From: Candidatus Latescibacterota bacterium
GTDB taxonomy: Bacteria > Latescibacterota > UBA2968 > UBA8231
Length of the DNA: 64,000 nucleotides
Reading direction: 5' to 3'
NCBI GenBank assembly: GCA_965215195.1
Contig: CBDCDC010000002.1
Coordinates: 4,160,001 to 4,224,000 of the forward strand
Shown: in pieces, positions 1-64,000 of the stretch
How positions within the stretch are numbered: position 1 is the first letter of the stretch
How the letters are laid out: every line of letters starts with the position of its first letter
Program-made: the position numbers and the translations under genes
The notes under the pieces: model-generated
Databases searched by the model: none
What the model was told of the DNA's origin: nothing
The model's input: the letters and a program-made list of their open reading frames with translations, nothing else

Positions 1-2
1 CC

Positions 3-374
3 GCAGGAGATAATTCCCGTTGGTGGGAACCGGATTCTTTTGATCAGTACTATTGGCCCGAAGGTGTGCCTAGAGAGTATACAGTGGAAGCCTACGTCGA
101 AGCCTTCCAAAAGCTCGGGTTTGAAGTGTGCCAAGATGCTACCTTTGAGGTAGGAGTGGAAAAAGTGGCCATTTTCGCTGGCTTAGATGGCAATCCCACA
201 CACGCTGCGCGGCAGCTTGCGGATGGAACATGGACGAGCAAACTCGGACAACTTGAAGACATTGAACACCGCGCTCTCGACCAAGTGGGTGAGGGAGACT
301 ATGGTAAGCCGGTTTTGTTCTTGAAGCGACCTAGGACTGAACCGAGTTCTTGGTCAAAAGAGGCGGACTTTTGA
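3..374 (+). CDS. DUF7689-like hypothetical protein, 5'-truncated by window edge
   Basis: Frame is open from position 3 (AGDNSRWWEPDSFDQYYWPEGVPRE...). Motifs PTHAARQL and WTSKLG..EDIEH recalled for this family. Confidence 0.6.
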   Translation, partial: AGDNSRWWEPDSFDQYYWPEGVPREYTVEAYVEAFQKLGFEVCQDATFEVGVEKVAIFAGLDGNPTHAARQLADGTWTSKLGQLEDIEHRALDQVGEGDYGKPVLFLKRPRTEPSSWSKEADF

Positions 375-577
375 ATTTCTAACCAAATACCGTCAAGTCT
401 CACCATGACATGAGGCTGACAATCAACCCGGCTTTCTCATCCGCGATTAACGCATTTATCCCCAAAAACAGTGAATAGCACCCATTTTTCTCAGTTCATT
501 CACGGATATTTGGCAATATAGAGTGAATGGATTAATCAGATTACCCAAAATCCCGTAACTCACAATCCAGACCTAAA

Positions 578-3055
578 ATGCTAGATACCGCTACCAAACG
601 CCGCATTGACACGGCCCGCGACATTCTCGTCGGCAAGGTGCCCGACCCGAAAAGCCAAGTGGAGCAGATTACGATCGCGCTCATCTACAAGTTTATGGAC
701 GACATCGACGCTGAGAGCGAGGAGTTGGGCGGGCAGCGCACGTTTTTTGCCGGCGACTTTGCCCGCTATGGTTGGCCCCAACTGGTGCGCACCGGCTTGG
801 GCGGCCACGAGACCTTGAACCTATACGCTGAAGCGATCACCCGGATGCCGGAAAATCCGGGCATTCCGCCGCTGTTCCGCGACATCTTCAACAACGCCTA
901 TTTGCCCTACCGCGACCCGGAGACTTTGCGTGCCTTTCTCAAGGTCATTGACGAGTTCGCCTACGATCACAGTGAGCGGCTGGGCGATGCTTTTGAATAT
1001 CTGCTCTCGGTCCTCGGCTCGCAGGGGGACGCCGGGCAGTTCCGCACGCCGCGCCATATCATTGACTTCATTGTCGCGGTCATTGACCCGAAGAAAGACG
1101 AGACCATCCTCGACCCGGCCTGTGGTACGGCCGGGTTTCTGATTTCGTCGTACAAGCACATTCTCAGGACTAATGCCGACGACGAGGGCAACAGTGCGCT
1201 CACGCCCGACGAAAAGGGGACCCTTGCGGCCAATTTCAAAGGCTATGACATCTCGCCCGATATGGTGCGGCTGTCGCTGGTGAATTTGTATCTGCACGGC
1301 TTTGTCGAGCCGCACATTGCCGAATACGATACCCTGACCAGCGAGGAACGCTGGAACGAGTATGCCGACGTGATTTTGGCCAATCCGCCGTTTATGTCGC
1401 CCAAGGGTGGCATCCGTCCGCATCGCCGTTTTTCGGTGCAATCCAAACGCAGTGAAGTGTTGTTTGTCGATTACATGGCCGAGCATCTGACGCCTACCGG
1501 GCGCGCCGGTATCATTGTGCCGGAGGGCATTATCTTTCAGAGCCAGAGTGCCCATAAGCAGTTGCGGAAGATGCTGGTGGAAAATTACCTGGTGGCCGTC
1601 ATCTCGCTGCCGGCGGGCGTGTTTCAGCCTTATTCAGGTGTTAAGACGTCCGTGCTGATACTGGACAAGTCGCTGGCGAAAAAGACGGATCGCATTGCCT
1701 TTTTTAAGGTGGAAAACGATGGGTTTGATTTGGGGGCGCAGCGGCGGGAGATTGCGGAGAATGACTTGCCGCAGGTGCAGGATGAAATTGCCGAATATCT
1801 GCGGCGGCGGGTGGGGGAAGCGGTGTCGAGCGAGCTTGGACTAGTTGTTGGGAAAGAGCGAATTGCTGAGGATGGTGACTACAACCTGAGTGGGGAGCGG
1901 TATCGGGAGAACGAGACAACCGAGACGAAACACGAATGGGTAGAGCTTGGCGGGATACTTTTGGGAAAGCCGCAATATGGTTCTGGAGCTCGTAAAATTT
2001 CTTACGATGGCGAAGTCCGATATGTACGAATCACCGATCTAACAGACTCCGGCGAACTCAAAACCGAAGATCCTGTTTCGCCCTCAAAAATAGAACCAAA
2101 GTACTTTCTCGAATCCGGAGATCTTCTCATTGCTCGCTCCGGCTCCGTGGGACGCACCTACATTCACAAAACGCTACCAGGCACCTATCAATATGCTGGA
2201 TATTTGATTCGTTTCCGTGTCAATCCTGCCAAAGCGATTCCTGAGTATATATATCACGTTACCAAATCGGATTCTTGGCGTGAATGGATACTCAACAACT
2301 CAAAGACTGGCACACTTACAAACATCAATGCCAAGCAATACTCATCATTCCAGTTTCCCCTCCCGCCCTTGGAAGTGCAGCGGGAAATCGTCGCGGAGAT
2401 TGAGGGGTATCAGAAGGTGGTAGACGGGGCGCGTGCCGTCATCGACAACTACCGGCCGCAGATTGTGGTTGATCCTGAGTGGCCGATGGTGGCGTTGGGG
2501 GAAGCCTGCGAGATCAATCCAGAGACAGTCTGTCCGGTTTCGGCCTATCCAAACAAAACGGTCTTTTACATCGATATATCGTCAGTAGAGAACGAAACAG
2601 GTCGTTTCTTGGGATACAGAGAAATCGCATCATCTCAAGCCCCAAGTCGCGCACGGCGCGGCATTTCAAGCGGCGATGTACTGCTTTCAACTGTGCGTCC
2701 AAATTTGAAAGCATTTACCCTTCTTGAAAATGTGTGTCCCCGTGCCATCGCTTCCACGGGCTTTGCCGTGCTTCGATCGCGCTGTAGCCTAGCAGATCCT
2801 GCTTTCCTTTTGGCGTCCGTATGCTCAGATCATGCTGTTGACCAAATGGTCAGTATGATGGGTAAAGGGGCATACCCAAGTATCAATCAGTCAGATGTTG
2901 CATCCATAAAGATCCCCCTGCCATCCCTCGAAACCCAGCAAGCCATCATCTCCGAAATCGAAGCCGAGCAGGCCCTCGTCGCCGCCAACCGGGAGTTAGT
3001 GGATCGGATGGAGGGAAAGATTCGGGCGGCGATTGGGCGGGTGTGGGACGACTGA
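578..3055 (+). CDS. hsdM: Type I R-M N6-adenine methyltransferase fused to specificity subunit (HsdM-HsdS fusion, two TRDs)
   Basis: GQFRTPRHII, DPACGTAGFL (SAM binding) and NPPF (catalytic). C-terminal half has two TRD + conserved-helix units (PLPPLEVQREIV; IPLPSLETQQAII). Confidence 0.92.
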   Translation: MLDTATKRRIDTARDILVGKVPDPKSQVEQITIALIYKFMDDIDAESEELGGQRTFFAGDFARYGWPQLVRTGLGGHETLNLYAEAITRMPENPGIPPLFRDIFNNAYLPYRDPETLRAFLKVIDEFAYDHSERLGDAFEYLLSVLGSQGDAGQFRTPRHIIDFIVAVIDPKKDETILDPACGTAGFLISSYKHILRTNADDEGNSALTPDEKGTLAANFKGYDISPDMVRLSLVNLYLHGFVEPHIAEYDTLTSEERWNEYADVILANPPFMSPKGGIRPHRRFSVQSKRSEVLFVDYMAEHLTPTGRAGIIVPEGIIFQSQSAHKQLRKMLVENYLVAVISLPAGVFQPYSGVKTSVLILDKSLAKKTDRIAFFKVENDGFDLGAQRREIAENDLPQVQDEIAEYLRRRVGEAVSSELGLVVGKERIAEDGDYNLSGERYRENETTETKHEWVELGGILLGKPQYGSGARKISYDGEVRYVRITDLTDSGELKTEDPVSPSKIEPKYFLESGDLLIARSGSVGRTYIHKTLPGTYQYAGYLIRFRVNPAKAIPEYIYHVTKSDSWREWILNNSKTGTLTNINAKQYSSFQFPLPPLEVQREIVAEIEGYQKVVDGARAVIDNYRPQIVVDPEWPMVALGEACEINPETVCPVSAYPNKTVFYIDISSVENETGRFLGYREIASSQAPSRARRGISSGDVLLSTVRPNLKAFTLLENVCPRAIASTGFAVLRSRCSLADPAFLLASVCSDHAVDQMVSMMGKGAYPSINQSDVASIKIPLPSLETQQAIISEIEAEQALVAANRELVDRMEGKIRAAIGRVWDD

Positions 3056-3074
3056 TTGACTAGGATAAAATCAG

Positions 3075-4718
3075 ATGAATTGGAATATCTCTCGAATTTC
3101 AGACCAGCCGCTACAGATCACCCTCGAAGCCGGTGATCGACTCTTCATCGTTGGTGCCAACGGCTCAGGAAAATCAGCATTGATTCAACACTTTGTTTCG
3201 TCGAATCCGGGTAATCAAATCAGGCGCATTTCAGCGCATCGACAGACATGGTTCGAGTCTGGGAGCATTAACCTTACCCCCCAGAGTCGCAAACGGTTTG
3301 ATCAGAATAGCACAGAGCAAGAAGTGCAAGACAAATCTCGTTGGCGAGACGACTACGCAAAACAAAGGCAATCGGCCGTTCTTTTTGATTTAGTTGCCAA
3401 GGCAAATGCTCGTGCTCGTCTCATCACTCACCATGTTGATACTGGAAACACGGAGGAAGCAGAAAAAACTTCTGCCGAATCGCCATCTCCATTTGATCAA
3501 CTCAACGAACTACTCCGAATCGGGACACTGGTAGTTACGCTAGAAAACTCCAACGACGAAGAGATACTAGCGCAACATCGAGACGGCAGTGCGCCGTTCA
3601 GTATCGCTCAGATGTCAGATGGGGAGCGAAACGCCGCAATCATCGCAGCCACCGTGCTAACCGTCGAACCGGGAACCGTGTTGCTGATTGACGAGCCGGA
3701 ACGGCATCTTCATCGATCCATCATCGATCCATTTCTGTCGGCGCTGTTCGGGCGTCGCACGGATTGTACGTTTATCGTTTCAACGCATGAGACCGCCCTG
3801 CCGGTCACCAACTCGAGAGTGTGCGTCCTAATGGTTCGATCATGCAAATGGAATGGCGACAAAGCTACAGCTTGGGATATCGAACTCCTTGAACCGAACG
3901 TAGGCCTCCCAGAGGATCTTAAACGGGCGATCTTGGGTTCCCGGAAAAGAATCCTCTTTGTTGAAGGCGGCTCCAACAGTTTGGACTTACCGTTTTACAA
4001 CTCGCTATTTCCGGATATATCGGTGATACCAAAGGGAAGTTGCAGGGATGTCCAGAGAGCGGTGAGGGGCTTGCGAGAATCTCAAGAGTGTCATCACGTT
4101 GAGGCGTTTGGGCTGATTGACCGGGACGACCGAGACGAAGATGCAGTCAAACAGCTTGCCGAAGGTGGAGTGTTTGCCTTGGACATGTACTCGGTCGAAT
4201 CGCTTTACTATTGCTCAGACGCCATTGCCGCTGTTGCCCATCGGCAAGCTGAGTCCTTGGGGCGCAATGCAGACGAGATGATCGAATCGGCGAAACAGAA
4301 AGCACTTGACACTCTCCATCAGAACGGTCTTGCCGAAAGGATGGCGGCGCGACGGTGCGTACGTCGAGTACGTGATGCGATATTACAACAAACCCCGGAC
4401 TGGGAACGTATTAAAGCCGAACCAAAATTCGATATATCTGTTAATTCTCCCTATCAAGATGAGTTGGGTCGCTTCAATGAACTCGTAAATGAAAAAAGAC
4501 TGGACGATCTTGTTGCTCGTTATCCACTCCGCGAGAGCCATGCTTTTGACGCTATTGCTGAAGCACTCGAACTCAAAAATAGAAAGACGTACGAGCAAAC
4601 GTTGGTCCCCCGAATTTGGGATGACGAGGATTTGGCCCAGAGTCTCAAACAACGAATCGGATCAATCGCTGAAATGCTCATCGCTGAATTTACGGAGCTG
4701 GTGGATGCAAGGTCATAA
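3075..4718 (+). CDS. ABC-type ATPase fused to TOPRIM/DUF4435-like domain (fused PARIS-like/OLD-like defence protein)
   Basis: Walker A GANGSGKS, signature MSDGE, Walker B LLIDEPERHLH, H-loop STH. C-terminal LFVEG...LD and GLIDRD TOPRIM motifs. Confidence 0.8.
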   Translation: MNWNISRISDQPLQITLEAGDRLFIVGANGSGKSALIQHFVSSNPGNQIRRISAHRQTWFESGSINLTPQSRKRFDQNSTEQEVQDKSRWRDDYAKQRQSAVLFDLVAKANARARLITHHVDTGNTEEAEKTSAESPSPFDQLNELLRIGTLVVTLENSNDEEILAQHRDGSAPFSIAQMSDGERNAAIIAATVLTVEPGTVLLIDEPERHLHRSIIDPFLSALFGRRTDCTFIVSTHETALPVTNSRVCVLMVRSCKWNGDKATAWDIELLEPNVGLPEDLKRAILGSRKRILFVEGGSNSLDLPFYNSLFPDISVIPKGSCRDVQRAVRGLRESQECHHVEAFGLIDRDDRDEDAVKQLAEGGVFALDMYSVESLYYCSDAIAAVAHRQAESLGRNADEMIESAKQKALDTLHQNGLAERMAARRCVRRVRDAILQQTPDWERIKAEPKFDISVNSPYQDELGRFNELVNEKRLDDLVARYPLRESHAFDAIAEALELKNRKTYEQTLVPRIWDDEDLAQSLKQRIGSIAEMLIAEFTELVDARS

Positions 4719-4771
4719 ATACAGAGAGCGAAGGCGAGCAGATCTTTCTCGCTGCCAGCCGGGAGTTGGTG

Positions 4772-4925
4772 ATGACCAGACAGTGGACAGCAATTATTGA
4801 ACGCGAAGGCGATGGTTACGTCGCCCTCTGCTCTGAATTTGAAGGAGACATTGGAGTTGTTTTTCGAGACGGCTTCAGCCACCGAAATTCAGTATCGGCT
4901 GCACGAGGAAGTGAACCGTGAGTGA
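4772..4925 (+). pseudogene. HicB-family antitoxin remnant, internally deleted and frameshifted
   Basis: MTRQWTAIIEREGDGYVALCSE is followed in another frame by NLKETLELFFETASATEIQYRLHEEV. The usual ..SQG.T.EEA segment is missing. Confidence 0.7.
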
Positions 4926-4993
4926 AGGTTGGGTGCTCAATGCCTCGCCGCTTGTTGCCCTAGCCAAAATCAGACGTAAAAGGAGCCAAAGCC

Positions 4994-6046
4994 ATGTTAA
5001 AACGCTTGCAGATACGAAACTTCCGCGGCTTCAATGCGCTCAAAATCGACCAATTGAGCAGTATTAACCTCATCGCCGGAAAGAATAATTCCGGCAAGAC
5101 CAGTTTACTTGAGGCAGTTTTTCTGCTGTCTGGAGGCGGGGACGCAAGTCTAGCAAAAAATGTCAACATTATTCGCGGCTTGGAACTGGATAGTAGAGTA
5201 TCGCCAGTTATGATTGGGCCCTTGTGGAAACAGCTCTTCTCTGATCTGGATATGGAACGGGCCATTGAGATTGAGGGCGAGCATACGACGCATGGTCAAT
5301 TTACTTTGAAAATTACATCCGGGCGACAAGCCACTCCTGAGACTGCTCTTGATCTTATAGAAGAAACTTCGGTGCCAGACCATTTCAGCGAGCGTCCACT
5401 CACATTTCAGTATATCGATCCTTCAGGGAAACGTGTGGAAAGTCAGATACGTGTGAAGGGACAGGAATTTGAAATCAACCAGCCTACTACAAATGCCCCT
5501 TTTATTGCGGCAATTCTCTTGTCTCGAGGTAGAAATATCTATGAAGATGCTACGAGGCTGGGACAATTGAGAAGGAAGAAACAGGGATCTCTACTATTAG
5601 AAGCACTACAAGTTATCGACCCAAAACTGCAAAGCATTGAGGAAAATTCCTCCAGCGGCACCTCCATGATCTGGGGGGATATTGGGTTGTCCGAACTAGT
5701 GCCGCTGCCAGCAATGGGCGAAGGCATGACCCAACTCGCCCGGATCGTTTTGGCCATAGCTTTCATACCGGATGGCGTCGTTCTGGTGGATGAGGTTGAA
5801 AACGGCATTCACCACTCCGTACTGCCCGATGTCTGGCGGGCCATTGACGAAGCGGCCAAGCAGTTCCGTACGCAGGTTTTTGCGACCACGCATAGTCTTG
5901 AATGCGTGATGGCAGCGCATGAATCCCTGAGTGCCGACAGGTTTCGCCTGCATAGGCTTGAAATCGCCGACAGAAAGAGTCGCTGTGTCACCTACGAACC
6001 TGATGCAATCGCTGCCGCAATCCGACACAACCTTGAGGTTCGATAG
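4994..6046 (+). CDS. AAA_15/AAA_21 ABC-type ATPase
   Basis: LQIRNFRGF, GKNNSGKTSLLE, MGEG, LVDEVENGIH, TTHS. Confidence 0.85.
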   Translation: MLKRLQIRNFRGFNALKIDQLSSINLIAGKNNSGKTSLLEAVFLLSGGGDASLAKNVNIIRGLELDSRVSPVMIGPLWKQLFSDLDMERAIEIEGEHTTHGQFTLKITSGRQATPETALDLIEETSVPDHFSERPLTFQYIDPSGKRVESQIRVKGQEFEINQPTTNAPFIAAILLSRGRNIYEDATRLGQLRRKKQGSLLLEALQVIDPKLQSIEENSSSGTSMIWGDIGLSELVPLPAMGEGMTQLARIVLAIAFIPDGVVLVDEVENGIHHSVLPDVWRAIDEAAKQFRTQVFATTHSLECVMAAHESLSADRFRLHRLEIADRKSRCVTYEPDAIAAAIRHNLEVR

Positions 6047-6048
6047 GT

Positions 6049-6675
6049 ATGCCAAGAGCAAAAGAAATCAAATCGGCAATCCAGCTTCTCGTTGAAGGCA
6101 ATGACCAGCGCAATTTCTTTGAAGCGTTTATCAAACATCTATCGCTTGCAAATGTCCAGATTCAGAATTTCGGGGGTGTGAGTGAGTTGGGTGGTTTTCT
6201 ACAGGCGTTTGTGAAGGCACCGGGCTTCCAGACGACCGTCCAGAGTCTCGGCATCGTGCGGGATGCGGAAACGTCTGCCGGAGGAGCGTTCCAAAGCGTT
6301 CAGTCGGCACTGCGGAATGCCAAACTATCTGTGCCGGACAATTCCAAAGAACGCACGGACACTAGTCCAGCAGTAACGGTACTGATACTGCCCGGCGACA
6401 ATCGCCAAGGGATGCTTGAGACGTTACTTTGCGAGAGCTTTGCGGCTACGCCGGTGGAGGACTGCATCAATGACTTTTTCAAGTGTGTCGAATCGTTGCC
6501 GGATATGTCCATGAAGAACCCAGACAAGGCCCGTGCCCATGTCTATCTGACCACAAAGCCCAACCCTCATTTTTCCGTAGGCGTGGCCGCAAAGAATGAC
6601 TACTGGGATTTGAATCACAGCGTCTTCAGCCCGGTCCGCGATTTTCTACAAAGGATAGCTGCCAGTGCTGTGTGA
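6049..6675 (+). CDS. DUF3226-like TOPRIM-fold protein, partner of upstream ATPase
   Basis: LLVEGND, NFGG, IVRDAE and GMLE motifs. Starts 2 bp after the ATPase stop. Confidence 0.75.
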   Translation: MPRAKEIKSAIQLLVEGNDQRNFFEAFIKHLSLANVQIQNFGGVSELGGFLQAFVKAPGFQTTVQSLGIVRDAETSAGGAFQSVQSALRNAKLSVPDNSKERTDTSPAVTVLILPGDNRQGMLETLLCESFAATPVEDCINDFFKCVESLPDMSMKNPDKARAHVYLTTKPNPHFSVGVAAKNDYWDLNHSVFSPVRDFLQRIAASAV

Positions 6676-6718
6676 GCGACCACAGGAAAGATGGAATCAG
6701 CCGGAAGCTCCGTTGAGG

Positions 6719-7341
6719 GATCAAGGGACTAAAGGCTGAAAATCCGCGCTACTCATTGGTTCGTGCTTATCCCAGCAGCCGTACATCTCAATCAATACGC
6801 GCTGCTTCAACAGGAAAGGTTGATGGTTAATCCGCACCACTTTCGCCCCGAATTTACCAAGCCCTTCGGCGCTCGCCGCAACCAAATCTTCCACCAAGTA
6901 ACGCGGTGCCCATCCGATCATACAGTAATCCGTCGTCTGAATTTGCACGGCCAACCCGGTCGCCGGATTGGTCAATTCCAGTGTGACGTACAGCTCTTCT
7001 CCGTGCTCGAGGCGGCCAATTCGATCGTTAGCCGCGTCATTGATATGTCGCCAGCCATGCAGGAAGAACCGGCAAGAGAAGCCCCCGGTGTCGTCCTTCT
7101 CGATCTTTGGAAAAACCTCGTAAGCGTCCGTTACGCGGTGGCCTCCGTTGGTGGACAAAATCTCAACGGGGTCCGCTTCCTCGGTTAGATCAAGGCGGTC
7201 AAGGTAGTCGGTAAAGTCCGGCCTTGTCCGATTCATAACCCGGTTTTGGAATAGCGGAAACAGCTCCGCGGACTGATAATCTTCGTTCAAGTCGGGAAAA
7301 TCGATCAACAGAGGAAACCCCACTTCTTCTTGTGCTCGCTT
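6719..7341. repeat. 623-bp direct repeat, copy A (pairs with 10485-11107)
   Basis: Ungapped alignment at offset 3766, about 9 substitutions counted by eye. Confidence 0.95.
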
Positions 7342-7467
7342 GCGGAAGCGATAGAGCGAACCTTCGACATCAGCATCCAGCCGACCTACCGGGAACCATG
7401 CTTGGCTCGGCTTAATAGAAAAAACCATGAAACTTCTCAAGTCATTTAGGACTGCTATATCGCTCAA
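6721..7467 (-). CDS. HipS-like/HIRAN domain protein, copy 1 (N-terminus appears damaged)
   Basis: WFPVGRL, LFPLFQNRVM..RPDF, GG.R.TD, then HIRAN motifs FFLHGWRH, E.TNP, IGWAPRYL. Reads YRFR-KRAQ where copy 2 has GGA before KRAQ. Confidence 0.7.
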   Translation of the reverse strand: MSDIAVLNDLRSFMVFSIKPSQAWFPVGRLDADVEGSLYRFRKRAQEEVGFPLLIDFPDLNEDYQSAELFPLFQNRVMNRTRPDFTDYLDRLDLTEEADPVEILSTNGGHRVTDAYEVFPKIEKDDTGGFSCRFFLHGWRHINDAANDRIGRLEHGEELYVTLELTNPATGLAVQIQTTDYCMIGWAPRYLVEDLVAASAEGLGKFGAKVVRINHQPFLLKQRVLIEMYGCWDKHEPMSSADFQPLVP

Positions 7468-7521
7468 GCTCTCCGGTTTTAATGATGTGGGTATGATCCA
7501 TATTATACAGAATCCTATTCT

Positions 7522-9090
7522 TTAGAGTTTTCCCGATGGTCGGAAAGTCACGGGAGTACCGTTCGCCGCTCTTGCCTCGATACGCTCGCTAATATCCGCC
7601 GCGACCTCAAGGACTTCCGCAGGTGCGCGAATCTCCTCGCCGGTGCGCTGTCGCAGGGCAACGACGAGGGGTGCCAATGCGTCGGATTTCGACTTGTTGC
7701 TCGACAGGGTTTCGATAAATTCGTGCGTTGAGGCACCGGTTGCGATCAAGTTAGGCACAAGCCATAGTATCTCATGCATCGCAATTTCTTTGTTCGGTAG
7801 GAACGCGGCATACGCGGAGCGGAACGTCTCCATGGTAGCCGGATATTCTATTCCTTCTCGAATGACCTGCGCTTCCGCCGCCTCCGAAGTCAGCCACCCA
7901 GACATCTGGTACAATTCGCCCATCCCGTAAAATGCTACCATGAAGCGGATCAGGTTTTCTACAACAGCCGCCTCGTCGCGCTCGCGTCGCAGCTTGTAGT
8001 AGATGCTGTAGAGACGTTCCGCAGCGGCGTAAAGCCGCTTCTTGCCGCTTCCCTCCACGATGACCATACCCCGGATGGCAAGCCGGCCGAGTAGAGTCGA
8101 TACGGTTCGGACATCCATGCGCGCCCGCGCCGCGATCTCGCCCGTGCTTGACGGTTGCCAAAGGTCAATCACCGCGATATACACGCGGCGTTCGCCCTTA
8201 GCCAATACCTCTAGGTGGCCACGGAAGTACTCGGTGTGCTCGTCAATCAACTCCACCAGTTCTTCCATCAACTGGCGCAAGGAGCGGTGCCGCTTGAAAC
8301 TGGCGGCAATGACCAAGAGGCGAGGACTGCCGCCGGTTAGGATTTCGAGTGGCCTGATCTCACGTTCGCGTACCGCGTCACCGCTGACGACCTGCCACAG
8401 ACGGCGGCATTCTTCGGTGACGAGCGGTTCTAAAGCGACGATTCGGAATAGCTCGAAGAATGGCTGCTCCGCGTCGTCCAGCCCCTCGAAGCGACTCGTG
8501 GCAGTGGCAAGCAGCATGATCTGGGGTTCCGATTGCAGTGCGCCGCGCAGTCCCCAGCCGAAATCTTTGTCCACGCTTCCGCAGAGCGCTTGTAGGTTTT
8601 CGACCATGAGGACAAGTTTTTTGTTCAGCCGGTCCGCCGCTTCCAAGACAGCAGCACGGACGCGGTCTGCGAGTGCCTCCTCGTGCCAGCGATTGGTCAG
8701 GTCGGCGTGCGTTTCTTGCAACTCCGCAGCGAGTACGGGATCGTGCTTGGTGCTCTCCCGCGAAAGGTGGAACAAGGTGTCGAGCCAGAAATCGGCGAAA
8801 TTGAATATTTCGTGACTTTCTTCCATGAAGCGAACTGGCAAAAGACTCTCGGAGAGCTCATGGTCAGTGCGCAACTCCGCAGCAACCCGAGCTAGCAGCA
8901 TGGTCTTTCCTCGCCCGCGAGGCGCGACGACCACAACGTGCTGGCACGATGGTGAATCAATGTTCCCACGGAGGATCTCAAGCGCGATGTCGAGTTCGCG
9001 TTTTCTGACCACGAACTGCTCTATCACTTCCTCGTCGGATTGGAACGTCCCCGGATTGAACTTGCGGATTGGTCGATCGGATTTGTTCAT
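7522..9090 (-). CDS. P-loop (STAND-like/AAA) ATPase with winged-helix domain and short helical C-terminus
   Basis: Walker A APRGRGKT, Walker B LMVENL, TGGSPRLL, wHTH STGEIAARARMDVRTVSTLLGRL. Start overlaps the upstream ATPase stop (ATGA). Confidence 0.75.
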   Translation of the reverse strand: MNKSDRPIRKFNPGTFQSDEEVIEQFVVRKRELDIALEILRGNIDSPSCQHVVVVAPRGRGKTMLLARVAAELRTDHELSESLLPVRFMEESHEIFNFADFWLDTLFHLSRESTKHDPVLAAELQETHADLTNRWHEEALADRVRAAVLEAADRLNKKLVLMVENLQALCGSVDKDFGWGLRGALQSEPQIMLLATATSRFEGLDDAEQPFFELFRIVALEPLVTEECRRLWQVVSGDAVREREIRPLEILTGGSPRLLVIAASFKRHRSLRQLMEELVELIDEHTEYFRGHLEVLAKGERRVYIAVIDLWQPSSTGEIAARARMDVRTVSTLLGRLAIRGMVIVEGSGKKRLYAAAERLYSIYYKLRRERDEAAVVENLIRFMVAFYGMGELYQMSGWLTSEAAEAQVIREGIEYPATMETFRSAYAAFLPNKEIAMHEILWLVPNLIATGASTHEFIETLSSNKSKSDALAPLVVALRQRTGEEIRAPAEVLEVAADISERIEARAANGTPVTFRPSGKL

Positions 9091-10331
9091 GGCGCGTCTC
9101 CCGGTGATCCGTTTTCAGACCGGCGGCTTTCGAGGGGTCTATGGTGATCGCGGAAACGCGCCGACCACCAGTCTTGCAGCAAGCGCGATGGGAAGCGATG
9201 GCCAGCGTCGCCGGCTTTAAGATAGCCGTCGTGCATCAGGATTTCGAGTGTATCCGCAATACGGCCCGGTGCATCGTCAACCACCTTGGAGTACAGCCGT
9301 TCGAGGCAACGCCGTGCGCTTGGCGTGAATACCTCTTGGGTAGCGGCCTCGGCGAGGATCACCATGGCGATGGTGTGGCTCTCATCTTCCAACGCCTCCT
9401 TGAGGCGCGTCTCGTAGTGTACGAGATCATTTTGTCCCGAAGGCCCGAGGAGTTCCGTGCGATAGACCTCCCCGACGCCCTCTACTGTCACTTGGTCGCG
9501 GCCCTGCATAGTGGCGTGGTCCCGCAGCCGTGCAAAGAAGGACTGCACATGGTGGGGAATACCGACGCCGAGCGCATCGTACACCGCGTTTGCCACGCCG
9601 TCCTCGACCCGTAATCCGCAACTCTTTGCGAGACGTTGGAAGCATTCAGTGCTAGTGTCTCGGTCCCACGGCCCCAAGCGAAAAGGATCTAGATGGTTTA
9701 TACGGTCGGGTATGCCGAGCCGCTTTACGAGAGGAGCAAGCCCGATGCTGCCGGATATGATGAGGACCGGGGAGCCGTCTCCGATGCTTTGAAGAACTCC
9801 TCGCAACCAACTCAGGAACTCGTCGACCCGTTGGACGCCATTTTCCCCGCGAAGCACACGCTTGAGGAATATCGGCAACTCGTCGATGACGAGGAGCACC
9901 GGCTTGTCCTGCTCGGCGCATGCACGGAGCAATTGCTCCCCTTGGTGTCGCCAGCTTCCGGCATTTAGGCCGGCGCGGAACTTAGTGCGAAATTCGTATG
10001 CGCTGATTTCCTCAATGCTGTCGCTCAACCAGCGCTTCAGCCCGGTGGCAAAGCGCGACGAGATTGAGCGGACGGGATGCACGGCCTGTGCTATATCCGC
10101 GATCGCGTCCTCCGCGCAGGTCGCTCCCTCGACATCGGCGAAGAGGAAGACCCAACCCTCAGTCTCAAGCCGTCGCCCGAGTTCTCGGGCAACACTGGTC
10201 TTGCCCATGCGCCGCTGTCCGGTCAACAATACGTGATTACGGTCGCGGACCCGCGTCCCCAGTATCCGCAACTCGCGCTCGCGATTGAAAAAGTCGCCGC
10301 CGCTTACCCAGCGGCCGGTCGATGATCTCAT
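9087..10331 (-). CDS. P-loop ATPase (ATPase_2/AAA_16-like)
   Basis: FFNRERE, Walker A GQRRMGKTS, Walker B LVIDELP, SGSIGL, GIPHHVQ. ATG at 10331 with GGAGG RBS. Confidence 0.8.
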   Translation of the reverse strand: MRSSTGRWVSGGDFFNRERELRILGTRVRDRNHVLLTGQRRMGKTSVARELGRRLETEGWVFLFADVEGATCAEDAIADIAQAVHPVRSISSRFATGLKRWLSDSIEEISAYEFRTKFRAGLNAGSWRHQGEQLLRACAEQDKPVLLVIDELPIFLKRVLRGENGVQRVDEFLSWLRGVLQSIGDGSPVLIISGSIGLAPLVKRLGIPDRINHLDPFRLGPWDRDTSTECFQRLAKSCGLRVEDGVANAVYDALGVGIPHHVQSFFARLRDHATMQGRDQVTVEGVGEVYRTELLGPSGQNDLVHYETRLKEALEDESHTIAMVILAEAATQEVFTPSARRCLERLYSKVVDDAPGRIADTLEILMHDGYLKAGDAGHRFPSRLLQDWWSARFRDHHRPLESRRSENGSPGDAP

Positions 10332-10341
10332 GGTGCCTCCC

Positions 10342-10423
10342 TTATTCAACAGAATGATTGACAACGAAATTGTTGAAAAACATAGAACTCAACAATCTCG
10401 TTGTCAACCGATTTGTTGAATAA
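10342..10423. promoter_or_regulatory. Long AT-rich imperfect palindrome upstream of the ATPase pair (putative operator/promoter)
   Basis: TTATTCAACAgaatgaTTGACAACGAAATTGTTGA-n12-TCAACAATCTCGTTGTCAAccgattTGTTGAATAA. Contains TTGACA on both strands. Confidence 0.7.
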
Positions 10424-10484
10424 ATCGCAAGGCGGTACATCTTGCCTATCCGTGAGATGCAGTTTTCCGGGTCGGTTGGTGAGC

Positions 10485-11107
10485 GATCAAGGGACTAAAG
10501 GCTGAAAATCCGCGCTGCTCATTGGTTCGTGATTATCCCAGCAGCCGTACATCTCAATCAATCCGCGCTGCTTCAACAGGAAAGGTTGATGGTTAATCCG
10601 CACCACTTTCGCCCCGAATTTACCAAACCCTTCGGCGCTCGCCGCAACCAAATCTTCCACCAAGTAACGCGGTGCCCATCCGATCATACAGTAATCCGTC
10701 GTCTGAATTTGCACGGCCAACCCGGTCGCAGGATTGGTCAATTCCAGTGTGACGTACAGCTCTTCTCCGTGCTCAAGGCGGCCAATTCGATCTTTAGCCG
10801 CGTCATTGATATGTCGCCAGCCATGCAGGAAGAACCGGCAAGAGAAGCCCCCGGTGTCGTCTTTCTCGATCTTTGGAAAAACCTCGTAAGCGTCCGTTAC
10901 GCGGTGGCCTCCGTTGGTGGACAAAATCTCAACGGGGTCCGCTTCCTCGGTTAGATCAAGGCGGTCAAGGTAGTCGGTAAAGTCCGGCCTTGTCCGATTC
11001 ATAACCCGGTTTTGGAATAGCGGAAACAGCTCCGCGGACTGATAATCTTCGTTCAAGTCGGGAAAATCGATCAACAGAGGAAACCCCACCTCTTCTTGTG
11101 CTCGCTT
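10485..11107. repeat. 623-bp direct repeat, copy B
   Basis: Near-identical to 6719-7341. Confidence 0.95.
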
Positions 11108-11120
11108 TGCGCCGCCGATT
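10487..11120 (-). pseudogene. HipS-like/HIRAN protein, copy 2, 5'-truncated
   Basis: Recognisable sequence begins at GGAKRAQEE. The upstream ORF part is unrelated to copy 1 and lacks WFPVGRL. Confidence 0.7.
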
Positions 11121-11224
11121 CGCGCCGCGTCCTTTTCGCCAATGCGATTTTGAAAGCAACTTTCTACTAGTAGCTTAGCACGTCCGCAAAAACAGCCGCC
11201 ACCCGCGAACTGACGCTTCCCCAA

Positions 11225-11851
11225 TCAGGCCGTCGGCCTCTGCTCCAAGTCCAGTTCCGCGGAATCACGTGCAGACGCAAGCTCCGCTCCCGGTCTGGAC
11301 GGTTCCATGAACGTAATGGCCTCGTAGAAGTCGTCTAACGCGACAAATATGCCGTTTTCTTGCGCCCATCTGCGCATCCGCTGGTTGCAAGAATGCGCCC
11401 ATGACAGGATTTCCACCCGCCACCCGCGCTTGTGCATGCGCTCCAACGTGCTGTGAAAACCCGCGCCTTCGAGATAGCCGGCACCGTCGCCCGTCAGCAA
11501 CACCACGATGCCGGGATTGCCGTTGTAATCCAGCGCATCTTCCAGCATGCGCAACTGCAATACTCGGTCGGGCATTTCCTGTTCGCCGCGCCCGGAACTG
11601 CCTCGGTCAAACAGTTGAACTTCTACCTCCTTGCCTTCTATTCGGTTCCACAACTGGCGCATTTCTGGCGGCACCGAGCCGGTGGCAAGGGCCTTTTTCA
11701 GTGGGCGATCGGCGTGCGCTAGGCGCAGTATATTGTCAAAGTTGACGCGCACGCGGTAACGGGCATTGGCACCTTCACGTCGTTCTTCCGCCAGCCGTTG
11801 TGCCTCGTGGAAGATGTTGGAGTTGTCCCAATAAATGAAAACACTGTTCAT
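11225..11851 (-). CDS. NYN (LabA/DUF88, PIN-like) domain putative RNase
   Basis: VFIYWDNSNIF, EQEMPD, LLTGDG, GWRVEILSW. GAGGAGG RBS. Confidence 0.85.
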   Translation of the reverse strand: MNSVFIYWDNSNIFHEAQRLAEERREGANARYRVRVNFDNILRLAHADRPLKKALATGSVPPEMRQLWNRIEGKEVEVQLFDRGSSGRGEQEMPDRVLQLRMLEDALDYNGNPGIVVLLTGDGAGYLEGAGFHSTLERMHKRGWRVEILSWAHSCNQRMRRWAQENGIFVALDDFYEAITFMEPSRPGAELASARDSAELDLEQRPTA

Positions 11852-11882
11852 GCTGGATTGCCTCCTCGCACCCGCTGGCTGA

Positions 11883-11928
11883 AAACCCCCGGCGGACCGT
11901 ATTGCGCAGCGGTCGAGAGGGCCTCGGA
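11883..11928 (-). ncRNA. Putative structured RNA/hairpin element in the NYN leader (second copy at 13411-13456)
   Basis: TCCGAGGCCCTCTCGACCGCTGCGCAATACGGTCCGCCGGGGGTTT, 42/46 identical to the second copy, with differences outside the GACCG/CGGTC stem. Confidence 0.45.
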
Positions 11929-11939
11929 TGGAGTGCTTT

Positions 11940-11963
11940 TCGAGGGCGAGACGTCCTCGATCC
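11940..11963. repeat. REP-like hairpin
   Basis: TCGAGGGCGAGACGTCCTCGATCC, the same motif as the internal hairpin of the MITE copies. Confidence 0.6.
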
Positions 11964-12067
11964 GGGGTGCTTTGATCCGTTTGAGAGACCGAACTCGGAA
12001 TTTTAGACCGCTTCTAACATACCGAGGCGACTCGACAATGGGAGACCTTCTGCTTGGAAGCGGCTTC

Positions 12068-13342
12068 CTACCAGTAGCTCAGGGCATCCGCGAAAACCGC
12101 CGCCAGTTCCTCGGCGTCGGCCGCGCGCGGCGAGAGCTTGGTTACTCGGTGTTGCGGCAGCGTACCCTCGACGAGGGCCGGGATGTGCTGGTGGCCGTAG
12201 CCGAGTGCGCTGAGGCCGTTGGGTGCGCCGAGTTGGCGCATCAGCGAGACGATGCGGTCGGCCAAGATCGCGCCCGCATCCTCGCGCTTAGCCCCGCTGC
12301 AATCGGCCCCCAAGACCGCAGCCGCCCGCAGATGCCGCTGAGGACAAGCCGGCGCGGTGAAGCGAAAGACCGCGGGCGAGTTGACGATCACGGCAAACCC
12401 GTGCGGCACTAGCGGGTAATCAATGGCATATCCCTCGGGCACATAGCTTTCCACCATGCCAGCCACCGGATAGGACATGCCGTGCGGCAAGTGGACGCCG
12501 GCGTTGCCAAAGCCAATGCCGGCGAGGGCGGCCGCCAAGCTCATCGCGCTGCGGGCCTCGTCGTCGCTTGAGTCGGCCACGGCGCGGAGCAGAAATTGCG
12601 CCACCAAGCGCAAAGCCTCCAACGCCCACAAGTCGCTGATGGGATTTGCGCCTTGGTAGGCCGGTCGCAGTTGGGGCCGGTCGGGTCGGGGCCGCTGGTC
12701 AAACGGCAGGGCCGTGTAGGACTCCAAGGCGTGCGAGAGCACGTCGAGGCCGGTTGCAGCGGCCACCTGCGGCGGCATGGAGCGCGTGTTGTCTGGATCG
12801 ACGATTCCCAAGGTCGGGCGCATGTAGCGGTGGGCCATGCCGGTCTTGGCCTTCATCTCCACGAAATCGAAAATCGCCACGCCCGTGGTCTCGCTGCCGG
12901 TGCCAGCGGTCGTGGGAACGGCGATCAGGGGCTTGAGCGGGCCGGGCACTGGCTCACCCCGGCCAATGGGCGCGTTGACGTAGGTGAGGAAATCGGCCGG
13001 GTACGTGGTGTACACGTTGGCTGCTTTGGCCGTGTCCATCACCGACCCCCCGCCGACCGCGACGAACCCGTCAAACCCTTGTTGGGCGTACGCAATCGCT
13101 GCTTTGAACGAGGCGTCCGTTGGCTCGACGCGCACTTGGTCGAACAGCGCGTACTCGACGCCCGCTTCGGCAATGGCGGCCAAGGCTGTCTGCACTGGCA
13201 CTTGCTCGCGCAAGTTTGGGTCGGTCAACACCATGACCCGCTTCAGCCCCCGGTCCTTTAGATCCATGCCGATCTCCTTGGTGGTGCCCGGGCCGAAGCG
13301 GATGTTGGAGGTGGCGATTTCGTACGCGGTGTCAAAAAGCAT
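12068..13342 (-). CDS. Hydroxyacid-oxoacid transhydrogenase (Fe-containing ADH family, ADHFE1-like)
   Basis: AVGGGSVMDTAKA, PTTAGTGSETT, DVLSHALESYTA, RPAYQGANPISD, GVHLPHGMSYPV, PHG. Confidence 0.9.
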   Translation of the reverse strand: MLFDTAYEIATSNIRFGPGTTKEIGMDLKDRGLKRVMVLTDPNLREQVPVQTALAAIAEAGVEYALFDQVRVEPTDASFKAAIAYAQQGFDGFVAVGGGSVMDTAKAANVYTTYPADFLTYVNAPIGRGEPVPGPLKPLIAVPTTAGTGSETTGVAIFDFVEMKAKTGMAHRYMRPTLGIVDPDNTRSMPPQVAAATGLDVLSHALESYTALPFDQRPRPDRPQLRPAYQGANPISDLWALEALRLVAQFLLRAVADSSDDEARSAMSLAAALAGIGFGNAGVHLPHGMSYPVAGMVESYVPEGYAIDYPLVPHGFAVIVNSPAVFRFTAPACPQRHLRAAAVLGADCSGAKREDAGAILADRIVSLMRQLGAPNGLSALGYGHQHIPALVEGTLPQHRVTKLSPRAADAEELAAVFADALSYW

Positions 13343-13410
13343 GATATAGCAATCCTCAGAAGCGGTCTGAAAATTCCGGGTAGCGTCCCTTGTGTGCAAG
13401 GGCGGCTCGC

Positions 13411-13456
13411 TCCGAGGCCCTCTTGACCGCTGCTCAACGCGGTCCGCCGGGGGTTT
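13411..13456 (+). repeat. Second copy of the NYN-leader hairpin element
   Basis: TCCGAGGCCCTCTTGACCGCTGCTCAACGCGGTCCGCCGGGGGTTT. Confidence 0.75.
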
Positions 13457-13469
13457 GTCGCGCCTAAAA

Positions 13470-13498
13470 GCCTGCGCCCGTGAAAACGGGAGGCGCGG
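13470..13498. repeat. Small REP-like palindrome (related inverted copy at 45703-45730)
   Basis: GCCTGCGCCCGTGAAAACGGGAGGCGCGG versus CCGCGCCCCCGTTTTCACGGCCGCAAGC. Confidence 0.55.
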
Positions 13499-13526
13499 TG
13501 AAGCAGACCGCTTCTATCTAAATGAC

Positions 13527-13678
13527 CTTAGTACCCGACCCCTAAAGTAGGCGCCCCTTACTTTGAGTACGCCTTTTCTGCTGTTTCCGATGGGTGCGGG
13601 ATCGAGGGCGTCCCGTCCTCGCCGAGGGCAAGATGCCCTCGATCCTTGGCAGGCTGAGGGCTGGTGTCGTGTAGTAAG
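13527..13678. mobile_element. MITE, 152 bp, imperfect TIRs, 9-bp target-site duplication
   Basis: Ends CTTAGTACCCGACCCC / revcomp CTTACTACACGACACC. Flanked by CTAAATGAC at 13518-13526 and 13679-13687. Confidence 0.9.
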
Positions 13679-13758
13679 CTAAATGACTAAAAAAATGTGC
13701 AATGTGTACTGCTGGTTAATACGCTGCGATGGCTATCTGCGTCATCTGTAGAACGACG

Positions 13759-14070
13759 CTAGCCGCTAAACGCCTTGAACGCCAGCCCGGCGATTGCCAA
13801 GATCGTCGTTAGCTGGAGCGGTATCATCCAGCGGTATAGCCTGTCAATTTTGGCTTCAAGCGATTCGCGGTGGGCGTCAATTTTGGCTTCAAGCGATTCG
13901 CGATTGGCGTCAGTTTTGGCTTCAAGCGATTCGCGGTGGGCGTCAATTTTGGTTTCGATGCGGCCCAGCCGGGCGTCGATTTGCTCGACAATGCCCTCCA
14001 GTCGGGCGATGCGTCCTTCGTGGTCTAACGGATACGGCCGCTCCGGCGGCGGTGGTAGTTGCTCGCTCAT
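13759..14070 (-). CDS. Small coiled-coil protein with 11-aa repeats and C-terminal TM anchor (DUF1640/Bdr-like architecture)
   Basis: KIDAHRESLEA-type unit x3 followed by hydrophobic tail WMIPLQLTTILAIAGLAF. AGGAG RBS. Confidence 0.7.
   Translation of the reverse strand: MSEQLPPPPERPYPLDHEGRIARLEGIVEQIDARLGRIETKIDAHRESLEAKTDANRESLEAKIDAHRESLEAKIDRLYRWMIPLQLTTILAIAGLAFKAFSG
13843..13952. repeat. 33-bp coding tandem repeat x3.3
   Basis: GTCAATTTTGGCTTCAAGCGATTCGCGGTGGGC units. Confidence 0.9.
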
Positions 14071-14301
14071 GCTCCTGCCTCCTGTTTGATGGTTAAGGGC
14101 GGGCTGTGTGCGGCCCAAACCTTAAAAAACGTCTCCGCGCCTTCCGAGTTCCCGCCGATCCCGAAAATTCATACCAATCCATCTAAACCGTCTCCCCTAG
14201 TGCTAGAAGGTAGGGCCTAAAATAGGGTTGACTTGGAAGGCCGGGCAAGGTCTAGTTAAAGGCTCTGACAACGGGAGATCGCGGTGGTTGAACGAGCGGA
14301 T

Positions 14302-14709
14302 ATGACGCACGAGGACGTGGAGGAAGGGCGGCGGTTGGCCTTGGATTTTGGCAAGTTGCAGCGGGCCGCAGCCTGTGGCGCGGGGTTGGTGCCAGTGGCG
14401 GTGCAGGACGCCGACAGCGGCGAGGTGCTGATCGTGGCGTACGCCAATGAAGAGGCCCTGAATTATGCGCGGCGCGAGCGCGTGGCCGCGTTTTGGAGCA
14501 CATCGCGCAATGAGTTGTGGGTCAAGGGCGCGACCTCGGGCAATGTGCTCGAACTGGTCGAAATCCGCGTCAATTGCGAGCAAAATTCGCTGTTGTATCG
14601 CGTCCGGCCCAAAGGACAGGGCGCGTGCCACACTCGGGATGCGACTGGTCGGGTGCGGTCGGGCTGCTACTACCGGCGGCTCGTGGGGGATCGGCTCGAA
14701 CCGGTTTGA
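14302..14709 (+). CDS. hisI: Phosphoribosyl-AMP cyclohydrolase
   Basis: GLVPVAVQDADSGEVL, FWSTSRNELWVKGATSGN, NCEQN, GACHT, CYYR. Confidence 0.9.
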   Translation: MTHEDVEEGRRLALDFGKLQRAAACGAGLVPVAVQDADSGEVLIVAYANEEALNYARRERVAAFWSTSRNELWVKGATSGNVLELVEIRVNCEQNSLLYRVRPKGQGACHTRDATGRVRSGCYYRRLVGDRLEPV

Positions 14710-14774
14710 ATTGCTCTGTGCGGATTGTATTTTTGCGAGTAGAGTCCGATACCCTTCAACCGGAGGACCAAGCC

Positions 14775-15302
14775 ATGGCTAATGCCGTGATTGTCGTCGA
14801 TATGCAGAACGGCTTTATGCGTCCAGACGGGACGCTCTACTGCGGAGATCAAGCGCGGGCGATCATCCCGCGAATCGCCGCACGGGCCGAGCGCGAAAAG
14901 GCCGCTGGGGCCTCCCTGTTTTTCACCCAAGACAGCCACAGCGAAAACGACCGCGAATTCGAGATGTTCCCTCCCCACTGCATCAAAGGCAGCGAGGAGG
15001 AGCACATCATCGCCGAGTTGGCCCCATTGGCCAAAGACGCGCAGATTGTCAAAAAGCGGCGCTATAGTGCCTTTTTCGAGACCGAGTTGGCCGCGGCATT
15101 GGCTGCGCTAGCGCCGGACAAGGTCGTGGTGATGGGCGATTGCACGGATATTTGCGTCCTGCACACCGTGGCCGGGCTGCGCAACCGCGACTATCCGGTC
15201 GAGGTCCCAGCCGATTGCGTCGCCAGCTTTGATCCCCAACAACACGAATGGGCTTTGGGGCACATGGAAAAAATCCTCGGGGCACAGGTCACCAATCGCT
15301 GA
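14775..15302 (+). CDS. pncA: Nicotinamidase / isochorismatase-family cysteine hydrolase
   Basis: VVDMQNGF, D.H, FPPHC, KRRYSAF, GDCTDICV. Adjacent to pncB. Confidence 0.82.
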   Translation: MANAVIVVDMQNGFMRPDGTLYCGDQARAIIPRIAARAEREKAAGASLFFTQDSHSENDREFEMFPPHCIKGSEEEHIIAELAPLAKDAQIVKKRRYSAFFETELAAALAALAPDKVVVMGDCTDICVLHTVAGLRNRDYPVEVPADCVASFDPQQHEWALGHMEKILGAQVTNR

Positions 15303-16303
15303 TGGTAGAGCGCGACCTATACGCGCCCTCGGCTGCGACGCTGGCGGGCGACAACGCGGATATTTACTTCCGCCGCAGTTGCGACATCCTCGCGGCCGAG
15401 CAGCTCAATCCGGTCGTGGCGATGGAGGTGTTTGCCCGGCGGCGCGCCCTGCTGTGCGGCTTGCGCGAGGCCCAAGCTCTTTTGCGGCAAGTGCTCGGCG
15501 CGGAGGCAGAGGTGTGGAGCTTGGACGAAGGGGATTGGATTGAGCCGTGCGAGGTCGCCTTGCGGATTCGCGCGCCCTACCGGCAGTTCGGCCTGTACGA
15601 GACGGCGCTATTGGGAATGCTCAGCAGCGAGACCGGATGGGCCACGGCCGCGGCCGAGTGCGTGGCTGCGGCCGACGGGGTGCCGATCATCAGCTTCGGC
15701 GCTCGGCACATCCACCCGGAGGTCAGCGCGCGGATGGAATACGCGGCCATCGTCGGGGGGTGCGCCGGATGCGCCACCCCGCAAGGGGCTGCCCTCGCCG
15801 GCATTGAGGCAACCGGGACCATGCCCCACGCCCTGATCCTGTGCCTCGGCGACACGCTCAAAGCGGCTAGGGCCTTTGACCGCCACATCGACGCCAAGGT
15901 CGAGCGCATCGCGCTGGTTGATACCTTTAAGGACGAAGCCGAAGAGAGCCTGCGCTTGGCAGAAGCCTTGGGCGAGAAGCTGTCGGGGGTGCGGCTGGAC
16001 ACCCCGAGCGAGCGCGGCCGGGTCACGGCCGAGTTGGTCGCGGAGGTGCGTGCGCGGCTGGACCAAGCCGGGCATAGCCACGTAAAGATCGCAGTCTCCG
16101 GCGGCTTGGACGCCGAGCGAATCGGCTATTTCCGGGCGGCCGGGGCCCCAGTGGATGCCTTTGGGGTCGGCAGCGCGATCAGCGGAGCCGCGCCCATCGA
16201 TTTTACTGCGGACATCAAGGAAGTAGCAGGCCGCCCTCTCGCCAAGCGGGGGCGGATACCGGGGCTTACTGAAAACCCCCGGCTCAAGCGGTTGGAACGC
16301 TAA
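15302..16303 (+). CDS. pncB: Nicotinate phosphoribosyltransferase
   Basis: ADIYF, SFGARH.HP, GTMPHA, LVDTF, VRLDTP, SGGL, FGVGS, AKRG. TGATG coupling to pncA. Confidence 0.88.
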   Translation: MVERDLYAPSAATLAGDNADIYFRRSCDILAAEQLNPVVAMEVFARRRALLCGLREAQALLRQVLGAEAEVWSLDEGDWIEPCEVALRIRAPYRQFGLYETALLGMLSSETGWATAAAECVAAADGVPIISFGARHIHPEVSARMEYAAIVGGCAGCATPQGAALAGIEATGTMPHALILCLGDTLKAARAFDRHIDAKVERIALVDTFKDEAEESLRLAEALGEKLSGVRLDTPSERGRVTAELVAEVRARLDQAGHSHVKIAVSGGLDAERIGYFRAAGAPVDAFGVGSAISGAAPIDFTADIKEVAGRPLAKRGRIPGLTENPRLKRLER

Positions 16304-16315
16304 AAGGAGCATGTT

Positions 16316-17443
16316 ATGAGCAAATACGATTTTGGCAGTGGACGCACCGATCCCGGCTCGTTTCCCACAGAGGCGTTGGCCGAGGCGGCGAGCGTGGCCG
16401 TGCGCGAGCTGGGCGCGGATTTGGTGCGCTATCCCGGCGACATGGGCCATCAGGGCTTGCGCGAGGTCATGGCCATGCGCGAATCCAAGCGCGAGGGCGT
16501 GGAGGTGTCTGCCGACCACATCGCGCTGATGAACGGCTCCATGCAGGCCGTCACGCTGATAGCCGAGGCCCTAATGGAAGGTCCGGGGGATGTGATCGTC
16601 ACCGAGGAATTGACGTATTCCGGGACGATTGCCGCGTACAAGCGGTTGGGGGCCGAGTTGGTCGGGGTGCCGCTCGACGAGCAGGGCATGCGCGTTGATG
16701 CGCTGGCCGACGTTTTGGCGGCTTTGCACCGCCGGGGCACCCGGCCGCGCTTCATTTATACCTTGGCGACCTACCAGAACCCCACCGGCTCGGTCATGCC
16801 GCGGCCGCGCCGCCTCGAGCTGCTCGAAGTGGCGCGCTACTACGAGGCCATTGTGGTGGAAGACAACTGCTATGGCGACGTGCATTTTGAGGGCCCGCAG
16901 GAACCGGCGCTCTACGCGCTCGACGACAGCCCCAACGTCCTGTACATCGGCTCGCTGTCCAAAATTTTGGGCCCCGGGGTGCGGATGGGCTATTTGTTGG
17001 CCCGGCCGCCCATGCTGGGGCGGATCCTCGACCGCCGCTACGACGGGGGCAACAGCTTGCTGACCGCCGCTAGCTGCGCGGCCCTGTTCCGCGACCGACT
17101 GTGGCAGCACTTGGCCGCGACCAATGCCATCCTCAGGGAAAAGCGCGACGCGGTCTTTGCCGGCCTCGCAGAGAACGCGGGCGATCTATGCACGTGGTCG
17201 CGGCCGGTGGGCGGCATGTTCATCTGGATTGAGTTCCCCGCAGCGGTAGATCGCGATCGCCTCATGGCCCTGTGCGCCGAGCGCGGCATTGTGGTGGCGC
17301 GGGGGCAGGGTTTCCACATCCGGCGCGAGGACGTGCCGGCCATGCGCCTCGCCTTTGGCTTTGCCTCGCTGGCGGCCATCCGTGCGGGCGTACCGCTGTT
17401 GGCCGAGTGCATCCACGAGGCGCGGGTGCCCGTGATGGCCTGA
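16316..17443 (+). CDS. PLP-dependent class I/II aminotransferase (MocR/2-aminoadipate transaminase-like)
   Basis: YQNPTG, EDNCY, GSLSKILGPGVRMG, GGMFIW. Confidence 0.85.
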   Translation: MSKYDFGSGRTDPGSFPTEALAEAASVAVRELGADLVRYPGDMGHQGLREVMAMRESKREGVEVSADHIALMNGSMQAVTLIAEALMEGPGDVIVTEELTYSGTIAAYKRLGAELVGVPLDEQGMRVDALADVLAALHRRGTRPRFIYTLATYQNPTGSVMPRPRRLELLEVARYYEAIVVEDNCYGDVHFEGPQEPALYALDDSPNVLYIGSLSKILGPGVRMGYLLARPPMLGRILDRRYDGGNSLLTAASCAALFRDRLWQHLAATNAILREKRDAVFAGLAENAGDLCTWSRPVGGMFIWIEFPAAVDRDRLMALCAERGIVVARGQGFHIRREDVPAMRLAFGFASLAAIRAGVPLLAECIHEARVPVMA

Positions 17444-19338
17444 TGGGCCTGCCCGCAATCGCCTTGGTGCAGATGGAGGTCAAGCCCGGGCGACCCGACC
17501 TGAATGCCGAGCGGATGCTGGCCTTTATCGCGCAGGCGCGGGCGGCTGGTGCTGAGGTCGTGGTCTTTTCCGAGCTGTGCATCAGCGGCTACATCCTCGG
17601 CGACTTGTGGGAGCTGGACGCTTACGTCGAGGACTTTGCCGCGTACAGCGACGAGATTTGCCGGGCCAGCATCGGGTTGACCGTGGTCTTTGGCAACGTG
17701 GCGGTGGACCCAGTCCACAAGGGCCAAGATGGACGGCGGCGCAAGTACAATGCCGTCTATGTGTGCGCCAACGGCGAATACGCGGTGCGCGACGCCGTGC
17801 CCGCCGGGCTGCCCTGCGGCGTCCAGCCCAAGACCCTGCATCCCAACTACCGATTTTTTGACGACGACCGGCACTTCTTTTCGCTGCGCCACTTGGCCGA
17901 GGCCGAGGGCCGGCCGCTAAAGGACTGGCTGCATCCGTACCGGGTGCGGCGCAAGGATGGGCGGCCCTTTAGCTTTGGTGTGCAACTGTGCGAGGACATG
18001 TGGTGCGAAGACTACTGCCACAGCGGCCAGCCCCTCGACACGCTCGCGCTATATAGCGGCCGCGGTGCCGCGGCCGTATTCAACCTCTCGGCCTCGCCCT
18101 TTACTTGGCAAAAAAGCGACAAGCGCAACCGCGTGGTGCGCCAGATCCTAGCGCGCTCGCCCCTGCCGTTTTTCTACGTCAACCAAGTTGGGGCGCAAAA
18201 CAACGGCAAGAATATCATTGTGTTTGACGGCGACAGCACTGCGTACGCGGCCAGCGGGCACATTGCGTGCCGCGCTCATCCGTGGCGGGAACAGCTCGTG
18301 CTCGCGCACCGCGCCGAGATCGCGCCGCCCCAGAGCGAAGTCGAAGCCCAGTACGCGGGCATCCTCACCGGGCTGCGGCACCTCGACGACGTGCGCGGCG
18401 CGGAGAGCAAGTTCCTCATTGCGACGAGCGGTGGCGTAGATTCCAGCGTGGTCTGCTGTCTGCTGGAGCGCACCTTTGGCCCGGAGCGCGTGTTTGCGGT
18501 CAACATGCCGACGCGCTTCAATGCGGCCGTTACCCAAGACAATGCCCGCTCGCTGTGCGCCGCGCTGGGCGTCGACTACCTCTGCTGCCCGATCGAATCC
18601 CTATACGAGGCCGTAGCCGCCCTCGTGCAGGGCGCGGAATTTTCCGGGGGCCGGGGCGAGTACACTCGGTTGGTGGATGAGAACGTGCAGGCGCGCATTC
18701 GCTTTGCCGACGTGCTCTCCGGCTTAGCAGCCAAATACGGACTCGTGTTCACGGCCAACGGCAATAAGACCGAGGTTGCCTTGGGCTACGCCACGCTCTA
18801 CGGGGATGTCAGCGGCGCGGTGGCGCCGATTGCCGACCTGTACAAGGTGCAGGTTTTTGCGCTAGCCCGCTTTCTCAACGAGGTCGTCTATGGCCGCCCT
18901 GTGGTGCCGGAGAATCTGCTCGACGGATCAGTGGTGCCCAGTGCCGAGCTGTCTGCGGCTCAAGACGTGACGCAGGGCTTGGGCGACCCGATCAAGTACG
19001 GATACCACGACGCCGTGCTGCGGCAGTTCATTGAATACCGGCGGCACAGCAGCGATTTGTTGCAGTGGTTTATAGAGGGTGTGCTGCTAGAGCGATTGGG
19101 GTGGGACGACGCGGTGCGCTTTCGCGCGTACTTCCCGGACGCGCGCAGTTGGATCGAAGATCTCGAATGGGTAGAGCGCCAAGTGCGGATCAACTACTTC
19201 AAGCGGATTCAAGCGCCGCCAGTCATCGTCTTGAGCAAGCGCGCCTTTGGCTTTGATTTGCGCGAGACCCAACAGCCCGCATACGCGCCGCGCCGCTGCG
19301 AACAGCTAAAGGCCGAGGCCCTGAAGGTGCGGATTTGA
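17443..19338 (+). CDS. nadE: Glutamine-dependent NAD+ synthetase
   Basis: Nitrilase domain (FSEL, K, LCEDMW) plus SGGVDS, ENVQARIR, GNKTEVALGYATLYGD, PSAEL. Confidence 0.93.
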   Translation: MGLPAIALVQMEVKPGRPDLNAERMLAFIAQARAAGAEVVVFSELCISGYILGDLWELDAYVEDFAAYSDEICRASIGLTVVFGNVAVDPVHKGQDGRRRKYNAVYVCANGEYAVRDAVPAGLPCGVQPKTLHPNYRFFDDDRHFFSLRHLAEAEGRPLKDWLHPYRVRRKDGRPFSFGVQLCEDMWCEDYCHSGQPLDTLALYSGRGAAAVFNLSASPFTWQKSDKRNRVVRQILARSPLPFFYVNQVGAQNNGKNIIVFDGDSTAYAASGHIACRAHPWREQLVLAHRAEIAPPQSEVEAQYAGILTGLRHLDDVRGAESKFLIATSGGVDSSVVCCLLERTFGPERVFAVNMPTRFNAAVTQDNARSLCAALGVDYLCCPIESLYEAVAALVQGAEFSGGRGEYTRLVDENVQARIRFADVLSGLAAKYGLVFTANGNKTEVALGYATLYGDVSGAVAPIADLYKVQVFALARFLNEVVYGRPVVPENLLDGSVVPSAELSAAQDVTQGLGDPIKYGYHDAVLRQFIEYRRHSSDLLQWFIEGVLLERLGWDDAVRFRAYFPDARSWIEDLEWVERQVRINYFKRIQAPPVIVLSKRAFGFDLRETQQPAYAPRRCEQLKAEALKVRI

Positions 19339-19418
19339 ATTAAGACAGTGATTAGTGGCCAGTTTATTACGCGACCGCCGCTTTTCCCCTACCGCCCAAT
19401 TCACCAAAGGAGATTATT

Positions 19419-21026
19419 ATGACCGACCCAATCCTGCTCACCGACGAGCAGATGCGCGAGTTTATCGTCAATGGCTATCTGGTTTTTGAGCCGACCGTGC
19501 CCGCAGGGACGCACGAAGCGTGCTATGAGCGGCTCAACCAGATCATCGACTCGGAGCCTAATCCGGGCAATAACATCCTGCCGCGCGTACCCGCCATGCG
19601 CCACGTGCTCAACTCGCCCGAGGTGCGCGGCGCACTCATCAGCGTCTTAGGCCCGAACTTTTTGGAGCATCCGCACCGCTACTGCCATCCCCTCAAGCCA
19701 GTGGAGGAACCCGTGCCCGCGGCCGAGGCCGAAGAGAGGCTGCGCCGCAACTGCCATCAGGACGGGTACACGCCCATGGGCCATCCGCGCCAGCACTATC
19801 TGCGCTATGCGCGAATCATGTACTATCCGCAGGATTCGCCGGTCGAGTTGGGGCCGACGCACGTGATCCCGGGCACCCAGTTCAATCGCGGACTGACCGA
19901 CGAGGATCGGGCGCGCGCCTTGCCATTGGCCGGCCGGGCCGGCACGGTGTCCCTGACGCACTTTGACGTGGGCCACGCGGCCGGCGTCAGCCTGCTACCG
20001 GTGCATCGGCACATGATCAAGTTCATCTACATGCGAGCCGCCGAGCCGACGGCCCCGACCTGGGACTGCAAAAGCATGCACTGGCAGAAGCCCCACTGGA
20101 GTGAGGTTCCCTACGATCTGGAACTGGCTTGGGCGCACACTTGGGACTGGCTATGCGGCAAGCGGGATCGCTACGATAGCTGCCCACAGGCCACTGGAGA
20201 TGTGGCGGCACTCATCGCCCAGCTCGATCTAGACGTGGATTTAGCGCAGCGGCTTGCGGCGGCACAGCGATTGGCCGGATTCGGCGTTGATGCGGCTGCA
20301 GCCGTGCCAGTGCTCGTGGAGTGCTTGGGCACCGATCACCAAGCCATGCGCACGGCAGCGACCTACGCGCTAGGCGCGATCGGCGAGCCCGCGGTCGCGT
20401 CGCTGGCCAAAGCCTTGCGCACCGCAGGTCGCGAGGCCGACCAACACGAGGCCCCGCCCGTTTGGAGCGAGGGAGCGACTAACATGGAGGACGCGGCCCA
20501 AGCACTGGCGGCCGTTGGCGAGCCGGCGGTTGAAGCGCTCTGTGCGCTGTTGGACGACGAAAGCGAGTGGACTCAAGTCAACGCCGCCTTTGCCCTCGGC
20601 GAAATGGATTCGCACGCGGAGGCAGCAGTCCCGGCGCTGACGCGGACCCTTGAAGAGGGCTCGCATCGCTTGGTGCGCACGGCGCTCGTCGCGCTGGGCA
20701 ATATCGCGCAAGGCGTACCAGTAGAAGCCTTGGGGCGCATGCTCTCGGCCGATCACCCAAATTGGCAGGAGGAAGCTGGCCGCCGCTGGGTGCCCCGCGA
20801 CCAAGTGCGGACCAACGCCGCAATAGCCTGCGCCCAGCTCGGCCCGGCCGCCGCTCCGTTAGAAGCCCAGCTTTTCAGGGCACTCGACGACCCCTGCGGC
20901 CACGTAGGCGCATTCGCGCTCAGTGCCCTGCAGCAGATTGGCTCGCCCACAGCCACGCAGGCCGCGATGGATTATCTCTATTCGCAGCGCTGGGACGCCG
21001 CTATTGACGGCGAGCGGCAGTTTTGA
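19419..21026 (+). CDS. Phytanoyl-CoA dioxygenase-like domain + HEAT repeats
   Basis: HQD, GPTHVIPGT, H motif. C-terminal AxxALG HEAT repeats. Confidence 0.8.
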   Translation: MTDPILLTDEQMREFIVNGYLVFEPTVPAGTHEACYERLNQIIDSEPNPGNNILPRVPAMRHVLNSPEVRGALISVLGPNFLEHPHRYCHPLKPVEEPVPAAEAEERLRRNCHQDGYTPMGHPRQHYLRYARIMYYPQDSPVELGPTHVIPGTQFNRGLTDEDRARALPLAGRAGTVSLTHFDVGHAAGVSLLPVHRHMIKFIYMRAAEPTAPTWDCKSMHWQKPHWSEVPYDLELAWAHTWDWLCGKRDRYDSCPQATGDVAALIAQLDLDVDLAQRLAAAQRLAGFGVDAAAAVPVLVECLGTDHQAMRTAATYALGAIGEPAVASLAKALRTAGREADQHEAPPVWSEGATNMEDAAQALAAVGEPAVEALCALLDDESEWTQVNAAFALGEMDSHAEAAVPALTRTLEEGSHRLVRTALVALGNIAQGVPVEALGRMLSADHPNWQEEAGRRWVPRDQVRTNAAIACAQLGPAAAPLEAQLFRALDDPCGHVGAFALSALQQIGSPTATQAAMDYLYSQRWDAAIDGERQF

Positions 21027-21035
21027 GGGGATGAG

Positions 21036-21122
21036 TTTGAGTGCATCGGCAATGGTCTTCTTCCCTAGAGAACGGTCGATAAAGAAAACAAGTGGATCAG
21101 GCTGCTCGGGTGTATAACTCAC
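21036..21122 (-). pseudogene. Truncated PIN-like (VapC45-type) toxin
   Basis: VSYTPEQPDPLVFFIDRSLGKKTIADAL overlaps the antitoxin end, then runs into the antisense of the convergent PhyH gene. Confidence 0.7.
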
Positions 21123-21810
21123 AGCGGATCGCTTCTTCGATATCGAGCGTCGGGCGATCATAGTCGTCCGCTAATGCACTGATTGCCTCCCCGGCCTTGT
21201 AGCGTTCGGCAATAATAGCCGTAGGAATCCCAGTGCCTGCGAGCACCGGGCGACCAAAAGATATGCGAGGATCAATGACAATTGCCTTGGGTTCTTCCAT
21301 GAGTTGTTGGCTTGGGCGCTTGCGCGTGAAGGGGTATAGCCTCCGGGCATAACCAGCCGAATCCCTATCAATGCGCCGCAGATGCGCCTGCAACAGGTTC
21401 CTAAGTACCAGTTGTCCAGCTTGAGAGACATTTATGAGTTGACCGTATTCTTCGACAAAGAGGTCCAAGCCGTCGGTTTCGATCTTGTGGTATGCGAGAG
21501 GGTGATCGGACGTTAGTTCTTCTTTGATGAAATCGATAGCAATCCTAGCCTTGTGCAGCGATATGCAATGGTCGCGGCGAATGGCATCGAGCATGTGGAT
21601 TTCGACCAGATTGATAAAGGATAGAAGGTTCTGGCTATCGTCTGGTAGGTCGATCACAGGCTGGAAGAACTGGTCTCCTCCGCTAGTAGGATATTTGCGG
21701 CCTCGCACCCAAGAGCGAAGCGTAGTCACGGGAATGCGCAGGTAGTGGGCAGCCTCGGGAAAGCTGTAACAGGGCATTGCGCGTATGTCATCTGTTGCGA
21801 TAGATCTCAT
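21097..21810 (-). CDS. DUF433-containing antitoxin (VapB45-like)
   Basis: N-terminal HTH YSFPEAAHYL..P..TLRSW, LSFINLVE, C-terminal IDPRISFGRPV.GTGIPT...IEEAI. Confidence 0.85.
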   Translation of the reverse strand: MRSIATDDIRAMPCYSFPEAAHYLRIPVTTLRSWVRGRKYPTSGGDQFFQPVIDLPDDSQNLLSFINLVEIHMLDAIRRDHCISLHKARIAIDFIKEELTSDHPLAYHKIETDGLDLFVEEYGQLINVSQAGQLVLRNLLQAHLRRIDRDSAGYARRLYPFTRKRPSQQLMEEPKAIVIDPRISFGRPVLAGTGIPTAIIAERYKAGEAISALADDYDRPTLDIEEAIRCELYTRAA

Positions 21811-21864
21811 GCCATAAGGTCCTTTAGCCGAGAGACGAATGCGCTGATAGACCATTAGTTTGCA

Positions 21865-22770
21865 CTAATGGTCTCTAGGCATTACGCCCTCTTTCATAGG
21901 TTTAAGTGTTCCATCACGCAAGTACATAGCGTATCTCTGGAATTGCCACTCTAGGGAGAAAATTTGTTCTGCCCAATCTCTCAGAGGCTGACTGCACGCA
22001 TTATTGCGAGCAAGAGCCTGTAGGGTTGGAATTTGTTCACCAATTTGTTCAGCTATTTCGTTATAAAAACTGCTTCTTGCTTGTTCTGGAAAGTGACTAC
22101 GCTCACGAATACGAAACTGAACTGGATATTTTTGCTTGATTATATTGACCCAATACAGCAGTTTTCGGTTGTTTACGACGTATGGATCCACCCCTATGAA
22201 GCTAACATGTTGGGTTGACAACACACCGTTGGGCACTGTACAGCTAATCTCTGGATCTTGAGTCTTTGTCTTTTGTCTGCCAAATTCCTCAGCCAACTGA
22301 TCTCGGAACTTGATATAAGTGCTTTTAGGAGTGCCAGAGTTGCTTGAATACTTGAAGAGACGATTAATATCTTCAAGTGTCTTGAGTGCTTCACGTTCGC
22401 GGTTGAAGCCTTTCGCTCCTGCTGACCAGAGACATACTGCAACATCGGAGGCTTCCAATAGAGCCGAAGGACGTAGTTGAAATAGTATGGGCCCGTAGGG
22501 ATTTGGAACACTTTTTGATCCCTTCGCAAAAGAGCTACCAAAGTCTGACAAGTTTACGAAAACTTTATCCCACATATTGTTTTCACGGTCAATAGCGTCG
22601 GTCTGAAATGGCGTAAATTCTAATTGTCTACTTTCAAGCAAAGCACGTGAGGGAATTCCTCCAAGACTAATATACGACTCAAAGTCAATTAATTGACAGG
22701 CATGATAGAGGAATACTTGACGCTCTTCAAATAAATCCACCAAATCTTGAATGTCGTTACCGGTTATCAT
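21865..22770 (-). CDS. Hypothetical protein with DarT-like ADP-ribosyltransferase motif pattern
   Basis: FLYH...GGIPSR ... DKVF ... YGPILF ... PEI ... V.FIGV, paralleling DarT LYH..GLLS..AE..I.V. AT-richer than flanks. Confidence 0.5.
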   Translation of the reverse strand: MITGNDIQDLVDLFEERQVFLYHACQLIDFESYISLGGIPSRALLESRQLEFTPFQTDAIDRENNMWDKVFVNLSDFGSSFAKGSKSVPNPYGPILFQLRPSALLEASDVAVCLWSAGAKGFNREREALKTLEDINRLFKYSSNSGTPKSTYIKFRDQLAEEFGRQKTKTQDPEISCTVPNGVLSTQHVSFIGVDPYVVNNRKLLYWVNIIKQKYPVQFRIRERSHFPEQARSSFYNEIAEQIGEQIPTLQALARNNACSQPLRDWAEQIFSLEWQFQRYAMYLRDGTLKPMKEGVMPRDH

Positions 22771-22790
22771 GAGATTAGCCTTTCCAACAG

Positions 22791-23729
22791 TTAAAACAGA
22801 TTAAGTTGTTTGCTTTCAGGGCCTTTTGTGGGAACTTTATCGCCTATGTCCTGTTCAAGACGAGTTGCTTCCTCTTTTAGAAGCTCAACAAATATAGGTT
22901 GCGCTTTTGCCCAAATTGCCTCGGCTTCGTCAAATGAAAGTCCTACTTTACCTAGTCTCCACTCTACCTCTTTATCCCACCATCGGGAGGGTTTGTGTTT
23001 TTTTGTGACATGACCGCTTTCACAATAGAAACTAATCCAATTCAGTTGCCTCCAAGAAAATCGAGTCTCCTTTGCAACTTTGTGAAGAGCGGCTTTTCCT
23101 TGAGGGGTGTGTTTATCTAATGCAACCCAAAACGGAAAATTCATTTCACTATTAGTATTAGGATCTGTGTACAGCTCGGGTAATCCATCCCTAATAGCTA
23201 AATATGCTGTTGCTTGTATAAAGGCCCTATCCCAAGGCCATCCGCCCTTTCGATAAACTTTTTCAGCCTGTTCGACGAGTCTAGTTTCAGTTTCGCGCGT
23301 ATTTGAACATTGAGAAATTGCCCATTCCCAATATGTGTTAGCATCTGTAATCGCCTCACAAACCCGTTGAATGGTATCATCTTCTTCACAGCCTGTCAGT
23401 ACTGACCTATCGCCTTCTGAAAGTGCATATGCCAGAGATCCGAGTCCAGCTGCGTCTTTGAACTTTACAGAGTTGGCAAGTTCGCTGAGAATCTCTACCA
23501 TTGCCACCTGTTCCTCGTGCTTCTTAGGTGGCCTCCATTTAACCATGAGAGGCCAGCATTCTTCAGCGATTATCACACCGATTCGTTGCCTGAGCCACCT
23601 GATGTCCCCTATTTCATAAAGGTGATTGACAACCTTAGTAACAAGGTCAGAGTTACCACGGCGCACTGCTTTTTGAAGTAGAGAACGACAACGTTGATCC
23701 GTATTCGAATTAACCTTGCGCATGTACAT
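22791..23729 (-). CDS. Helical protein resembling the RarA/MgsA C-terminal region (no Walker motifs)
   Basis: SLLQKAVRRG, IIAEE, ALDKHTPQGK. AAGGA RBS. Ends 20 bp before the ART-like gene. Confidence 0.55.
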   Translation of the reverse strand: MYMRKVNSNTDQRCRSLLQKAVRRGNSDLVTKVVNHLYEIGDIRWLRQRIGVIIAEECWPLMVKWRPPKKHEEQVAMVEILSELANSVKFKDAAGLGSLAYALSEGDRSVLTGCEEDDTIQRVCEAITDANTYWEWAISQCSNTRETETRLVEQAEKVYRKGGWPWDRAFIQATAYLAIRDGLPELYTDPNTNSEMNFPFWVALDKHTPQGKAALHKVAKETRFSWRQLNWISFYCESGHVTKKHKPSRWWDKEVEWRLGKVGLSFDEAEAIWAKAQPIFVELLKEEATRLEQDIGDKVPTKGPESKQLNLF

Positions 23730-23928
23730 CAGTTGGTCCTTCAATTGAAGTTTGATTAAGCTTGACTCTCTGTTTTTCCCAACGTTGTGCGTCTGGTCGT
23801 GATCGGTAAACGGCCAAGGAGGTGTTCTGTGTACCAACGCGTCATTGAAGATAACAACGAAACCAGCCCCGTTACAATTTGTCGAACGCAATCCATTCCA
23901 TCCTCTCTGTGGACAAAACATGGGTAAT

Positions 23929-23980
23929 GCCCATTAGATAGCGCAAGCATCGCTCAGGGCGTCTTGCGTACGCCTTGGAG
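23929..23980. repeat. Duplicate of tetR 3' end and downstream flank (pairs with 25232-25282)
   Basis: About 51 bp with 3 substitutions and 1 indel. Both copies encode LQGVRKTP-stop. Confidence 0.85.
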
Positions 23981-24013
23981 TATTGGGGGTTGCAAACCCG
24001 TCTAGCCCTACTC

Positions 24014-25117
24014 TTAACGATTGGGGACTAAGGGGCTGCCTTCGGCTTTCTTGCGCTCTATTTCCGCATGGGTTTTGTATAGCTGGAGGTAGCGGTGTGC
24101 AGTCGGCGGATGCGTACCTCTAAAGTTGTTTGACGCAACGGGATTGCGTTCCGCCATGCGTCGCCAGAAGTCGGCCGCCCCCTCGGTATCAAAGCCAGCC
24201 CGGGCCATCAGATAGAGTCCAACGTAGTCGGCTTCTTGCTCAAAGGCTTGGCTAAAGGCGATTGCACCAGCCTCCATTGTGCTTTGTGTGATGGTGCCAA
24301 AGGTCGGTACGCCCGTTACCGCCCATTCAACAGCCGCTCCCATGATTCCGCCGAGTAGAGCATTCGTTTTCTTTTTATCGACATGTCCCTCGGTGCAGTG
24401 AGCCAACTCGTGGGCGATGACCAAGGCCAATTCACTATCTGTCGCAAAATCAAGCATTCCTGCTGTTAGGACAATATTTTCACCGTCTGTATAGGCATTA
24501 ACATCTTGTCCCTCCGAATGATATACCAAGTGAGAGCAAATCGGCTCCGCCTTTATAGGGATTTCGATAATCGTATCTTTGTTTGCTGCAACCTTGCGCT
24601 GGACCGTAAAGATCGTCGGCTCCTCTGACGCATGACGTTTAAGCAGCTTGTGAAGATTGCTTTGGTACTCAAGGTCGTATTCGTTCCAGTGGGGCCATAT
24701 TGTCTTAATCGGCTCTCCCCCGATCCTCGTAATCTGGTCTCCGGGCTGAAGACCAGACTGTGCGGCTGGGGAGCCGGCTACAAGTTCCACGACTATCGGT
24801 TGCTCCCGCAACTTCTCTATGCCATAATAGCGCAACCTCAAGAGACGATCCCAAGGCTTCATTTTCTGCGTACTCGCCGAGTCTAAGTAGCTGAATCCGA
24901 ATTGGAAGCGAGTCTTTTTGCCACATAGCGCGGCGTTGGCTCGCATGATAGACGGCGCAAGGCGCGCTATTCGCTCTTGCCGCTGCATGGACAATCGGAA
25001 GATTCTTTCCAATTGATGGAGCATTTCCTCGGTGACTTCAGAAGAAGAAAGCTCAGGGATTTTGTACCTAGGAGCACATGAGCCAAGAATAAGAAGAATC
25101 ACGAATAGGGTAGGCAT
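24014..25117 (-). CDS. M48-family zinc metallopeptidase with PDZ domain, lipoprotein
   Basis: LILGSC lipobox, GSPAAQSGLQPGD PDZ, NAY, HELAH, E.EADY.G, THP. Confidence 0.88.
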   Translation of the reverse strand: MPTLFVILLILGSCAPRYKIPELSSSEVTEEMLHQLERIFRLSMQRQERIARLAPSIMRANAALCGKKTRFQFGFSYLDSASTQKMKPWDRLLRLRYYGIEKLREQPIVVELVAGSPAAQSGLQPGDQITRIGGEPIKTIWPHWNEYDLEYQSNLHKLLKRHASEEPTIFTVQRKVAANKDTIIEIPIKAEPICSHLVYHSEGQDVNAYTDGENIVLTAGMLDFATDSELALVIAHELAHCTEGHVDKKKTNALLGGIMGAAVEWAVTGVPTFGTITQSTMEAGAIAFSQAFEQEADYVGLYLMARAGFDTEGAADFWRRMAERNPVASNNFRGTHPPTAHRYLQLYKTHAEIERKKAEGSPLVPNR

Positions 25118-25255
25118 ATAGAGGCACCTTTCATCCTTCTTGGTTGTGCTGCAAGTCGAGTGGGAGGCTGGTCCTCTGCGCCGCCGTGAGCCAGCGCATT
25201 TTGAGCTGCAGCGCAGTTCAAGATAGTTTTGGCCCATAGATAGCGCAAGCGTCGC

Positions 25256-25834
25256 TCAGGGCGTCTTACGCACGCCTTGGAGGAAGATGCGCATGATGGT
25301 ATCGACCATGGCCTCTACGCTCAGGCCCTTTGCGTGGATCATCACCGAGCGCACCATGCCGCGGAGGATAGCAGCTTCGACCTGCGGGTGCTCAACCGAG
25401 AAGACGCCCTGTTCAATGCCATTTTGCAGGACCGTCTCGATCGCGGCGCGCTGGATGCGCCGTTCCTCGTGCCAGCGCCTGCGGTTTTCGCCCTTGCCGC
25501 TCCCGCTCTTGCCGTCCTCGTGCGACATCAAGCGGAAGAAGAAGCGGTTCTGGTTGAAGAAGGAGACAATGGCGTGGACCATCCGGCGGAGTTCCTCTTC
25601 CGGGTCCTGCTGGCGATTGGCCTTGCGCTGAAGCTGCTCGTTGAGCCGCCGGATGCCTTCAAAGACCACCGCAAAGTACAGCTCTTCTTTGTCGGCAAAG
25701 TACGTGTAGATCGTCCCCTTGCCGACGCCGGCTTGGTGGGCAATATCGTCCATGAGCACTTCGTCGAAGCGCTTGGCCGAAAAGAGGCGGGCCGCCTCTT
25801 CAAGGATGAGCTTTCTGCGGTTAGTTCTGGCCAT
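25256..25834 (-). CDS. TetR/AcrR family regulator
   Basis: ILEEAARLF...DDIAHQAGVGKGTIYTYFADKEEL. Confidence 0.92.
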   Translation of the reverse strand: MARTNRRKLILEEAARLFSAKRFDEVLMDDIAHQAGVGKGTIYTYFADKEELYFAVVFEGIRRLNEQLQRKANRQQDPEEELRRMVHAIVSFFNQNRFFFRLMSHEDGKSGSGKGENRRRWHEERRIQRAAIETVLQNGIEQGVFSVEHPQVEAAILRGMVRSVMIHAKGLSVEAMVDTIMRIFLQGVRKTP

Positions 25835-25845
25835 AGTATGAAATT

Positions 25846-26042
25846 TTACGCTGCATCCACCGCAGCGTACACCTTGCCTCTTTTGGTCAACCAAGCCACA
25901 TCTTCCCGTGCGGCGTACTCCTTGATCTCCCGCAGGAGTTGAATCGTTGCAGATTCATAGCACGGCTCACTCGGGTCATCGGCTGGGACGACCATCACAA
26001 ACTTAGTCGCGTTCGCTTGATGCGCTGTCCGGGAATGCGCAT
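25846..26042 (-). pseudogene. Frameshifted small hypothetical gene remnant
   Basis: RBS + MRIPGQRIKRTRL, then in another frame MVVPADDPSEPCYESATIQLLREIKE..WLTKRGKVYAAVDAA-stop. Confidence 0.5.
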
Positions 26043-26089
26043 GGCTTAATCTCCGTTAAAAAAATGTACAGTTACGAGCTTGGCAGGGC

Positions 26090-26722
26090 TTATTCCTCAA
26101 GAAACACATACCGCTCCAGTCGGGCTAGTTCGTGGTCGTCGACGTATTTTCCGATTTCTCGTCTCCATTGCGCCATGCTCTTATAGGGTCGGTATTCCTC
26201 AAACTCGTGCGCCATGCGCTTGCCAACCCCTGGGATCGTGAGGAAATCCGCCTCGCTGGCGCTGTTGAGTTCGAGCGGCACGAAGACGTACTGCTCCAGT
26301 CGGGCTAGTTCGTGGTCGTCGACGTATTTTCCGATTTCTCGTCTCCATTGCGCCATGCTCTTATAGGGTCGGTATTCCTCAAACTCGTGCGCCATGCGCT
26401 TGCCAACCCCCGGCACTAGTTTCATTTCGGCGTCGCTGGCGGTGTTGAGGTTGATCGGCAGGAAGAGCTTGGCGTACAGTTCGGCTCGGACCGAGTCCGC
26501 CAAAGTCGAATCCAAATAGGCGTTGAAGGCTTCCATGCCGATAAAAGGCCGTTGCGCCACAATCCCCTCGACCAACGCCGAATCGAGTTGCGCTAGGGCC
26601 AATAGCTGTTCGCCGCCGGCTCGGTTGGGATTGAGGACTGTTTCGTTTTTTCCCACCTGCCCTTGGGCGCTGCTGCCGTAGAGACAGACGGCTAAGATCA
26701 CGGCTAAAACGACTTGCTGCAT
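26090..26722 (-). CDS. Exported helix-hairpin-helix (ComEA-like) protein with tandem HhH units
   Basis: Signal peptide. LN.AS...PGVGKRMAHEFEEYRPY repeated. Confidence 0.8.
   Translation of the reverse strand: MQQVVLAVILAVCLYGSSAQGQVGKNETVLNPNRAGGEQLLALAQLDSALVEGIVAQRPFIGMEAFNAYLDSTLADSVRAELYAKLFLPINLNTASDAEMKLVPGVGKRMAHEFEEYRPYKSMAQWRREIGKYVDDHELARLEQYVFVPLELNSASEADFLTIPGVGKRMAHEFEEYRPYKSMAQWRREIGKYVDDHELARLERYVFLEE
26113..26410. repeat. Two identical 118-bp blocks at 180-bp spacing within the HhH gene
   Basis: 26113-26230 = 26293-26410. Confidence 0.92.
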
Positions 26723-26725
26723 TGC

Positions 26726-27166
26726 TTAATCCTTTGTTTGCTCCCGACTCAGGGCCGGGTGTTGGTACGTGTAAAGGAACCCGACTAGTCCTAGCTGAAC
26801 CAGTGCCCCGGGTGCCAACGCCGGCATAGCGCCGCCCAACGCCTTAGACAGCAGTTCCAACCCAGTCAGCGTCGGGTACATCTCCAATTCAAACTCCATG
26901 TTGGCACTAAGGTGAAACCAGAAGCCGACCATGCCGCCTAAGGCGAAAGTTAGCATGGTCAAGCGGAATAGGCGCAGAATGACCCTGCCTCGGTAGAGGA
27001 GCCGCGCCGCCAACAAAACCAACCCAAACGCCAACAAGGCCAAGGGCACCTGTTGACGCCATTCTTCAAAGTGCCCGAGCAGCAGCAATTCGGTGCCTAG
27101 TCCCACAGTTCCTATGACAAAAATCAGCAGGAGACCTCGCCGCAAGGTCGCATGAGCTCTATCCAC
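26726..27166 (-). CDS. Small integral membrane protein (about 4 TM)
   Basis: Four hydrophobic segments, ELLLLGH.E, P.LAPG. Ends 3 bp before the HhH gene start. Confidence 0.7.
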   Translation of the reverse strand: MDRAHATLRRGLLLIFVIGTVGLGTELLLLGHFEEWRQQVPLALLAFGLVLLAARLLYRGRVILRLFRLTMLTFALGGMVGFWFHLSANMEFELEMYPTLTGLELLSKALGGAMPALAPGALVQLGLVGFLYTYQHPALSREQTKD

Positions 27167-27178
27167 GAAAGTTTACAC

Positions 27179-27280
27179 CTATGACTCCAATTGAGCCGTG
27201 CCGTTCAATGTTTGGTTGAAGAAACTAATTGTGCGTTCCCAAGCCAGTTTGGCTGCTGCTTCGTCTCGCTTGGGGGTGAT
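27179..27280 (-). pseudogene. Dienelactone hydrolase C-terminal remnant
   Basis: TPKRDEAAAKLAWERTISFF-like terminal helix with no upstream gene body. Confidence 0.65.
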
Positions 27281-27295
27281 GCGGTGGGCGCGCTC

Positions 27296-27811
27296 TCACA
27301 CCATTTCCTCGACCAAGGCCTGGCTGGCCGGATCTAGATGCCGGTAGTCGGGAATTTCGTAGCGGTTGCCGTCGGCGTCTTGTATTGCGACTCGCCCGCC
27401 GCCCAAAAGGCGGACATCGCTATTTCGGTGGCTGGAATAGATGTCAAAGGTGCGCGGTCCTCGGTCGGTCTCTACCTCCCAGCGCGGCACTCGGTTGGCC
27501 ACGGTCACCCTGGCGATGCGCTGGATGCGCGGCGTGAAATAGGCCCGCTCCAACTCGTCTTCCACGGCTTGGCGGCTGGCCCGATCTAGCGCATCGAGCC
27601 GGGCGAGCGAGCCAATCTCCTTGCCCTCGCGGTCTTGGACGACGATAAAGCAATCGTCGCAGGTGAGGGGAAAAGCCCGTTTGACCCGGACCCTCGGATA
27701 GGTGCGGTCCCCGGCTAACTCCAAGTTCAGGTCTTCGAAAGCATCGACGAAAAAACGCGCTTTATCCGGGTCGAGATAGGCGACTTCAGCAGCTAACTTA
27801 CGGCGCTGCAT
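27296..27811 (-). CDS. DUF1854 family protein
   Basis: RAFPLT, EIG, YF.P.I.RI, WEVETDRG, D.DGNRY.I.D. Follows its ABC transporter. Confidence 0.82.
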   Translation of the reverse strand: MQRRKLAAEVAYLDPDKARFFVDAFEDLNLELAGDRTYPRVRVKRAFPLTCDDCFIVVQDREGKEIGSLARLDALDRASRQAVEDELERAYFTPRIQRIARVTVANRVPRWEVETDRGPRTFDIYSSHRNSDVRLLGGGRVAIQDADGNRYEIPDYRHLDPASQALVEEMV

Positions 27812-27815
27812 AATG

Positions 27816-30140
27816 TTACCAAGCCCTCAGTTTGGACATTTCGGTTTGCATGCGGCACAGATGCGCGTAGATGCCATCTTGCGCAATCAGCTCGTCGTGG
27901 GTGCCTATTTCGGCGAGTTTGCCCTTGTCGAGGATGAGCAGGCGATGGGCGTTTTTGAGGGTGGATAAGCGGTGGGCAATGGCAAAGGTGGTGCGCCCTT
28001 GGACCAGCCGCTCTAGGGCTTCCTGAATCTGCGCTTCGGTCTGGGTATCGACGTTGGAGGTGGCTTCGTCGAGGATGAGAATGCGCGGGTCGCGCAAAAT
28101 GGCCCGGGCAATGGACAGCCGCTGCCGCTCGCCCCCAGACACGCGGGTGCCGCGCTCGCCGACCAAGGTATCGTACCCGTCGGGCATGTTCATGATGAAG
28201 TCGTGCGCATTGGCGGCCTTGGCCGCGGCCACGATTTGTTCGAGGGAAGCGGCGGGATGGCCGTAGGCAATGTTCTCGGCCACGGTGCCGTTGAAGAGAA
28301 AGGGGTCCTGCAAGACCACGCCGATTTGCTCGCGCAGCGATTGGAGGTTCACTTGGCGGGTGTCGCGGCCGTCGACGAGGATGGTGCCCGCCTGCGGCTC
28401 GTAGAAGCGGCAGATGAGGTTGATCAAGGTGCTCTTGCCCGCGCCGCTGTGGCCGGCCAAGCCGATCATTTCGCCCGGCTCAACCGCGAAATTCAAATCC
28501 TCAATGACCGGCTTGTCTTCCTCATAGCCAAAGTGGACGCCGCGAAATTCGACTCGGCCCGCGATGGGCGGCATGAGCACCGCGCCGGGCTGGTCGATCA
28601 CCTCCGGGTGCGTATCGAGCACGTCAAAGACGCGCTCGGCCGAGGTGGCGGCGCGCTGGAAGCGGTGGTTGAGGCGGCACAAGTTCTCCACCGGCCCGTA
28701 AAAGCGATACATGTAACTGGTAAAGGCGACAAAGGCCCCCAACGTCAGCTCCCCGGCCAAGATGTCGCGGCCGCCGACCCACCAGATGATGATGGTGCCG
28801 ATGGAGGTTATAAAGGCCATGACCGGGCCGAACAGGCTGCGCATCCACGCCACCCGCAGTTCGCCTTGCAGCAGGTCTAGGCTGCGGCCCTTGAACTTGC
28901 CCACTTCCCGCTGTTCTTGGGCAAATGCCTTGACCACGCGCACCCCCGGGATGGTATCGGCCAGCAGGGCACTCAGGCCGGCCCAGCGACGCCACAACGG
29001 CCGGTATATGGCGTGTAGCCGCCGGCCAAAGCGCAGGGTCGCCCACACCAACAGGGGCGTCGGCAGCAGCACGAGAGCTGCTAGCCCGGGATTGAGCGCA
29101 AAGAGGATGATGCAAATGATGACCAAGGTGAGCACATCGCGGATGGCTTCTTGCAGACCGTCGCCGATAAAATCCTGCAAGCGGCCCACGTCTTGGGTGA
29201 CGCTGGCCATAATGCGCCCGGTCTCGTTTTTGTTGTAATAACTAAGCGACAGCGCGTGGAGATGGGTGTACACCTCGTTGCGCAGGCCGTAGGTGACGCG
29301 CTGGCCAATGCGAGCCATGATATAGCTGCGCAGACCCGACAAGACGCTGACGGTGAGGTTCATCGCTATTAACAAGCCCACCAGCCATGTCAGCGCAGCG
29401 ACTGGATCGTCCTTGGACACGGGCAAAAGAGATAGCAGATCAAAGCGCACCCCAACGTCCATAGAAGAAGGGGCACCGGCATTTAAGACATCGTCGATGA
29501 GAACGCTCATCAGCAGCGGCTGGCCCAAGCCAATGGTCGTGGCCACCACCATGAGCAACAGGCTCAGGGCAATGAGCCGCCAATGCGGCTGGGCATAGCC
29601 CAACAGCCGGAACAGTAGCTTGCCCTTTTCCAGACAGGCCGGGCATACTCCGTAGTAGCGCGGAATGACTTGGCCGCAGCGGTCGCAGCGCTTGCGCCCG
29701 GCCCGCGCCCCGGCCAACCGCCCGTGCAGCACTTGGCCCTCGGCCTCGGTTGAGCGGGCTTGCTTGACTAGGCGCTCGACCTGATTGGGCAATTCGGACA
29801 GGGCCGGCACCAAGCTCTTGGAGAATACGGCCATGGTCGCGCCCCGCTCTGCGGTGCGCACCTTGAGGGCCGCAGTCCCCCAATCCTCGCGCACCTCCAC
29901 CCCGTTTATTTGGTTCAGGGGCAGACAGACCATATCGGGCGGGCCCCCGCTGTCCGGGCTGAAGGCCACTAGATGGTCGTCGGTGGCCATCAGCCACGCC
30001 TCGCCGTACTGGCCGTCGAGCTTGATATCGGTAGTTACTGCCAAGCGGAGCTCTTCGTCCGGGCCTACTACCTCGGCCAGTTCGCGTCGCACCTGCGGCG
30101 GCACGGCCTTTTTTGCCGTGTTGCGTTCAATCTCTTGCAT
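27816..30140 (-). CDS. ABC transporter, fused permease/ATPase with N-terminal extension and CxxC..CxxC (DUF1854-associated type)
   Basis: GHSGAGKST, VSGGERQR, LILDEATS. CDRC...CPAC precedes the TM domain. Confidence 0.9.
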   Translation of the reverse strand: MQEIERNTAKKAVPPQVRRELAEVVGPDEELRLAVTTDIKLDGQYGEAWLMATDDHLVAFSPDSGGPPDMVCLPLNQINGVEVREDWGTAALKVRTAERGATMAVFSKSLVPALSELPNQVERLVKQARSTEAEGQVLHGRLAGARAGRKRCDRCGQVIPRYYGVCPACLEKGKLLFRLLGYAQPHWRLIALSLLLMVVATTIGLGQPLLMSVLIDDVLNAGAPSSMDVGVRFDLLSLLPVSKDDPVAALTWLVGLLIAMNLTVSVLSGLRSYIMARIGQRVTYGLRNEVYTHLHALSLSYYNKNETGRIMASVTQDVGRLQDFIGDGLQEAIRDVLTLVIICIILFALNPGLAALVLLPTPLLVWATLRFGRRLHAIYRPLWRRWAGLSALLADTIPGVRVVKAFAQEQREVGKFKGRSLDLLQGELRVAWMRSLFGPVMAFITSIGTIIIWWVGGRDILAGELTLGAFVAFTSYMYRFYGPVENLCRLNHRFQRAATSAERVFDVLDTHPEVIDQPGAVLMPPIAGRVEFRGVHFGYEEDKPVIEDLNFAVEPGEMIGLAGHSGAGKSTLINLICRFYEPQAGTILVDGRDTRQVNLQSLREQIGVVLQDPFLFNGTVAENIAYGHPAASLEQIVAAAKAANAHDFIMNMPDGYDTLVGERGTRVSGGERQRLSIARAILRDPRILILDEATSNVDTQTEAQIQEALERLVQGRTTFAIAHRLSTLKNAHRLLILDKGKLAEIGTHDELIAQDGIYAHLCRMQTEMSKLRAW

Positions 30141-30189
30141 GGATTTGCCCCGTACAACGCGACACCAGATTTGCGTCGGTGCGTTGGAT

Positions 30190-33100
30190 TTACCGCGCAC
30201 TGAGCTCGTCCAAGTGCGCGGTCGGTAGGTTGGGAGGGCCGCCCCGGGCCATTTTGTGCGATGTGCGGACTACGCGCTTGCACCACAGGGCCAGATCGTC
30301 CAACAGCGAATAGAGCGTTGGGGCCAGCATCAAGGTCAGCACCGTTGAGGTGGCCAAGCCGCTGGCTACGACCAAGCCCACCGGCCCCCAGCGGCGGGCA
30401 AAACCCTCGGACGTGCCATAGACCATCGGCAGCACGATCGGCATCAGGTTGAGGATGGTGGTAAAGGCGGTCATCAGGATGGGCCGGAGCCGGTGCTGGC
30501 CGCCGAGGCAGATCGCCGCGCGCCGCGACAGCCCGCTCGCCCGCAGGTGGTTGATATGGGCGATCAGCACGATGCCGTTGTTGACGACAATGCCGAAGAG
30601 GATCAAAAGCCCCAAGGCACCGTTGTTGTCAAAGGGGACGTCGAGGACGTATAGCCCCAAGGCCACGCCGATCAAGGAGAAGGGGATGGCGAGTATGATG
30701 GTGAAGGGGTGGATCAGGGATTCGAAGAGCGAGGCCATGATTAGGTAGATCAACAGCACGGCAAAAATGGCGGCGAAGTTGTTGTCGCTGGCCTCCTCCT
30801 GCTCCCAGCGCGCTGCCCGGCCCAAATCCCAGCTATAGCCGGGGGGCAACTGCATTCCTTCCATCATCTCGCTGATCGGTTCCATCAGGGTGCGGGCTAC
30901 ATGGCGGTTTTCAGTGTTGGCGAAGACGGTGACGTTGAGGACCCGATTCTCGCGCCTGAGATCGCGGGGGCCGCGGCCAAGCTCGAAGTCGGCCAGCGAC
31001 GCGAGCTGAACCGAGCTGCCGTCGCGGGTCTCGTAGCGGCTGTTTTTGAGCTGGTCGAGGGAGGTGCGGTCGCCTTCGTTGAGCTGCATGACGATGTCGA
31101 TTTCGCGGTCGTCGCTCTTGAAGCCGCTGGTGCGGCGGGTGCCCAAGGCCGCGGAAATGCCTTGGGCCACCTCGCGCGGCGACAGCCCATAGCCGAGTGC
31201 CTCGGCGCGGTTGATCTCGACGCGGACTTCGTCTTCGCCATCTTCGAGGCTGCTATCGACGTCTTGGACCCCGGGTAGCTGTTCGAGACCGGCTTTGACG
31301 TCTTCCATTAGCACGGCTAAGACTTCTGGGTCGCGGCCGTGGAGCTGGACTTCGACGCCGAGTTGGTTGCCGGTCCAACTGCGCGAGCGGCCCATTTTGT
31401 ACGTGTAGCCCACTTTCTCTGGCAGCAGTTCCTTGATTGCATTGCCGGCCTCCATGGTCGAGAGCTGGCCCTCGTCGGCATCGACGAGATAGGCGCGGAT
31501 GCTGCCGCGGCGCTGGCCGAAGCGCGTCATGAGCGATTGCAGGTCGAGCGAGTCTTTTTTTGCCAAAATGATGTCTTCGATCTGCTCGAAGTGTGCGCGG
31601 ATCTCGTCGAGGCTGTAGCTGCGGTCGATGACCACCGTCATATCCACCCGGCGCTCCGGGGTCCAGGGGGTGCCGCGCTGCTCAATCTGGTTGTAGAGGT
31701 AATAGCCGGTGCCGGTCAGGGCCACCGTGGCCAGCAGCGCGACCCAGCGGTGGTCGAGCGTCCAGTTGAGCAAGCGGCCATACGAGGCGCGCAGGCCGTG
31801 GCGCGAGCAGTACCAGCCGAGCGCGGCCCCGGCCAGCGCAGTGAGCGCACAGCCGAGAATGGTCTGCCACTGCATTCCGCCGATTGAGGCGGCGATCAGC
31901 CCAGACCAGCGGTCCCACCAAGCCTGCAAGCCGCTCCAGCCAAGGTCGCTGATCTGCCAGTAGGCAATGCCCACCACGACTGCGACGACCAGCAGCTTGA
32001 GCCAGCGGTCGAAGCGCTCAACCCCGGCGCGAAGCAGCCGCGAGGACACCAGCGGAATTAGCGACAACGAGACGATCATCGACACCATCACGGCGAGGCA
32101 TATCGCGATCCCGGCGTCCTTCATCCACGCGGCCGAGCGGCCATCGGAGAGGAAGAAGAAGGGCACGAAGACGCAGATCGTCGTCAGGGCCGAGGCTAGC
32201 ACGGCCATGCCGACTTCGCGGCTGCCCACGTGAGCGGCCTCATCGGCGTCGAGCCCGTCTTCTTGACGGCGGCGGAAGATGCTTTCTAGCACCACTACCG
32301 CCGGATCGACCAACATCCCCACCGCCAGCATCAGCCCCATCATCGAGACCATATTGAGGGTGATGGTTGATTCAAAAACCTCGCGGGCGACGTACATGCC
32401 GATAAAGACGCACAGCGCCGAGGTGGGGATGGCGAGGGCGATGACGATGGTCGAGCGGATGTTGCGCAGGAAGAGGAAGATGATAGTCATCGCCAAAAAC
32501 GCGCCCAGCAGGGCCGAGTTGACGAGCATACCCGCTTCTTTGAGCACGGCCTCGGCGCGATTGCGGTCGATGAAAATTCCGAGTTCGCCATCGTATTCGT
32601 CCTCAATCGCCTGTAACTCGGCGACGACGGCCTCGCCGACATCGACGACATTGGCGGTGGAGGCTTTGAAAATTTCTAGCTCCAGCGCATCGGTGCCGTT
32701 GAGCCGCTCGTAGCGGCGCTTTTCGGGGTAGCCGTAGTTGATCTCGCCGATGTCGCTGAGGCGGAACTGACCGCCCATAAGCGGCATGGAGGCAATTTCC
32801 TCAGCGCGGGTGAACTCGCCGATGGCGCGGGCCATGTAGCGCTGGTCGCCGTCCATGACCCGACCCAGCGAGATGTTGGTGTTGTTCTCGTTGAGCTGCC
32901 AGCCGAGCGAGCCCAGCGATATGTTGTGGGTCTGCAAGCGCTCCTGGTCCAGCTCGACGATGAGCTGTTTTTCCTCAAAGTCGTCGATGACCACGTTGAC
33001 GACGCCATTGAGCCGCAACAGCCGTGGCTCAATGACCTTCTGGATTAGGTCGAGCAGGCGGTCGCCGTCGCCGCGCCACGCCAGATTGGCGTCTATAATG

Positions 33101-33510
33101 GCGCGCTGGTCGGACTGCCAGCGGCGCAGGCTGACGCGATCGACGTCTGAGGGCAGGAGGGCGCGGGCTTGGTCGAGTTTTTCGCGCATTTCCATGTTGG
33201 CCAAGTCCATGTCGGTGCCGGCCTTGAAGTCAACGCGCACCTCGCCCTGATTGCGCCCCGAGCTCGAACTGATGCGGTCGATGTTGTTGAGTGTGCCCAG
33301 CGTCTGCTCCAGCGGCAGGACTACCAAGCGCTCGATCTCTTCGGGGGAGTTGTTGTTGTACTGGACGCGGGCCGTGATCCCAGAAGAGGAAATGCTCGGC
33401 AACTGCTCTATGGGCAGGCGGTCTAAGGCGACCACACCTACTACCAAGGCGCAGACGGTAATCATCAACGTGGTCACGGGCCGTTTGAGCGAAAATTCCG
33501 ACAGGTTCAT
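30190..33510 (-). CDS. RND efflux permease (AcrB family), subunit 2
   Basis: SLKRPVTT, GMLVDPAVVVLE, GIVVNNGI, RLRPILMT. Confidence 0.92.
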   Translation of the reverse strand: MNLSEFSLKRPVTTLMITVCALVVGVVALDRLPIEQLPSISSSGITARVQYNNNSPEEIERLVVLPLEQTLGTLNNIDRISSSSGRNQGEVRVDFKAGTDMDLANMEMREKLDQARALLPSDVDRVSLRRWQSDQRAIIDANLAWRGDGDRLLDLIQKVIEPRLLRLNGVVNVVIDDFEEKQLIVELDQERLQTHNISLGSLGWQLNENNTNISLGRVMDGDQRYMARAIGEFTRAEEIASMPLMGGQFRLSDIGEINYGYPEKRRYERLNGTDALELEIFKASTANVVDVGEAVVAELQAIEDEYDGELGIFIDRNRAEAVLKEAGMLVNSALLGAFLAMTIIFLFLRNIRSTIVIALAIPTSALCVFIGMYVAREVFESTITLNMVSMMGLMLAVGMLVDPAVVVLESIFRRRQEDGLDADEAAHVGSREVGMAVLASALTTICVFVPFFFLSDGRSAAWMKDAGIAICLAVMVSMIVSLSLIPLVSSRLLRAGVERFDRWLKLLVVAVVVGIAYWQISDLGWSGLQAWWDRWSGLIAASIGGMQWQTILGCALTALAGAALGWYCSRHGLRASYGRLLNWTLDHRWVALLATVALTGTGYYLYNQIEQRGTPWTPERRVDMTVVIDRSYSLDEIRAHFEQIEDIILAKKDSLDLQSLMTRFGQRRGSIRAYLVDADEGQLSTMEAGNAIKELLPEKVGYTYKMGRSRSWTGNQLGVEVQLHGRDPEVLAVLMEDVKAGLEQLPGVQDVDSSLEDGEDEVRVEINRAEALGYGLSPREVAQGISAALGTRRTSGFKSDDREIDIVMQLNEGDRTSLDQLKNSRYETRDGSSVQLASLADFELGRGPRDLRRENRVLNVTVFANTENRHVARTLMEPISEMMEGMQLPPGYSWDLGRAARWEQEEASDNNFAAIFAVLLIYLIMASLFESLIHPFTIILAIPFSLIGVALGLYVLDVPFDNNGALGLLILFGIVVNNGIVLIAHINHLRASGLSRRAAICLGGQHRLRPILMTAFTTILNLMPIVLPMVYGTSEGFARRWGPVGLVVASGLATSTVLTLMLAPTLYSLLDDLALWCKRVVRTSHKMARGGPPNLPTAHLDELSAR

Positions 33511-33520
33511 AACCAACCTC

Positions 33521-36500
33521 CTAAGTGCTGCGATCCATCAGGGTATAGACCACGGGAATGAGCACCAAGGTCAGCAGGGTGGATACCAACAGCCCGCCGA
33601 TGACGGTAATGGCCATGGGTGCGCGGATCTCGGCCCCCTCGCCCAGCCCCAAGGCCATGGGCAACAGCCCGAGAGCGGTGGTTGAGGTCGTCATCAGAAT
33701 GGGCCGGAAGCGCACCTCGCCAGCGCGCAACACCGCGGCGAATTTTTCCATGCCCTCGTCGCGGCGCAGGCGGTTGATGTAATCGACGAGCACGATGGCG
33801 TTGTTGACGACGATGCCAGCGAGCATGATCAGGCCAATGAGCACTACTACGCTGATGGTGGTGCCGGTCGCGAGCAGGCCGAGGGCGCTGCCGATCAGGC
33901 CGAGGGGGATGGTGAACATGATGACCAGCGGGTGCAACAGCGATTCAAATTGCGAGGCCATCACCAGATAGACCAAGAATACGGCCAATAGCAGGGCGAA
34001 TTTCATGCTGTCAAAGGAGCGCACCATTTCCTCGTTCTGGCCGCCGATCGACACGGTGAAGCCCTCGGGCAGGGGCAAGTCGGCGAGGGTGGTTTCGATC
34101 TCCTCTGCTACGCCGCCGAGGTCGCGCCCATCGAGGTTGGCCGAGATGACCGCGACGCGCTCTTGGTCGAGGCGGCGGATCTCGGCGGGGCCGTCCACGG
34201 CTTGCACGTCGGCGACCGATTCGAGCGCGACCGGCACCGGGTAGGAGGCCGGGCTGACGACCATCTGCTTGAGGTCGGCGACGGTCTGGCGCTCCTCCTC
34301 GAGCGAGCGGACCCGGATATCGACCTTGCGGTCGCGGCGCGCCAGCTCGGTGGCCACGTCGCCTTGCAGTTTGTTGCGCAACAGCTCGCCGATATTCTGC
34401 ACGGTAGTGCCCAACTCGGCGACGCGCCGGCGGTCGAAGAAAATTTGGATTTCGGGTTGGCCGCCGGCCGTGCTCGAGCGGATGTCGGTCAGCCCGGGAA
34501 TGGTGTGCATGCGCTCGACCGCTTCGTCGGCCAACAGATCGAGGGTGCTTAGACTGTAGCCGCTGATTTCCACCTCTATCGGGGTGCGGAAGGAAAAATA
34601 CGTCGGCCGCGAGAATTTGAACTTCAGTTCGGGGATGCGCCCGAGGAGGCCGCGCACCGCTTCGATGGCTGCGTCTTCGCCGACTTCCGGCGCGAGCCGC
34701 ACGTGGAGGTGAGCGGTGTGTTCCTTTTTATCCGCGGCCGTGCCGCCGGCTTGGGCACTGCTGCCGACGAGGGCAAAGACCGAGGCGATGCCATCGAGAC
34801 TGCGGACCTGCCGGTCAATGGCGGCGACTTGGGCGGCGGTCTGCTCCAGCGGGGTGCCAGCGCGCCATTCCAAATCCACGAGGAATTCGCCCTGGCTCAT
34901 CTCTGGGATCAGCTCTAGCCCGAGGCCGCGCGCCCGCTCGAAAACCAAGGCCCCCAGCGCGATAAAGACGGCGAGGACCAGCAAGCGGCGGCCCAGTGCC
35001 CAGCGCAAAAGGAGCGGATACGCTTTGTTGAGCGCGTTGAAGACGAGGTCGAACAGCCAGTACAGGGGAAAAAGCAGGGTGGAGAAGACGCGACCGATGC
35101 CGCGCGCTAGGGCGCGGATCAGCCGAATGAGCAGCGCGGGGCCTTGGAGTCCGCGTTTGGGACCGATCTCTTCCCGCTCGGCAATCATGCGCTCGAGGCT
35201 CAGCGACGAGAGCATGGGGATTAGCATCAAGGCGACCACGAGGGAGGCGACCAGCGAATAGGTGACGGTCAGGGCCTGATCGCGGAAGAGCTGGCCGGCA
35301 ACGCCCTCGACGAAGACGATGGGCAAAAACACGCAGATGGTGGTGGTGGTGGCGGCGATGACGGCGCGGCCGACCTCGCTGGCACCGCGCACGGCCGCGG
35401 CTAAGACATTGAGCCCTTGGTCGCGGTAGCGCTGCACGCTTTCCAAGACCACAATGGAGTTGTCAACCAGCATTCCGACTCCCAAAGCCAGCCCGCCCAG
35501 CGACATGATGTTGAGGCTCACGTCCGAGCCGAACATCAGGAAAAAGGTCGCCACCACCGAGAGGGGGATCGAGAGGCCGATGATGGCCGTACTTTTGAGG
35601 TCGCGGAGGAAGAGGAAGAGCACGATGACGGCGAGGATGCCGCCGAGGATGGCGGTGTTGAGTACCTCGTCGACGGCCTGCTGGATAAAGGTCGCCTGAT
35701 TGAAGACCACTTCCATGCCGCTGTCTTGGAGTAGCGTGACATTCTCGGCGAGAAATTCGTCCAAGCGTTCTTGGACCGCGGTGCTGACTTGAACGGTGTT
35801 GGCGTCGCCCTCCTTGAAGACCGAGACCTCGACGCCCTCGCGCCCATTGATGCGGGTGACGAGGTCGCGCTCGCGGTGGCCGCGGAAGACGCGACCCACG
35901 TCCTTGAGCTTGATCGGCGCACGGTCGATCTGACCGACGACGATTTCGCCTATTTCGTCAATGCCTTGGAACTCGTTGAGGGTGCGGACGAGGAACTCGG
36001 CCTCGCCATCCTTGAGCATCCCGCCGGTCAGGTTGACGTTTTCCGCGGCGAGGCGACTGGTGACTTGGCTAATGGAGATGCCGAGGTAGGCGAGGCGCTG
36101 GGCTTCGACCTCGACTTGAATTTCTTCTTCTAGGCCGCCGTTGATTCGGACCGCGGCTACGCCTTCGAGGCTTTCGAGGTCGGGACGCAGCCGCTCTTCG
36201 GCGACGCGCCGCATCTCCATCAGGCTCAACTTGCCGTAAAACGCCAAGCGCATTATGGGGTCGAGTGAGGGGTCGAAGCGCAAGAGGATGGGCTTGCTGG
36301 CGTCGCGCGGGAGGTTGGACAAATCGAGCTTTTCGCGGATGTCGAGCGAAGCAAAGTCCATGTTGGTGCCCCAGCCGAACTCTACTACCACATCGGAGAT
36401 GCCCGGCCGCGAAATCGACGAGACGCGGACCACGTTGCTGACCACGCCGACCAAGCCCTCGACCGGCTCGGAAATGAGGCGCTCGATTTCGAGGGGTGCC

Positions 36501-36661
36501 ACGCCCTCGTATTCGGTGCGGACGGTGATGGTGGGATAGGTGATGTCCGGGAGGAGGTTGACTGCGAGGCGCGAAAAACCCACGCCGCCAAAGGCGATGA
36601 TCGCCACCATCAGCATCGCCACTGTGACGCGGCGGCGAGTGGAAAACTCGACTAGTTTCAC
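33521..36661 (-). CDS. RND efflux permease (AcrB family), subunit 1
   Basis: GMLVDNSIVVLE, GIVVNNAI, RFRPILMT. Confidence 0.93.
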   Translation of the reverse strand: MKLVEFSTRRRVTVAMLMVAIIAFGGVGFSRLAVNLLPDITYPTITVRTEYEGVAPLEIERLISEPVEGLVGVVSNVVRVSSISRPGISDVVVEFGWGTNMDFASLDIREKLDLSNLPRDASKPILLRFDPSLDPIMRLAFYGKLSLMEMRRVAEERLRPDLESLEGVAAVRINGGLEEEIQVEVEAQRLAYLGISISQVTSRLAAENVNLTGGMLKDGEAEFLVRTLNEFQGIDEIGEIVVGQIDRAPIKLKDVGRVFRGHRERDLVTRINGREGVEVSVFKEGDANTVQVSTAVQERLDEFLAENVTLLQDSGMEVVFNQATFIQQAVDEVLNTAILGGILAVIVLFLFLRDLKSTAIIGLSIPLSVVATFFLMFGSDVSLNIMSLGGLALGVGMLVDNSIVVLESVQRYRDQGLNVLAAAVRGASEVGRAVIAATTTTICVFLPIVFVEGVAGQLFRDQALTVTYSLVASLVVALMLIPMLSSLSLERMIAEREEIGPKRGLQGPALLIRLIRALARGIGRVFSTLLFPLYWLFDLVFNALNKAYPLLLRWALGRRLLVLAVFIALGALVFERARGLGLELIPEMSQGEFLVDLEWRAGTPLEQTAAQVAAIDRQVRSLDGIASVFALVGSSAQAGGTAADKKEHTAHLHVRLAPEVGEDAAIEAVRGLLGRIPELKFKFSRPTYFSFRTPIEVEISGYSLSTLDLLADEAVERMHTIPGLTDIRSSTAGGQPEIQIFFDRRRVAELGTTVQNIGELLRNKLQGDVATELARRDRKVDIRVRSLEEERQTVADLKQMVVSPASYPVPVALESVADVQAVDGPAEIRRLDQERVAVISANLDGRDLGGVAEEIETTLADLPLPEGFTVSIGGQNEEMVRSFDSMKFALLLAVFLVYLVMASQFESLLHPLVIMFTIPLGLIGSALGLLATGTTISVVVLIGLIMLAGIVVNNAIVLVDYINRLRRDEGMEKFAAVLRAGEVRFRPILMTTSTTALGLLPMALGLGEGAEIRAPMAITVIGGLLVSTLLTLVLIPVVYTLMDRST

Positions 36662-37944
36662 TCGCCCCTACCTTGCCAGCGCCGCGGTGGCGACCCGCCG
36701 CCCTGCTCGCGCAGTGCGCGCAGAACTTGGCGCAAGCTGTCGGGCAGGGGCTTGCCCGCACGGCGGTACTCGGCTATGACTTGGCGCAAGCTGTCGGGCA
36801 GGCCGCCCGGCCCGCCGCCCCTAGCCCCGGGCGGGCGGGCGCCTTCGCTTGGGGATGCGGCCAATTCCGCCGGAGCCGGTAGGCCCTCGCCGGCCAAGCG
36901 CACAGCCGCACCGTCCTTGAGGCCCTCGTGGCCAATGGTCACTACTTGGTCGCCTTCTTTGAGGCCAGAGACAATCTCGACTTGATCGCCCTCGACAAAG
37001 CCCAACTCCACGGCGACCCGCCGAACGGTGCCGTCCTCGATGAGGAAGACGTCGTCCTCGTCGGTTTCGAGGACTAGGGCCTTCTTGGGGATGATCAAGG
37101 TGTGGGGCCGCCGCTCGGTAATAATGCGCACCGTGGCGAACATCCCCGGTTTGAGGACGCCGGCACTGGCGACTTCGAGGGTGACCTTGACGGTGCCGCT
37201 GGCGGGATTGACCTCTGGATTAATCATGCGGATGCGGCCGCGGAAGCTCGTGTCGGGCAGGGCCTCAACCGCGATGGTCGCCTCTTGGCCGGGGTGCAAC
37301 TGGTACATGCGCTGCTCGGGCGCGAAAATTTTCACCAGCAGCGGGCTGAGGTCGGCGATGACAAAGACTTCTTGGTTGCTGCGAACTAGGTCGCCCAGTT
37401 CGACCAACCGCTCGGTGACAACGCCTGCAATCGGCGCGGCAATGTTCGCGTACGTGAGATTGAGCTGGGCTCCTTCGAGGGTCAACTTGGCATTGTCCAA
37501 GCGGAGGCGGGCCGTCTCGTATTCGGATTGGCTGACCATGCTGCGCTCGTGCAGCGCCTTGATGCGGTCGTAGTTGGTGCTGGCGTCGGCAAGAGCCTCT
37601 TCGGCTTGACGCCAGTTCAGGCTCAATTCGTCCTTGTTGAGGCGGACCATCGCTTGCCCTTGATGCACTCGGTCGCCCTCTTCGGCCGCTAGCTCCTCGA
37701 CTAGGCCAGTCGTGCGCGCCAAGACGCTGACTCGGCGCTCGGCTTCGAGGCGGGAATACGTCTCGATGTAGGCATTCATGTCGCCGCGAGTGACCTTTTC
37801 GCCTTTGACCGGAATGGCCGCTGCTTCGCGCCCGCCCCAACCGCCGCGCCCGTAGCTGGCGGGTTGCTGTGCTTCCTCCTCGCCGCAGCCTAGCGCGAGG
37901 AGCAAGACGCTGCCGATGGACAGCGCAGATTGGCGAGCGGTCAT
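36658..37944 (-). CDS. RND periplasmic adaptor (MFP) lipoprotein
   Basis: LALGC lipobox, lipoyl/hairpin motifs, LKPGMFA, GL..GD.VV. Confidence 0.9.
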   Translation of the reverse strand: MTARQSALSIGSVLLLALGCGEEEAQQPASYGRGGWGGREAAAIPVKGEKVTRGDMNAYIETYSRLEAERRVSVLARTTGLVEELAAEEGDRVHQGQAMVRLNKDELSLNWRQAEEALADASTNYDRIKALHERSMVSQSEYETARLRLDNAKLTLEGAQLNLTYANIAAPIAGVVTERLVELGDLVRSNQEVFVIADLSPLLVKIFAPEQRMYQLHPGQEATIAVEALPDTSFRGRIRMINPEVNPASGTVKVTLEVASAGVLKPGMFATVRIITERRPHTLIIPKKALVLETDEDDVFLIEDGTVRRVAVELGFVEGDQVEIVSGLKEGDQVVTIGHEGLKDGAAVRLAGEGLPAPAELAASPSEGARPPGARGGGPGGLPDSLRQVIAEYRRAGKPLPDSLRQVLRALREQGGGSPPRRWQGRGE

Positions 37945-38011
37945 CTGGAGCAGGCCCTAGTTGTGTGTGTTTTGTCCACGGGGTTCCTTTCTTTTGCGGG
38001 GTCGTCAAGAG

Positions 38012-38040
38012 AGTATAGAGGAGGCTTCGATCCTTGTCAA
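38012..38040 (-). promoter_or_regulatory. Sigma70 promoter of RND operon
   Basis: TTGACA (38040-38035), 17-bp spacer, TATACT (38017-38012) on the minus strand. Confidence 0.8.
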
Positions 38041-38064
38041 TAAAACTGACTGGTCAGTTTTATT
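38039..38064. promoter_or_regulatory. TetR-type operator palindrome
   Basis: AATAAAACTGAC-TG-GTCAGTTTTATT, overlapping the edge of the -35 box. Confidence 0.8.
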
Positions 38065-38178
38065 TAGCTATACTATCCATTAGACCATCGCTTGATTCTA
38101 TTCATTCCCGTGCGTTTCATTTTTTTGCCGCTGCCGCACGATGGCAGGGTACACGACTGCGCCGGGCGTAGTATCTAG

Positions 38179-38345
38179 TCGGGGATTCACTTAGGCGGGG
38201 TGTTGGGGAAGACCGGGATGACCTACGACAAACTCGCCGGTTTTTGCTTGGAGACCCAACACTACAACCAACCGAGCTTTCCGTCGGTGGTGTTGCGGCT
38301 TGGGGTGCGCTAGCGGTCGGTGACGGGGTATAGGTTTTTGGTGAC
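38179..38345 (+). pseudogene. galM: Aldose 1-epimerase (GalM) C-terminal remnant
   Basis: GKTGMTYDKLAGFCLETQHY-NQPSFPSVVLR, internal stop, then ..TGYRF. The usual PDSP is missing. Confidence 0.7.
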
Positions 38346-39665
38346 TTAGGGCTGCTTTTCCAAGGCCGCCAACCGCTCTGCCAAGTCCGTAGGGACGGCG
38401 AATATCATGGGTCGGCCCTTTTTGACCATTTCGAGGACGCCGCGTTCTACGAGGTCCAACAAATCGGTTCGCGCTGTCTGGTGGACGACGGCGTGGCTTT
38501 GTTGGTGGCTGGCGATGGTATAGCGTTGTCCTGGATTGCTCAGGGCGTGGCGGATGAGTGCGACCTGCCGGTGGTTGAACAGCGCAAGTGCTTGGATATC
38601 CTGCTCTGCTTGGCGCAGTTGAGCCGCTTTTCTCTCGATGTAGCGGTGTAACTCACCTATAGCTTGGGCAATCACCTCGGTCTGGGCAACCAAAAAGTAG
38701 GTCAAGTCGTTGTCGTCCGTCTCGGTGTACAAAAACGAACGGCCGTATTTCACCGGTGCCTTGCGCAGAATAGTAGAAATCGAAATAAACTCGAAGAGCC
38801 AATAGCCGCTCCGCAGCATGGACCAGTAGAAAAGCGCCCTTGCGGTCCGCCCGTTGCCATCGACAAATGGATGGTCGTAAGCCAACCAGAAGTGCAAAAT
38901 TATGGCCCGCACAGTCGGGTGAATGAAGTGGCTAGGCGTTTCGCCATTGGCAAAATCACACATGGCGTTCATCCGCTCCGCCAGTTCACCAGCGGACGGC
39001 GGGTCGTGAAAAATTTGGCCGGAATCATCGCCGACGACGCATCGCTCATCGGGCCTGCGGAAGCGACCTGCTGCTAGGGTATCGGCGGTGATTAGACGGT
39101 GGATCTCCAACACAAGCTCCGGCGAGAGAGCCGAGGATTTTAACTCCCGGATGCGCTGCATAGTCAGATAGTTGTTCAAGATCATCTGCTCACTCGTATC
39201 GTGCGGGCGGCGGCCCGTGCGGATCATATCTTTGGCTACCTCGCGCGTAGTCGCCGCACCTTCGAGCTGACTCGAAGTGATGGCTTCTTCCATCAGTGAA
39301 CGCACCAAATAGCGGTCGCGAGTCTGAGGATTGACAATGGGTTCCGGTATGCTCACCAGCCCGCCCGTGCCCAAATCAATCTGGTGTAACTCCTGCAAGA
39401 CTCCCTCTGGCACGGCAAACTGGAACGGCCTTCCTTCCTTGTCTTTGAGGCTGATCGGTTGCAGCGCGTTGATGCGAAATATCTTCAATGCCAGCCACCA
39501 CTCGCGGTGGGAAAAGTTCTCAGGCGGCGGGCGATACCGGACTTTATCCCAATGCAGGTAGTGTCCAGCGCCAGTCCGCATACGGCGGGCAAGCTGAAGC
39601 ATCCGCTCTGGCGAGACTTCGGCTATCAGGTCTTCGAGCTTGGGAGGGGACTGAGGGAGATTCAT
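38346..39665 (-). CDS. Fic family protein with C-terminal HTH
   Basis: Canonical HPFVDGNGRTAR, inhibitory-type SSQLEG, C-terminal QTARTDLLDLVERG. Confidence 0.92.
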   Translation of the reverse strand: MNLPQSPPKLEDLIAEVSPERMLQLARRMRTGAGHYLHWDKVRYRPPPENFSHREWWLALKIFRINALQPISLKDKEGRPFQFAVPEGVLQELHQIDLGTGGLVSIPEPIVNPQTRDRYLVRSLMEEAITSSQLEGAATTREVAKDMIRTGRRPHDTSEQMILNNYLTMQRIRELKSSALSPELVLEIHRLITADTLAAGRFRRPDERCVVGDDSGQIFHDPPSAGELAERMNAMCDFANGETPSHFIHPTVRAIILHFWLAYDHPFVDGNGRTARALFYWSMLRSGYWLFEFISISTILRKAPVKYGRSFLYTETDDNDLTYFLVAQTEVIAQAIGELHRYIERKAAQLRQAEQDIQALALFNHRQVALIRHALSNPGQRYTIASHQQSHAVVHQTARTDLLDLVERGVLEMVKKGRPMIFAVPTDLAERLAALEKQP

Positions 39666-39696
39666 GGAAAAGTCAATTAAGGAACAGGTTAATACT

Positions 39697-39779
39697 AATG
39701 AATTACTAATTAATACTAAATTAGTAATAAGAAAAGAGAGCAATGTCAATGAATTACTAATTAATACTAAATTAGTAAT
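39697..39779. promoter_or_regulatory. Two identical 32-bp palindromic boxes upstream of fic
   Basis: AATGAATTACTAATTAATACTAAATTAGTAAT at 39697-39728 and 39748-39779. Minus-strand TTGACA at 39749-39744. Confidence 0.75.
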
Positions 39780-39910
39780 TAAACTCCCGCGATTGAGCGT
39801 ATTCGTCGACGTTGCAATCCGCGTCCCGTTCGCTTTTGCAGGCCGCAGCCACAGCCCCTATAATTGGGCCGTGTGCAAAAAACCCAACACCGCAAAACAG
39901 GAGCGATGTC

Positions 39911-40378
39911 ATGCAACAGCTCCTCGTGGCCTTGGCGGCCCTTGCGCTGGCCGCCTGTGGCCGAGAACCCCCCGCTGATCTCATCCCCGCCCGAATTGTC
40001 GATGTGCGCGACTTCGGTGCCGATGGGGTGGCCGTCGTGCTCAAAGGGGACGACGTGCCGCCGTTGCCCATCATCATCGGCCACTGCGAGGCGCGGGCGT
40101 TGGTCGGGGCCATGCGGGACGAAGATTTCCCGCGCCCGCTCGCGTACGATCTGTTGGAAGCGATGCTGGAGAAGCTGCAAGGCGAGGTGATGCACCTCGT
40201 CGTCCACAGCATTGAGGACAACACCTTTCACGCCAACTTGTACATTGAGACCGCGGCTGGCGAGTGGGTGCTCGACTGCCGGCCCAGCGACGGCATGGTG
40301 CTGGTGACGCGCCTCGGAGCACCCATCTACTTGCGGCCGCGGCTTTTTGAACCCAAAGACCTAAGCCCACAGGTATAA
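39911..40378 (+). CDS. Bifunctional nuclease (DUF151) domain protein with lipoprotein signal
   Basis: LPIIIGHCEA, RPLAYDL, TFHA, DCRPSDG. N-terminal LALAAC. Confidence 0.8.
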   Translation: MQQLLVALAALALAACGREPPADLIPARIVDVRDFGADGVAVVLKGDDVPPLPIIIGHCEARALVGAMRDEDFPRPLAYDLLEAMLEKLQGEVMHLVVHSIEDNTFHANLYIETAAGEWVLDCRPSDGMVLVTRLGAPIYLRPRLFEPKDLSPQV

Positions 40379-40481
40379 TCAACGTGGTCAGTGGTCAGTC
40401 CCTGCCTCGCTCTAGGGGGTGGAACTAAGCACTGACTGCTGGCCATTCCACTAGCTAACCACCAACCGCGAGGAGGGTGCC

Positions 40482-41483
40482 GTGGCCTATCGCGTCGGCC
40501 TCGTGGGCACGGGTGGCATTGCCCGCGCCCACGGCAAGGCCTGCCAGCAGATCGCCGAAGCCGAACTCGTCGCTGTCTGCGACGTGTCCGCAGAGCAGCT
40601 AGCGCGCTACGGCGAGGAGTTCGGCGTTGCCGCGCGCTATACCGAACTCGACGCCATGCTGCACGCGGCCGAGCTGGACATTGCCATTATCTGCACTTGG
40701 GGTGCCTTTCACGCGGAGACCGGGATCCGCATCTGCGATTCGGGACGGGTAAAAGCCGTGCTCTGCGAAAAACCCTTCACCCAAAACGCCGCCCAAGCAG
40801 CGGCCTTTGCCGCGGCCGGCCGGAAAAACCGCGTCCTCGTGGCCGAGGCGTTTAAGTTTCGCCATCACCCCATGCACTTGCGGGCCAAGGCCATGATCGA
40901 CGCTGGCGCAATCGGCGACCTAGTCGGCGTGCGGAGCACGTTTTGCACCAGTGCCGGAGGCGCACTCAAAGAGCGCACACCCGAGTCGAATTGGCGCTTC
41001 AACAAGGCCAAAGGCGGCGGCAGCATGTACGACTTGGCCTGTTACAACATTCACCACGCGCGGTTTGTGTTTGGCCAAGAGCCGGAGCGGGTGTTTGCCG
41101 CACAGCAGCCGGGCTTGGAGACCGACGATGCCGCGTCGATTGTGCTCGTCTTTTCCGGGGGCCGCACCGCGCAGATCGCCGTAGGGTTTAATGCGTTCAG
41201 CTCGCAGTACGCGGAAATTTCCGGGCACCGCGGGATGCTGCGACTAGACCAAGTGTGGAACAACGAGAATCGGGCCGTGGCCATAGAGCATCGCACGCCG
41301 AGCGGGGCGGAGGTCGTCGAATTCGCGCCTTGCTTTCAGTTTGCATTGCAGTTGCAGCACCTGTGCGAATGCTTGGCCGAGGGACGGGAGCATCGGATCG
41401 CGCCGGAGCACAGCGTCGCGCAGATGCGGGTGTTAGACGCGGTGAAGGAGTCTATGGAGACCGGGCGGGCAGTGGAGTGTTAG
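40482..41483 (+). CDS. Gfo/Idh/MocA oxidoreductase
   Basis: GLVGTGGIA, CEKP, GGGSMYDLACY. Confidence 0.9.
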   Translation: MAYRVGLVGTGGIARAHGKACQQIAEAELVAVCDVSAEQLARYGEEFGVAARYTELDAMLHAAELDIAIICTWGAFHAETGIRICDSGRVKAVLCEKPFTQNAAQAAAFAAAGRKNRVLVAEAFKFRHHPMHLRAKAMIDAGAIGDLVGVRSTFCTSAGGALKERTPESNWRFNKAKGGGSMYDLACYNIHHARFVFGQEPERVFAAQQPGLETDDAASIVLVFSGGRTAQIAVGFNAFSSQYAEISGHRGMLRLDQVWNNENRAVAIEHRTPSGAEVVEFAPCFQFALQLQHLCECLAEGREHRIAPEHSVAQMRVLDAVKESMETGRAVEC

Positions 41484-41517
41484 GGAATTAAAACTTTAAC
41501 CAAAGAAAGGACGAATC

Positions 41518-42606
41518 ATGCGCGTTGGCATTATTGGACACACTGGCCGCGGCCACTACGGCCACTACCTCGACATGGCGTTTGTCGGGGTAGAAGGCGC
41601 GGAGATTGTGGCGCTGGCCGATCCCGATGACGAGGGAAGAAAGGCCGCTGTCGCCAAGACCGGAGCACCCCAAGGATACGCCGATTACGTGCAGATGTTA
41701 GAGGAGCAGCAGCCGGATATTGCGGTGGTGGCCTCGCGGGAGATCGGCGATCACTTGGCGTTGGTGCTCAATTGTGTGGCGCGCGGGGCGCACGTGTACC
41801 TCGAAAAGCCAGTGGCGGCTTCGGTCGCCCAAGTTGACCAGATGATCGCAGCGTGCGATAAGGCTGGAGTAACGGTGGTGGTGGCGCATCCTTGGCGGGG
41901 GCATCCGCCCGTCCAGCGAGTGGCGATTCCGGCGATTAAGGCGGGGAAGATCGGCCAGCCGCGGCTGTGCCGGATCTATGGGATGGGCGGCGCGCACGGC
42001 GGGGATCAACTGTTTTTGGACTTGTATCCGCATTTCTTTGACTTTCTCTATCAGTTGTTTGGTGCGCCGCTGTGGTGCCATGCACATCTGACGCAAGATG
42101 GGCGCAGCGCGACGCCGGCCGATGTACAGGAAGGCGTTGAAGGGATGGGCTTGGTGGCCGGCGACGGCATCAAGGCGTACTACGAGTTCCCGGGCGGCGT
42201 GGCTGCCGATTTTGAATCCTACCGGGGCGATGGGAAGGAAAACCCCTATCGCATCGACATTCACGGTACGGAAGGGACCTTGTCGCTGCCGGGGCCGATG
42301 GTCAACTTGCCGGACATTTACTACCACCCGCTGGTCAACCCCGGGCTGATCGGCGATCCGCGCTGGGAGGTCATGCCCTCGTCGCCGCCGCCGGATGAGC
42401 ACAAGTGGCTCAACGCCCACCGCCGCATGGCGCGGTCCATGATCGACATGCTCGAAGGCCGCGACCCGCAGTGGGAGTTGGTGGAGTTGGAAAATGCGCG
42501 GCTCTATCTGGAAATGGCGATGATGGCGCATGCCTCGCACAAGGCCGGAGCGCGGGTAGGGCTGCCGCTGGCGAGCACGGCGAACCCGTTTGACGAGTGG
42601 GAGTGA
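41518..42606 (+). CDS. Gfo/Idh/MocA oxidoreductase
   Basis: GIIGHTGRGHYGH, LEKP. Confidence 0.85.
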   Translation: MRVGIIGHTGRGHYGHYLDMAFVGVEGAEIVALADPDDEGRKAAVAKTGAPQGYADYVQMLEEQQPDIAVVASREIGDHLALVLNCVARGAHVYLEKPVAASVAQVDQMIAACDKAGVTVVVAHPWRGHPPVQRVAIPAIKAGKIGQPRLCRIYGMGGAHGGDQLFLDLYPHFFDFLYQLFGAPLWCHAHLTQDGRSATPADVQEGVEGMGLVAGDGIKAYYEFPGGVAADFESYRGDGKENPYRIDIHGTEGTLSLPGPMVNLPDIYYHPLVNPGLIGDPRWEVMPSSPPPDEHKWLNAHRRMARSMIDMLEGRDPQWELVELENARLYLEMAMMAHASHKAGARVGLPLASTANPFDEWE

Positions 42607-42646
42607 TGGTTGCCGGGACCAACATCGTTCAAAATTCCAAGCGGCG

Positions 42647-44239
42647 ATGATGGCAGTGCGCTGGGTTTTGGTGCTGTTTTGCCTGTGGGGCGCGGCCGCG
42701 GTCGCCCAGCCTCGGTACGTGGATGTGGCCGCGGCGGCTGGCATTGAATTCGAGCACCGCAATGGGGCTAGCGGGCACAAGCAATTGCCCGAGACTATGG
42801 GGTCGGGCGTGGCCCTTTTCGACTATGACGACGACGGCTGGCTCGACCTGTATTGGGTCAATGTCGCGGGCCCGGCCGCGCTCTACCGCAACGAAGGGAA
42901 TGGCCGTTTTGCCGAGCAGACGCAAGCGGCCGGTGTGGGGAATTCCGGGTGCGGCATGGGCGCGGTGGCCGCAGACTACGACAATGACGGCGATGCAGAC
43001 CTGTACATCACCTGCTACGGCGCGAACATCCTCTACCGCAATCGCGGCGACGGCCGCTTTGCCGATGCCACGGCCACAGCCGGCGTGGGCGACGAGGGCT
43101 TCGGCACGGGCGCGGCCTTTGGCGACTGGGATCTCGATGGCGACTTGGATTTGTATGTGGCCAACTATCTAAACTTCCGCGCCGACCCAGACCGCGCCTG
43201 TTTTCGCCAAGATAGCGTCCGGGTCTATTGCGCGCCGTGGACCTATGCGCCCGAAGCGGACGCTTTCTACCGCAACGACGGCGGTCGCTTCGCCGAGGTC
43301 GGTGCGGAAGTGGGGTTTGCCGCGGGTCGAGCGCGGGAGCTGGGCGCGGTCTTTGTCGATTGGGATCTCGACGGCGACTTGGACCTATTTGCCGCGGGCG
43401 ATGGTACGCCCAATTTGCTCTACCAAAACGAGGGCGGCCACTTCGCGGAAGTGGGTTTGCTCGCCGGGGTTTCCCACAATCGGCAGGGCCAATCCGAAGC
43501 CGGCATGGGCGTGGCCGCGGGCGACTACGACAACGACGGAGCCTTTGATTTTTTCGCGACTAATTTCTACTTGGAGAGCAATACCTTGTACCGCAACGAG
43601 GGCGCGGGGTTTTTCCGCGACCAGACGACGGACGCCAAATTAGGCAAGCCCTCGCTGGCGCACCTGTCTTGGGGCACGGCTTTCTTCGACTGGGATCTCG
43701 ACGGCGACGAGGATCTCTTCGTGGCCAATGGCCACATCGACGACAACGTAGAACGCTTCGCCGAGACCACGTACGCGCAGCCCAATCAGTTGTTCCGAAA
43801 CGACGGCCCGGCTGGGTTTGCCGATGTCAGTGCCGCGGCCGGGCTGGGCGCTGTGCAGTCGAGCCGAGGGGCGGCCTTGGGCGATTGCGACAACGACGGC
43901 GATCTCGATATTGCGGTGGCCCATATCAATGCGCGCCCTTCGCTCCTGCGCAACGACATGGGGGGCGAGCGCAACTACTTGGCCGTCCGCACGGTAGGCG
44001 TGGAGAGCAACCGCGACGGCGTCGGCGCGCGCATTCGCGTGCGCACCGGACCTCGGGTGCAAGTGCGGGAGGTGCGCCGCGGCGGCAGCTATCTGTCGAG
44101 CCACGACCCGCGCGTCTTTTTTGGCCTCGGGGCCAGCGCGCAGGCCGACGCAGTGGAGATTCGCTGGCCCAGCGGCAAGGTGCAGCGGCTCGGCCGGGTG
44201 CTGGGCGGACAGGTGTTGACCGCAAAGGAGCCGCAGTAG
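42647..44239 (+). CDS. CRTAC1-like FG-GAP repeat / ASPIC-UnbV protein
   Basis: Multiple D.D.DG..DL repeats, GMG, C-terminal GGSYLS...FGLG...IRWPSG. Confidence 0.9.
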   Translation: MMAVRWVLVLFCLWGAAAVAQPRYVDVAAAAGIEFEHRNGASGHKQLPETMGSGVALFDYDDDGWLDLYWVNVAGPAALYRNEGNGRFAEQTQAAGVGNSGCGMGAVAADYDNDGDADLYITCYGANILYRNRGDGRFADATATAGVGDEGFGTGAAFGDWDLDGDLDLYVANYLNFRADPDRACFRQDSVRVYCAPWTYAPEADAFYRNDGGRFAEVGAEVGFAAGRARELGAVFVDWDLDGDLDLFAAGDGTPNLLYQNEGGHFAEVGLLAGVSHNRQGQSEAGMGVAAGDYDNDGAFDFFATNFYLESNTLYRNEGAGFFRDQTTDAKLGKPSLAHLSWGTAFFDWDLDGDEDLFVANGHIDDNVERFAETTYAQPNQLFRNDGPAGFADVSAAAGLGAVQSSRGAALGDCDNDGDLDIAVAHINARPSLLRNDMGGERNYLAVRTVGVESNRDGVGARIRVRTGPRVQVREVRRGGSYLSSHDPRVFFGLGASAQADAVEIRWPSGKVQRLGRVLGGQVLTAKEPQ

Positions 44240-44262
44240 CCGATCCCGTGTAAGAGTACCCC

Positions 44263-44382
44263 CTTACTACACGACACCAGCCCTCAGCGAGGGCGGGACG
44301 CCCTCGATCCCGGACCCAGCGGAAACCGCAGAAAAGGCGTACTCAAAGTAAGGGGCGCCTACTTTAGGGGTCGGGTACTAAG
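44263..44382. mobile_element. MITE, second copy (inverted, 120 bp), 9-bp TSD
   Basis: Reverse complement of 13527-13678 minus a 32-bp internal segment. Flanked by GAGTACCCC at 44254-44262 and 44383-44391. Confidence 0.9.
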
Positions 44383-44444
44383 GAGTACCCCTACCGACGC
44401 CCTATAATATGTAAGGGCACCTCTTGTAGGGAAAATTGTCCTTT

Positions 44445-45626
44445 ATGAGATGGCTTCTAGTGATTCTGCTCATCGGCTGCAAGGAGCAGGAGTCGCCCTC
44501 GGCTGTAGGGCGCGCGCATTTTGAGCAGGGCCTTGCACACGCCCAACGCGGGCGTTTCCACGAAGCCATTGCCGCGTATAGGCAGGCGGCCGCGCAGATG
44601 CCGGACGCGCCCCAAGTCCACTACAATCTGGCCAATGCCTATTTTTCGACCGATGCCCTCGGCCAAGCCGAGGCCGCGTACCAAAAGGCCATCGCACTCA
44701 AGCCCGACTACGCGGACGCGCACTACCAACTCGGCGGCGTGTACATTCGGCAAAAAAAGTACGACGCGGCCTACGCGCCGCTCGGCAAGGCATTGGAAAG
44801 CGACCCCGGGCACGTTGCCGCGTACAATGCCTTGGGCCTGCTGCACATCCGGCAGGGCGCATACCAAGAGGCCGCCGCCCTGTACGAGCGCGCCTTGCAG
44901 GTGGATTCGACGCGCTCTGAACTCTGGTATCATCTCGGCCAAGTCGAAGTCAGGCGCGGCGAGCGCGAAGCAGCGAAAACGGCCTTTGCCCGTGCAATTC
45001 GCACGGACACGACCCAAGCGGGCGCGTACGCGGGCTTGGGTGCCCTGTATGTGGAGGAGCAACGCTACGAGGAGGCCGAGGGTTTTTTGCTGCGGGCCGT
45101 TGCGCTGCGCCCGTTTTGGGCGCGCCCCCACTACGACTTGGGGCAGGTCTATATGCGCTTGGGCGAGCGGCAAAAGGGCCGCGAGGTATTGGAGCGATTT
45201 GCGCGCCTCGAAGAAGAGGAAAAAATGATCAAGAGCTTGGAGTTTACGCTCTTGAGCGAGGCCGAGGACGCACGCCGCCACTACGACTTGGGGGTGCTCT
45301 ACGGCCAGCGTCGCCAATTCGCCAAGGCCGCGGCGCGCTACGGCCGCGCACTCGCACTCGACTCAACTTTTGCGGCGGCCTATGTGAACTTGGGCAACAT
45401 CTACTTGCGCGAGGAGCACTTTGAAGCGGCCCAGCAGCTTTTTGCCCAAGCGCTCGCCGCGGATTCGACCCACGCCAACGCGCACAATAGCCTCGGCAAC
45501 CTGCACCTGATGCGCCGGGACTTTGCGGCCGCCGCAGCCGCGTTTGCCAGCGCAGTGCGCTTGGCCCCGGATGCCCCGGGCTTCCGCGAAAATTTGGACA
45601 TCGCCCGGGGGTTGGCAGGGAAATAA
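44445..45626 (+). CDS. TPR-repeat lipoprotein
   Basis: LLIGC lipobox, many HYNLA/HY.LG TPR units. Confidence 0.88.
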   Translation: MRWLLVILLIGCKEQESPSAVGRAHFEQGLAHAQRGRFHEAIAAYRQAAAQMPDAPQVHYNLANAYFSTDALGQAEAAYQKAIALKPDYADAHYQLGGVYIRQKKYDAAYAPLGKALESDPGHVAAYNALGLLHIRQGAYQEAAALYERALQVDSTRSELWYHLGQVEVRRGEREAAKTAFARAIRTDTTQAGAYAGLGALYVEEQRYEEAEGFLLRAVALRPFWARPHYDLGQVYMRLGERQKGREVLERFARLEEEEKMIKSLEFTLLSEAEDARRHYDLGVLYGQRRQFAKAAARYGRALALDSTFAAAYVNLGNIYLREEHFEAAQQLFAQALAADSTHANAHNSLGNLHLMRRDFAAAAAAFASAVRLAPDAPGFRENLDIARGLAGK

Positions 45627-45796
45627 GGGGCTTCTTACTATAAATGACTAACGTTGCAGTTTTGAGGGTTGCGCACCCCGATGCGGCGGGTCGCCCCGTC
45701 GCCCGCGCCCCCGTTTTCACGGCCGCAAGCCGGCGGCTGCGCAGGACGAACAACCTTAAAGCGCGTACCACCAGTTAGTTAGTCAAAGGAGAGAAT

Positions 45797-47635
45797 ATGC
45801 CGAAAGTTAGAATGTTCACAGTGGCCGCTTGGTTGGGCATCTGCGTCGCCGGCCATGCCGCTGCGGAGGAAGGGGCGTGGGAGGTGGTGGAGAAAATTCT
45901 CATGAGTACCAAGGATATCGTCGTACTCGACGGCACCGAAAAGGTGCCGCTGCGCTACGAGGGGGGAGCAGAGCCGACCCACGGCGACTGGATGGTGCGC
46001 CACATGCTGTCCGATCCCGAAAAACTCAATCCGTACACCTCCAGCGATGCCGGTGCCAGCCGGGTGCTAGAGCTTATCTTTGAGAGCCTACTCGACACCG
46101 AGCATGAGCCGCCGTACAACCTGCGGGGTTGGGTGGCTGTCGGATATCCAGAGGTTGCGGCGGACAAACTCGCGTACACGTTTGAGTTGCGCGACGGGGT
46201 TTACTTCTCAGACGGCAAGCCGCTGACGGCCGCGGATGTCGTCTTCAGCATGAAGGTCATCCACAACCCCCAAGTGCTAGCGCCGCATCTGCGCAACTAC
46301 TATGCTACCGTCCGAGACGTGCAGATCGTGGAGGCCAATAAGGTCCGCTTCCTTTGCCGCGAGCCTTATTTCCGCAATGACCTGATCTTGGGCGGCTTCT
46401 CCATTCTGCCCAAGCATTTCTACGACCCGGAGGGGCTGATGGAGCCGGTCGAGCTCAAGAGCTTGGTGGATGGCTCTTGGGAGGAGGGGCCTCACAAGGA
46501 ACGGGTTGAGCGCTTTGCCGAACAGTTCAACCAAAATTTCAATCGCACGGCGCTTGGCTCGGGGCCGTACCGGATCGCAGATCCAGAGCGCGATTTGGTC
46601 ACCCAGCAGAAAGTCGTGCTGACGCGGAATGCAAACTACTGGGGTCGGGACGTGGAAGGGCTGCTGCCGCCCGGCTTTGTCGATAAGATCGTCTTTAACA
46701 TCATCAACAATACCGACGCGGCATTCATCGAGTTGACCAACGGCAACCTCGATTACTACGCTCTGCGCCCGTTGCAATTTAAGGAAAAGAGCTGGTCGGA
46801 AGACTTCAATCGCCGCTTCCTCAAAGGCGTCAGCTACTCCAGCGGCTATATGTACATAGGGTGGAACAACAACCATCCGATCTTCGGCGACAAGCGGGTG
46901 CGCCAAGCCATGACCTATTTGACCGACCGCGAGGGCATGGTAGAGAACTTCATGTTCGGCTTGGCCGAGACGGTAGAGGGGCCGATTAACAAGTTTCGCC
47001 CGGAGTACAACCACGACCTCGCGCCGTACCCCTACGATCCCGACCGCGCCCTCGACCTGCTCGCGGAGGCTGGCTGGGAGGACGCCGATGAGGACGGCAT
47101 TCTCGACAAGACCATCGACGGAGAGTTGGTGCCATTTCGCTTTGAGATCTTGGTCAACTCGGGCAACCAGATCCGCAAAGACATCGCCCTGACGGTCCAA
47201 TACGAGCTGCAAGATATCGGCATTGACTGCCAAGTGCGCGAGCTAGACTGGTCGATTTTCCTGCAAAAGGTCAAGAGCAAAGCTTTCGACGCCATGGTGT
47301 TGGGCTGGACCGGCAGCCTGCGCGTCGCACCCGACAGCTACCAGATCTGGCATTCTTCCCAGACCGTAGAGAACGGCTCCAACCACGTGAGCTTTATCAA
47401 CGACGAAGTTGACAACATCTTGGAGACCTATCGCCGCGAGTTCGACATGGACAAGCGCATTGAGCTCTACCGCCGCTTTCAGGAGATCCTGTACGCGGAA
47501 CAGCCGTACACCTTCATGTGGAAATCGCGCTCGCCCCAAGCCTATAGCCGGCGCTTCAGTGGCGTCACTTGGTATCCCCCCGGCGTCCGCTTGCAGGACT
47601 GGTGGGTTGCGCGGGAAGAGCAGATGTACCAATAG
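45797..47635 (+). CDS. Peptide/nickel ABC transporter substrate-binding protein (family 5, OppA-like)
   Basis: DPEKLNP, FELRDGVYFSDGKPLTAADVVFS, GSGPY, F.DKRVRQAM. Confidence 0.9.
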   Translation: MPKVRMFTVAAWLGICVAGHAAAEEGAWEVVEKILMSTKDIVVLDGTEKVPLRYEGGAEPTHGDWMVRHMLSDPEKLNPYTSSDAGASRVLELIFESLLDTEHEPPYNLRGWVAVGYPEVAADKLAYTFELRDGVYFSDGKPLTAADVVFSMKVIHNPQVLAPHLRNYYATVRDVQIVEANKVRFLCREPYFRNDLILGGFSILPKHFYDPEGLMEPVELKSLVDGSWEEGPHKERVERFAEQFNQNFNRTALGSGPYRIADPERDLVTQQKVVLTRNANYWGRDVEGLLPPGFVDKIVFNIINNTDAAFIELTNGNLDYYALRPLQFKEKSWSEDFNRRFLKGVSYSSGYMYIGWNNNHPIFGDKRVRQAMTYLTDREGMVENFMFGLAETVEGPINKFRPEYNHDLAPYPYDPDRALDLLAEAGWEDADEDGILDKTIDGELVPFRFEILVNSGNQIRKDIALTVQYELQDIGIDCQVRELDWSIFLQKVKSKAFDAMVLGWTGSLRVAPDSYQIWHSSQTVENGSNHVSFINDEVDNILETYRREFDMDKRIELYRRFQEILYAEQPYTFMWKSRSPQAYSRRFSGVTWYPPGVRLQDWWVAREEQMYQ

Positions 47636-47644
47636 GGCGCGTCC

Positions 47645-48061
47645 GTGTCCTCCGCAGACGCCCTCCGCTGGGAGAGCCACCCCCTGCGCCGGGAGAAGCC
47701 GGCCAAGTCCATGCTACTGGTCGCGCTCATCGTCGCTTCCGCAGCGGCTGCGGCCTTTGGCTTTGAGCATTGGTTTTACGGGGTGTTTTCACTCGGAGCA
47801 TTGACCGTCTCGCTGTCGCGCTATTTCTTCCCTACGCGCTACGCGCTCAACGGCGAGGGGGTCCGCAGCGAACACCTCGGCCTTAAACAGCGCCGTTCTT
47901 GGGCGGAATTCCGTCGAGTAGAAGAGCATCGGGACGGCATTTTTTTACGTCCGTCCGTCCGCCCAAGTCGGCTGGATTCCTTTCGCGGCGTTTTTTTGCG
48001 CTGCGATCAAAACCGCACAGAGGTTGCGCGTTTCGTCCGGTGCCATGTTCCGAGTCAATAG
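47645..48061 (+). CDS. Small membrane protein, 2 TM + PH-like domain
   Basis: W.SHP, two TM helices, FFPTRY, W.EFRR, LD.FRG. Confidence 0.65.
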   Translation: MSSADALRWESHPLRREKPAKSMLLVALIVASAAAAAFGFEHWFYGVFSLGALTVSLSRYFFPTRYALNGEGVRSEHLGLKQRRSWAEFRRVEEHRDGIFLRPSVRPSRLDSFRGVFLRCDQNRTEVARFVRCHVPSQ

Positions 48062-48380
48062 CTTAAAAGCGCGGTGGCGGCACGCTTTTGCCCTTGAAGA
48101 TCCAGCGGCGGGTTGGTCTGAAGACGAGCGTGCGCTGGCCGAGCGGCTGGCCGAGTTTATAGTGCGCCGCCGCATGGGAGCGGCCGCGTCCATGGCGTTG
48201 GAGGCTTGCCGCCCTCTCAACTTTTTGGGCAGCCAAGCCCTGACCTTTTTGGCCCCGTTTGCCACGCTGGTTTTTTCGCGCGACGAGTACCAGCGCTTTA
48301 CGCGCATGTTGGAGCGACGCCAGTGCATAGATTTGCTCGCCGAGGCCATTGCCCGGCGCGAAAGCCAAAAGCATGGATGA
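48045..48380 (+). CDS. Conserved small hypothetical protein
   Basis: LE..RPLNFLGSQ.L.F..PF. Overlaps both neighbours. Confidence 0.65.
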   Translation: MFRVNSLKARWRHAFALEDPAAGWSEDERALAERLAEFIVRRRMGAAASMALEACRPLNFLGSQALTFLAPFATLVFSRDEYQRFTRMLERRQCIDLLAEAIARRESQKHG

Positions 48381-50154
48381 CCTCAACGTAGTTATCGCCA
48401 CGGACTGCGGCAGTACGACGACCAAGGCGATCCTGATCGAAAAGAAGGACGAAGGGTATCGCCAGACCTTTCGCGGCGAGGCCCCCACTACGGTGGAGGC
48501 CCCCTTTGAGGACGTCACCCGGGGGGTGCTCAACGCCATTCAAGAGGTTGAGGAGCTTTCCGGGCGGCAAATTCTCGCTGGCGAGCAGATCATCACTCCG
48601 GCAGACGGCGCTGTCGGGGTCGATATGTACATCTCCACGAGCAGTGCCGGCGGCGGGTTGCAGATGGTAGTGGCCGGCGTGGTCTTGGCGATGACTGGCG
48701 AGAGCGCACAGCGCTGCGCCTTGGGGGCCGGGGCAATTGTCATGGACGCGCTCGCTGCCAACGATGGGCGCTTGCCGCACGAGAAAATAGAGCGCATCCG
48801 CCAACTGCGCCCCGATATGGTGTTGCTGTCGGGCGGCACCGATGGCGGCACCGTCAGCCACGTGGTCGAGCTGGCCGAATTCATCAGCGCGGCCGATCCC
48901 AAGCCCCGCTTTGGCGCGGGCTTCAAGTTGCCGGTTATTTTTGCGGGCAATCAGAGCGCGTGCGAGGCGGTCAAAAAGGCGTTGGGAGGGAAGATGGCCC
49001 TGACCGTCGCCGAGAATATCCGCCCAGTGCTCGAAGAGGAAAACTTGGACCCGGCGCGGCGCGTCATTCACGACCTCTTCCTCGAACACGTCATGGCGCA
49101 GGCACCTGGCTACCGCAAGCTGATGGGCTGGACCGGTGCGCCGATTATGCCGACGCCCGGGGCAGTGGGCGAGATCATGCAGACTATTGCCCGCCAGCAG
49201 GAGCTCAATGTCGTTGGCGTGGATATCGGCGGGGCGACGACCGATGTATTCAGCGTCTTCGATGGCGCGTTCAACCGCACGGTCAGTGCCAATTTAGGCA
49301 TGTCCTATAGCGTCTCCAACGTGCTGGCCGAGGCCGGGCTCGACCGCATCATGCGCTGGGTTCCTTTTGACATTGAGGAAGCCGACCTCCGCGACCGGAT
49401 CAAAAACAAGATGATCCGCCCGACGACCATCCCGCAGCTCATGCAGGAACTGCAAGTTGAGCAAGCCATTGCCCGCGAGGCCCTGCGCCTGGCCTTTGAG
49501 CAACACCGGGCGTTGGCAGTGGGATTGAAGGGGGTGCAGAGCAAGCGCACGCTGGCCGATGTGTTTGAGCAGGGTGCCACCGGCGAGAGTTTAGTCGAGA
49601 TGATGGCGCTGGACATGCTGGTCGGCAGCGGCGGCGTACTCTCGCACGCGCCCCGCCGCGAGCAGAGTTGCGCCATGCTCATAGATGCCTTCCAGCCCGA
49701 AGGCGTCACTCGCTTGGCGGTCGATAGCATCTTTATGATGCCCCACTTGGGGGTGCTCTCGACCGTTGACGAGCGGGCCGCGACCGAGGTTTTTGAGCGC
49801 GATTGCCTGATCTACTTGGGCACTTGTGTAGCTCCCGTCGGCGAGGGTAAGGACGGCGAGGTTTGCCTCCAGTACGAGATAGAACTGCCCAGCGGGCGTC
49901 AAACTGGCCAAGTACAGGTCGGCCAGCTACAGTGGATGCCCTTGGCCGATGGCGAGGAGGTCGAAGTCTCACTCCAGCCGGCGCGGCGTTGGGATGTGGG
50001 TGCTGGTCCGGGGCAAGCCCTAAACGCGCGGGTGCGCGGCGGGGTTGTAGGGCTAGTGCTGGACGGTCGCGGGCGGCCCATCCAGATGGCGACAGACCGC
50101 GATCGCCAGCGGCAGATAAGCGACTGGCAGCGGGCGTTAAACCTATACGAGTAG
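48373..50154 (+). CDS. GlmL/MutL-like (glutamate mutase L family) ASKHA-fold ATPase with C-terminal extension
   Basis: DCGSTTTKA, APTTVE, SSAGGGL, GGTDGG, PTP, VDIGGATTDVFS, GSGG, LDGRGRP. Confidence 0.85.
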   Translation: MDDLNVVIATDCGSTTTKAILIEKKDEGYRQTFRGEAPTTVEAPFEDVTRGVLNAIQEVEELSGRQILAGEQIITPADGAVGVDMYISTSSAGGGLQMVVAGVVLAMTGESAQRCALGAGAIVMDALAANDGRLPHEKIERIRQLRPDMVLLSGGTDGGTVSHVVELAEFISAADPKPRFGAGFKLPVIFAGNQSACEAVKKALGGKMALTVAENIRPVLEEENLDPARRVIHDLFLEHVMAQAPGYRKLMGWTGAPIMPTPGAVGEIMQTIARQQELNVVGVDIGGATTDVFSVFDGAFNRTVSANLGMSYSVSNVLAEAGLDRIMRWVPFDIEEADLRDRIKNKMIRPTTIPQLMQELQVEQAIAREALRLAFEQHRALAVGLKGVQSKRTLADVFEQGATGESLVEMMALDMLVGSGGVLSHAPRREQSCAMLIDAFQPEGVTRLAVDSIFMMPHLGVLSTVDERAATEVFERDCLIYLGTCVAPVGEGKDGEVCLQYEIELPSGRQTGQVQVGQLQWMPLADGEEVEVSLQPARRWDVGAGPGQALNARVRGGVVGLVLDGRGRPIQMATDRDRQRQISDWQRALNLYE

Positions 50155-50157
50155 CTC

Positions 50158-51273
50158 ATGGCCCACGCCTATACCCCTGGACTGCGCGTGACGCAACACG
50201 CAGTCGTCCACAAAGAGCGGCGTTTGCCCCTCAAAGGCGAAGTTGTCGTCGAGCGCGGCCAAGCGGTGCGGCGAAACCAAGTCGTGGCCCGCACCGAACT
50301 GCCGGGCGAGGTGGCAATCCTCAACTTGGTAAACCGCTTGGGCATCTCGCCGCAAGAGTTATCCGGCTATATGCTCAAAAAAGAGGGCGACCGCGTCGAA
50401 GCCGGCGAGCCGCTCGCCGAGACCAAGCCCTTTATTCGGTGGTTCAAGACCACGGTCGAAGCCCCGGTCAGCGGCACGGTCGAGAGCATTTCGCCGGTTA
50501 CCGGGCAGGTGATGCTGCGCCAAGCCCCTAAGCCGGTCGAAGTGCTCGCTTACGTCGATGGGGTCGTCGAGGAAGTTTTTGCCGCGGAGGGCGTGCGCGT
50601 CGCAGCGCAAGGTGCGTATATCCAGGGCATTTTCGGCGTGGGGGGCGAGTGCTGGGGTGCGCTGCACTTGGCGGTTGCAGCCCCGGACGCCATTGCCGGG
50701 CCGCTGGGCCCGGAAGTGGCGGGCAAAATCGCGGTGGTCGGTAGCCTGATTAGCGCGGAGACCGTGGAACAGGCCCGGCAGGCCGGGGCCGTGGGGTTGA
50801 TCGGCGGCGGCCTGCGCGACCGCGACTTGCGCGACCTGCTCGGCCGCGATTTGGGCGTGGCCATCACCGGGACCGAGCAAATCGGCCTGACCGTGGTAGC
50901 TACCGAGGGCTTCGGCCGCGTCGCCATGGCCCGCAAGACCTTCGACATTCTGCGCGCCTGCGCCGGCATGGATGCGTCCATGGCCGGCGCGACCCAGATC
51001 CGCGCTGGCGTATTGCGGCCGGAGATCATCGTTCCCACAGCCGCTGACAAAGAGGAAGAAGAGGTGCGGCCGAGTGCGGGCGGGTTGCAGGTGGGCGATT
51101 TGTTGCGGGTGATTCGGATGCCCTATTTTGGGCGCATTGGGCGCGTCAGCGACTTGCCGACCGAATTGTGCGCGGTGGAATCTGGGGCGCGGGTGCGGGT
51201 CTTGGCCGTGGAGTTTGAAGACGGGGAGCAGGCGGTAGTGCCGCGGGCAAATGTGGAGCTGATTGAGGAATAA
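50158..51273 (+). CDS. Conserved protein with barrel-sandwich hybrid (lipoyl/RnfC-N-like) repeats and C-terminal KOW-like domain
   Basis: KKEGDRVEAGEPLA..APVSGTV, QGIFGVGGE, TEGFG, TQIRAGV.RPE, GD..RVIR.PYFGRIG. Confidence 0.7.
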   Translation: MAHAYTPGLRVTQHAVVHKERRLPLKGEVVVERGQAVRRNQVVARTELPGEVAILNLVNRLGISPQELSGYMLKKEGDRVEAGEPLAETKPFIRWFKTTVEAPVSGTVESISPVTGQVMLRQAPKPVEVLAYVDGVVEEVFAAEGVRVAAQGAYIQGIFGVGGECWGALHLAVAAPDAIAGPLGPEVAGKIAVVGSLISAETVEQARQAGAVGLIGGGLRDRDLRDLLGRDLGVAITGTEQIGLTVVATEGFGRVAMARKTFDILRACAGMDASMAGATQIRAGVLRPEIIVPTAADKEEEEVRPSAGGLQVGDLLRVIRMPYFGRIGRVSDLPTELCAVESGARVRVLAVEFEDGEQAVVPRANVELIEE

Positions 51274-51277
51274 AGGT

Positions 51278-52522
51278 ATGAGAGCAAAAAGCTGGCTGGC
51301 TGCATTCGTCTTGGCTTGGCCGTTGGCGAGCGCGGCGGAGAATGCGGAACAGGGGCTTGGCGCGTTGCTGGCACCCCCTAGGCCGCCGATTGAGGTGCAA
51401 GCCTTTGACACGCCCAATGACGACGGGGGCAGCATTACGCTGACTTGGCCGCGAGATCGTCAGATCAGTGAAAATGCGATGTATCAGGTCGCCATTGCCG
51501 ACTCGCCCAGCGGGCCTTTTCGCGTCGCGGCCGAGGTTGCGGCAACGGAGAATTTGATGTCCGAGGCACCGGCCCTCTTTGGGCACGGGGATGATCTGGA
51601 GAATCACCACTATGTCAACGTTGAGGAATTCGCCGGCGCGAGCGGCAAGGTGCCGTTAGAAGACGGCAAGACGTATTACTTTCACGTGGATGTGCGGTCG
51701 GCCGGGGGCGCGATCCGCGGCAAGGTGATCGTCAACGCCGAGTCGGCCGGCAATTTTTTTAATCGCGCCAAGACCAACAATCTGATGTTGTGCCTCGTGT
51801 TTTCAGGGCTAATCATGGGCTACATTGGCATCGCACGGCGGCGCGCGCTCAAAATTCGCCGCATCGCCGGACTAGAGGCGCTCGACGAGGCGCTGGGGCG
51901 GGCGACCGAGATGGGCAAGCCGGTGCTCTTCATCCACGGCCTGCGCGGCATGGACTCGATATCGACTATTGCCGCGGTCAATATCTTGGGCCGGGTCGCG
52001 CGGCGCACGGCCGAGTACGAGACCGCGCTGCGGGTGGTGGCCCCAGACCCGGTGGTCATGTCCGTGAGTCAGGAGACGATGAAGGCATCTTATGTGGAGG
52101 CCGGCCGGCCCCACGACTTCAACCCGGAGCACGTGTTCGTCGCTAGTACCGATCAGTTCAGCTATGCGGCGGCGGTTGAAGGCATCATGGTGCGCGAGCG
52201 GCCGGCGGCTCACATTATGATGGGGTACTTCTACGCTGAGTCCCTGCTGTTGGCCGAGACGGGTTCGACGACCGGGGCGATCCAGATCGCCGGTACGGAC
52301 GCCTTCACCCAACTGCCTTTTTTTATTACGACTTGCGATTATACCCTACTCGGCGAAGAGCTGTACGCGGCCAGTGCCTATCTGTCGGGTGAGCCGCGAA
52401 TGCTGGGCACGCTCAAGGGCCAGGACATGAGCAAGGCCATTATTTTGATCGTTTTGGTGGTGGGCACGATCTTAGCGACATTGGGGATGCCGCAATTCGC
52501 ACACGTGTTCGCCCCGTACTGA
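51278..52522 (+). CDS. Exported FN3-like domain + TM + DUF6754-like domain
   Basis: Signal peptide, DTPNDDG.SI.L.W, TM, IRRIAGL.A.DEA.GRATEMG, QLPFF, L.GEELYAASAYL. Confidence 0.75.
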   Translation: MRAKSWLAAFVLAWPLASAAENAEQGLGALLAPPRPPIEVQAFDTPNDDGGSITLTWPRDRQISENAMYQVAIADSPSGPFRVAAEVAATENLMSEAPALFGHGDDLENHHYVNVEEFAGASGKVPLEDGKTYYFHVDVRSAGGAIRGKVIVNAESAGNFFNRAKTNNLMLCLVFSGLIMGYIGIARRRALKIRRIAGLEALDEALGRATEMGKPVLFIHGLRGMDSISTIAAVNILGRVARRTAEYETALRVVAPDPVVMSVSQETMKASYVEAGRPHDFNPEHVFVASTDQFSYAAAVEGIMVRERPAAHIMMGYFYAESLLLAETGSTTGAIQIAGTDAFTQLPFFITTCDYTLLGEELYAASAYLSGEPRMLGTLKGQDMSKAIILIVLVVGTILATLGMPQFAHVFAPY

Positions 52523-52531
52523 GGAGATGCC

Positions 52532-53188
52532 ATGTTGTTTTTCAGCCGCACCCTACCACTGGCTGTCGCCTTTGTCTTTGGTTTGCTGGGCATTGCCATT
52601 TACTACATACCGCACAGCTATGCCCAGAGCTTTGAGCGGGAGATGTCGCTGTGGGTGCGGATCATTTTTGCTTTTTCCTACCTCCTCGGGCTGTACAGCT
52701 TACTCAACCTGCACTGGCAGCGCATCCGCCAGCAGGTCGCCGGCTGGGGGTATAGCTTCGTGGCGATTGTCAGCTTTGCGGTGATGATGGTCTTCGTGGC
52801 GTACAACGACGGGGCCGGTCCGTTTGCTCCGCAAGCCGGAGCCGGGGCCTACAAGTGGATGTTCGACTACATTCACTTCCCCTGCGCCGCCACCATGTTC
52901 TCGATCTTGGCCTTCTTCATTGCGTCGGCGGCCTACCGGACCTTCCGCGCCCGTACGCCCGAAGCCGCCTTGTTGCTCGTCGCCGCCGTGATCGTCATGT
53001 TGGGCCGGGTGCCCATTGGCCGGGAGATCTCCGAGTATTTTCCGCTGGTGAGCGAGTGGCTGATGAGCGTACCGAATTTAGCAGCCAAGCGCGGCATCCT
53101 GCTTGGGGTATCCCTAGGGGCCATTGCAACCTCGCTGCGGATCATCTTCGGTATTGAGCGTTCGTACTTGGGAGGGGGAGACAAGTGA
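52532..53188 (+). CDS. Multi-pass membrane protein of the GlmL cluster
   Basis: Several TM segments, TMFSILAFFIASAAYRTFRAR, R.I.GIER. Confidence 0.75.
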   Translation: MLFFSRTLPLAVAFVFGLLGIAIYYIPHSYAQSFEREMSLWVRIIFAFSYLLGLYSLLNLHWQRIRQQVAGWGYSFVAIVSFAVMMVFVAYNDGAGPFAPQAGAGAYKWMFDYIHFPCAATMFSILAFFIASAAYRTFRARTPEAALLLVAAVIVMLGRVPIGREISEYFPLVSEWLMSVPNLAAKRGILLGVSLGAIATSLRIIFGIERSYLGGGDK

Positions 53189-54003
53189 TGCAGATAGATC
53201 GCCGCATCCTCTTCGCCTTGATGTTTCTCGGAGTGGCCGTGCCGCTCTTGGTGGGGCTAGACCTGCCGATCACGCCGTCCAAGCGGGTGAGAGCGGCTTA
53301 CGACCGGATTGAGCAACTTGCCGCCGGGCAGGTCGTCTTAGTCTCCTTCTCCTACGGCGCCAGTACAGCTCCTGAGATGCAGCCCATGGCGCGGGCGATT
53401 TTGCGCCACGCCTTCCGCCGCGACCTCAAGGTGGTTGCCATTTGCCTGTGGCCGGAAGCGACCGGCTTGGCCCAGGAGGTGCTCGACGAGATGGCGGCTG
53501 AATTCGACTTGGAGTACGGGGTGGATTACACCTTTATGGGCTACAAGCCGGGCAATTTTAGCGTCATTCTCAATATGGGGCACGACATGCACGGCACCTT
53601 TCCACAGGACAATTGGGGCGCCGGTGTTGGCACTTTGGAATTGATGCGGAATTTGCGCTCGCTGAGGGATTTCGATCTCGTCTTTGACTTGGGGGCCGGA
53701 GATTCGATTGAGTTTTGGTGGATTCCCTACGGGCAGGAGAAATACGGCTTTCCCTTTGCCGCCGGCTGCACCGCGGTGATGGCCCCGGATCTCTACCCCT
53801 TCCTCGGCTCGGGCCAACTCGTGGGTCTGCTCGGGGGCTTGGCCGGTGCAGCCGACTACGAGGTCCTGATTGATCACCGCGATGAGGCGAACAAGAGCAT
53901 GTCTCCCCAGTCGGTGACGCACTTGATCATTGTCGTCTTCGTGATTTTTGGCAATATCGCCTACTTCGTCGGTCGGCGGGGCCGATCGCAGCAGGAGAGC
54001 TAA
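53188..54003 (+). CDS. Membrane-anchored alpha/beta protein of the GlmL cluster
   Basis: DRRI.F + TM, E..PM, YG.DY...GY.PG, GQL.GLLGGL.GAA.YE, C-terminal TM. Confidence 0.75.
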   Translation: MQIDRRILFALMFLGVAVPLLVGLDLPITPSKRVRAAYDRIEQLAAGQVVLVSFSYGASTAPEMQPMARAILRHAFRRDLKVVAICLWPEATGLAQEVLDEMAAEFDLEYGVDYTFMGYKPGNFSVILNMGHDMHGTFPQDNWGAGVGTLELMRNLRSLRDFDLVFDLGAGDSIEFWWIPYGQEKYGFPFAAGCTAVMAPDLYPFLGSGQLVGLLGGLAGAADYEVLIDHRDEANKSMSPQSVTHLIIVVFVIFGNIAYFVGRRGRSQQES

Positions 54004-54006
54004 GCC

Positions 54007-54720
54007 GTGCGCGATACCTATATCTTTCTGGGTTTGCTCCTGCTGTTTGCGGCCGTCAACATCGGCTTAGTGGCCAGCGGCACCTTGGCGGCGGATTGGA
54101 CGGGTTTCGGCGTCATCGTCGCCGCGGGAATGACCTTGGCGCTCTACAGCTTCCTCTACAAGGACAACCCGCTCTTCAAATTTGCCGAGCACGTCTTCGT
54201 CGGCGTGGCAGCGGCCTACGTATTCGGCCAGTACTGGTATCCGACGCTTTACGGCGAGCTCATCGCCGAATGGACCGATCCGGGGGAAGGGGAGTCGCCC
54301 GATTGGTGGCTGTTGGCCCCGACGGCGCTCGGGCTTTTGATGTTGACGCGCTTTTCGCTGCGCTTTGGTTGGCTCAGCCGCTATGCTTTTGCATTTTTCG
54401 TGGGGTTGAGTGCCGGCCTGACGATTCCCCGCTATATTTCTTCTTTTATTTTGGCCCAAGTTGAACCTACATTACAACCACTAACTGGGAGCTGGGAGGG
54501 ACTCAATTTGCTGATCGTCCTAGTGGGGGTCGTCGGGGTGTTGGTTTATTTCTTCTTTTCCGTTGAGCACACTGGCGCGGCCGGCCACATCTCCAAGGTG
54601 GGGATATGGTTTTTGATGGTCTCGTTTGGGGCTTCGTTTGGTTACACTATTATGGCGAGGGTCTCGCTGTTGATCGGGCGCGCGACCTTTCTCTTAGAAG
54701 ATTGGCTGCACCTGATGTAG
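54007..54720 (+). CDS. Multi-pass membrane protein of the GlmL cluster
   Basis: YSFLYKDNPLFKFAEH.FVG, YFFFS.EH, LM..FGASFGYT.M.R.SLLIGR. Confidence 0.75.
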   Translation: MRDTYIFLGLLLLFAAVNIGLVASGTLAADWTGFGVIVAAGMTLALYSFLYKDNPLFKFAEHVFVGVAAAYVFGQYWYPTLYGELIAEWTDPGEGESPDWWLLAPTALGLLMLTRFSLRFGWLSRYAFAFFVGLSAGLTIPRYISSFILAQVEPTLQPLTGSWEGLNLLIVLVGVVGVLVYFFFSVEHTGAAGHISKVGIWFLMVSFGASFGYTIMARVSLLIGRATFLLEDWLHLM

Positions 54721-54754
54721 CGATATTGAGAACTACCCTACAAAGGAGGGATAT

Positions 54755-57700
54755 ATGACCAAGTTTGCAGGCGTTTTTCGCGCCCTGATTGCACTTGGCG
54801 TCTTGCTCGCGCTGAGCTTGGCTCCGGCCGAGGCCAGCACCGGCGGCAAGATCGCCGGTGTAGTAAAGGATGCCACCACCGGGGATGGGCTGCCCCATGC
54901 CAATGTCGTGGTGGTGGATGCCAAGCTGGGGACCACGGCGGACGAAAGGGGCCGCTTTTTTATTCTCAACGTGCCGGCGGGCACCTACACCCTCAAGGTC
55001 ACGTATATCGGCTACGCGGATTATACGGTCGAGGATGTGCGGGTTTCCGCCGACCTGACCACGAATCTCGACATCGACCTGACTTCTTCGGATATCCAAG
55101 TCGAGGAGGTGATAATTCGCGCCGAGCGGCCTATTATCGACAAGACCGCCACGAATGCGGTGCGCATTGTCGGGGCCGAGGACATAGAGATTCTGCCGTT
55201 CAGAGGCGTTGGCCAAGTCTTGTCCCTGCAGGCTGGCGTGGTCGAAGACGAGGGTGCGCTGCACATCCGCGGCTCGCGCAGCGACGAAATTGGCTATTAC
55301 GTTGATGGGGCCAGCGTCCGCAACATAATCACCGGCAGCAGTGCTGTGGCCCTGATCGACGAAGCCCTAGAGGAAATTCAGCTACAGGCCGGCGGCTTCA
55401 ACGCCGAGTACGGCGGGGCCAACGCCGGCATCGTCTTGCAGGAACTGCGCACCGGAGGCAGCGATTGGGACTTCAAGGTCGTCGCCGAGTCGGACAATTT
55501 CACTTCCGACTTTGAGGAGCGCTTCGGCTCGTACTCATACGGCTATTCCAACCAAGTGGTCACGGCCGGCGGCCCGGTCGCGGGCAACCAAAATATCCGC
55601 GCCTTTCTCGCCGGTCAGCGGTTGAGCCGGGACTACCGACCGACCTTCTGGTCGGGGTTTGAGTTCGAGGATCTGGTCGATACGGGCAACCGCCAAGGCC
55701 GCGTACATTGGGAAAAGGACGAGGAGGGCAATCCCATCCCAGACGCGGTCGAGCGGCTGGAAGTGAAACCGGGCAATATCCCGCACACCGGCAGCGAGTT
55801 CCTCGGCTTTAACAGCACCCTGCACTTCAACTACAATCCCATCCAGTTCCGGGTCACGGGCCTGCACTCCACCGGGGACCGCGATCTCAACATCAATCCC
55901 ATCAAAAACATCCTCAATCAAGAACGCCTCAACGAGCAGACGTACTCTTCGAGCTTGGTCAACGTAAAGGCCATCCACTTGCTCGACCCGAGCCTGTTCT
56001 ACGAAATGAACGTCAGCTTCTACGGTCAGGGGCGCGAGAGTTTCGACGGGGTGTTCAAAGAGCGTTGGTGGGTTTACAACGACAGCGTGGCCGTCCAGCG
56101 CGCCTTGGAAGGCGGCCTGGAGTACACCCCTTATACGGCCAACGGATCGATACCCGAGCCTTACGACCTGAGCGGGTTTCCGTTCAACCGCCCGGGGTCG
56201 CCTACCAATTCTGCGTCCGGGAACAGCACGGGCGCTTGGTACGCCAAGGAAGAGGATCGCTATTGGGGCTTGGCCGGCAGCATTACCAAGCAGACCGCGG
56301 TCCATCAACTCAAGGCCGGCTTTGACTACCAGATGTGGACGTCGCGCCGCTACGCCATCTTCAACGGATCCATTCGCTCGCGTATCGCAGCGACATATCC
56401 CAAGCTAGACGAAGTGTATCAGCGGTACTACAGCGACGCGCTCAACGAGGGCGAAATTCTCGACGAGCTGATCGAGACTGCCAAGGGCCTGCCCGATGAC
56501 GAAGGTAGCCTCGAGGACCTCAAGAAGTCCCTACGCCTCAGTTCTGGCGACTTCTATGGCTACGACGAATTCGGCCGCTCCATCGACTCGTCGGACGACC
56601 CGCTGCAAGACCCGCGCAAGCCCGTGGTCGGCTCGGCCTACGTCCAAGACAAGATCGAATACAACGATCTGATCATCAACGCCGGGCTGCGCTTGGATTA
56701 CTTTGATGCGGCGAGTTGGCGCTTTGTCGATCAATCGGCGCCGAAGATAGACAAAGACGCACGCACCATAGTAATCGCAGACACGACCGGCACGTACATG
56801 GAGAAGACGCCTACATACGCGGAGATCAGCCCGCGCTTGGGCTTTTCGTTCCCGGTGTCGGACCTGACGGTCTTCCACGTGCAGTACGGGCGCTTCTCGC
56901 AGATGCCGCGGATGCGCGATATGTTCACCGGCGGTGCGCGGCTGGCCATCGAGTTGGGTGGGCAAAACTTCATTCCCACGCCCACGGCCTTTGACGTCGA
57001 GCCGGTGCGCACGACCCAATACGAGATCGGCTTTGAGCGTCAGTTCGCCGATTTTGCCTCGTTTGACGTGACGAGTTTTTACCGCGACATCAAGGGCCAG
57101 CTCCAGATCAGGCGTCAAGATGTGTCGGCCGGGAACGCCGGTTCGTTTACGTACTTGCAGAACGGCGATTTCGCCACGACCAAGGGCATTGAGTTCCAGT
57201 TCAAGGTGCGGCGGTTCAACCGCTTGCAGGCCGAGTTGAACTACACGCTGTCCGACGCACGCGGCACGGGTTCGACCCTGATATCGGCGCAGTCGGGCGT
57301 GGAGAACGACACCACCGTGCCGACGATCATCTCCCCGCTCGACTTCAACCAGACGCACCGCGGCTCTTTGTTCTTGGACTACCGCTTTGCCGACAACGAG
57401 GCGAACCCGCTTCTCCGCAGCTTGGGGGCCAACCTGTTAGCGCGCTTTGCCAGCGGCTACAGCTTCACGCTGGTGGAGGGTTCCATCGGCCAGCGCGGGC
57501 CGGAAGAAGGCGGCATCCTCGCCAGCGACGACCCGCGCTCGCGCAAGCCGGTTGAGTCCATCAATCGCTCTTCGACGCCCTGGACTTTTCAGACGGACTT
57601 GCGGATTGACAAGGGCTTTTCGCTCATGGGGGTCAATGCCCAGATTTACACGTACGTGCAGAACCTGTTCAACCGCCAGAACGTAATTAACGTGTACGGC

Positions 57701-57904
57701 CGGACCGGCAACGACAAGGACGACGGCTTTTTGACGAACCCGGACTTGAGCCAGCAGATCGTCGAGGCCAGCGGCGGTTGGGAGTACCAGCAGCTCTACG
57801 AGGCGATCAACTTGCTCAACCGCCAGCACTACTGGTCCACCGAGGGCGGCGACATCTACGACTCACCGCGGCAGATCCGCTTCGGGCTACAATTCGACTT
57901 CTAG
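54755..57904 (+). CDS. TonB-dependent outer-membrane receptor with N-terminal carboxypeptidase-regulatory-like domain
   Basis: GKIAGVVKD, HIRGSR, GGFNAEYG, YVQDKIE, GLRLDYFD, SPRLGFSFP, terminal PRQIRFGLQFDF. Confidence 0.92.
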   Translation: MTKFAGVFRALIALGVLLALSLAPAEASTGGKIAGVVKDATTGDGLPHANVVVVDAKLGTTADERGRFFILNVPAGTYTLKVTYIGYADYTVEDVRVSADLTTNLDIDLTSSDIQVEEVIIRAERPIIDKTATNAVRIVGAEDIEILPFRGVGQVLSLQAGVVEDEGALHIRGSRSDEIGYYVDGASVRNIITGSSAVALIDEALEEIQLQAGGFNAEYGGANAGIVLQELRTGGSDWDFKVVAESDNFTSDFEERFGSYSYGYSNQVVTAGGPVAGNQNIRAFLAGQRLSRDYRPTFWSGFEFEDLVDTGNRQGRVHWEKDEEGNPIPDAVERLEVKPGNIPHTGSEFLGFNSTLHFNYNPIQFRVTGLHSTGDRDLNINPIKNILNQERLNEQTYSSSLVNVKAIHLLDPSLFYEMNVSFYGQGRESFDGVFKERWWVYNDSVAVQRALEGGLEYTPYTANGSIPEPYDLSGFPFNRPGSPTNSASGNSTGAWYAKEEDRYWGLAGSITKQTAVHQLKAGFDYQMWTSRRYAIFNGSIRSRIAATYPKLDEVYQRYYSDALNEGEILDELIETAKGLPDDEGSLEDLKKSLRLSSGDFYGYDEFGRSIDSSDDPLQDPRKPVVGSAYVQDKIEYNDLIINAGLRLDYFDAASWRFVDQSAPKIDKDARTIVIADTTGTYMEKTPTYAEISPRLGFSFPVSDLTVFHVQYGRFSQMPRMRDMFTGGARLAIELGGQNFIPTPTAFDVEPVRTTQYEIGFERQFADFASFDVTSFYRDIKGQLQIRRQDVSAGNAGSFTYLQNGDFATTKGIEFQFKVRRFNRLQAELNYTLSDARGTGSTLISAQSGVENDTTVPTIISPLDFNQTHRGSLFLDYRFADNEANPLLRSLGANLLARFASGYSFTLVEGSIGQRGPEEGGILASDDPRSRKPVESINRSSTPWTFQTDLRIDKGFSLMGVNAQIYTYVQNLFNRQNVINVYGRTGNDKDDGFLTNPDLSQQIVEASGGWEYQQLYEAINLLNRQHYWSTEGGDIYDSPRQIRFGLQFDF

Positions 57905-57929
57905 CCGCTTAAAAGCGAGGAAGCACACC

Positions 57930-60900
57930 ATGCGAAAACTCATTTTTGGATATATAGCTGCGGCTGGGCTGGCAATCGGCCCGGCCGAGGCGCGCGAGCC
58001 GTTCTACGGCCGTGCAGCCAAATCCCTCCAAGAGGAGGCCGTTGAGATCTCGACCGATCGGACGATGCTCAACATCAACAACATGGCGATGTGGATTCTG
58101 AGCGATGGCGAGTCGGCTCACAACCCGATCAGCGGTAGCGCGGGCGTGACTTTTCCGCGCTCGACCGACCAAGTCATCTTTCAGGACGGACTGATTTGGG
58201 GCGGGCGGGTCATTGACGGCAACCCGCAGGAGTTGCGAGTCGGCGGCCAGACTTATGCCGTTGGCACGGTCCCGGGTGTCATTGAGTCGAGGGGGGTGGC
58301 CCAAGACCGCGATACAGCGCGCCTGTACCGAATTCGTCGCGACTATGCGACCGCTGATTTGCGGCTCGACGCCTCCGAGATCCTCAACAAGCGCCTGAGC
58401 GAAGTCACCGACGCCGATGAGGAGGCCGTGCGCACCCAATACGAGCGCGACTGGATGGAGTGGCCAGCCGAGTTGGGCGCGCCCTTTTACGATAACGACG
58501 GAAACGGGCAGTACGACCCCGCAGTTGACGAGCCGGGGCTGGCCAATGCCGACCAAGTGATCTGGTTAGCCATCAACGACTTGGACCCAGGGGCTGTCGC
58601 CAGTCTCTATGGCTCCTTACCGATTGGCATGGAGACGCAGGTGACGCTGTGGGGTTACGCCCGCACGGACGCGCTGGGCGACGCGATTTTCAAGAAGTAC
58701 AAGGTCATTTACAAGGGCACCGAGAGCACGCCGGACACGGCGCGCATTGAGGACATGTACTTGGCCCAATGGTCCGATCCCGACTTGGGCGACTTTGGCG
58801 ACGACTTTGCCGGCGCCGATGTCGATCTGAGCTTGGGCTACGTCTACAACTCGATTGACGACGACTCGCACTACGTGAATTTTGAATTGGCCCCGCCGGC
58901 CGCGGGCTACGATTTTTTGCAAGGCCCAGTCGTGCCGGTGTACCTACTCGACGAGGAGGGTAATGTCGCCGTAGATGAGGAAGGCAACTCCCTGCTCGAC
59001 GAGAGCTCGGTGGCGATCTTCAACGACGGCATGAGGCCCGGTTACAAGAACTTGCCGATGACCGCTTTCGTGTACTTCGCGGCTGGTTCGTCGATTAGTG
59101 ACCCGGACTTGAACGAGTACGACGGCACCTTGCAGTGGTACAACCTGCTGCAAGGCTTCCAGCCGCAGGCCGACATTGAAAATCCCGTGCCCTACACCAA
59201 TCCCCTGACCAACGAGGATACCAAGTTCACGCTCGACGGCGACCCAACGCGGGCCACTGGCTGGAACGACGGAATCCCATTGCCGGCCGGCGATCGGCGC
59301 ATCGTAATGGCGACCGGCCCGTTTGAGATGGCATTGGGTGACACGCAAGAAGTGGTGGTCGCACTCTTGGGCGCGAGCAGCACCGACCGCTTGCGCAGCG
59401 TCTCCAAGCTCAAGTTTACCGACCAGTTCGTGCAGGACGCGTACAACAGCTTCTTTCAGGTTCCCAAGCCGCCGGTCCGGCCCAATGTTCGCCTAATTGA
59501 GCTGGATCAGACCATCGTACTCAACTGGGGTTGGGACCCAGAGTCGGTGTCTAAGACCGAAGGCGTGGGTTCGCCCGGTTTTGATTTTGAAGGCTATAAC
59601 GTCTATCAATTGCCTTCAGCCGAGGCCACGCTGAGCCAAGGCACTAGGGTCGCCACTTTTGATTTAGTCAACGGCGTGACGACCATATTGGGGATCGCTC
59701 TCGACGAGCAGTCCGGCGTGGTGCTGGACGTGCCTTTGCAGATCGGCAATGACAGCGGCCTCCAGCGCTATATCGCCCTGAGCCACGACGCGTTGCGCGG
59801 CGGCCCGCTGGTCAACGGCCAGCAGTACTATTTCACAGTGACCGCCTACAACCGCGCCACTTCGGAAGATGCGGCCACGACCACCACCCTAGAAAGCAGC
59901 CCGCAGACCATCACTTGTGTGCCGCAAATCGCGCCGCCGGGTATCACGCGCACCCATGAGGACCCCGGGGATACGCTGTCTGTCGAACACACCAAGGGCA
60001 TCGGCGACGCCAGCGTATGGCCGCTGGTGATCGATCCTACGGCCCTGCAGCAGGCCACCTACAAGGTCACCTTCAACGACGACGCGACTTGGAGTCTGTC
60101 GCGGGACGGGGAGAGGATAGTCGACCGGGAGAGCAACATTTCCCTCGACGAGAGCTATCCCATCGTCGAAGGCCTCCAAGTGAAGGTGGGCGATCTGGTC
60201 TTCACCCATCCGACGACCTACATCCGTTCCAAAGTGACCAACGACGCCAACTTAGACGATGGCCCCCTCAGCCTTTGGGGCGACGGTACGCTCTTCGGCT
60301 TTGCCGACGGCTATGGCTCAACTTTCTGGGACGGCGGCGGCGCTGGGGACAATCGGCTGGTGCGCGATATTGAGTTCCGCTTCACCGGCGTGTGGAACGC
60401 CGATTCGACCGCAATTGCCGAGGGCGGCTCAATTGCGACCCTCGGTGGCGTCAGTGCCGGCAGCGGCGAGCGCGACATCGCGGCGCATCCCTTCAAGCCC
60501 GCCGAGGTGTCGGATTCGACCGGTGCCTTCCTCCAGCGCGTGCCCTTTGAGGTTTGGGACGTGGAGGATCCGGACAATCCGCGCCAGTTGAACGCCGTGT
60601 TTTACGACCGCGGTGCCGACGGGTCCAGAGACGAAGGCAGCGTTGTCTATCACCAGACTTACAACATGCCGGGTCGCGACTATATCACCATCGTCCACAC
60701 CGACTACGATCCGACCAAGATCCACGAGTTGACGGACGAGAACACCACGTGGGTTTACTTCTTCACGCAGGGAGGTTCTTCGGTCTGGTCGACGGGCGAC
60801 GTACTAAGGATTACCATCGGCAATACCGTAGTGGCCGGTGAGGACGAGTTTGAGTTCAAGGTGACGGCCGAGACGTACTCCGAAGCCTTGGCCAAGGAAA

Positions 60901-61220
60901 GCGTCAAAAAGATCAACGTCTTTCCCAATCCCTACCTCGGCGTCAATTCGGCCGAGACCAGCCGCTACAACCACTTCGTGACCTTCAGCCACCTGCCGCC
61001 CAAGGCGAATATCCGCATCTTCGACATGAGCGGCACGCTGGTGCGCACCATTGAGAAAGACGATCCGGCGCAATTTATGCGCTGGGATCTGCAAAACCAC
61101 AACGAACTGCCGGTGGCCAGCGGCATGTACATCGCCCATATCGAGTTGCCGGAAACCGGCATGAGTCGGATTCTCAAGCTGGCCGTCATCCAAGAGCAGC
61201 AGTTTTTGGAAAACTTCTAG
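57930..61220 (+). CDS. Large exported protein with FN3-like region and C-terminal T9SS/FlgD-like sorting domain
   Basis: Signal peptide, WSDPDLG, DFLQGP, FEGYNVY, YYF.VTAY. C-terminus INVFPNPY...IRIF...G.LVR...WDL.N....VASGMY. Confidence 0.82.
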   Translation: MRKLIFGYIAAAGLAIGPAEAREPFYGRAAKSLQEEAVEISTDRTMLNINNMAMWILSDGESAHNPISGSAGVTFPRSTDQVIFQDGLIWGGRVIDGNPQELRVGGQTYAVGTVPGVIESRGVAQDRDTARLYRIRRDYATADLRLDASEILNKRLSEVTDADEEAVRTQYERDWMEWPAELGAPFYDNDGNGQYDPAVDEPGLANADQVIWLAINDLDPGAVASLYGSLPIGMETQVTLWGYARTDALGDAIFKKYKVIYKGTESTPDTARIEDMYLAQWSDPDLGDFGDDFAGADVDLSLGYVYNSIDDDSHYVNFELAPPAAGYDFLQGPVVPVYLLDEEGNVAVDEEGNSLLDESSVAIFNDGMRPGYKNLPMTAFVYFAAGSSISDPDLNEYDGTLQWYNLLQGFQPQADIENPVPYTNPLTNEDTKFTLDGDPTRATGWNDGIPLPAGDRRIVMATGPFEMALGDTQEVVVALLGASSTDRLRSVSKLKFTDQFVQDAYNSFFQVPKPPVRPNVRLIELDQTIVLNWGWDPESVSKTEGVGSPGFDFEGYNVYQLPSAEATLSQGTRVATFDLVNGVTTILGIALDEQSGVVLDVPLQIGNDSGLQRYIALSHDALRGGPLVNGQQYYFTVTAYNRATSEDAATTTTLESSPQTITCVPQIAPPGITRTHEDPGDTLSVEHTKGIGDASVWPLVIDPTALQQATYKVTFNDDATWSLSRDGERIVDRESNISLDESYPIVEGLQVKVGDLVFTHPTTYIRSKVTNDANLDDGPLSLWGDGTLFGFADGYGSTFWDGGGAGDNRLVRDIEFRFTGVWNADSTAIAEGGSIATLGGVSAGSGERDIAAHPFKPAEVSDSTGAFLQRVPFEVWDVEDPDNPRQLNAVFYDRGADGSRDEGSVVYHQTYNMPGRDYITIVHTDYDPTKIHELTDENTTWVYFFTQGGSSVWSTGDVLRITIGNTVVAGEDEFEFKVTAETYSEALAKESVKKINVFPNPYLGVNSAETSRYNHFVTFSHLPPKANIRIFDMSGTLVRTIEKDDPAQFMRWDLQNHNELPVASGMYIAHIELPETGMSRILKLAVIQEQQFLENF

Positions 61221-61242
61221 GGGAGAAACAGGAGGCCATTCC

Positions 61243-62277
61243 ATGATTCGACACAAGCTTAGCATCTCGACGATCCTGCTGGCGCTGGTTTTCGCCTCGG
61301 CTGCGGCCTTTGCCGATGGCTATGATCGCGCCGGTACGGCCGCGGCCCCGGAACTGCTGATTCCGGTTGGCGCACGCGACATGGCCTTGGGCGGTGCCTC
61401 AATCGCCACCAGTTCCGGTCTGGAAGCCCTACACTGGAACCCGGCAGGTCTGTCCAAGTCCGAATCCAACGCGGGCATCATGTTCTCGACGATGTCCTAT
61501 CTGGCGGATACCCGCATCAACTATCTGGCCACCGGTGCCAACTTCAAGAACCTCGGCTCGCTGGCCCTCAACATCAAGGCCCTAGATTTCGGCGAAATCC
61601 CGGTGACAACCGAGGCCAATCCCGACGGCACCGGCGCGACCTATTCGCCGACCTTTTTCACCTTGGGCCTGACCTTCGCACGGGAACTGACCGATCGCAT
61701 CGCCGTCGGGATTACCAGCCATTATGTCGTCAACCGCATCCAGCGCGTCGAGGCCACTGCGACCTCGCTGAGTGCCGGTCTGCAATACGCCAATCTGGGC
61801 GGAATTGCCGGCTTGGACTTGGGGGTGGCGCTCAAGCACATCGGTACGCAGATGCAGTTTGAAGGGTCCGGCCTGTTGCGCCGCGGTCAGATCGACGGGT
61901 TGCGCCGCGGCCCCTCTGATTACAATGTACAGGCTAGCGCGGCCGACCTGCCCTCGACGTTTGAACTCGGTTTGAGCTACCGCTACACGCCCGCTGGTCT
62001 GGGCGCGGTCAACTTGTCCTCGGTCTTCCGGCACAACAACTTCGCCTACGACCAGTACCGGTTGGGCGCTGAGTATCTGTTGAGCGATTTCTTCGCCGTG
62101 CGCGCTGGCTTCGACTACGCGCCCAACTCGACCGACGACTACATCTACGGCACCAGCTTCGGCTTTGGTATGAATCTGGAGGCCGGGACGCTCGAGGATT
62201 TGCGCGTTGATTACGCCTACACTACGGTCGACTATTTCGACGCGCTCAATACTTTCACCTTTCAGTTCGGTTTTTGA
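61243..62277 (+). CDS. PorV/PorQ (FadL-like) outer-membrane beta-barrel
   Basis: L.IPVGAR.MALG, WNPAGL, VDYAY, terminal F. Confidence 0.85.
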   Translation: MIRHKLSISTILLALVFASAAAFADGYDRAGTAAAPELLIPVGARDMALGGASIATSSGLEALHWNPAGLSKSESNAGIMFSTMSYLADTRINYLATGANFKNLGSLALNIKALDFGEIPVTTEANPDGTGATYSPTFFTLGLTFARELTDRIAVGITSHYVVNRIQRVEATATSLSAGLQYANLGGIAGLDLGVALKHIGTQMQFEGSGLLRRGQIDGLRRGPSDYNVQASAADLPSTFELGLSYRYTPAGLGAVNLSSVFRHNNFAYDQYRLGAEYLLSDFFAVRAGFDYAPNSTDDYIYGTSFGFGMNLEAGTLEDLRVDYAYTTVDYFDALNTFTFQFGF

Positions 62278-62364
62278 AATTAGTGGTTAGTGGTCCGTTT
62301 CCCACTGCCACTCCGCGGGGATGGGTTGGGGCTGGCCACTGGCGGTCTCCAAAGGAGATTTTTT

Positions 62365-63369
62365 ATGAGGTTTGCAGGTTGGCTAGCGGTGCTCGTCGCC
62401 GTCGCCGGATTGGGATGTCAGAGTTCGACCATGACCGCGGCCAAGCTCTATATCAAGCAAGAGCAGCCGCAAAAGGCCAAAGAACAACTCGCCCTAGTCT
62501 TGCAGACCGAGCCAGAGAATTTCGAGGCTCACTTGCTCATGGGCCAGCTTTTAGGGGACGAGGGCCGCTATGGCGAAATGGCCGATCACTTGGCGCATGC
62601 CGAGCGCGAGCCCAAGTTTCAGAGCGAGGTTGAGCAAACGCGCCGCCAGTTTTGGACGCACGAGTACAATGCCGGCGTCTTCCATGCCCAAGGCGAGGTG
62701 CCGAATTACGTCATGGCGCGGCATTCGTTTCACAACGCTACCCTCATCGACGAGAGTGCGCTCGACGCTTGGCGCAACCTCGCGTACGTCTATTACCAGA
62801 TCGACAGCACGGATGCGGCCATTGCCACCTACCAGAAGATCGCGTCGGCCGATCCAGAAGACGAGCGCACCTTTTTCAGCTTGGGGTCGCTTTACTTGGG
62901 AAAAGGCGACCTTGATGCGGCCATCCGCGCCTTGTCGCAGGTGGTCAAGATCAATCCGGCAAACCTCAATGGCCTGACCAATCTCGCCATCGCCCAAGTC
63001 CAAGCCGAGGATTACGAGAGTGCCGAGGCCAATTATCGCAAGGTCATTGAGCTAAACCCCGATGATTTCAAGCCCTACTTCAACTTGGGCAACCTCTACT
63101 GGCAGCAGGAAAAATATACCGCGGCTCAGCGGGCCTATGAGCAGGCCCTCCAGCTCGAACCCGACGACGGGGACGTGCGCTACAACCTCGCCATGGTCCA
63201 CTTGGCCACCGAGGACATGGATGGCGCGTTGCCGCTCTTGGAACAGCTCGCCGAACAAACGCCAGACAATGCGTTGGTGTGGATGCACTTGGGCACGGTT
63301 TACGCCCACAAGGACTTGGTTGCAGAGAGCGAGGCGGCGTTTGCGCGGGCCGAGGAACTAGAGGAGTAA
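62365..63369 (+). CDS. TPR-repeat lipoprotein
   Basis: GLGC lipobox, T.AKLY, TPR units. Confidence 0.85.
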   Translation: MRFAGWLAVLVAVAGLGCQSSTMTAAKLYIKQEQPQKAKEQLALVLQTEPENFEAHLLMGQLLGDEGRYGEMADHLAHAEREPKFQSEVEQTRRQFWTHEYNAGVFHAQGEVPNYVMARHSFHNATLIDESALDAWRNLAYVYYQIDSTDAAIATYQKIASADPEDERTFFSLGSLYLGKGDLDAAIRALSQVVKINPANLNGLTNLAIAQVQAEDYESAEANYRKVIELNPDDFKPYFNLGNLYWQQEKYTAAQRAYEQALQLEPDDGDVRYNLAMVHLATEDMDGALPLLEQLAEQTPDNALVWMHLGTVYAHKDLVAESEAAFARAEELEE

Positions 63370-63391
63370 AGCGCCGGCGCTGTAACCCACC

Positions 63392-64000
63392 ATGCTGCAG
63401 TACACCATCCAGCGCATTCTGCTCGCCATCCCGACCCTCCTCGGCATCACCCTACTGACCTTTCTGATTATGCGTTTGGCACCCGGCGACCCGGTCGATC
63501 TGTTCTTGGGCGGGGCCGCCGCTGGCGAGGGGATCTCCACCGATCACCAAGCGGATATGGAGAAGACGCGCCGGGATTTGCGCCGCCAACTCGGGCTGGA
63601 CCAACCGCTGCACATCCAGTATTTGCACTGGCTTTCCAACTTGGTCTTGCGCGTAGAAGACCTAGGCGCATTCGACCGCGGGGCCTTGTTGGCCGACGCC
63701 GTGCTCGACGAGCTACCAGACGCGGCGCGGGCCGAGCTGGCCGCGCTCGAAGGCGCGGAGCGCAAGGCACGCTTCTTGGAGCACTTTCGCGGCTGGCGTC
63801 CCGGGCGCGTCGACGAGCTAGTTGAGTCGCCTTTCTGGCAGAGCCGCCTGTTCTCGCCAGTCAAAAACTACGCGTATGCCGGGTCTGGCTTGGAGCTGGT
63901 GCAGGCGGGGGACTGGCGTTTGGTGACGCTGAATCTGGGGCGTTCCTTCAAAGACCAAGAGCCGGTCATCGACCACATCCTCGACCGGCTGCCCATCACG
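63392..64000 (+). CDS. Peptide ABC transporter permease (OppB/DppB-like), 3'-truncated by window edge
   Basis: MLQYTIQRILLAIPTLLGITLLTFLIMRLAPGDP...LGLDQPLHIQYLHW...NLGRSFKD..PV. Confidence 0.88.
   Translation, partial: MLQYTIQRILLAIPTLLGITLLTFLIMRLAPGDPVDLFLGGAAAGEGISTDHQADMEKTRRDLRRQLGLDQPLHIQYLHWLSNLVLRVEDLGAFDRGALLADAVLDELPDAARAELAALEGAERKARFLEHFRGWRPGRVDELVESPFWQSRLFSPVKNYAYAGSGLELVQAGDWRLVTLNLGRSFKDQEPVIDHILDRLPIT

Follow-up and report, generated by a model that had tools for sequence, protein, structure and literature searches.

A DarT-like ADP-ribosyltransferase fold linked to a RarA C-terminal-like partner in a recurrent bacterial gene pair

Introduction

What controls a DarT-like ADP-ribosyltransferase whose companion looks like neither a macrodomain protein nor a NADAR protein? 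DarT ADP-ribosylates the bases of single-stranded DNA and is toxic unless it is neutralised. In DarTG2, DarT is paired with the macrodomain protein DarG, and in DarTG1, DarT1 is paired with a NADAR protein. Each of these two kinds of partner undoes the DNA mark chemically (PMC11543638). The question is raised by a locus in a 64-kb stretch of DNA from a Candidatus Latescibacterota bacterium (the whole stretch is called the window below), where a sequence-only reading had recognised, from motifs, a DarT-like ADP-ribosyltransferase (ART) encoded next to a RarA-C-like protein (A), and had proposed a toxin/antitoxin or sensor/effector pair. A literature search found no description of this pair; the pairing is unstudied and recurs across many bacterial phyla.

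Results

The A and ART genes lie on the minus strand, and their open reading frames confirm that the two are co-oriented and 20 bp apart, as first read. The features of the locus are:

22791-23729, minus strand: gene A, 312 amino acids (open reading frame list and translation)
22771-22790, minus strand: spacer of 20 bp between A and ART, with a Shine-Dalgarno-like GGAAAGG
21865-22770, minus strand: ART gene, 301 amino acids, downstream of gene A (open reading frame list and translation)
21097-21855, minus strand: gene with HTH_66 and DUF433 domains (Pfam matches), 9 bp past the ART stop
21033-23935, no strand: low-GC cassette of 2.9 kb, holding A, ART and the HTH_66-DUF433 gene

The cassette is indeed AT-richer than the host genes, with a GC content of 0.41-0.45 over positions 21750-23750 versus 0.63-0.68 over positions 15000-20750. 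What had been taken for toxin-antitoxin debris beside the pair is actually the intact HTH_66-DUF433 gene, which is found downstream of ART only in the window and in one other locus (L001) of 34 and is a lineage-specific passenger outside the conserved pair. A 100-aa open reading frame at 20859-21161 was considered as a partner toxin for the DUF433 protein and rejected, since it has no family match and straddles the cassette border; it is probably not a gene. The two conserved genes have 260 and 1166 homologues (E ≤ 0.001), showing that ART and A, respectively, are both real genes. The database form of gene A starts two codons later than the open reading frame in the window, and a GAAGGA stretch lies 7-12 nt ahead of the gene A ATG. 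Promoter and terminator scans (5 sites vs 4.6 expected and 2 vs 4.7 expected, respectively) were, given these counts, not informative, and no tRNA was found in the 64-kb window. In metatranscriptome run X19, a 1612-nt contig spanning 22354-23934 at ~92% identity bridges A and ART, with contaminating DNA as a possible source.

The AF2 model of ART (pLDDT 94.7) combines a DarT-like ADP-ribosyltransferase fold (residues ~8-235) with a C-terminal helical extension (~226-297). Its best Foldseek matches were DarT1, DarT and DarTG structures (8baq, 7yk3, 7omu and 7omv-y; E 2.4e-5 to 1.4e-2), and VIA re-alignment to DarT structures gave Z scores of 9.6-11.1 across 172-181 residues. In a VIA-wide search, which is independent of Foldseek, four DarT representatives ranked ahead of all others among 48,161 chains (Z 10.4-11.0), and the remaining matches listed were almost without exception ARTs; below DarT came Tpt1, with Z 7.6 and 6.2, and then CopC, SopF and OspC3, which modify proteins (Z 5.7-6.4). 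ESM Atlas neighbours of ART were likewise DUF4433/DarT clusters (score 0.91-0.93). The DarT-like fold that had been called from motifs is thus the closest one both in structure prediction and in fold searches.

The quoted motifs are all present in the ART translation (L21-Y22-H23, G37-G38-I-P-S-R42, V70-F71 and P173-E174-I175). The model places H23 on its first strand and E174 at the opening of a late strand (174-178), giving an ART fold with the conserved His and late Glu that had been looked for. In 53 sequences H23 never varies and the conservation of E174 is at least 90%; E174 is also retained in every ART locus without A; a second, shorter subfamily, which we call ART', carries Gln or other residues at this column. 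By its position, E174 would be the counterpart of the DarT Glu. Comparison of ART with 24 canonical DarTs by hhalign gave a weak match over 38 columns (probability 5%), in which LYHACQ...GGIPSR of ART falls onto the first strand-helix motif of DarT, including its His. The Pfam DarT profile (PF14487/DUF4433) matched neither the window ART at E ≤ 1 nor any of the 53 family members, and in the same genome it found two canonical DarTs elsewhere (204.7 and 68.3 bits). The ART family is also mildly acidic (median pI 6.15), versus a median pI of 8.6 for the 24 canonical DarTs. ART would likely be a DarT-type toxin that modifies DNA or RNA.

RarA/MgsA (WRNIP1/Mgs1) is a replication-rescue AAA+ ATPase with Walker motifs, whose tail is poorly understood. 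Protein A is all-helical (AF2 model, pLDDT 89.8), and its N-terminal ~105 residues match the C-terminal domain of RarA/MgsA, which upholds the earlier call. In a VIA-wide search with the A model, the top 5 matches, falling on residues ~9-115, were all C-terminal fragments of MgsA or full MgsA (2r9g, 3pvs, 3bge, 8g28 and 2qw6) with Z 10.1-11.2, in a range where helical bundles can reach Z ~13 by chance; the superpositions cover 77-114 residues at an rmsd of 1.8-3.9 Å and 16-25% identity, and the next unrelated match has Z 6.9. A PDB profile search placed residues 4-55 of A onto the start of the same MgsA fragments, weakly (E 0.11-0.91), which over the same region adds support to the fold call. 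Beyond residue ~115, A is helical without a clear match to a solved structure. Pfam MgsA_C (PF12002) matched none of 54 A family members, its sole locus in the genome being a true RarA elsewhere, and hhalign against 28 MgsA_C segments gave a probability of 2.5%.

The motifs S16-LLQKAVRR-G25 and A203-LDKHTPQG-K212 are present in the A translation as quoted, which contains no P-loop, and neither the window protein nor the 54 family members match an AAA family of Pfam. Because D205-K-H-T208 is an insertion relative to MgsA_C in the hhalign alignment, we claim no equivalence to RarA residues. As the sequence-only reading had it, the partner is other than DarG or NADAR: Macro, NADAR and ADP_ribosyl_GH profiles matched 0 of the 54 family members. 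Macrodomain, NADAR and ARH folds are also not among the structural matches listed for A, which proves little as residues ~186-300 are barely covered. The family is basic (median pI 8.2), so that A is not an acidic DNA mimic. Seven polar residues (E56, E57, K89, D167, D205, H207 and T208) are invariant in all three A contexts, a lead toward a possible ADP-ribose-removing function.

By Foldseek, the predicted whole-length fold of A resembles that of phage and giant-virus proteins in BFVD (E 1.7e-4 to 4.9e-4, TMq 0.48-0.56), namely from Stenotrophomonas phage DLP_5, Hyperionvirus, Pithovirus and one further entry, and the ESM Atlas neighbours of A are mostly Nucleocytoviricota clusters (score 0.94-0.96). 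We know of no function for these viral RarA-tail-like proteins. In contrast to the fold, the sequence of A had no match in phage, plasmid and IMG/VR collections: tblastn matched A in neither plasmids nor phages and ART not in plasmids, IMG/VR viral contigs held no relatives of either protein, and in PHROGs neither window protein was matched, two A homologues from other loci giving weak matches to a family of unknown function. Neither A nor ART had an accepted match in Pfam, NCBIfam or PADLOC, and PADLOC-DB v2.0.0 held nothing for either at E ≤ 1. Two sub-threshold hits were rejected, MADF_DNA_bdg (19.6 bits, below the 22-bit cut-off) and RecD NF008127 (13.8 bits vs a cut-off of 671).

The linkage of the two genes is conserved in many other genomes. 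A lies directly upstream of ART on the same strand in 25 of 34 genome loci, with a 4-nt overlap of the two genes in 7 (L003, L010, L011, L012, L016, L020 and L023; in each of them, A ends at 6004 and ART starts at 6001). Metagenomes gave 80 loci with A, 10 of them not assessable, and in 62 of the other 70 A is linked to an ART: ART is adjacent in 51, ART' lies upstream of A in 10, reversing the gene order, and ART' and A share one open reading frame in 1. The remaining 8 have neither ART nor ART'. The fusion of ART' and A at L149 comes from a single contig and lacks the first ~85 residues of A, and we take it as unconfirmed. Of 168 genomes in the phylum of the window, 2 have A and the same 2 have ART. 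The two proteins co-evolve, with pairwise distances that correlate at r=0.86 over 61 pairs, a value reached by 0 of 999 permutations.

The pairing also breaks, on either side. In 3 of 25 paired loci (L012, L016 and L027) the ART frame is broken while A is intact, as expected if ART is the harmful part. A is absent from 7 of 32 full-length ART loci, 3 of which have another conserved upstream partner instead, and such loci would be unexpected if A were an obligate antitoxin. Swapped partners of ART are a conserved multi-pass membrane protein (3 Planctomycetota loci), McrBC directly upstream (2 Chloroflexota loci) and a reverse transcriptase downstream (4 cyanobacterial loci, of which one lacks A), and in 2 loci A sits directly behind an MZB-domain helicase of 1313 aa. 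The ART family is uncatalogued and comprises 492 clusters at 50% identity, spread over at least eight phyla according to record titles.

Relatives either carry the whole 2.9-kb cassette or lack it altogether. Synteny between the window and L001 ends at 21032/21037, and a contig of run X5 (depth 92) joins 21032 to 23936 and skips 2903 nt, while a second X5 contig (depth 7.8) carries the cassette without differences; stretches without read coverage were not counted as evidence. The GC content of the pair is lower than that of its flanks in 22 of 24 loci. Its neighbours include McrBC, GmrSD, restriction-modification methylases, a reverse transcriptase with an HD gene, Schlafen/AlbA_2, TIR, HEPN-MNT, HipBA and TacA. 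By our reading, one or more genes of the restriction, TA, reverse-transcriptase, Schlafen, TIR or HEPN type lie no farther than ~5 kb away in ~20 of the 32 full-length loci, as a raw count. Other settings are not defence islands: 8 Poribacteria loci have the pair embedded in the F1Fo ATP synthase operon, and in 2 loci of Ktedonobacteria it is flanked by trmD and ftsK. The Poribacteria operons hold further foreign genes: L012 has a methylase, and both L008 and L012 have an Asp protease frame.

Discussion

The A/ART pair resembles DarTG1 and DarTG2 in being a two-gene cassette whose enzyme has a DarT-type fold, with a His on the first strand and, by position, a late Glu, and in its sporadic, cassette-type distribution among defence genes. 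It differs from them on both sides of the pair. ART is unmatched by Pfam DarT, ~90 residues longer, extended by a C-terminal helical domain and acidic rather than basic, and A has a RarA C-terminal-like helical fold in place of any Macro, NADAR or ARH family match. The gene order differs too, as A is upstream, whereas the partner is downstream of DarT in the two canonical pairs of the same genome (L035 and L036), a DarT+Macro and a DarT+ADP-ribosylglycohydrolase pair. Relative to RarA/MgsA, A shares the C-terminal helical domain over residues ~9-115, but has no AAA+ ATPase module and carries ~200 further residues with invariant polar residues of its own. Small, adjacent, in the same orientation and linked across genomes, the two genes are laid out like those of a type II toxin-antitoxin system.

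The explanation we put forward, to which we give about an even chance, is that A and ART form a horizontally acquired DarT-type two-gene conflict module, made up of a nucleic-acid ADP-ribosyltransferase that depends on NAD+ and a controlling partner that does not look like a hydrolase. The folds, conserved residues, linkage, co-evolution, mobility and neighbourhoods are observations, as described above; its catalysis, target, toxicity and the role of A we infer as follows. ART would be an NAD+-dependent mono-ADP-ribosyltransferase acting most likely on nucleic acid, either on single-stranded DNA bases as DarT does or on RNA/DNA ends as Tpt1 does, and its modification would halt replication or expression. 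A, a putative stand-alone and diverged protein of the RarA/MgsA C-terminal type that appears to be an obligate companion in most family members, would control ART, either by keeping it inactive or by guiding it to nucleic acid or licensing it there. The module might then serve as a toxin-antitoxin-like or an abortive-infection defence. A bolder version, which we think improbable, makes A an enzyme of a new class, built on a RarA C-terminal helical scaffold, that strips ADP-ribose off nucleic-acid bases. If true, A would join macrodomains, ARH and NADAR as a fourth family of reversal enzymes, and the pair would be a 'DarTG3', with a hint that the RarA-tail-like proteins of phages and giant viruses handle nucleotides or ADP-ribose.

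The neighbourhoods fit the toxin/antitoxin or sensor/effector pair of the sequence-only reading, but the ART loci without A, the acidic ART and the basic A disfavour a simple antitoxin. A could instead be a subunit that recognises or senses nucleic acid, its RarA-tail-derived part reading single-stranded gaps, forks, ends or SSB, and that recruits or licenses an otherwise inert ART in a sensor/effector defence system. This is possible, if doubtful: the charges of A and ART are the reverse of those of canonical DarT systems, ART swaps its partner for a membrane protein, McrBC or a reverse transcriptase, A also follows the MZB helicase, and the order of the two genes is flipped for ART', but a small gene placed upstream, closely spaced or overlapping by 4 nt, is how antitoxin and toxin genes are classically arranged, the loci that lost ART and kept A suit a toxin and its antidote, and the likeness of A to the RarA C-terminal domain is at fold level only.

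The conflict module just proposed can also be doubted at the level of ART itself, whose fold could serve something other than ADP-ribosylation of DNA bases: modification of RNA or DNA ends, Tpt1-like 2'-phosphotransfer, ADP-ribosylation of proteins or small molecules, or a non-catalytic pseudo-ART scaffold. Tpt1 and then CopC, SopF and OspC3 do come next after DarT structurally, and the acidity of ART, its extra C-terminal helical domain, missing in DarT, and the loss of the Glu column in ART' point the same way. We nevertheless hold this unlikely, as DarT stands ~3 Z units above all other matches with ~180 residues covered, His and Glu are conserved through the main ART family, and the McrBC, GmrSD and reverse transcriptase neighbours are DNA-centred. 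Very unlikely, in our view, is a housekeeping or regulatory system of reversible modification that is neither selfish nor defensive, such as mycobacterial DarTG tuning replication. The stable maintenance of the pair in the ATP synthase operons of Poribacteria and between trmD and ftsK in Ktedonobacteria would agree with it, as would the regulatory role reported for DarTG in M. tuberculosis (PMC12170906). Against it are the sporadic occurrence in the phylum, the presence/absence polymorphism of the cassette, the low GC relative to the flanks and the many defence or mobile neighbour genes, and foreign genes have also entered those same ATP synthase operons.

ART belongs to a large DarT-like family whose constant companion resembles neither a macrodomain nor NADAR, but the tail of RarA. 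Whether A blocks, aims, senses or erases, knowing its role would broaden the rules by which systems of nucleic-acid ADP-ribosylation are understood, and the question is directly testable because cultured strains carry homologous pairs (Pseudomonas endophytica BSTT44, Comamonas guangdongensis, Microcoleus and Geitlerinema). The pair could become a further catalogued defence system, and A could give a first handle on the related orphan proteins of phages and giant viruses.

Layout and linkage of the gene pair

The pair consists of gene A, upstream, with a RarA-tail-like product, and ART, downstream, with a product of DarT-like ADP-ribosyltransferase (ART) fold:

22791-23729, minus strand: ORF of 312 aa, gene A
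21865-22770, minus strand: ORF of 301 aa, ART gene

The ORFs and the GC profile confirmed the sequence-only reading of a co-oriented, AT-rich two-gene cassette: the 20-bp spacer contains a Shine-Dalgarno-like GGAAAGG, a GAAGGA stretch is located ahead of the A start, and GC is 0.41-0.45 across the pair vs 0.63-0.68 in the upstream host genes. All motifs cited in that reading were found in the translations of A and ART; the database version of A begins at the second Met, two codons later. The two proteins have 260 and 1166 full-length relatives (E ≤ 0.001, among the candidates scored), the named ones all annotated 'hypothetical protein', and Pfam, NCBIfam and PADLOC hold no family for A or ART. 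A metatranscriptome library yielded a 1612-nt contig that spans 22354-23934, including both genes, at ~92% identity; this is compatible with A-ART co-transcription in a relative, but such contigs may equally derive from DNA.

A and ART form one unit. Co-occurrence had been proposed as a check, and the genes are indeed linked elsewhere: a genome search with ART gave 34 loci: in 25, a co-oriented A lies directly upstream, seven have a full-length ART without A, and two hold fragments. In a metagenome search with A (80 loci, 10 of them on contigs too short around A to judge), 51 loci have a neighbouring ART: in 49 it is co-oriented with A and downstream of it, in one the two genes converge, and in one A is a fragment. 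Another 10 carry ART', a second DarT-like subfamily of shorter proteins, immediately upstream of A, and eight carry neither; on one contig (L149), ART' and A appear within a single ORF. Of 168 genomes of the window's phylum, two carry A, and the same two carry ART. Pairwise distances of A and ART are correlated across 61 pairs (r=0.86, reached by 0 of 999 permutations), a figure inflated by shared ancestry.

Where ART' stands directly upstream of A (L120, L123, L128, L130, L132, L134, L144, L145, L146, and also L116 and L149), the gene order is reversed relative to A-ART. ART' is ~225-300 aa long, has no Pfam match and carries the N-terminal motifs of ART without its Glu column and C-terminal helical domain.

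ART is predicted to adopt a DarT-type fold

An AlphaFold2 model using 53 members of the family (mean pLDDT 94.7, pTM 0.91) and two independent fold searches bear out the proposed DarT-like fold of ART. Foldseek against the PDB ranked E. coli C7 DarT1 first (E 2.4e-5); seven further entries of the top ten are M. tuberculosis DarT, Thermosipho DarTG and Thermus DarT, two are SopF, and other ARTs follow below. Structural re-alignment gave Z scores of 9.6-11.1 over 172-181 residues for DarT entries, vs 7.6 for Tpt1 and 5.7-6.4 for CopC, SopF and OspC3. In a Foldseek-independent search, four DarT representatives took ranks 1-4 of 48,161 chains (Z 10.4-11.0), nearly all remaining rows listed being ARTs, and the language-model neighbours are DUF4433/DarT clusters (scores 0.91-0.93). 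By its model, ART has a DarT-type ART fold.

By sequence, ART is a family apart from DarT: Pfam DarT matches 0 of the 53 members, and profile-profile comparison with 24 canonical DarTs, drawn from genomes of the window's phylum, aligned only 38 columns (probability 5%), comprising the first strand and helix, His included. The putative catalytic residues were assigned from conservation, strand position and this short alignment: H23 is invariant in the 53 members, and E174, at which strand 174-178 opens, shows at least 90% conservation and is kept in divergent members without A. ART also differs from DarT in an extra helical domain (residues ~226-297) with no DarT counterpart, and in being mildly acidic (median pI 6.15 vs 8.6 for canonical DarT). 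Five long homologues (465-552 aa) have C-terminal extensions, with an HTH_40 domain in P0371 and no Pfam match in P0258, P0303, P0304 and P0341.

Canonical DarT pairs occur in the window's own genome (G000):

G000:C2:1385848-1389474 (L035): canonical DarT, then a Macro-domain gene
G000:C2:403380-406943 (L036): canonical DarT (314 aa), then a 514-aa ADP-ribosylglycohydrolase (ARH) gene

The canonical DarT-Macro pair is wedged between the EPSP synthase and shikimate dehydrogenase genes; a UvrD-like helicase precedes the ARH-paired DarT.

The model of A resembles the RarA tail

The all-helical model of A (pLDDT 89.8) gave no global Foldseek match; locally it matched E. coli MgsA and, with probability 0.97, the C-terminal fragment of Enterococcus MgsA. 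In the Foldseek-independent search, the best five hits were MgsA/RarA C-terminal structures without exception, aligned to model residues ~9-115 at Z 10.1-11.2 (next 6.9), and a PDB sequence profile search returned the same entries weakly (E 0.11-0.91), the alignments covering A residues 4-55. These results agree with the RarA-C-like partner proposed earlier, and by its model A is RarA-tail-like. Unlike RarA/MgsA, it has no ATPase module, also as proposed. Pfam MgsA_C matches 0 of 54 A members, and the sole PF12002 match in the genome is the true RarA, encoded elsewhere.

A is basic (median pI 8.2), and E56, E57, K89, D167, D205, H207 and T208 are invariant or nearly so across 99 sequences; comparison with MgsA_C did not demonstrate these residues in RarA. 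Over its whole length, the fold of A resembles that of uncharacterised proteins from several giant viruses and one Stenotrophomonas phage (E 1.7e-4 to 4.9e-4, TMq 0.48-0.56), with which its ESM Atlas neighbours agree.

Genomic neighbourhoods

Many of the loci sit amid conflict genes, a qualitative enrichment.

Genes near ART or the pair at individual loci
L024, L025 (Chloroflexota): McrB (AAA_5) and McrC directly upstream of an ART without A
L021: GmrSD, Eco57I-type methylase
L006: HD, HSDR_N, GmrSD, methylase-HNH
L004, L020: Schlafen/AlbA_2; in L004 also caspase
L029: HipBA
L031: HEPN with nucleotidyltransferase
L032: TIR, Fic
L018: TacA, PIN-like gene
L017: Prokaryotic E2/ThiF

Against such a context, however, eight Poribacteria loci (L002, L003, L007, L008, L010, L011, L012, L016) have the pair inside the F1Fo ATP synthase operon, with atpG and atpD on either side, and two Ktedonobacteria loci have it between trmD and ftsK. 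In cyanobacterial L017, L018, L019 and L022, ART is followed by a same-strand RVT_1 reverse transcriptase (546-565 aa) and a convergent HD+HD_assoc gene. In Planctomycetota L026, L028 and L031, the ART lacks A and is preceded by a conserved protein of ~200-250 aa (72-77% identical), for which 4-5 membrane spans are predicted.

Several loci show further features. L018 retains ART and the reverse transcriptase, A being absent; L025 has a DEAD+MZB helicase close by; a DNA methylase lies between atpH and atpA in L012, and an Asp-protease-like ORF between atpD and atpC in L008 and L012. Two of the three Planctomycetota loci have, still further upstream, a conserved ORF of ~93-119 aa. In L091 and L143, A occurs without ART, ~10 bp after a ~1315-aa helicase (Helicase_C + MZB, MrfA Zn-binding), and L093 and L103 each have a homologue of A next to a T7-like single-subunit RNA polymerase gene.

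The cassette is mobile and accessory

The cassette and an adjacent repeat have the following borders:

21033-23935: cassette with A, ART and an HTH_66-DUF433 gene
23928-23980 and 25230-25282: 53-nt direct repeat, 89% identical, flanking an M48+PDZ peptidase gene (24014-25237, minus strand)

In the closest, syntenic relative (L001), the match is interrupted at 21032/21037 and ~23980. Among contigs of one sequencing run (X5), one at depth 92 joins 21032 straight to 23936, skipping the cassette, and one at depth 7.8 carries it with no differences; others at depth 65 have junctions 22088-23037 and 23121-23877, so an abundant relative has a decayed copy of the pair with internal deletions. GC of the pair is below that of the flanks in 22 of 24 loci. 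The HTH_66-DUF433 gene joins the pair solely in the window and L001. L001 has one repeat copy and no M48+PDZ peptidase gene, which points to insertion or repeat-mediated deletion beside the cassette.

A 100-aa ORF (20859-21161, minus strand), considered as a toxin remnant, crosses the cassette border and belongs to no family; in L001, 2.7 kb separates the matches of its first 42 and last 58 aa, and it is probably no gene.

A proposed DarT-type conflict module

Two DarTG types are described, with macrodomain and NADAR partners (PMC11543638). Passages of bioRxiv 10.1101/2023.12.14.571748 and PMC11833690 contain no such A-ART pair, and full-text searches of openly accessible main texts yielded nothing relevant on DarT-like/RarA/MgsA_C pairing.

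That A neutralises ART would fit its upstream position with tight or overlapping spacing, and the 3 of 25 paired loci in which the ART ORF is broken and A intact. A simple antidote is, however, at odds with the existence of ARTs without A, three of which have the conserved multi-pass membrane protein instead, with the pairing of a mildly acidic ART with a basic A, and with the two loci where A stands beside a large helicase-MZB protein. These same observations keep alive a role of A as a sensor or targeting component, and, given its invariant polar residues, A may also be an enzyme.

The best-supported reading is that A-ART is a DarT-type conflict module, in which ART, under the control of A, would modify a nucleic acid by NAD+-dependent ADP-ribosylation.

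Follow-up and report, generated by a model that had tools for sequence, protein, structure and literature searches.

Several described systems in which one energizing unit is common to several membrane units are known, including ECF transporters (common EcfAA'T) and mycobacterial Mce systems (common MceG ATPase). NqrA and RnfC each sit at the periphery of a membrane complex, and EutA is grouped with the diol/glycerol dehydratase reactivases. MutL/GlmL is described as a chaperone that reactivates glutamate mutase (PMC4682846). In glycerol dehydratase reactivase, the alpha subunit combines an Hsp70-like ATPase domain with a swivelling domain that lets go of the Rossmann-like beta subunit when ATP is hydrolyzed (PMC7674605).

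Here, we analyze an eight-gene cluster that encodes a relative of MutL/GlmL and lies in a 64,000-nucleotide stretch of Candidatus Latescibacterota DNA (the window). Tentatively, we favor a reading in which interchangeable membrane units, probably serving transport, are driven by an ATPase unit resembling a reactivase. No mention of DUF6754, PF20539, or PF13941 was found in the papers searched, and this conserved combination of an actin/Hsp70-fold ATPase with a membrane complex has apparently never been studied.

Two modules in an eight-gene cluster

The cluster (positions 47645-54720; Table 1) was found in the ORF listing to be tightly packed: at each of the seven junctions, the genes either overlap or are separated by no more than 9 nt, in agreement with an earlier, sequence-only reading. 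Given the synteny elsewhere, this clustering is far beyond chance. The genes form two modules, soluble g1 to g4 and the membrane quartet g5 to g8. The g3 ORF opens at 48349, but the ATG at 48373 is the likely start because the g2 stop in relatives sits just before the matching Met; here, the g2 stop overlaps the g3 start. The likely start of g5 is the ATG at 51278, since close orthologues measure 414 to 415 aa. Hydropathy assigned one transmembrane (TM) segment to g1, two plus a signal-like N terminus to g5, six to g6, two to g7, at least three to g8, and none to g2, g3, or g4. Five of the eight proteins (g1, g2, g6, g7, and g8) have no Pfam family match.

Table 1. Genes of the cluster, with positions in the window
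Gene	Position	Strand	Product
g1	47645-48061	+	138 aa; 1 TM helix (residues 22-40), then ~98-aa C-terminal domain
g2	48024 (TTG) or 48045 (ATG) to 48380	+	Small soluble protein, ~100-118 aa
g3	48373-50154	+	593 aa; ASKHA-fold ATPase, Pfam family MutL/GlmL
g4	50158-51273	+	371 aa; three-domain ATPase partner
g5	51263 (TTG) or 51278 (ATG) to 52522	+	FN3-TM-DUF6754 protein
g6	52532-53188	+	218 aa; polytopic, 6 predicted TM helices; second quartet gene
g7	53185-54003	+	272 aa; TM helix, ~217-aa soluble domain, second TM helix
g8	54007-54720	+	237 aa; polytopic membrane protein, at least 3 TM; last quartet gene

The g3 protein matches the Pfam MutL family (PF13941) with 423.9 bits over residues 15 to 486 (profile positions 1 to 450) and extends about 110 aa beyond the family domain at its C terminus. 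Scores against the NCBIfam models were all below the cutoffs (GlmL, 229.7 versus 475; Or-4, 212.2 versus 600; TIGR01319, 157.7 versus 204.05). The motifs ATDCGSTTTKA, GVDIGGATTD, and GSGGxLSHAPRR, which we take to be the ASKHA phosphate-1, phosphate-2, and adenosine motifs, respectively, are conserved across 42 orthologues; the sequence-only reading had likewise noted them as intact. Conservation reaches at least 95% at 244 of 601 positions in the 42 sequences, and identity between phyla is 64 to 79%. The gene is single copy in the genome.

Given its strong PF13941 match, and given that fused relatives (see below) bear the name "glutamate mutase L" in their sources, g3 could be taken for the ordinary GlmL of a B12-dependent mutase that happens to lie beside unrelated membrane genes. 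That candidate was rejected as contradicted, and we regard it as extremely improbable: neither GlmE (PF06368) nor MM_CoA_mutase was found anywhere in the 6.13-Mb genome (95.2% complete), g3 falls under all curated GlmL and Or-4 cutoffs, and it tracks DUF6754 across two phyla (see below). The two B12-binding domains in the genome both lie more than 700 kb from the cluster. The ATPase had been described as lacking a glutamate mutase within the window, a statement that, for GlmE, now extends to the genome.

The g4 protein consists of a conserved N-terminal tail (MAHxYTPGL), a barrel-sandwich hybrid domain, a swivelling beta/beta/alpha domain (about residues 152 to 294), and a KOW/SH3-like barrel (residues 309 to 371). 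Weak Pfam matches to RnfC_N, Biotin_lipoyl, and NQRA_N coincide at residues 68 to 116. By VIA-align, the AF2 model (pLDDT, 85.6) matched NqrA (4u9o; Z 7.8, rmsd 2.0, 64 aligned, 27% identity), 8ahx (Z 7.5, rmsd 2.9, 65 aligned, 26% identity), PTS enzyme I (2wqd; Z 9.2, rmsd 2.7, 106 aligned), RraA (3c8o; Z 8.5, rmsd 3.0, 123 aligned), and a KOW domain (5ohq; Z 9.0, rmsd 1.4, 52 aligned). The sequence-only reading had seen barrel-sandwich hybrid repeats in g4; the domain is present, but only once, and is followed by the swivelling and KOW/SH3-like domains.

In other lineages, g3 and g4 are fused in single chains of about 1000 aa. PF13941 is carried by 41 of 42 long g4 relatives, and two fusions, P0309 (a cluster of 223 members) and P0311, join an intact g3 C terminus through a linker of about 25 residues to g4 minus its Met. 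Source records name such fused relatives "glutamate mutase L." Together, g3 and g4 appear to be one functional unit, in some lineages one chain.

We propose that g1 and g2 are small accessory proteins of the soluble module. For g1, no Pfam or NCBIfam family was found; with an HMM built from orthologues, it was located immediately before g2 in 19 of the 79 loci described below and also in L103, L106, and L107. The g2 protein carries the conserved motif P.NF.GSQ.L.F..P and matched no family. Present in 41 of 79 loci, it adjoins g3 in 39 (median gap, 14 nt), while in L048 and L053 it stands directly before g5 without g3 or g4.

Synteny, spread, and co-occurrence

Gene order within the quartet is the same in 77 of 79 loci, which come from more than 15 named lineages (g5 in 79, g6 in 76, g7 in 72, and g8 in 68). 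In 76 of the 79, g6 lies downstream of g5 with a median gap of 16 nt, and 9 of the 11 g8 misses are at contig ends. Two WOR-3 loci (L051 and L088) have a solitary g5; every other miss is at a contig end. Titles of the loci name Latescibacterota, Gemmatimonadota, anammox Brocadiaceae/Scalindua, Phycisphaerae, Planctomycetaceae, Nitrospira, Methylomirabilis, Ignavibacteria, Zixiibacteriota, WOR-3, Eisenbacteria, Poribacteria, Sumerlaeota, Myxococcales, and others. The soluble genes g2, g3, and g4 stand next to the quartet in 41, 41, and 40 of the 79 loci, respectively. The synteny extends well beyond this genome, for the quartet in 77 loci and for the adjacent ATPase module in 41. All 5 genomes checked in which the first-found quartet is unlinked to the ATPase encode a full-length g3 orthologue elsewhere (64 to 67% identity), and in 3 of them g1, g2, and g4 lie beside the remote g3.

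Counts of co-occurrence take in related, nonindependent genomes and overstate the number of independent events, but DUF6754 and g3 agreed in 162 of 168 Latescibacterota genomes (139 with both, 23 with neither, and 6 discordant, all at most 90% complete) and in 61 of 61 Nitrospirota genomes (minimum-completeness setting, 90), where the same 8 have both and 53 have neither. As a rule, g3 is accompanied by g4 and DUF6754 membrane quartets. The machine is very strongly conserved and is spread over many mostly uncultured bacterial phyla. Five genomes contained 6, 1, 6, 5, and 6 DUF6754 genes and one orthologous g3 each, and two or three quartets stand in tandem in at least 11 of the 79 loci.

The surroundings of the cluster bear on a different reading, in which it is a lineage-specific accessory of a peptide-uptake locus that energizes or gates an Opp-type ABC importer or a TonB-dependent-like receptor. 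An OppA-like SBP_bac_5 gene (45797-47635) lies upstream, an OppB-like permease gene runs from 63392 onward, and a gene for a Plug-domain outer-membrane protein directly follows g8. Locus L024 has a full oppABC set between g3 and g4, with oppDF after g8; genes for Opp-type ATPases are neighbors of the cluster in L024, L025, L027, L028, and L075, as are peptidase genes in L045, L063, and L092. However, the Opp genes and the receptor are kept in close relatives only: by tblastn, 7 of the 79 loci had the SBP, 6 had the receptor, and 5 had the T9SS protein, and loci from Nitrospira, anammox bacteria, Planctomycetota, and WOR-3 have other neighbors. Opp also has ATPases of its own. We consider an accessory role of this kind very unlikely.

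The membrane quartet and its predicted contact with the ATPase

The g5 protein matches DUF6754 (PF20539) with 370.3 bits at residues 163 to 415. It begins with a signal peptide and an FN3 ectodomain (about residues 26 to 172), followed by the DUF6754 part, which consists of a TM helix, a cytoplasmic Rossmann-like domain of about 200 aa, and another TM helix. The AF2 model (pLDDT, 87.1) contains the FN3 ectodomain (e.g., 4n68; Z 10.3, rmsd 2.6, 96 aligned), in keeping with the FN3-TM-DUF6754 order initially assigned. The Rossmann-like domain gave generic fold matches, none prominent: PGK (2cun; Z 10.6, rmsd 3.3, 146 aligned), LpxB (5w8x; Z 10.2, rmsd 3.1, 128 aligned), a sirtuin (3u31; Z 10.2, rmsd 3.8, 144 aligned), and MT0777 (1kjn; Z 9.7, rmsd 3.6, 135 aligned). 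The orthologue alignment shows an invariant Cys358-Asp359 pair and several invariant acidic residues but no invariant His.

No Pfam family or PDB relative was found by profile for g6 (15 diverse orthologues), g7 (12 orthologues), or g8 (13 orthologues), nor any known transporter fold or motif in their sequences. No homology between g7 and g5 was detectable (hhalign probability, 0.4); judging from charge distribution only, the soluble domain of g7 probably faces the periplasm. Median identity is 61 to 62% for the g5 cytoplasmic domain, both between loci and between paralogues, compared with 43 to 46% for g6 and g8, 39 to 41% for the g7 domain, and 25 to 33% for the g5 ectodomain. This gradient fits a common cytoplasmic docking site with diverging outer parts. 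Among the ectodomains of 40 long g5 relatives, 8 are BamB-like PQQ_2 propellers, 1 is FN3, and the others are without a family match.

Complex prediction of g3 with g5 residues 192 to 391 scored 0.67, 0.69, and 0.66 in three runs, while the best of three controls scored 0.00. Among solved complexes, 116 of 157 reach the mark used, as do 2 of 215 mismatched pairs. These counts apply only roughly because our own alignments were used; those for g3 and g5 were shallow (35 and 30 rows). At least 82% of contacts agreed between runs, with partner pLDDT of at least 78. Sequence searches gave no solved relative for either protein, so a pass through memorized structures is unlikely. On g5, the ATPase is predicted to touch the C-terminal edge of the beta-sheet together with the most conserved loops. 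Of the 24 interface residues of g5, 15 are invariant or conserved to at least 90%, among them the GRATEMG and PFFxxxCDY stretches, compared with 71 of 200 across the domain. Thus, g3 appears to dock on the cytoplasmic Rossmann-like domain of g5, and the model supports binding. With the predicted interface added to the absence of a mutase and the synteny, the original proposal that the ATPase serves a multisubunit inner-membrane complex rather than a B12 mutase is supported.

In our preferred reading, the eight genes would encode one two-module envelope machine. The products of g5 to g8 would form a four-subunit inner-membrane unit, in which the periplasmic ectodomain of g5 varies, whereas its cytoplasmic domain, held between two helices, is very conserved. 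ATP binding and hydrolysis may change how the docked ATPase unit grips that domain, much as B12-enzyme reactivases with the ASKHA fold use a swivelling domain to grip a Rossmann-like subunit and let it go. Movement would then pass through the flanking g5 helices to g6 to g8 and the periplasmic parts, most likely in order to move a substrate over the inner membrane, with one ATPase unit serving one to several diverged membrane units. Both the reactivase-like mechanics and transport as the output are inferred. Of transport, secretion, and assembly, transport is our tentative choice of machine type; the data on the cluster indicate no substrate. The genes flanking the cluster are heterogeneous between loci, which counts against this reading, as do the solitary g5 of the two WOR-3 loci, the generic fold matches of the g5 domain, and the lack of a recognized transporter fold or motif in g6 to g8.

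The same contact could have another meaning. Rossmann-type domains usually bind ligands at the C-terminal edge of the beta-sheet, where the predicted contact and the most conserved loops lie. The g5 domain might hold a cofactor (such as a corrinoid or a nucleotide) that g3/g4, as a true reactivase, would load or exchange, making the quartet a membrane enzyme. The family of g3, with named members regarded as reactivators of B12 mutases, the swivelling domain of g4, as in dehydratase reactivases, and the invariant Cys358-Asp359 and acidic residues of g5 are compatible with such a role. It is nevertheless unlikely in our judgment. The lack of an invariant His in g5 speaks against the His-on cobalamin motif (DxHxxG), the window has no cobalamin riboswitch or other Rfam element, and no cofactor-binding family was detected in any subunit. 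Diversity of substrates, more than a single enzyme, would account for variable ectodomains and as many as six diverged quartets beside one ATPase.

A signalling, tethering, or envelope-organizing complex, whose ectodomains (FN3 and beta-propellers) bind envelope partners and whose ATPase is a nucleotide-dependent switch or scaffold instead of a transport motor, seems more doubtful still. The ectodomains with assigned families are protein-interaction modules, the ASKHA proteins FtsA, MreB, and PilM serve as membrane-associated scaffolds, and conservation as high as that of g3 is also typical of many-partner proteins. Yet the subunits yielded no signalling output domain, no FtsA, MreB, or PilM Pfam match was reported for g3, and the conservation of all its ATP-site motifs suggests real turnover. 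Moreover, a tether would not need two polytopic subunits with conserved polar and charged residues.

Comparison with known systems

With GlmL/MutL, the accessory of coenzyme-B12 glutamate (methylaspartate) mutase, and with Or-4 (PF13941; NF040745, NF040744, and TIGR01319), g3 shares an end-to-end match to the Pfam family and the ASKHA nucleotide motifs. It differs in falling below all three NCBIfam cutoffs, in its added C-terminal extension, and in its company, g4 and DUF6754 quartets in a genome without the mutase. The N-terminal barrel-sandwich hybrid domain of g4 resembles that of NqrA/RnfC from the Na+-NQR and Rnf complexes (RnfC_N, Pfam E value of 1e-06). Only this one small domain is shared, however, and the cluster showed no families of Rnf/Nqr membrane subunits and no flavin or Fe-S sites.

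Pfam gave no sequence-family match to the dehydratase reactivases, which are also absent among the best 50 structural matches of g4. Fold class and domain content are thus the basis of the analogy to them. In the diol/glycerol dehydratase reactivase (alpha2beta2; e.g., PDB 1NBW as cited in PMC7674605), the ATPase would correspond to g3, the swivelling domain to the middle domain of g4, and the gripped and released Rossmann-like partner to the cytoplasmic domain of g5. The g3-g4 fusions recreate the one-chain layout of the reactivase. The client here differs in being a membrane protein with no sign of cobalamin, and g4 has additional barrel-sandwich and KOW-like domains.

In contrast to ECF and Mce systems, the ATPase has the ASKHA rather than the P-loop ABC fold, the membrane subunits match no ABC, ECF, or Mce family, and transport itself is a proposal. 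The likeness to these systems lies in the organization: one ATPase gene per one to six diverged membrane units in a genome, and a conserved cytoplasmic docking surface combined with variable outer parts.

Gene content of the cluster and identity of its ATPase

All eight genes of the cluster (g1 to g8) lie on the + strand, and adjacent genes throughout either overlap or lie ≤9 nt apart, in agreement with the tight coupling described in the sequence-only reading. The genome that carries them comprises 6.13 Mb in two contigs. The start of g3, the MutL/GlmL-family ATPase gene, was most likely the ATG listed in the table, because the in-frame TGA of relatives is the g2 stop codon, which directly precedes their matching Met. 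Selenocysteine in g3 was rejected on the same grounds: the single in-frame TGA found in many relatives is the g2 stop, and the query N-terminus was over-extended. The most likely g5 start agrees with close orthologues of 414 to 415 aa.

Only three of the eight proteins were named by Pfam: g3 as MutL (PF13941; 423.9 bits versus a gathering score of 27, profile positions 1 to 450), g5 as DUF6754 (PF20539; 370.3 bits), and g4, the partner of g3, through weak matches to RnfC_N, Biotin_lipoyl, and NQRA_N. No matched stretch of the Biotin_lipoyl hit passes the E-value limit alone. Neither the small accessory proteins g1 and g2 nor the membrane proteins g6, g7, and g8 matched a Pfam family, and the same was true of their orthologues from other phyla (n = 50, within a scan of 56 diverse orthologues in all). 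The PADLOC-DB defence models retrieved none of the eight proteins at E values up to 0.01 (0 families), PDB sequence searches with g3 and with profiles of g4 to g8 gave nothing significant, and an Rfam scan of the window found no riboswitch or other RNA element and hence no cobalamin riboswitch. Hydropathy indicates soluble proteins for g2 to g4, a single transmembrane (TM) helix for g1, six for g6, and a polytopic protein for g8. In g5, a signal-like N-terminus leads into an ectodomain, after which two TM helices enclose ∼200 cytoplasmic residues. The two TM helices of g7 enclose ∼217 residues. An internal duplication of the g5-to-g8 membrane module (hereafter the quartet), with g5 resembling g7 and g6 resembling g8, was rejected, as hhalign probabilities were ≤2.6 for all 28 pairs of the eight families and no homology was detected.

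The assignment of g3 as an ASKHA ATPase with intact motifs held up: PF13941 was matched over its full length, and 244 of 601 positions are ≥95% conserved in 42 orthologues from many phyla, including all nucleotide-binding motifs. Proteins from other phyla are 64 to 79% identical to that of the window. MutL/GlmL is described (PMC4682846) as a chaperone that reactivates glutamate mutase. None of the corresponding NCBIfam cutoffs was reached by g3, which scored 229.7 bits against the GlmL equivalog NF040745 (cutoff, 475), 212.2 bits against Or-4 (cutoff, 600), and 157.7 bits against TIGR01319 (cutoff, 204.05). The lack of a glutamate mutase, first noticed in the window, extends to the genome as a whole (95.2% complete), in which GlmE (PF06368) was unmatched; MM_CoA_mutase (PF01642) likewise had no match. 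This genome has one PF13941 gene and two B12-binding domains, each >700 kb from the cluster.

Coordinates of the cluster, its neighbors, and features of two compared loci
Feature	Sequence	Position	Strand	Length (aa)	Remarks
Low-GC patch	window	21865–23921	−		two ORFs
oppA	window	45797–47635			upstream of g1
g1 to g8	window	47645–54720	+		eight-gene cluster
g3 start	window	48373	+		ATG, most likely
g5 start	window	51278	+		ATG, most likely
Three genes directly after g8	window	54755–62277			next three rows
CarboxypepD_reg + Plug outer-membrane protein	window	first gene after g8		1049	SusC/RagA-like N-terminus
Protein with T9SS C-terminal sorting domain	window	second gene after g8		1096	
PorV-like protein	window	third gene after g8			
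oppB	window	63392–64000			after the outer-membrane genes
LplA/B ligase gene	L024	922–1797			near ATPase module
oppABC	L024	4401–8690			between g1–g3 and g4–g8
oppDF	L024	13511–15560			after g4–g8
Second ATPase-partner pair	L108 (G171:C28)	∼7676–10512	−		diverged

Conservation, flanking genes, and co-occurrence

For comparison, one genome per species was scanned with the two most conserved g5 peptides; at least 628 stretches matched, of which 627 could be confirmed. The 79 loci retained for analysis are all titled as MAGs. The genes proved to be syntenic elsewhere, as HMMs placed g5, g6, g7, and g8 in 79, 76, 72, and 68 of these loci, respectively. HMMs built from the window proteins found g1, g2, g3, and g4 in 19, 41, 41, and 40 loci. 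Contig ends coincide with one of the three misses for g6, five of seven for g7, and nine of 11 for g8, with two WOR-3 loci (L051 and L088) making up the rest. In these two loci the DUF6754 gene is solitary, with >1.4 kb downstream that lacks recognizable g6 to g8. With families sorted by ORF start, the order g5-g6-g7-g8 is kept in 77/79 loci, a count that takes in truncated loci at contig ends as well as L051 and L088. Exceptions are L040 and the second copy in L039, where the apparent rearrangement is explained, certainly for the former and probably for the latter, by an over-extended ORF. Median intergenic gaps inside the quartet are 16, 30, and 26 nt.

Clustering of 1190 ORFs from the 79 loci yielded no further family in more than 25 loci. 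The one cluster of 25 loci was judged to consist of antisense shadow ORFs, its representative overlapping g5 to g7 of L067 on the opposite strand. Flanking proteins were heterogeneous by Pfam scan (n = 81). The SBP_bac_5 gene flanking the window cluster recurs in 7/79 loci, the Plug-domain outer-membrane protein gene in 6/79, and the gene for the T9SS-tailed protein in 5/79, in each case in close kin only. These flanking genes lie outside the system. The three genes that follow g8 in the window look like an outer-membrane uptake set common to close relatives only. Opp-type peptide importer genes are interspersed with the cluster in two arrangements in this phylum: around g1 to g8 in the window, and both inside and after the cluster in L024, where a gene for a 1242-aa PD40/Peptidase_MA protein follows oppDF. 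Peptidase genes are neighbors at several other loci. Together, the Opp and peptidase neighbors give a weak, lineage-bound hint of peptide use.

Two further features of the surroundings are recorded here. A Memo-like (PF01875) gene follows g8 in eight Nitrospira-lineage loci (L052, L058, L059, L068, L071, L073, L083, and L090), as a lineage-specific companion. Elsewhere in the window, a low-GC patch (0.44 versus ∼0.6 around it) contains ORFs of 301 and 376 aa, neither of which matches a Pfam family; it adjoins genes for a DUF433/HTH protein and an M48-PDZ peptidase and is possibly acquired DNA.

The ATPase and DUF6754 also occur together at the level of whole genomes. Among 168 genomes of this phylum, DUF6754 was found in 143 and g3 in 141, with both present in 139, neither in 23, and six discordant, counts in which related genomes are not independent. 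All six discordant genomes (G127, G002, G128, G063, G025, and G028) are ≤90% complete. Both genes are missing from all 13 genomes of family f10. In Nitrospirota (n = 61; minimum-completeness setting, 90), where relatedness again limits independence, the same eight genomes carry both genes, a few kilobases apart, and the other 53 carry neither. Joint loss and joint presence of g3 and DUF6754 hold in both phyla.

Within loci, the quartet stands alone in 21 of 79 and is present in tandem, two- or threefold, in at least 11. In five genomes whose first-found quartet had no neighboring ATPase gene, a full-length g3 orthologue (64 to 67% identity) was located elsewhere in every case (5/5). Its surroundings are a second complete g1-to-g8 cluster in two genomes and g1, g2, and g4 in one; in the remaining two it is accompanied by g2 only or is alone. 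These genomes carry 6, 1, 6, 5, and 6 DUF6754 genes and one orthologous g3 each, and one of them has an additional, 44%-identical g3 paralogue. We note that L108 holds a second, diverged ATPase-partner pair, in which a g4-like ORF overlaps the end of a 44%-identical g3-like gene; no quartet was seen in the 11.6 kb of sequence covered.

Domain folds, fusions, and the predicted g3-g5 contact

The three-domain model of g4 (pLDDT 85.6) contains the barrel-sandwich hybrid fold that had been read from the sequence, as a single domain and not as repeats. This N-terminal domain resembles NqrA (4u9o; Z 7.8, rmsd 2.0, 64 aligned) and RnfC (8ahx; Z 7.5, rmsd 2.9, 65 aligned). The middle domain (∼152 to 294) has the swivelling beta/beta/alpha fold, with matches to PTS enzyme I (2wqd; Z 9.2, rmsd 2.7, 106 aligned), rifampin phosphotransferase (5hv1; Z 8.8, rmsd 3.3, 112 aligned), RraA (3c8o; Z 8.5, rmsd 3.0, 123 aligned), the pyruvate kinase extra domain (2e28; Z 7.8, rmsd 3.2, 109 aligned), and aconitase X (7cnr; Z 7.6, rmsd 3.0, 106 aligned). 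A C-terminal KOW/SH3-like barrel matches 5ohq (Z 9.0, rmsd 1.4, 52 aligned) and also PsaE, NdhS, and PetP (Z 7.7 to 8.1). Because these Z values are middling, we name fold classes and not relatives.

Mean column identity of g4 is 58%. A phosphohistidine carrier was considered and rejected, since residues 152 to 294 hold no invariant His and PF00391 gave no match; a near-invariant His occurs only in the N-terminal tail (His3). A biotinyl or lipoyl carrier was rejected because Lys90 (AETKPF) is <75% conserved in 41 sequences. Separately, lipoate-related genes recur beside the ATPase module among the 81 flanking proteins scanned with Pfam: a glycine-cleavage P protein gene upstream of g1/g2 in L043, L060, and L078, a lipoyl synthase gene in two loci (L068 and L084), and an LplA/B ligase gene in L024. 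The hybrid domain of g4 is lipoyl-like but lacks a conserved lysine.

A search for longer relatives of g4 retrieved 42 proteins, of which 41 also match PF13941 and most measure 989 to 1022 aa. In P0309 (representing a cluster of 223 members) and P0311, an intact g3 C-terminus is followed by a linker of ∼25 residues and by g4 without its initiator Met. These clean fusions indicate that g3 and g4 form one functional unit. An apparent g3-g4 fusion, P0272, was left uncounted; its linker looks out of frame and the g4 Met is retained, giving it the look of a frameshift or gene-call artefact. The apparent g4-g5 fusion P0271 (1/42 long matches) ends in the middle of DUF6754 and is probably an artefact of the same kind.

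The description of g5 as an FN3-TM-DUF6754 protein agrees with its model (pLDDT 87.1), in which the ectodomain matches FN3 structures at Z 9.4 to 10.3 (e.g., 4n68; Z 10.3, rmsd 2.6, 96 aligned). The cytoplasmic domain is a three-layer alpha/beta (Rossmann-like) fold whose matches by Foldseek and VIA-align are generic and rank about equally: 2cun (Z 10.6, rmsd 3.3, 146 aligned), 5w8x (Z 10.2, rmsd 3.1, 128 aligned), 3u31 (Z 10.2, rmsd 3.8, 144 aligned), and 1kjn (Z 9.7, rmsd 3.6, 135 aligned). DUF6754 is a large family, with at least 7951 proteins at E ≤0.001 in a 90%-identity collection (7951/8000 candidates scored) and 2259 matches among 50%-identity representatives. The domain is always C-terminal, and the ectodomains preceding it differ widely in length; among 40 long forms, eight have BamB-like PQQ_2 propellers, one has fn3, and the remainder are unmatched. 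Median identity falls from the g5 cytoplasmic domain (61 to 62%) through g6 and g8 (43 to 46%) and the g7 domain (39 to 41%) to the g5 ectodomain (25 to 33%). This gradient is the same for paralogous quartets and for orthologues of other phyla, and the two sets have diverged equally.

The sequence-only reading had the ATPase serve a membrane complex, and an interface was indeed predicted. Using the window's own proteins and self-made alignments, g3 (593 aa) and g5 residues 192 to 391 scored 0.67, 0.69, and 0.66, versus 0.00 for the best of three controls, on a scale whose mark, reached by 116/157 solved complexes and 2/215 mismatched pairs, holds roughly here. The runs agree in ≥82% of contacts, with partner pLDDT ≥78, and sequence searches of the PDB gave no solved relative for either protein. 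On g5, the predicted contact comprises residues 202 to 219, 251 to 253, 335 to 340, and 355 to 361 and takes in GRATEMG and PFFxxxCDY, the best-conserved stretches of the family; invariance or ≥90% conservation applies to 15/24 interface residues, versus 71/200 in the domain. On g3 (593-aa numbering) it involves residues 103 to 108, 129 to 130, 154 to 163 (the invariant GGTDGG...H loop), 217, 220, and 386 to 403. The docking model supports, but does not demonstrate, binding of g3 to g5.

Proposed mechanism and comparison with known systems

Metatranscriptome contigs from two studies, derived from near relatives (90 to 95% identity), cover g1 to g5, g7, and g8 and bridge the SBP-g1-g2-g3, g3-g4, and g4-g5 junctions; stretches without such cover carry no meaning. 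This cover is compatible with expression of the cluster and does not prove a single transcript. No paper naming DUF6754, PF20539, or PF13941 was found in the literature searched, to which the system is new.

In glycerol dehydratase reactivase (PMC7674605), the alpha subunit contains both an Hsp70-like ATPase domain and a swivelling domain, and the Rossmann-like beta subunit leaves this swivelling domain upon ATP hydrolysis. Three corresponding elements are present here: g3 is the ASKHA ATPase, g4 contributes the swivelling domain (some lineages have g4 fused to g3), and the g5 cytoplasmic domain would be the Rossmann-like client. Given this shared set, we propose that nucleotide-driven grip and release of the g5 domain would move the membrane unit. 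The output would most likely be transport of a periplasmic substrate, which we infer from the variability of the outer parts, the presence of two polytopic subunits, and the one-to-many relation between ATPase and quartets. Cofactor handling, signalling, or tethering is a possible output instead.

Taken together, with transport as the preferred output, the cluster may represent a primary active membrane machine of a new class, with an actin/Hsp70-fold (ASKHA) motor instead of a P-loop, P-type, or rotary ATPase, a proposal that we regard as tentative and rather doubtful. The g3-g4 unit (with g1/g2) would plug into interchangeable quartets via the DUF6754 cytoplasmic domain, each quartet serving another periplasmic substrate, and the whole would be a modular transport system of ancient origin, spread over many non-model bacterial phyla. 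If the ATPase does drive membrane units, a reactivase-like grip of an ASKHA motor on a Rossmann-like domain would be a new energy-coupling principle, and the widespread mis-annotation "glutamate mutase L" would be corrected. The question is open to direct testing, given the predicted g3-g5 interface, the naturally occurring g3-g4 fusions, and the one-to-many ratio. The cluster is among the most conserved gene sets of no known function, and its carriers are of environmental weight: nitrite-oxidizing Nitrospira, anammox bacteria, Methylomirabilis, Planctomycetota, and many candidate phyla.

Neither in g1 to g8 nor in the 56 diverse orthologues did an ABC_tran, ABC membrane, or ECF family pass its cutoff. 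The resemblance to RnfC and NqrA is confined to the N-terminal hybrid domain of g4; TIGR01945 scored 14.9 (cutoff, 245.95), and none of the Rnf or Na+-NQR families was found in g5 to g8. From GlmL (NF040745), g3 is set apart by its score below the equivalog cutoff and by a genome without the GlmE partner. No Pfam sequence-family match links the cluster to the alpha subunit of B12-dehydratase reactivases (DdrA/GdrA type), and no reactivase chain is among the 50 best fold matches of g4. The likeness to the dehydratase reactivase lies in domain content, with the difference that the putative client here would be held between two membrane helices as part of a four-subunit membrane complex.
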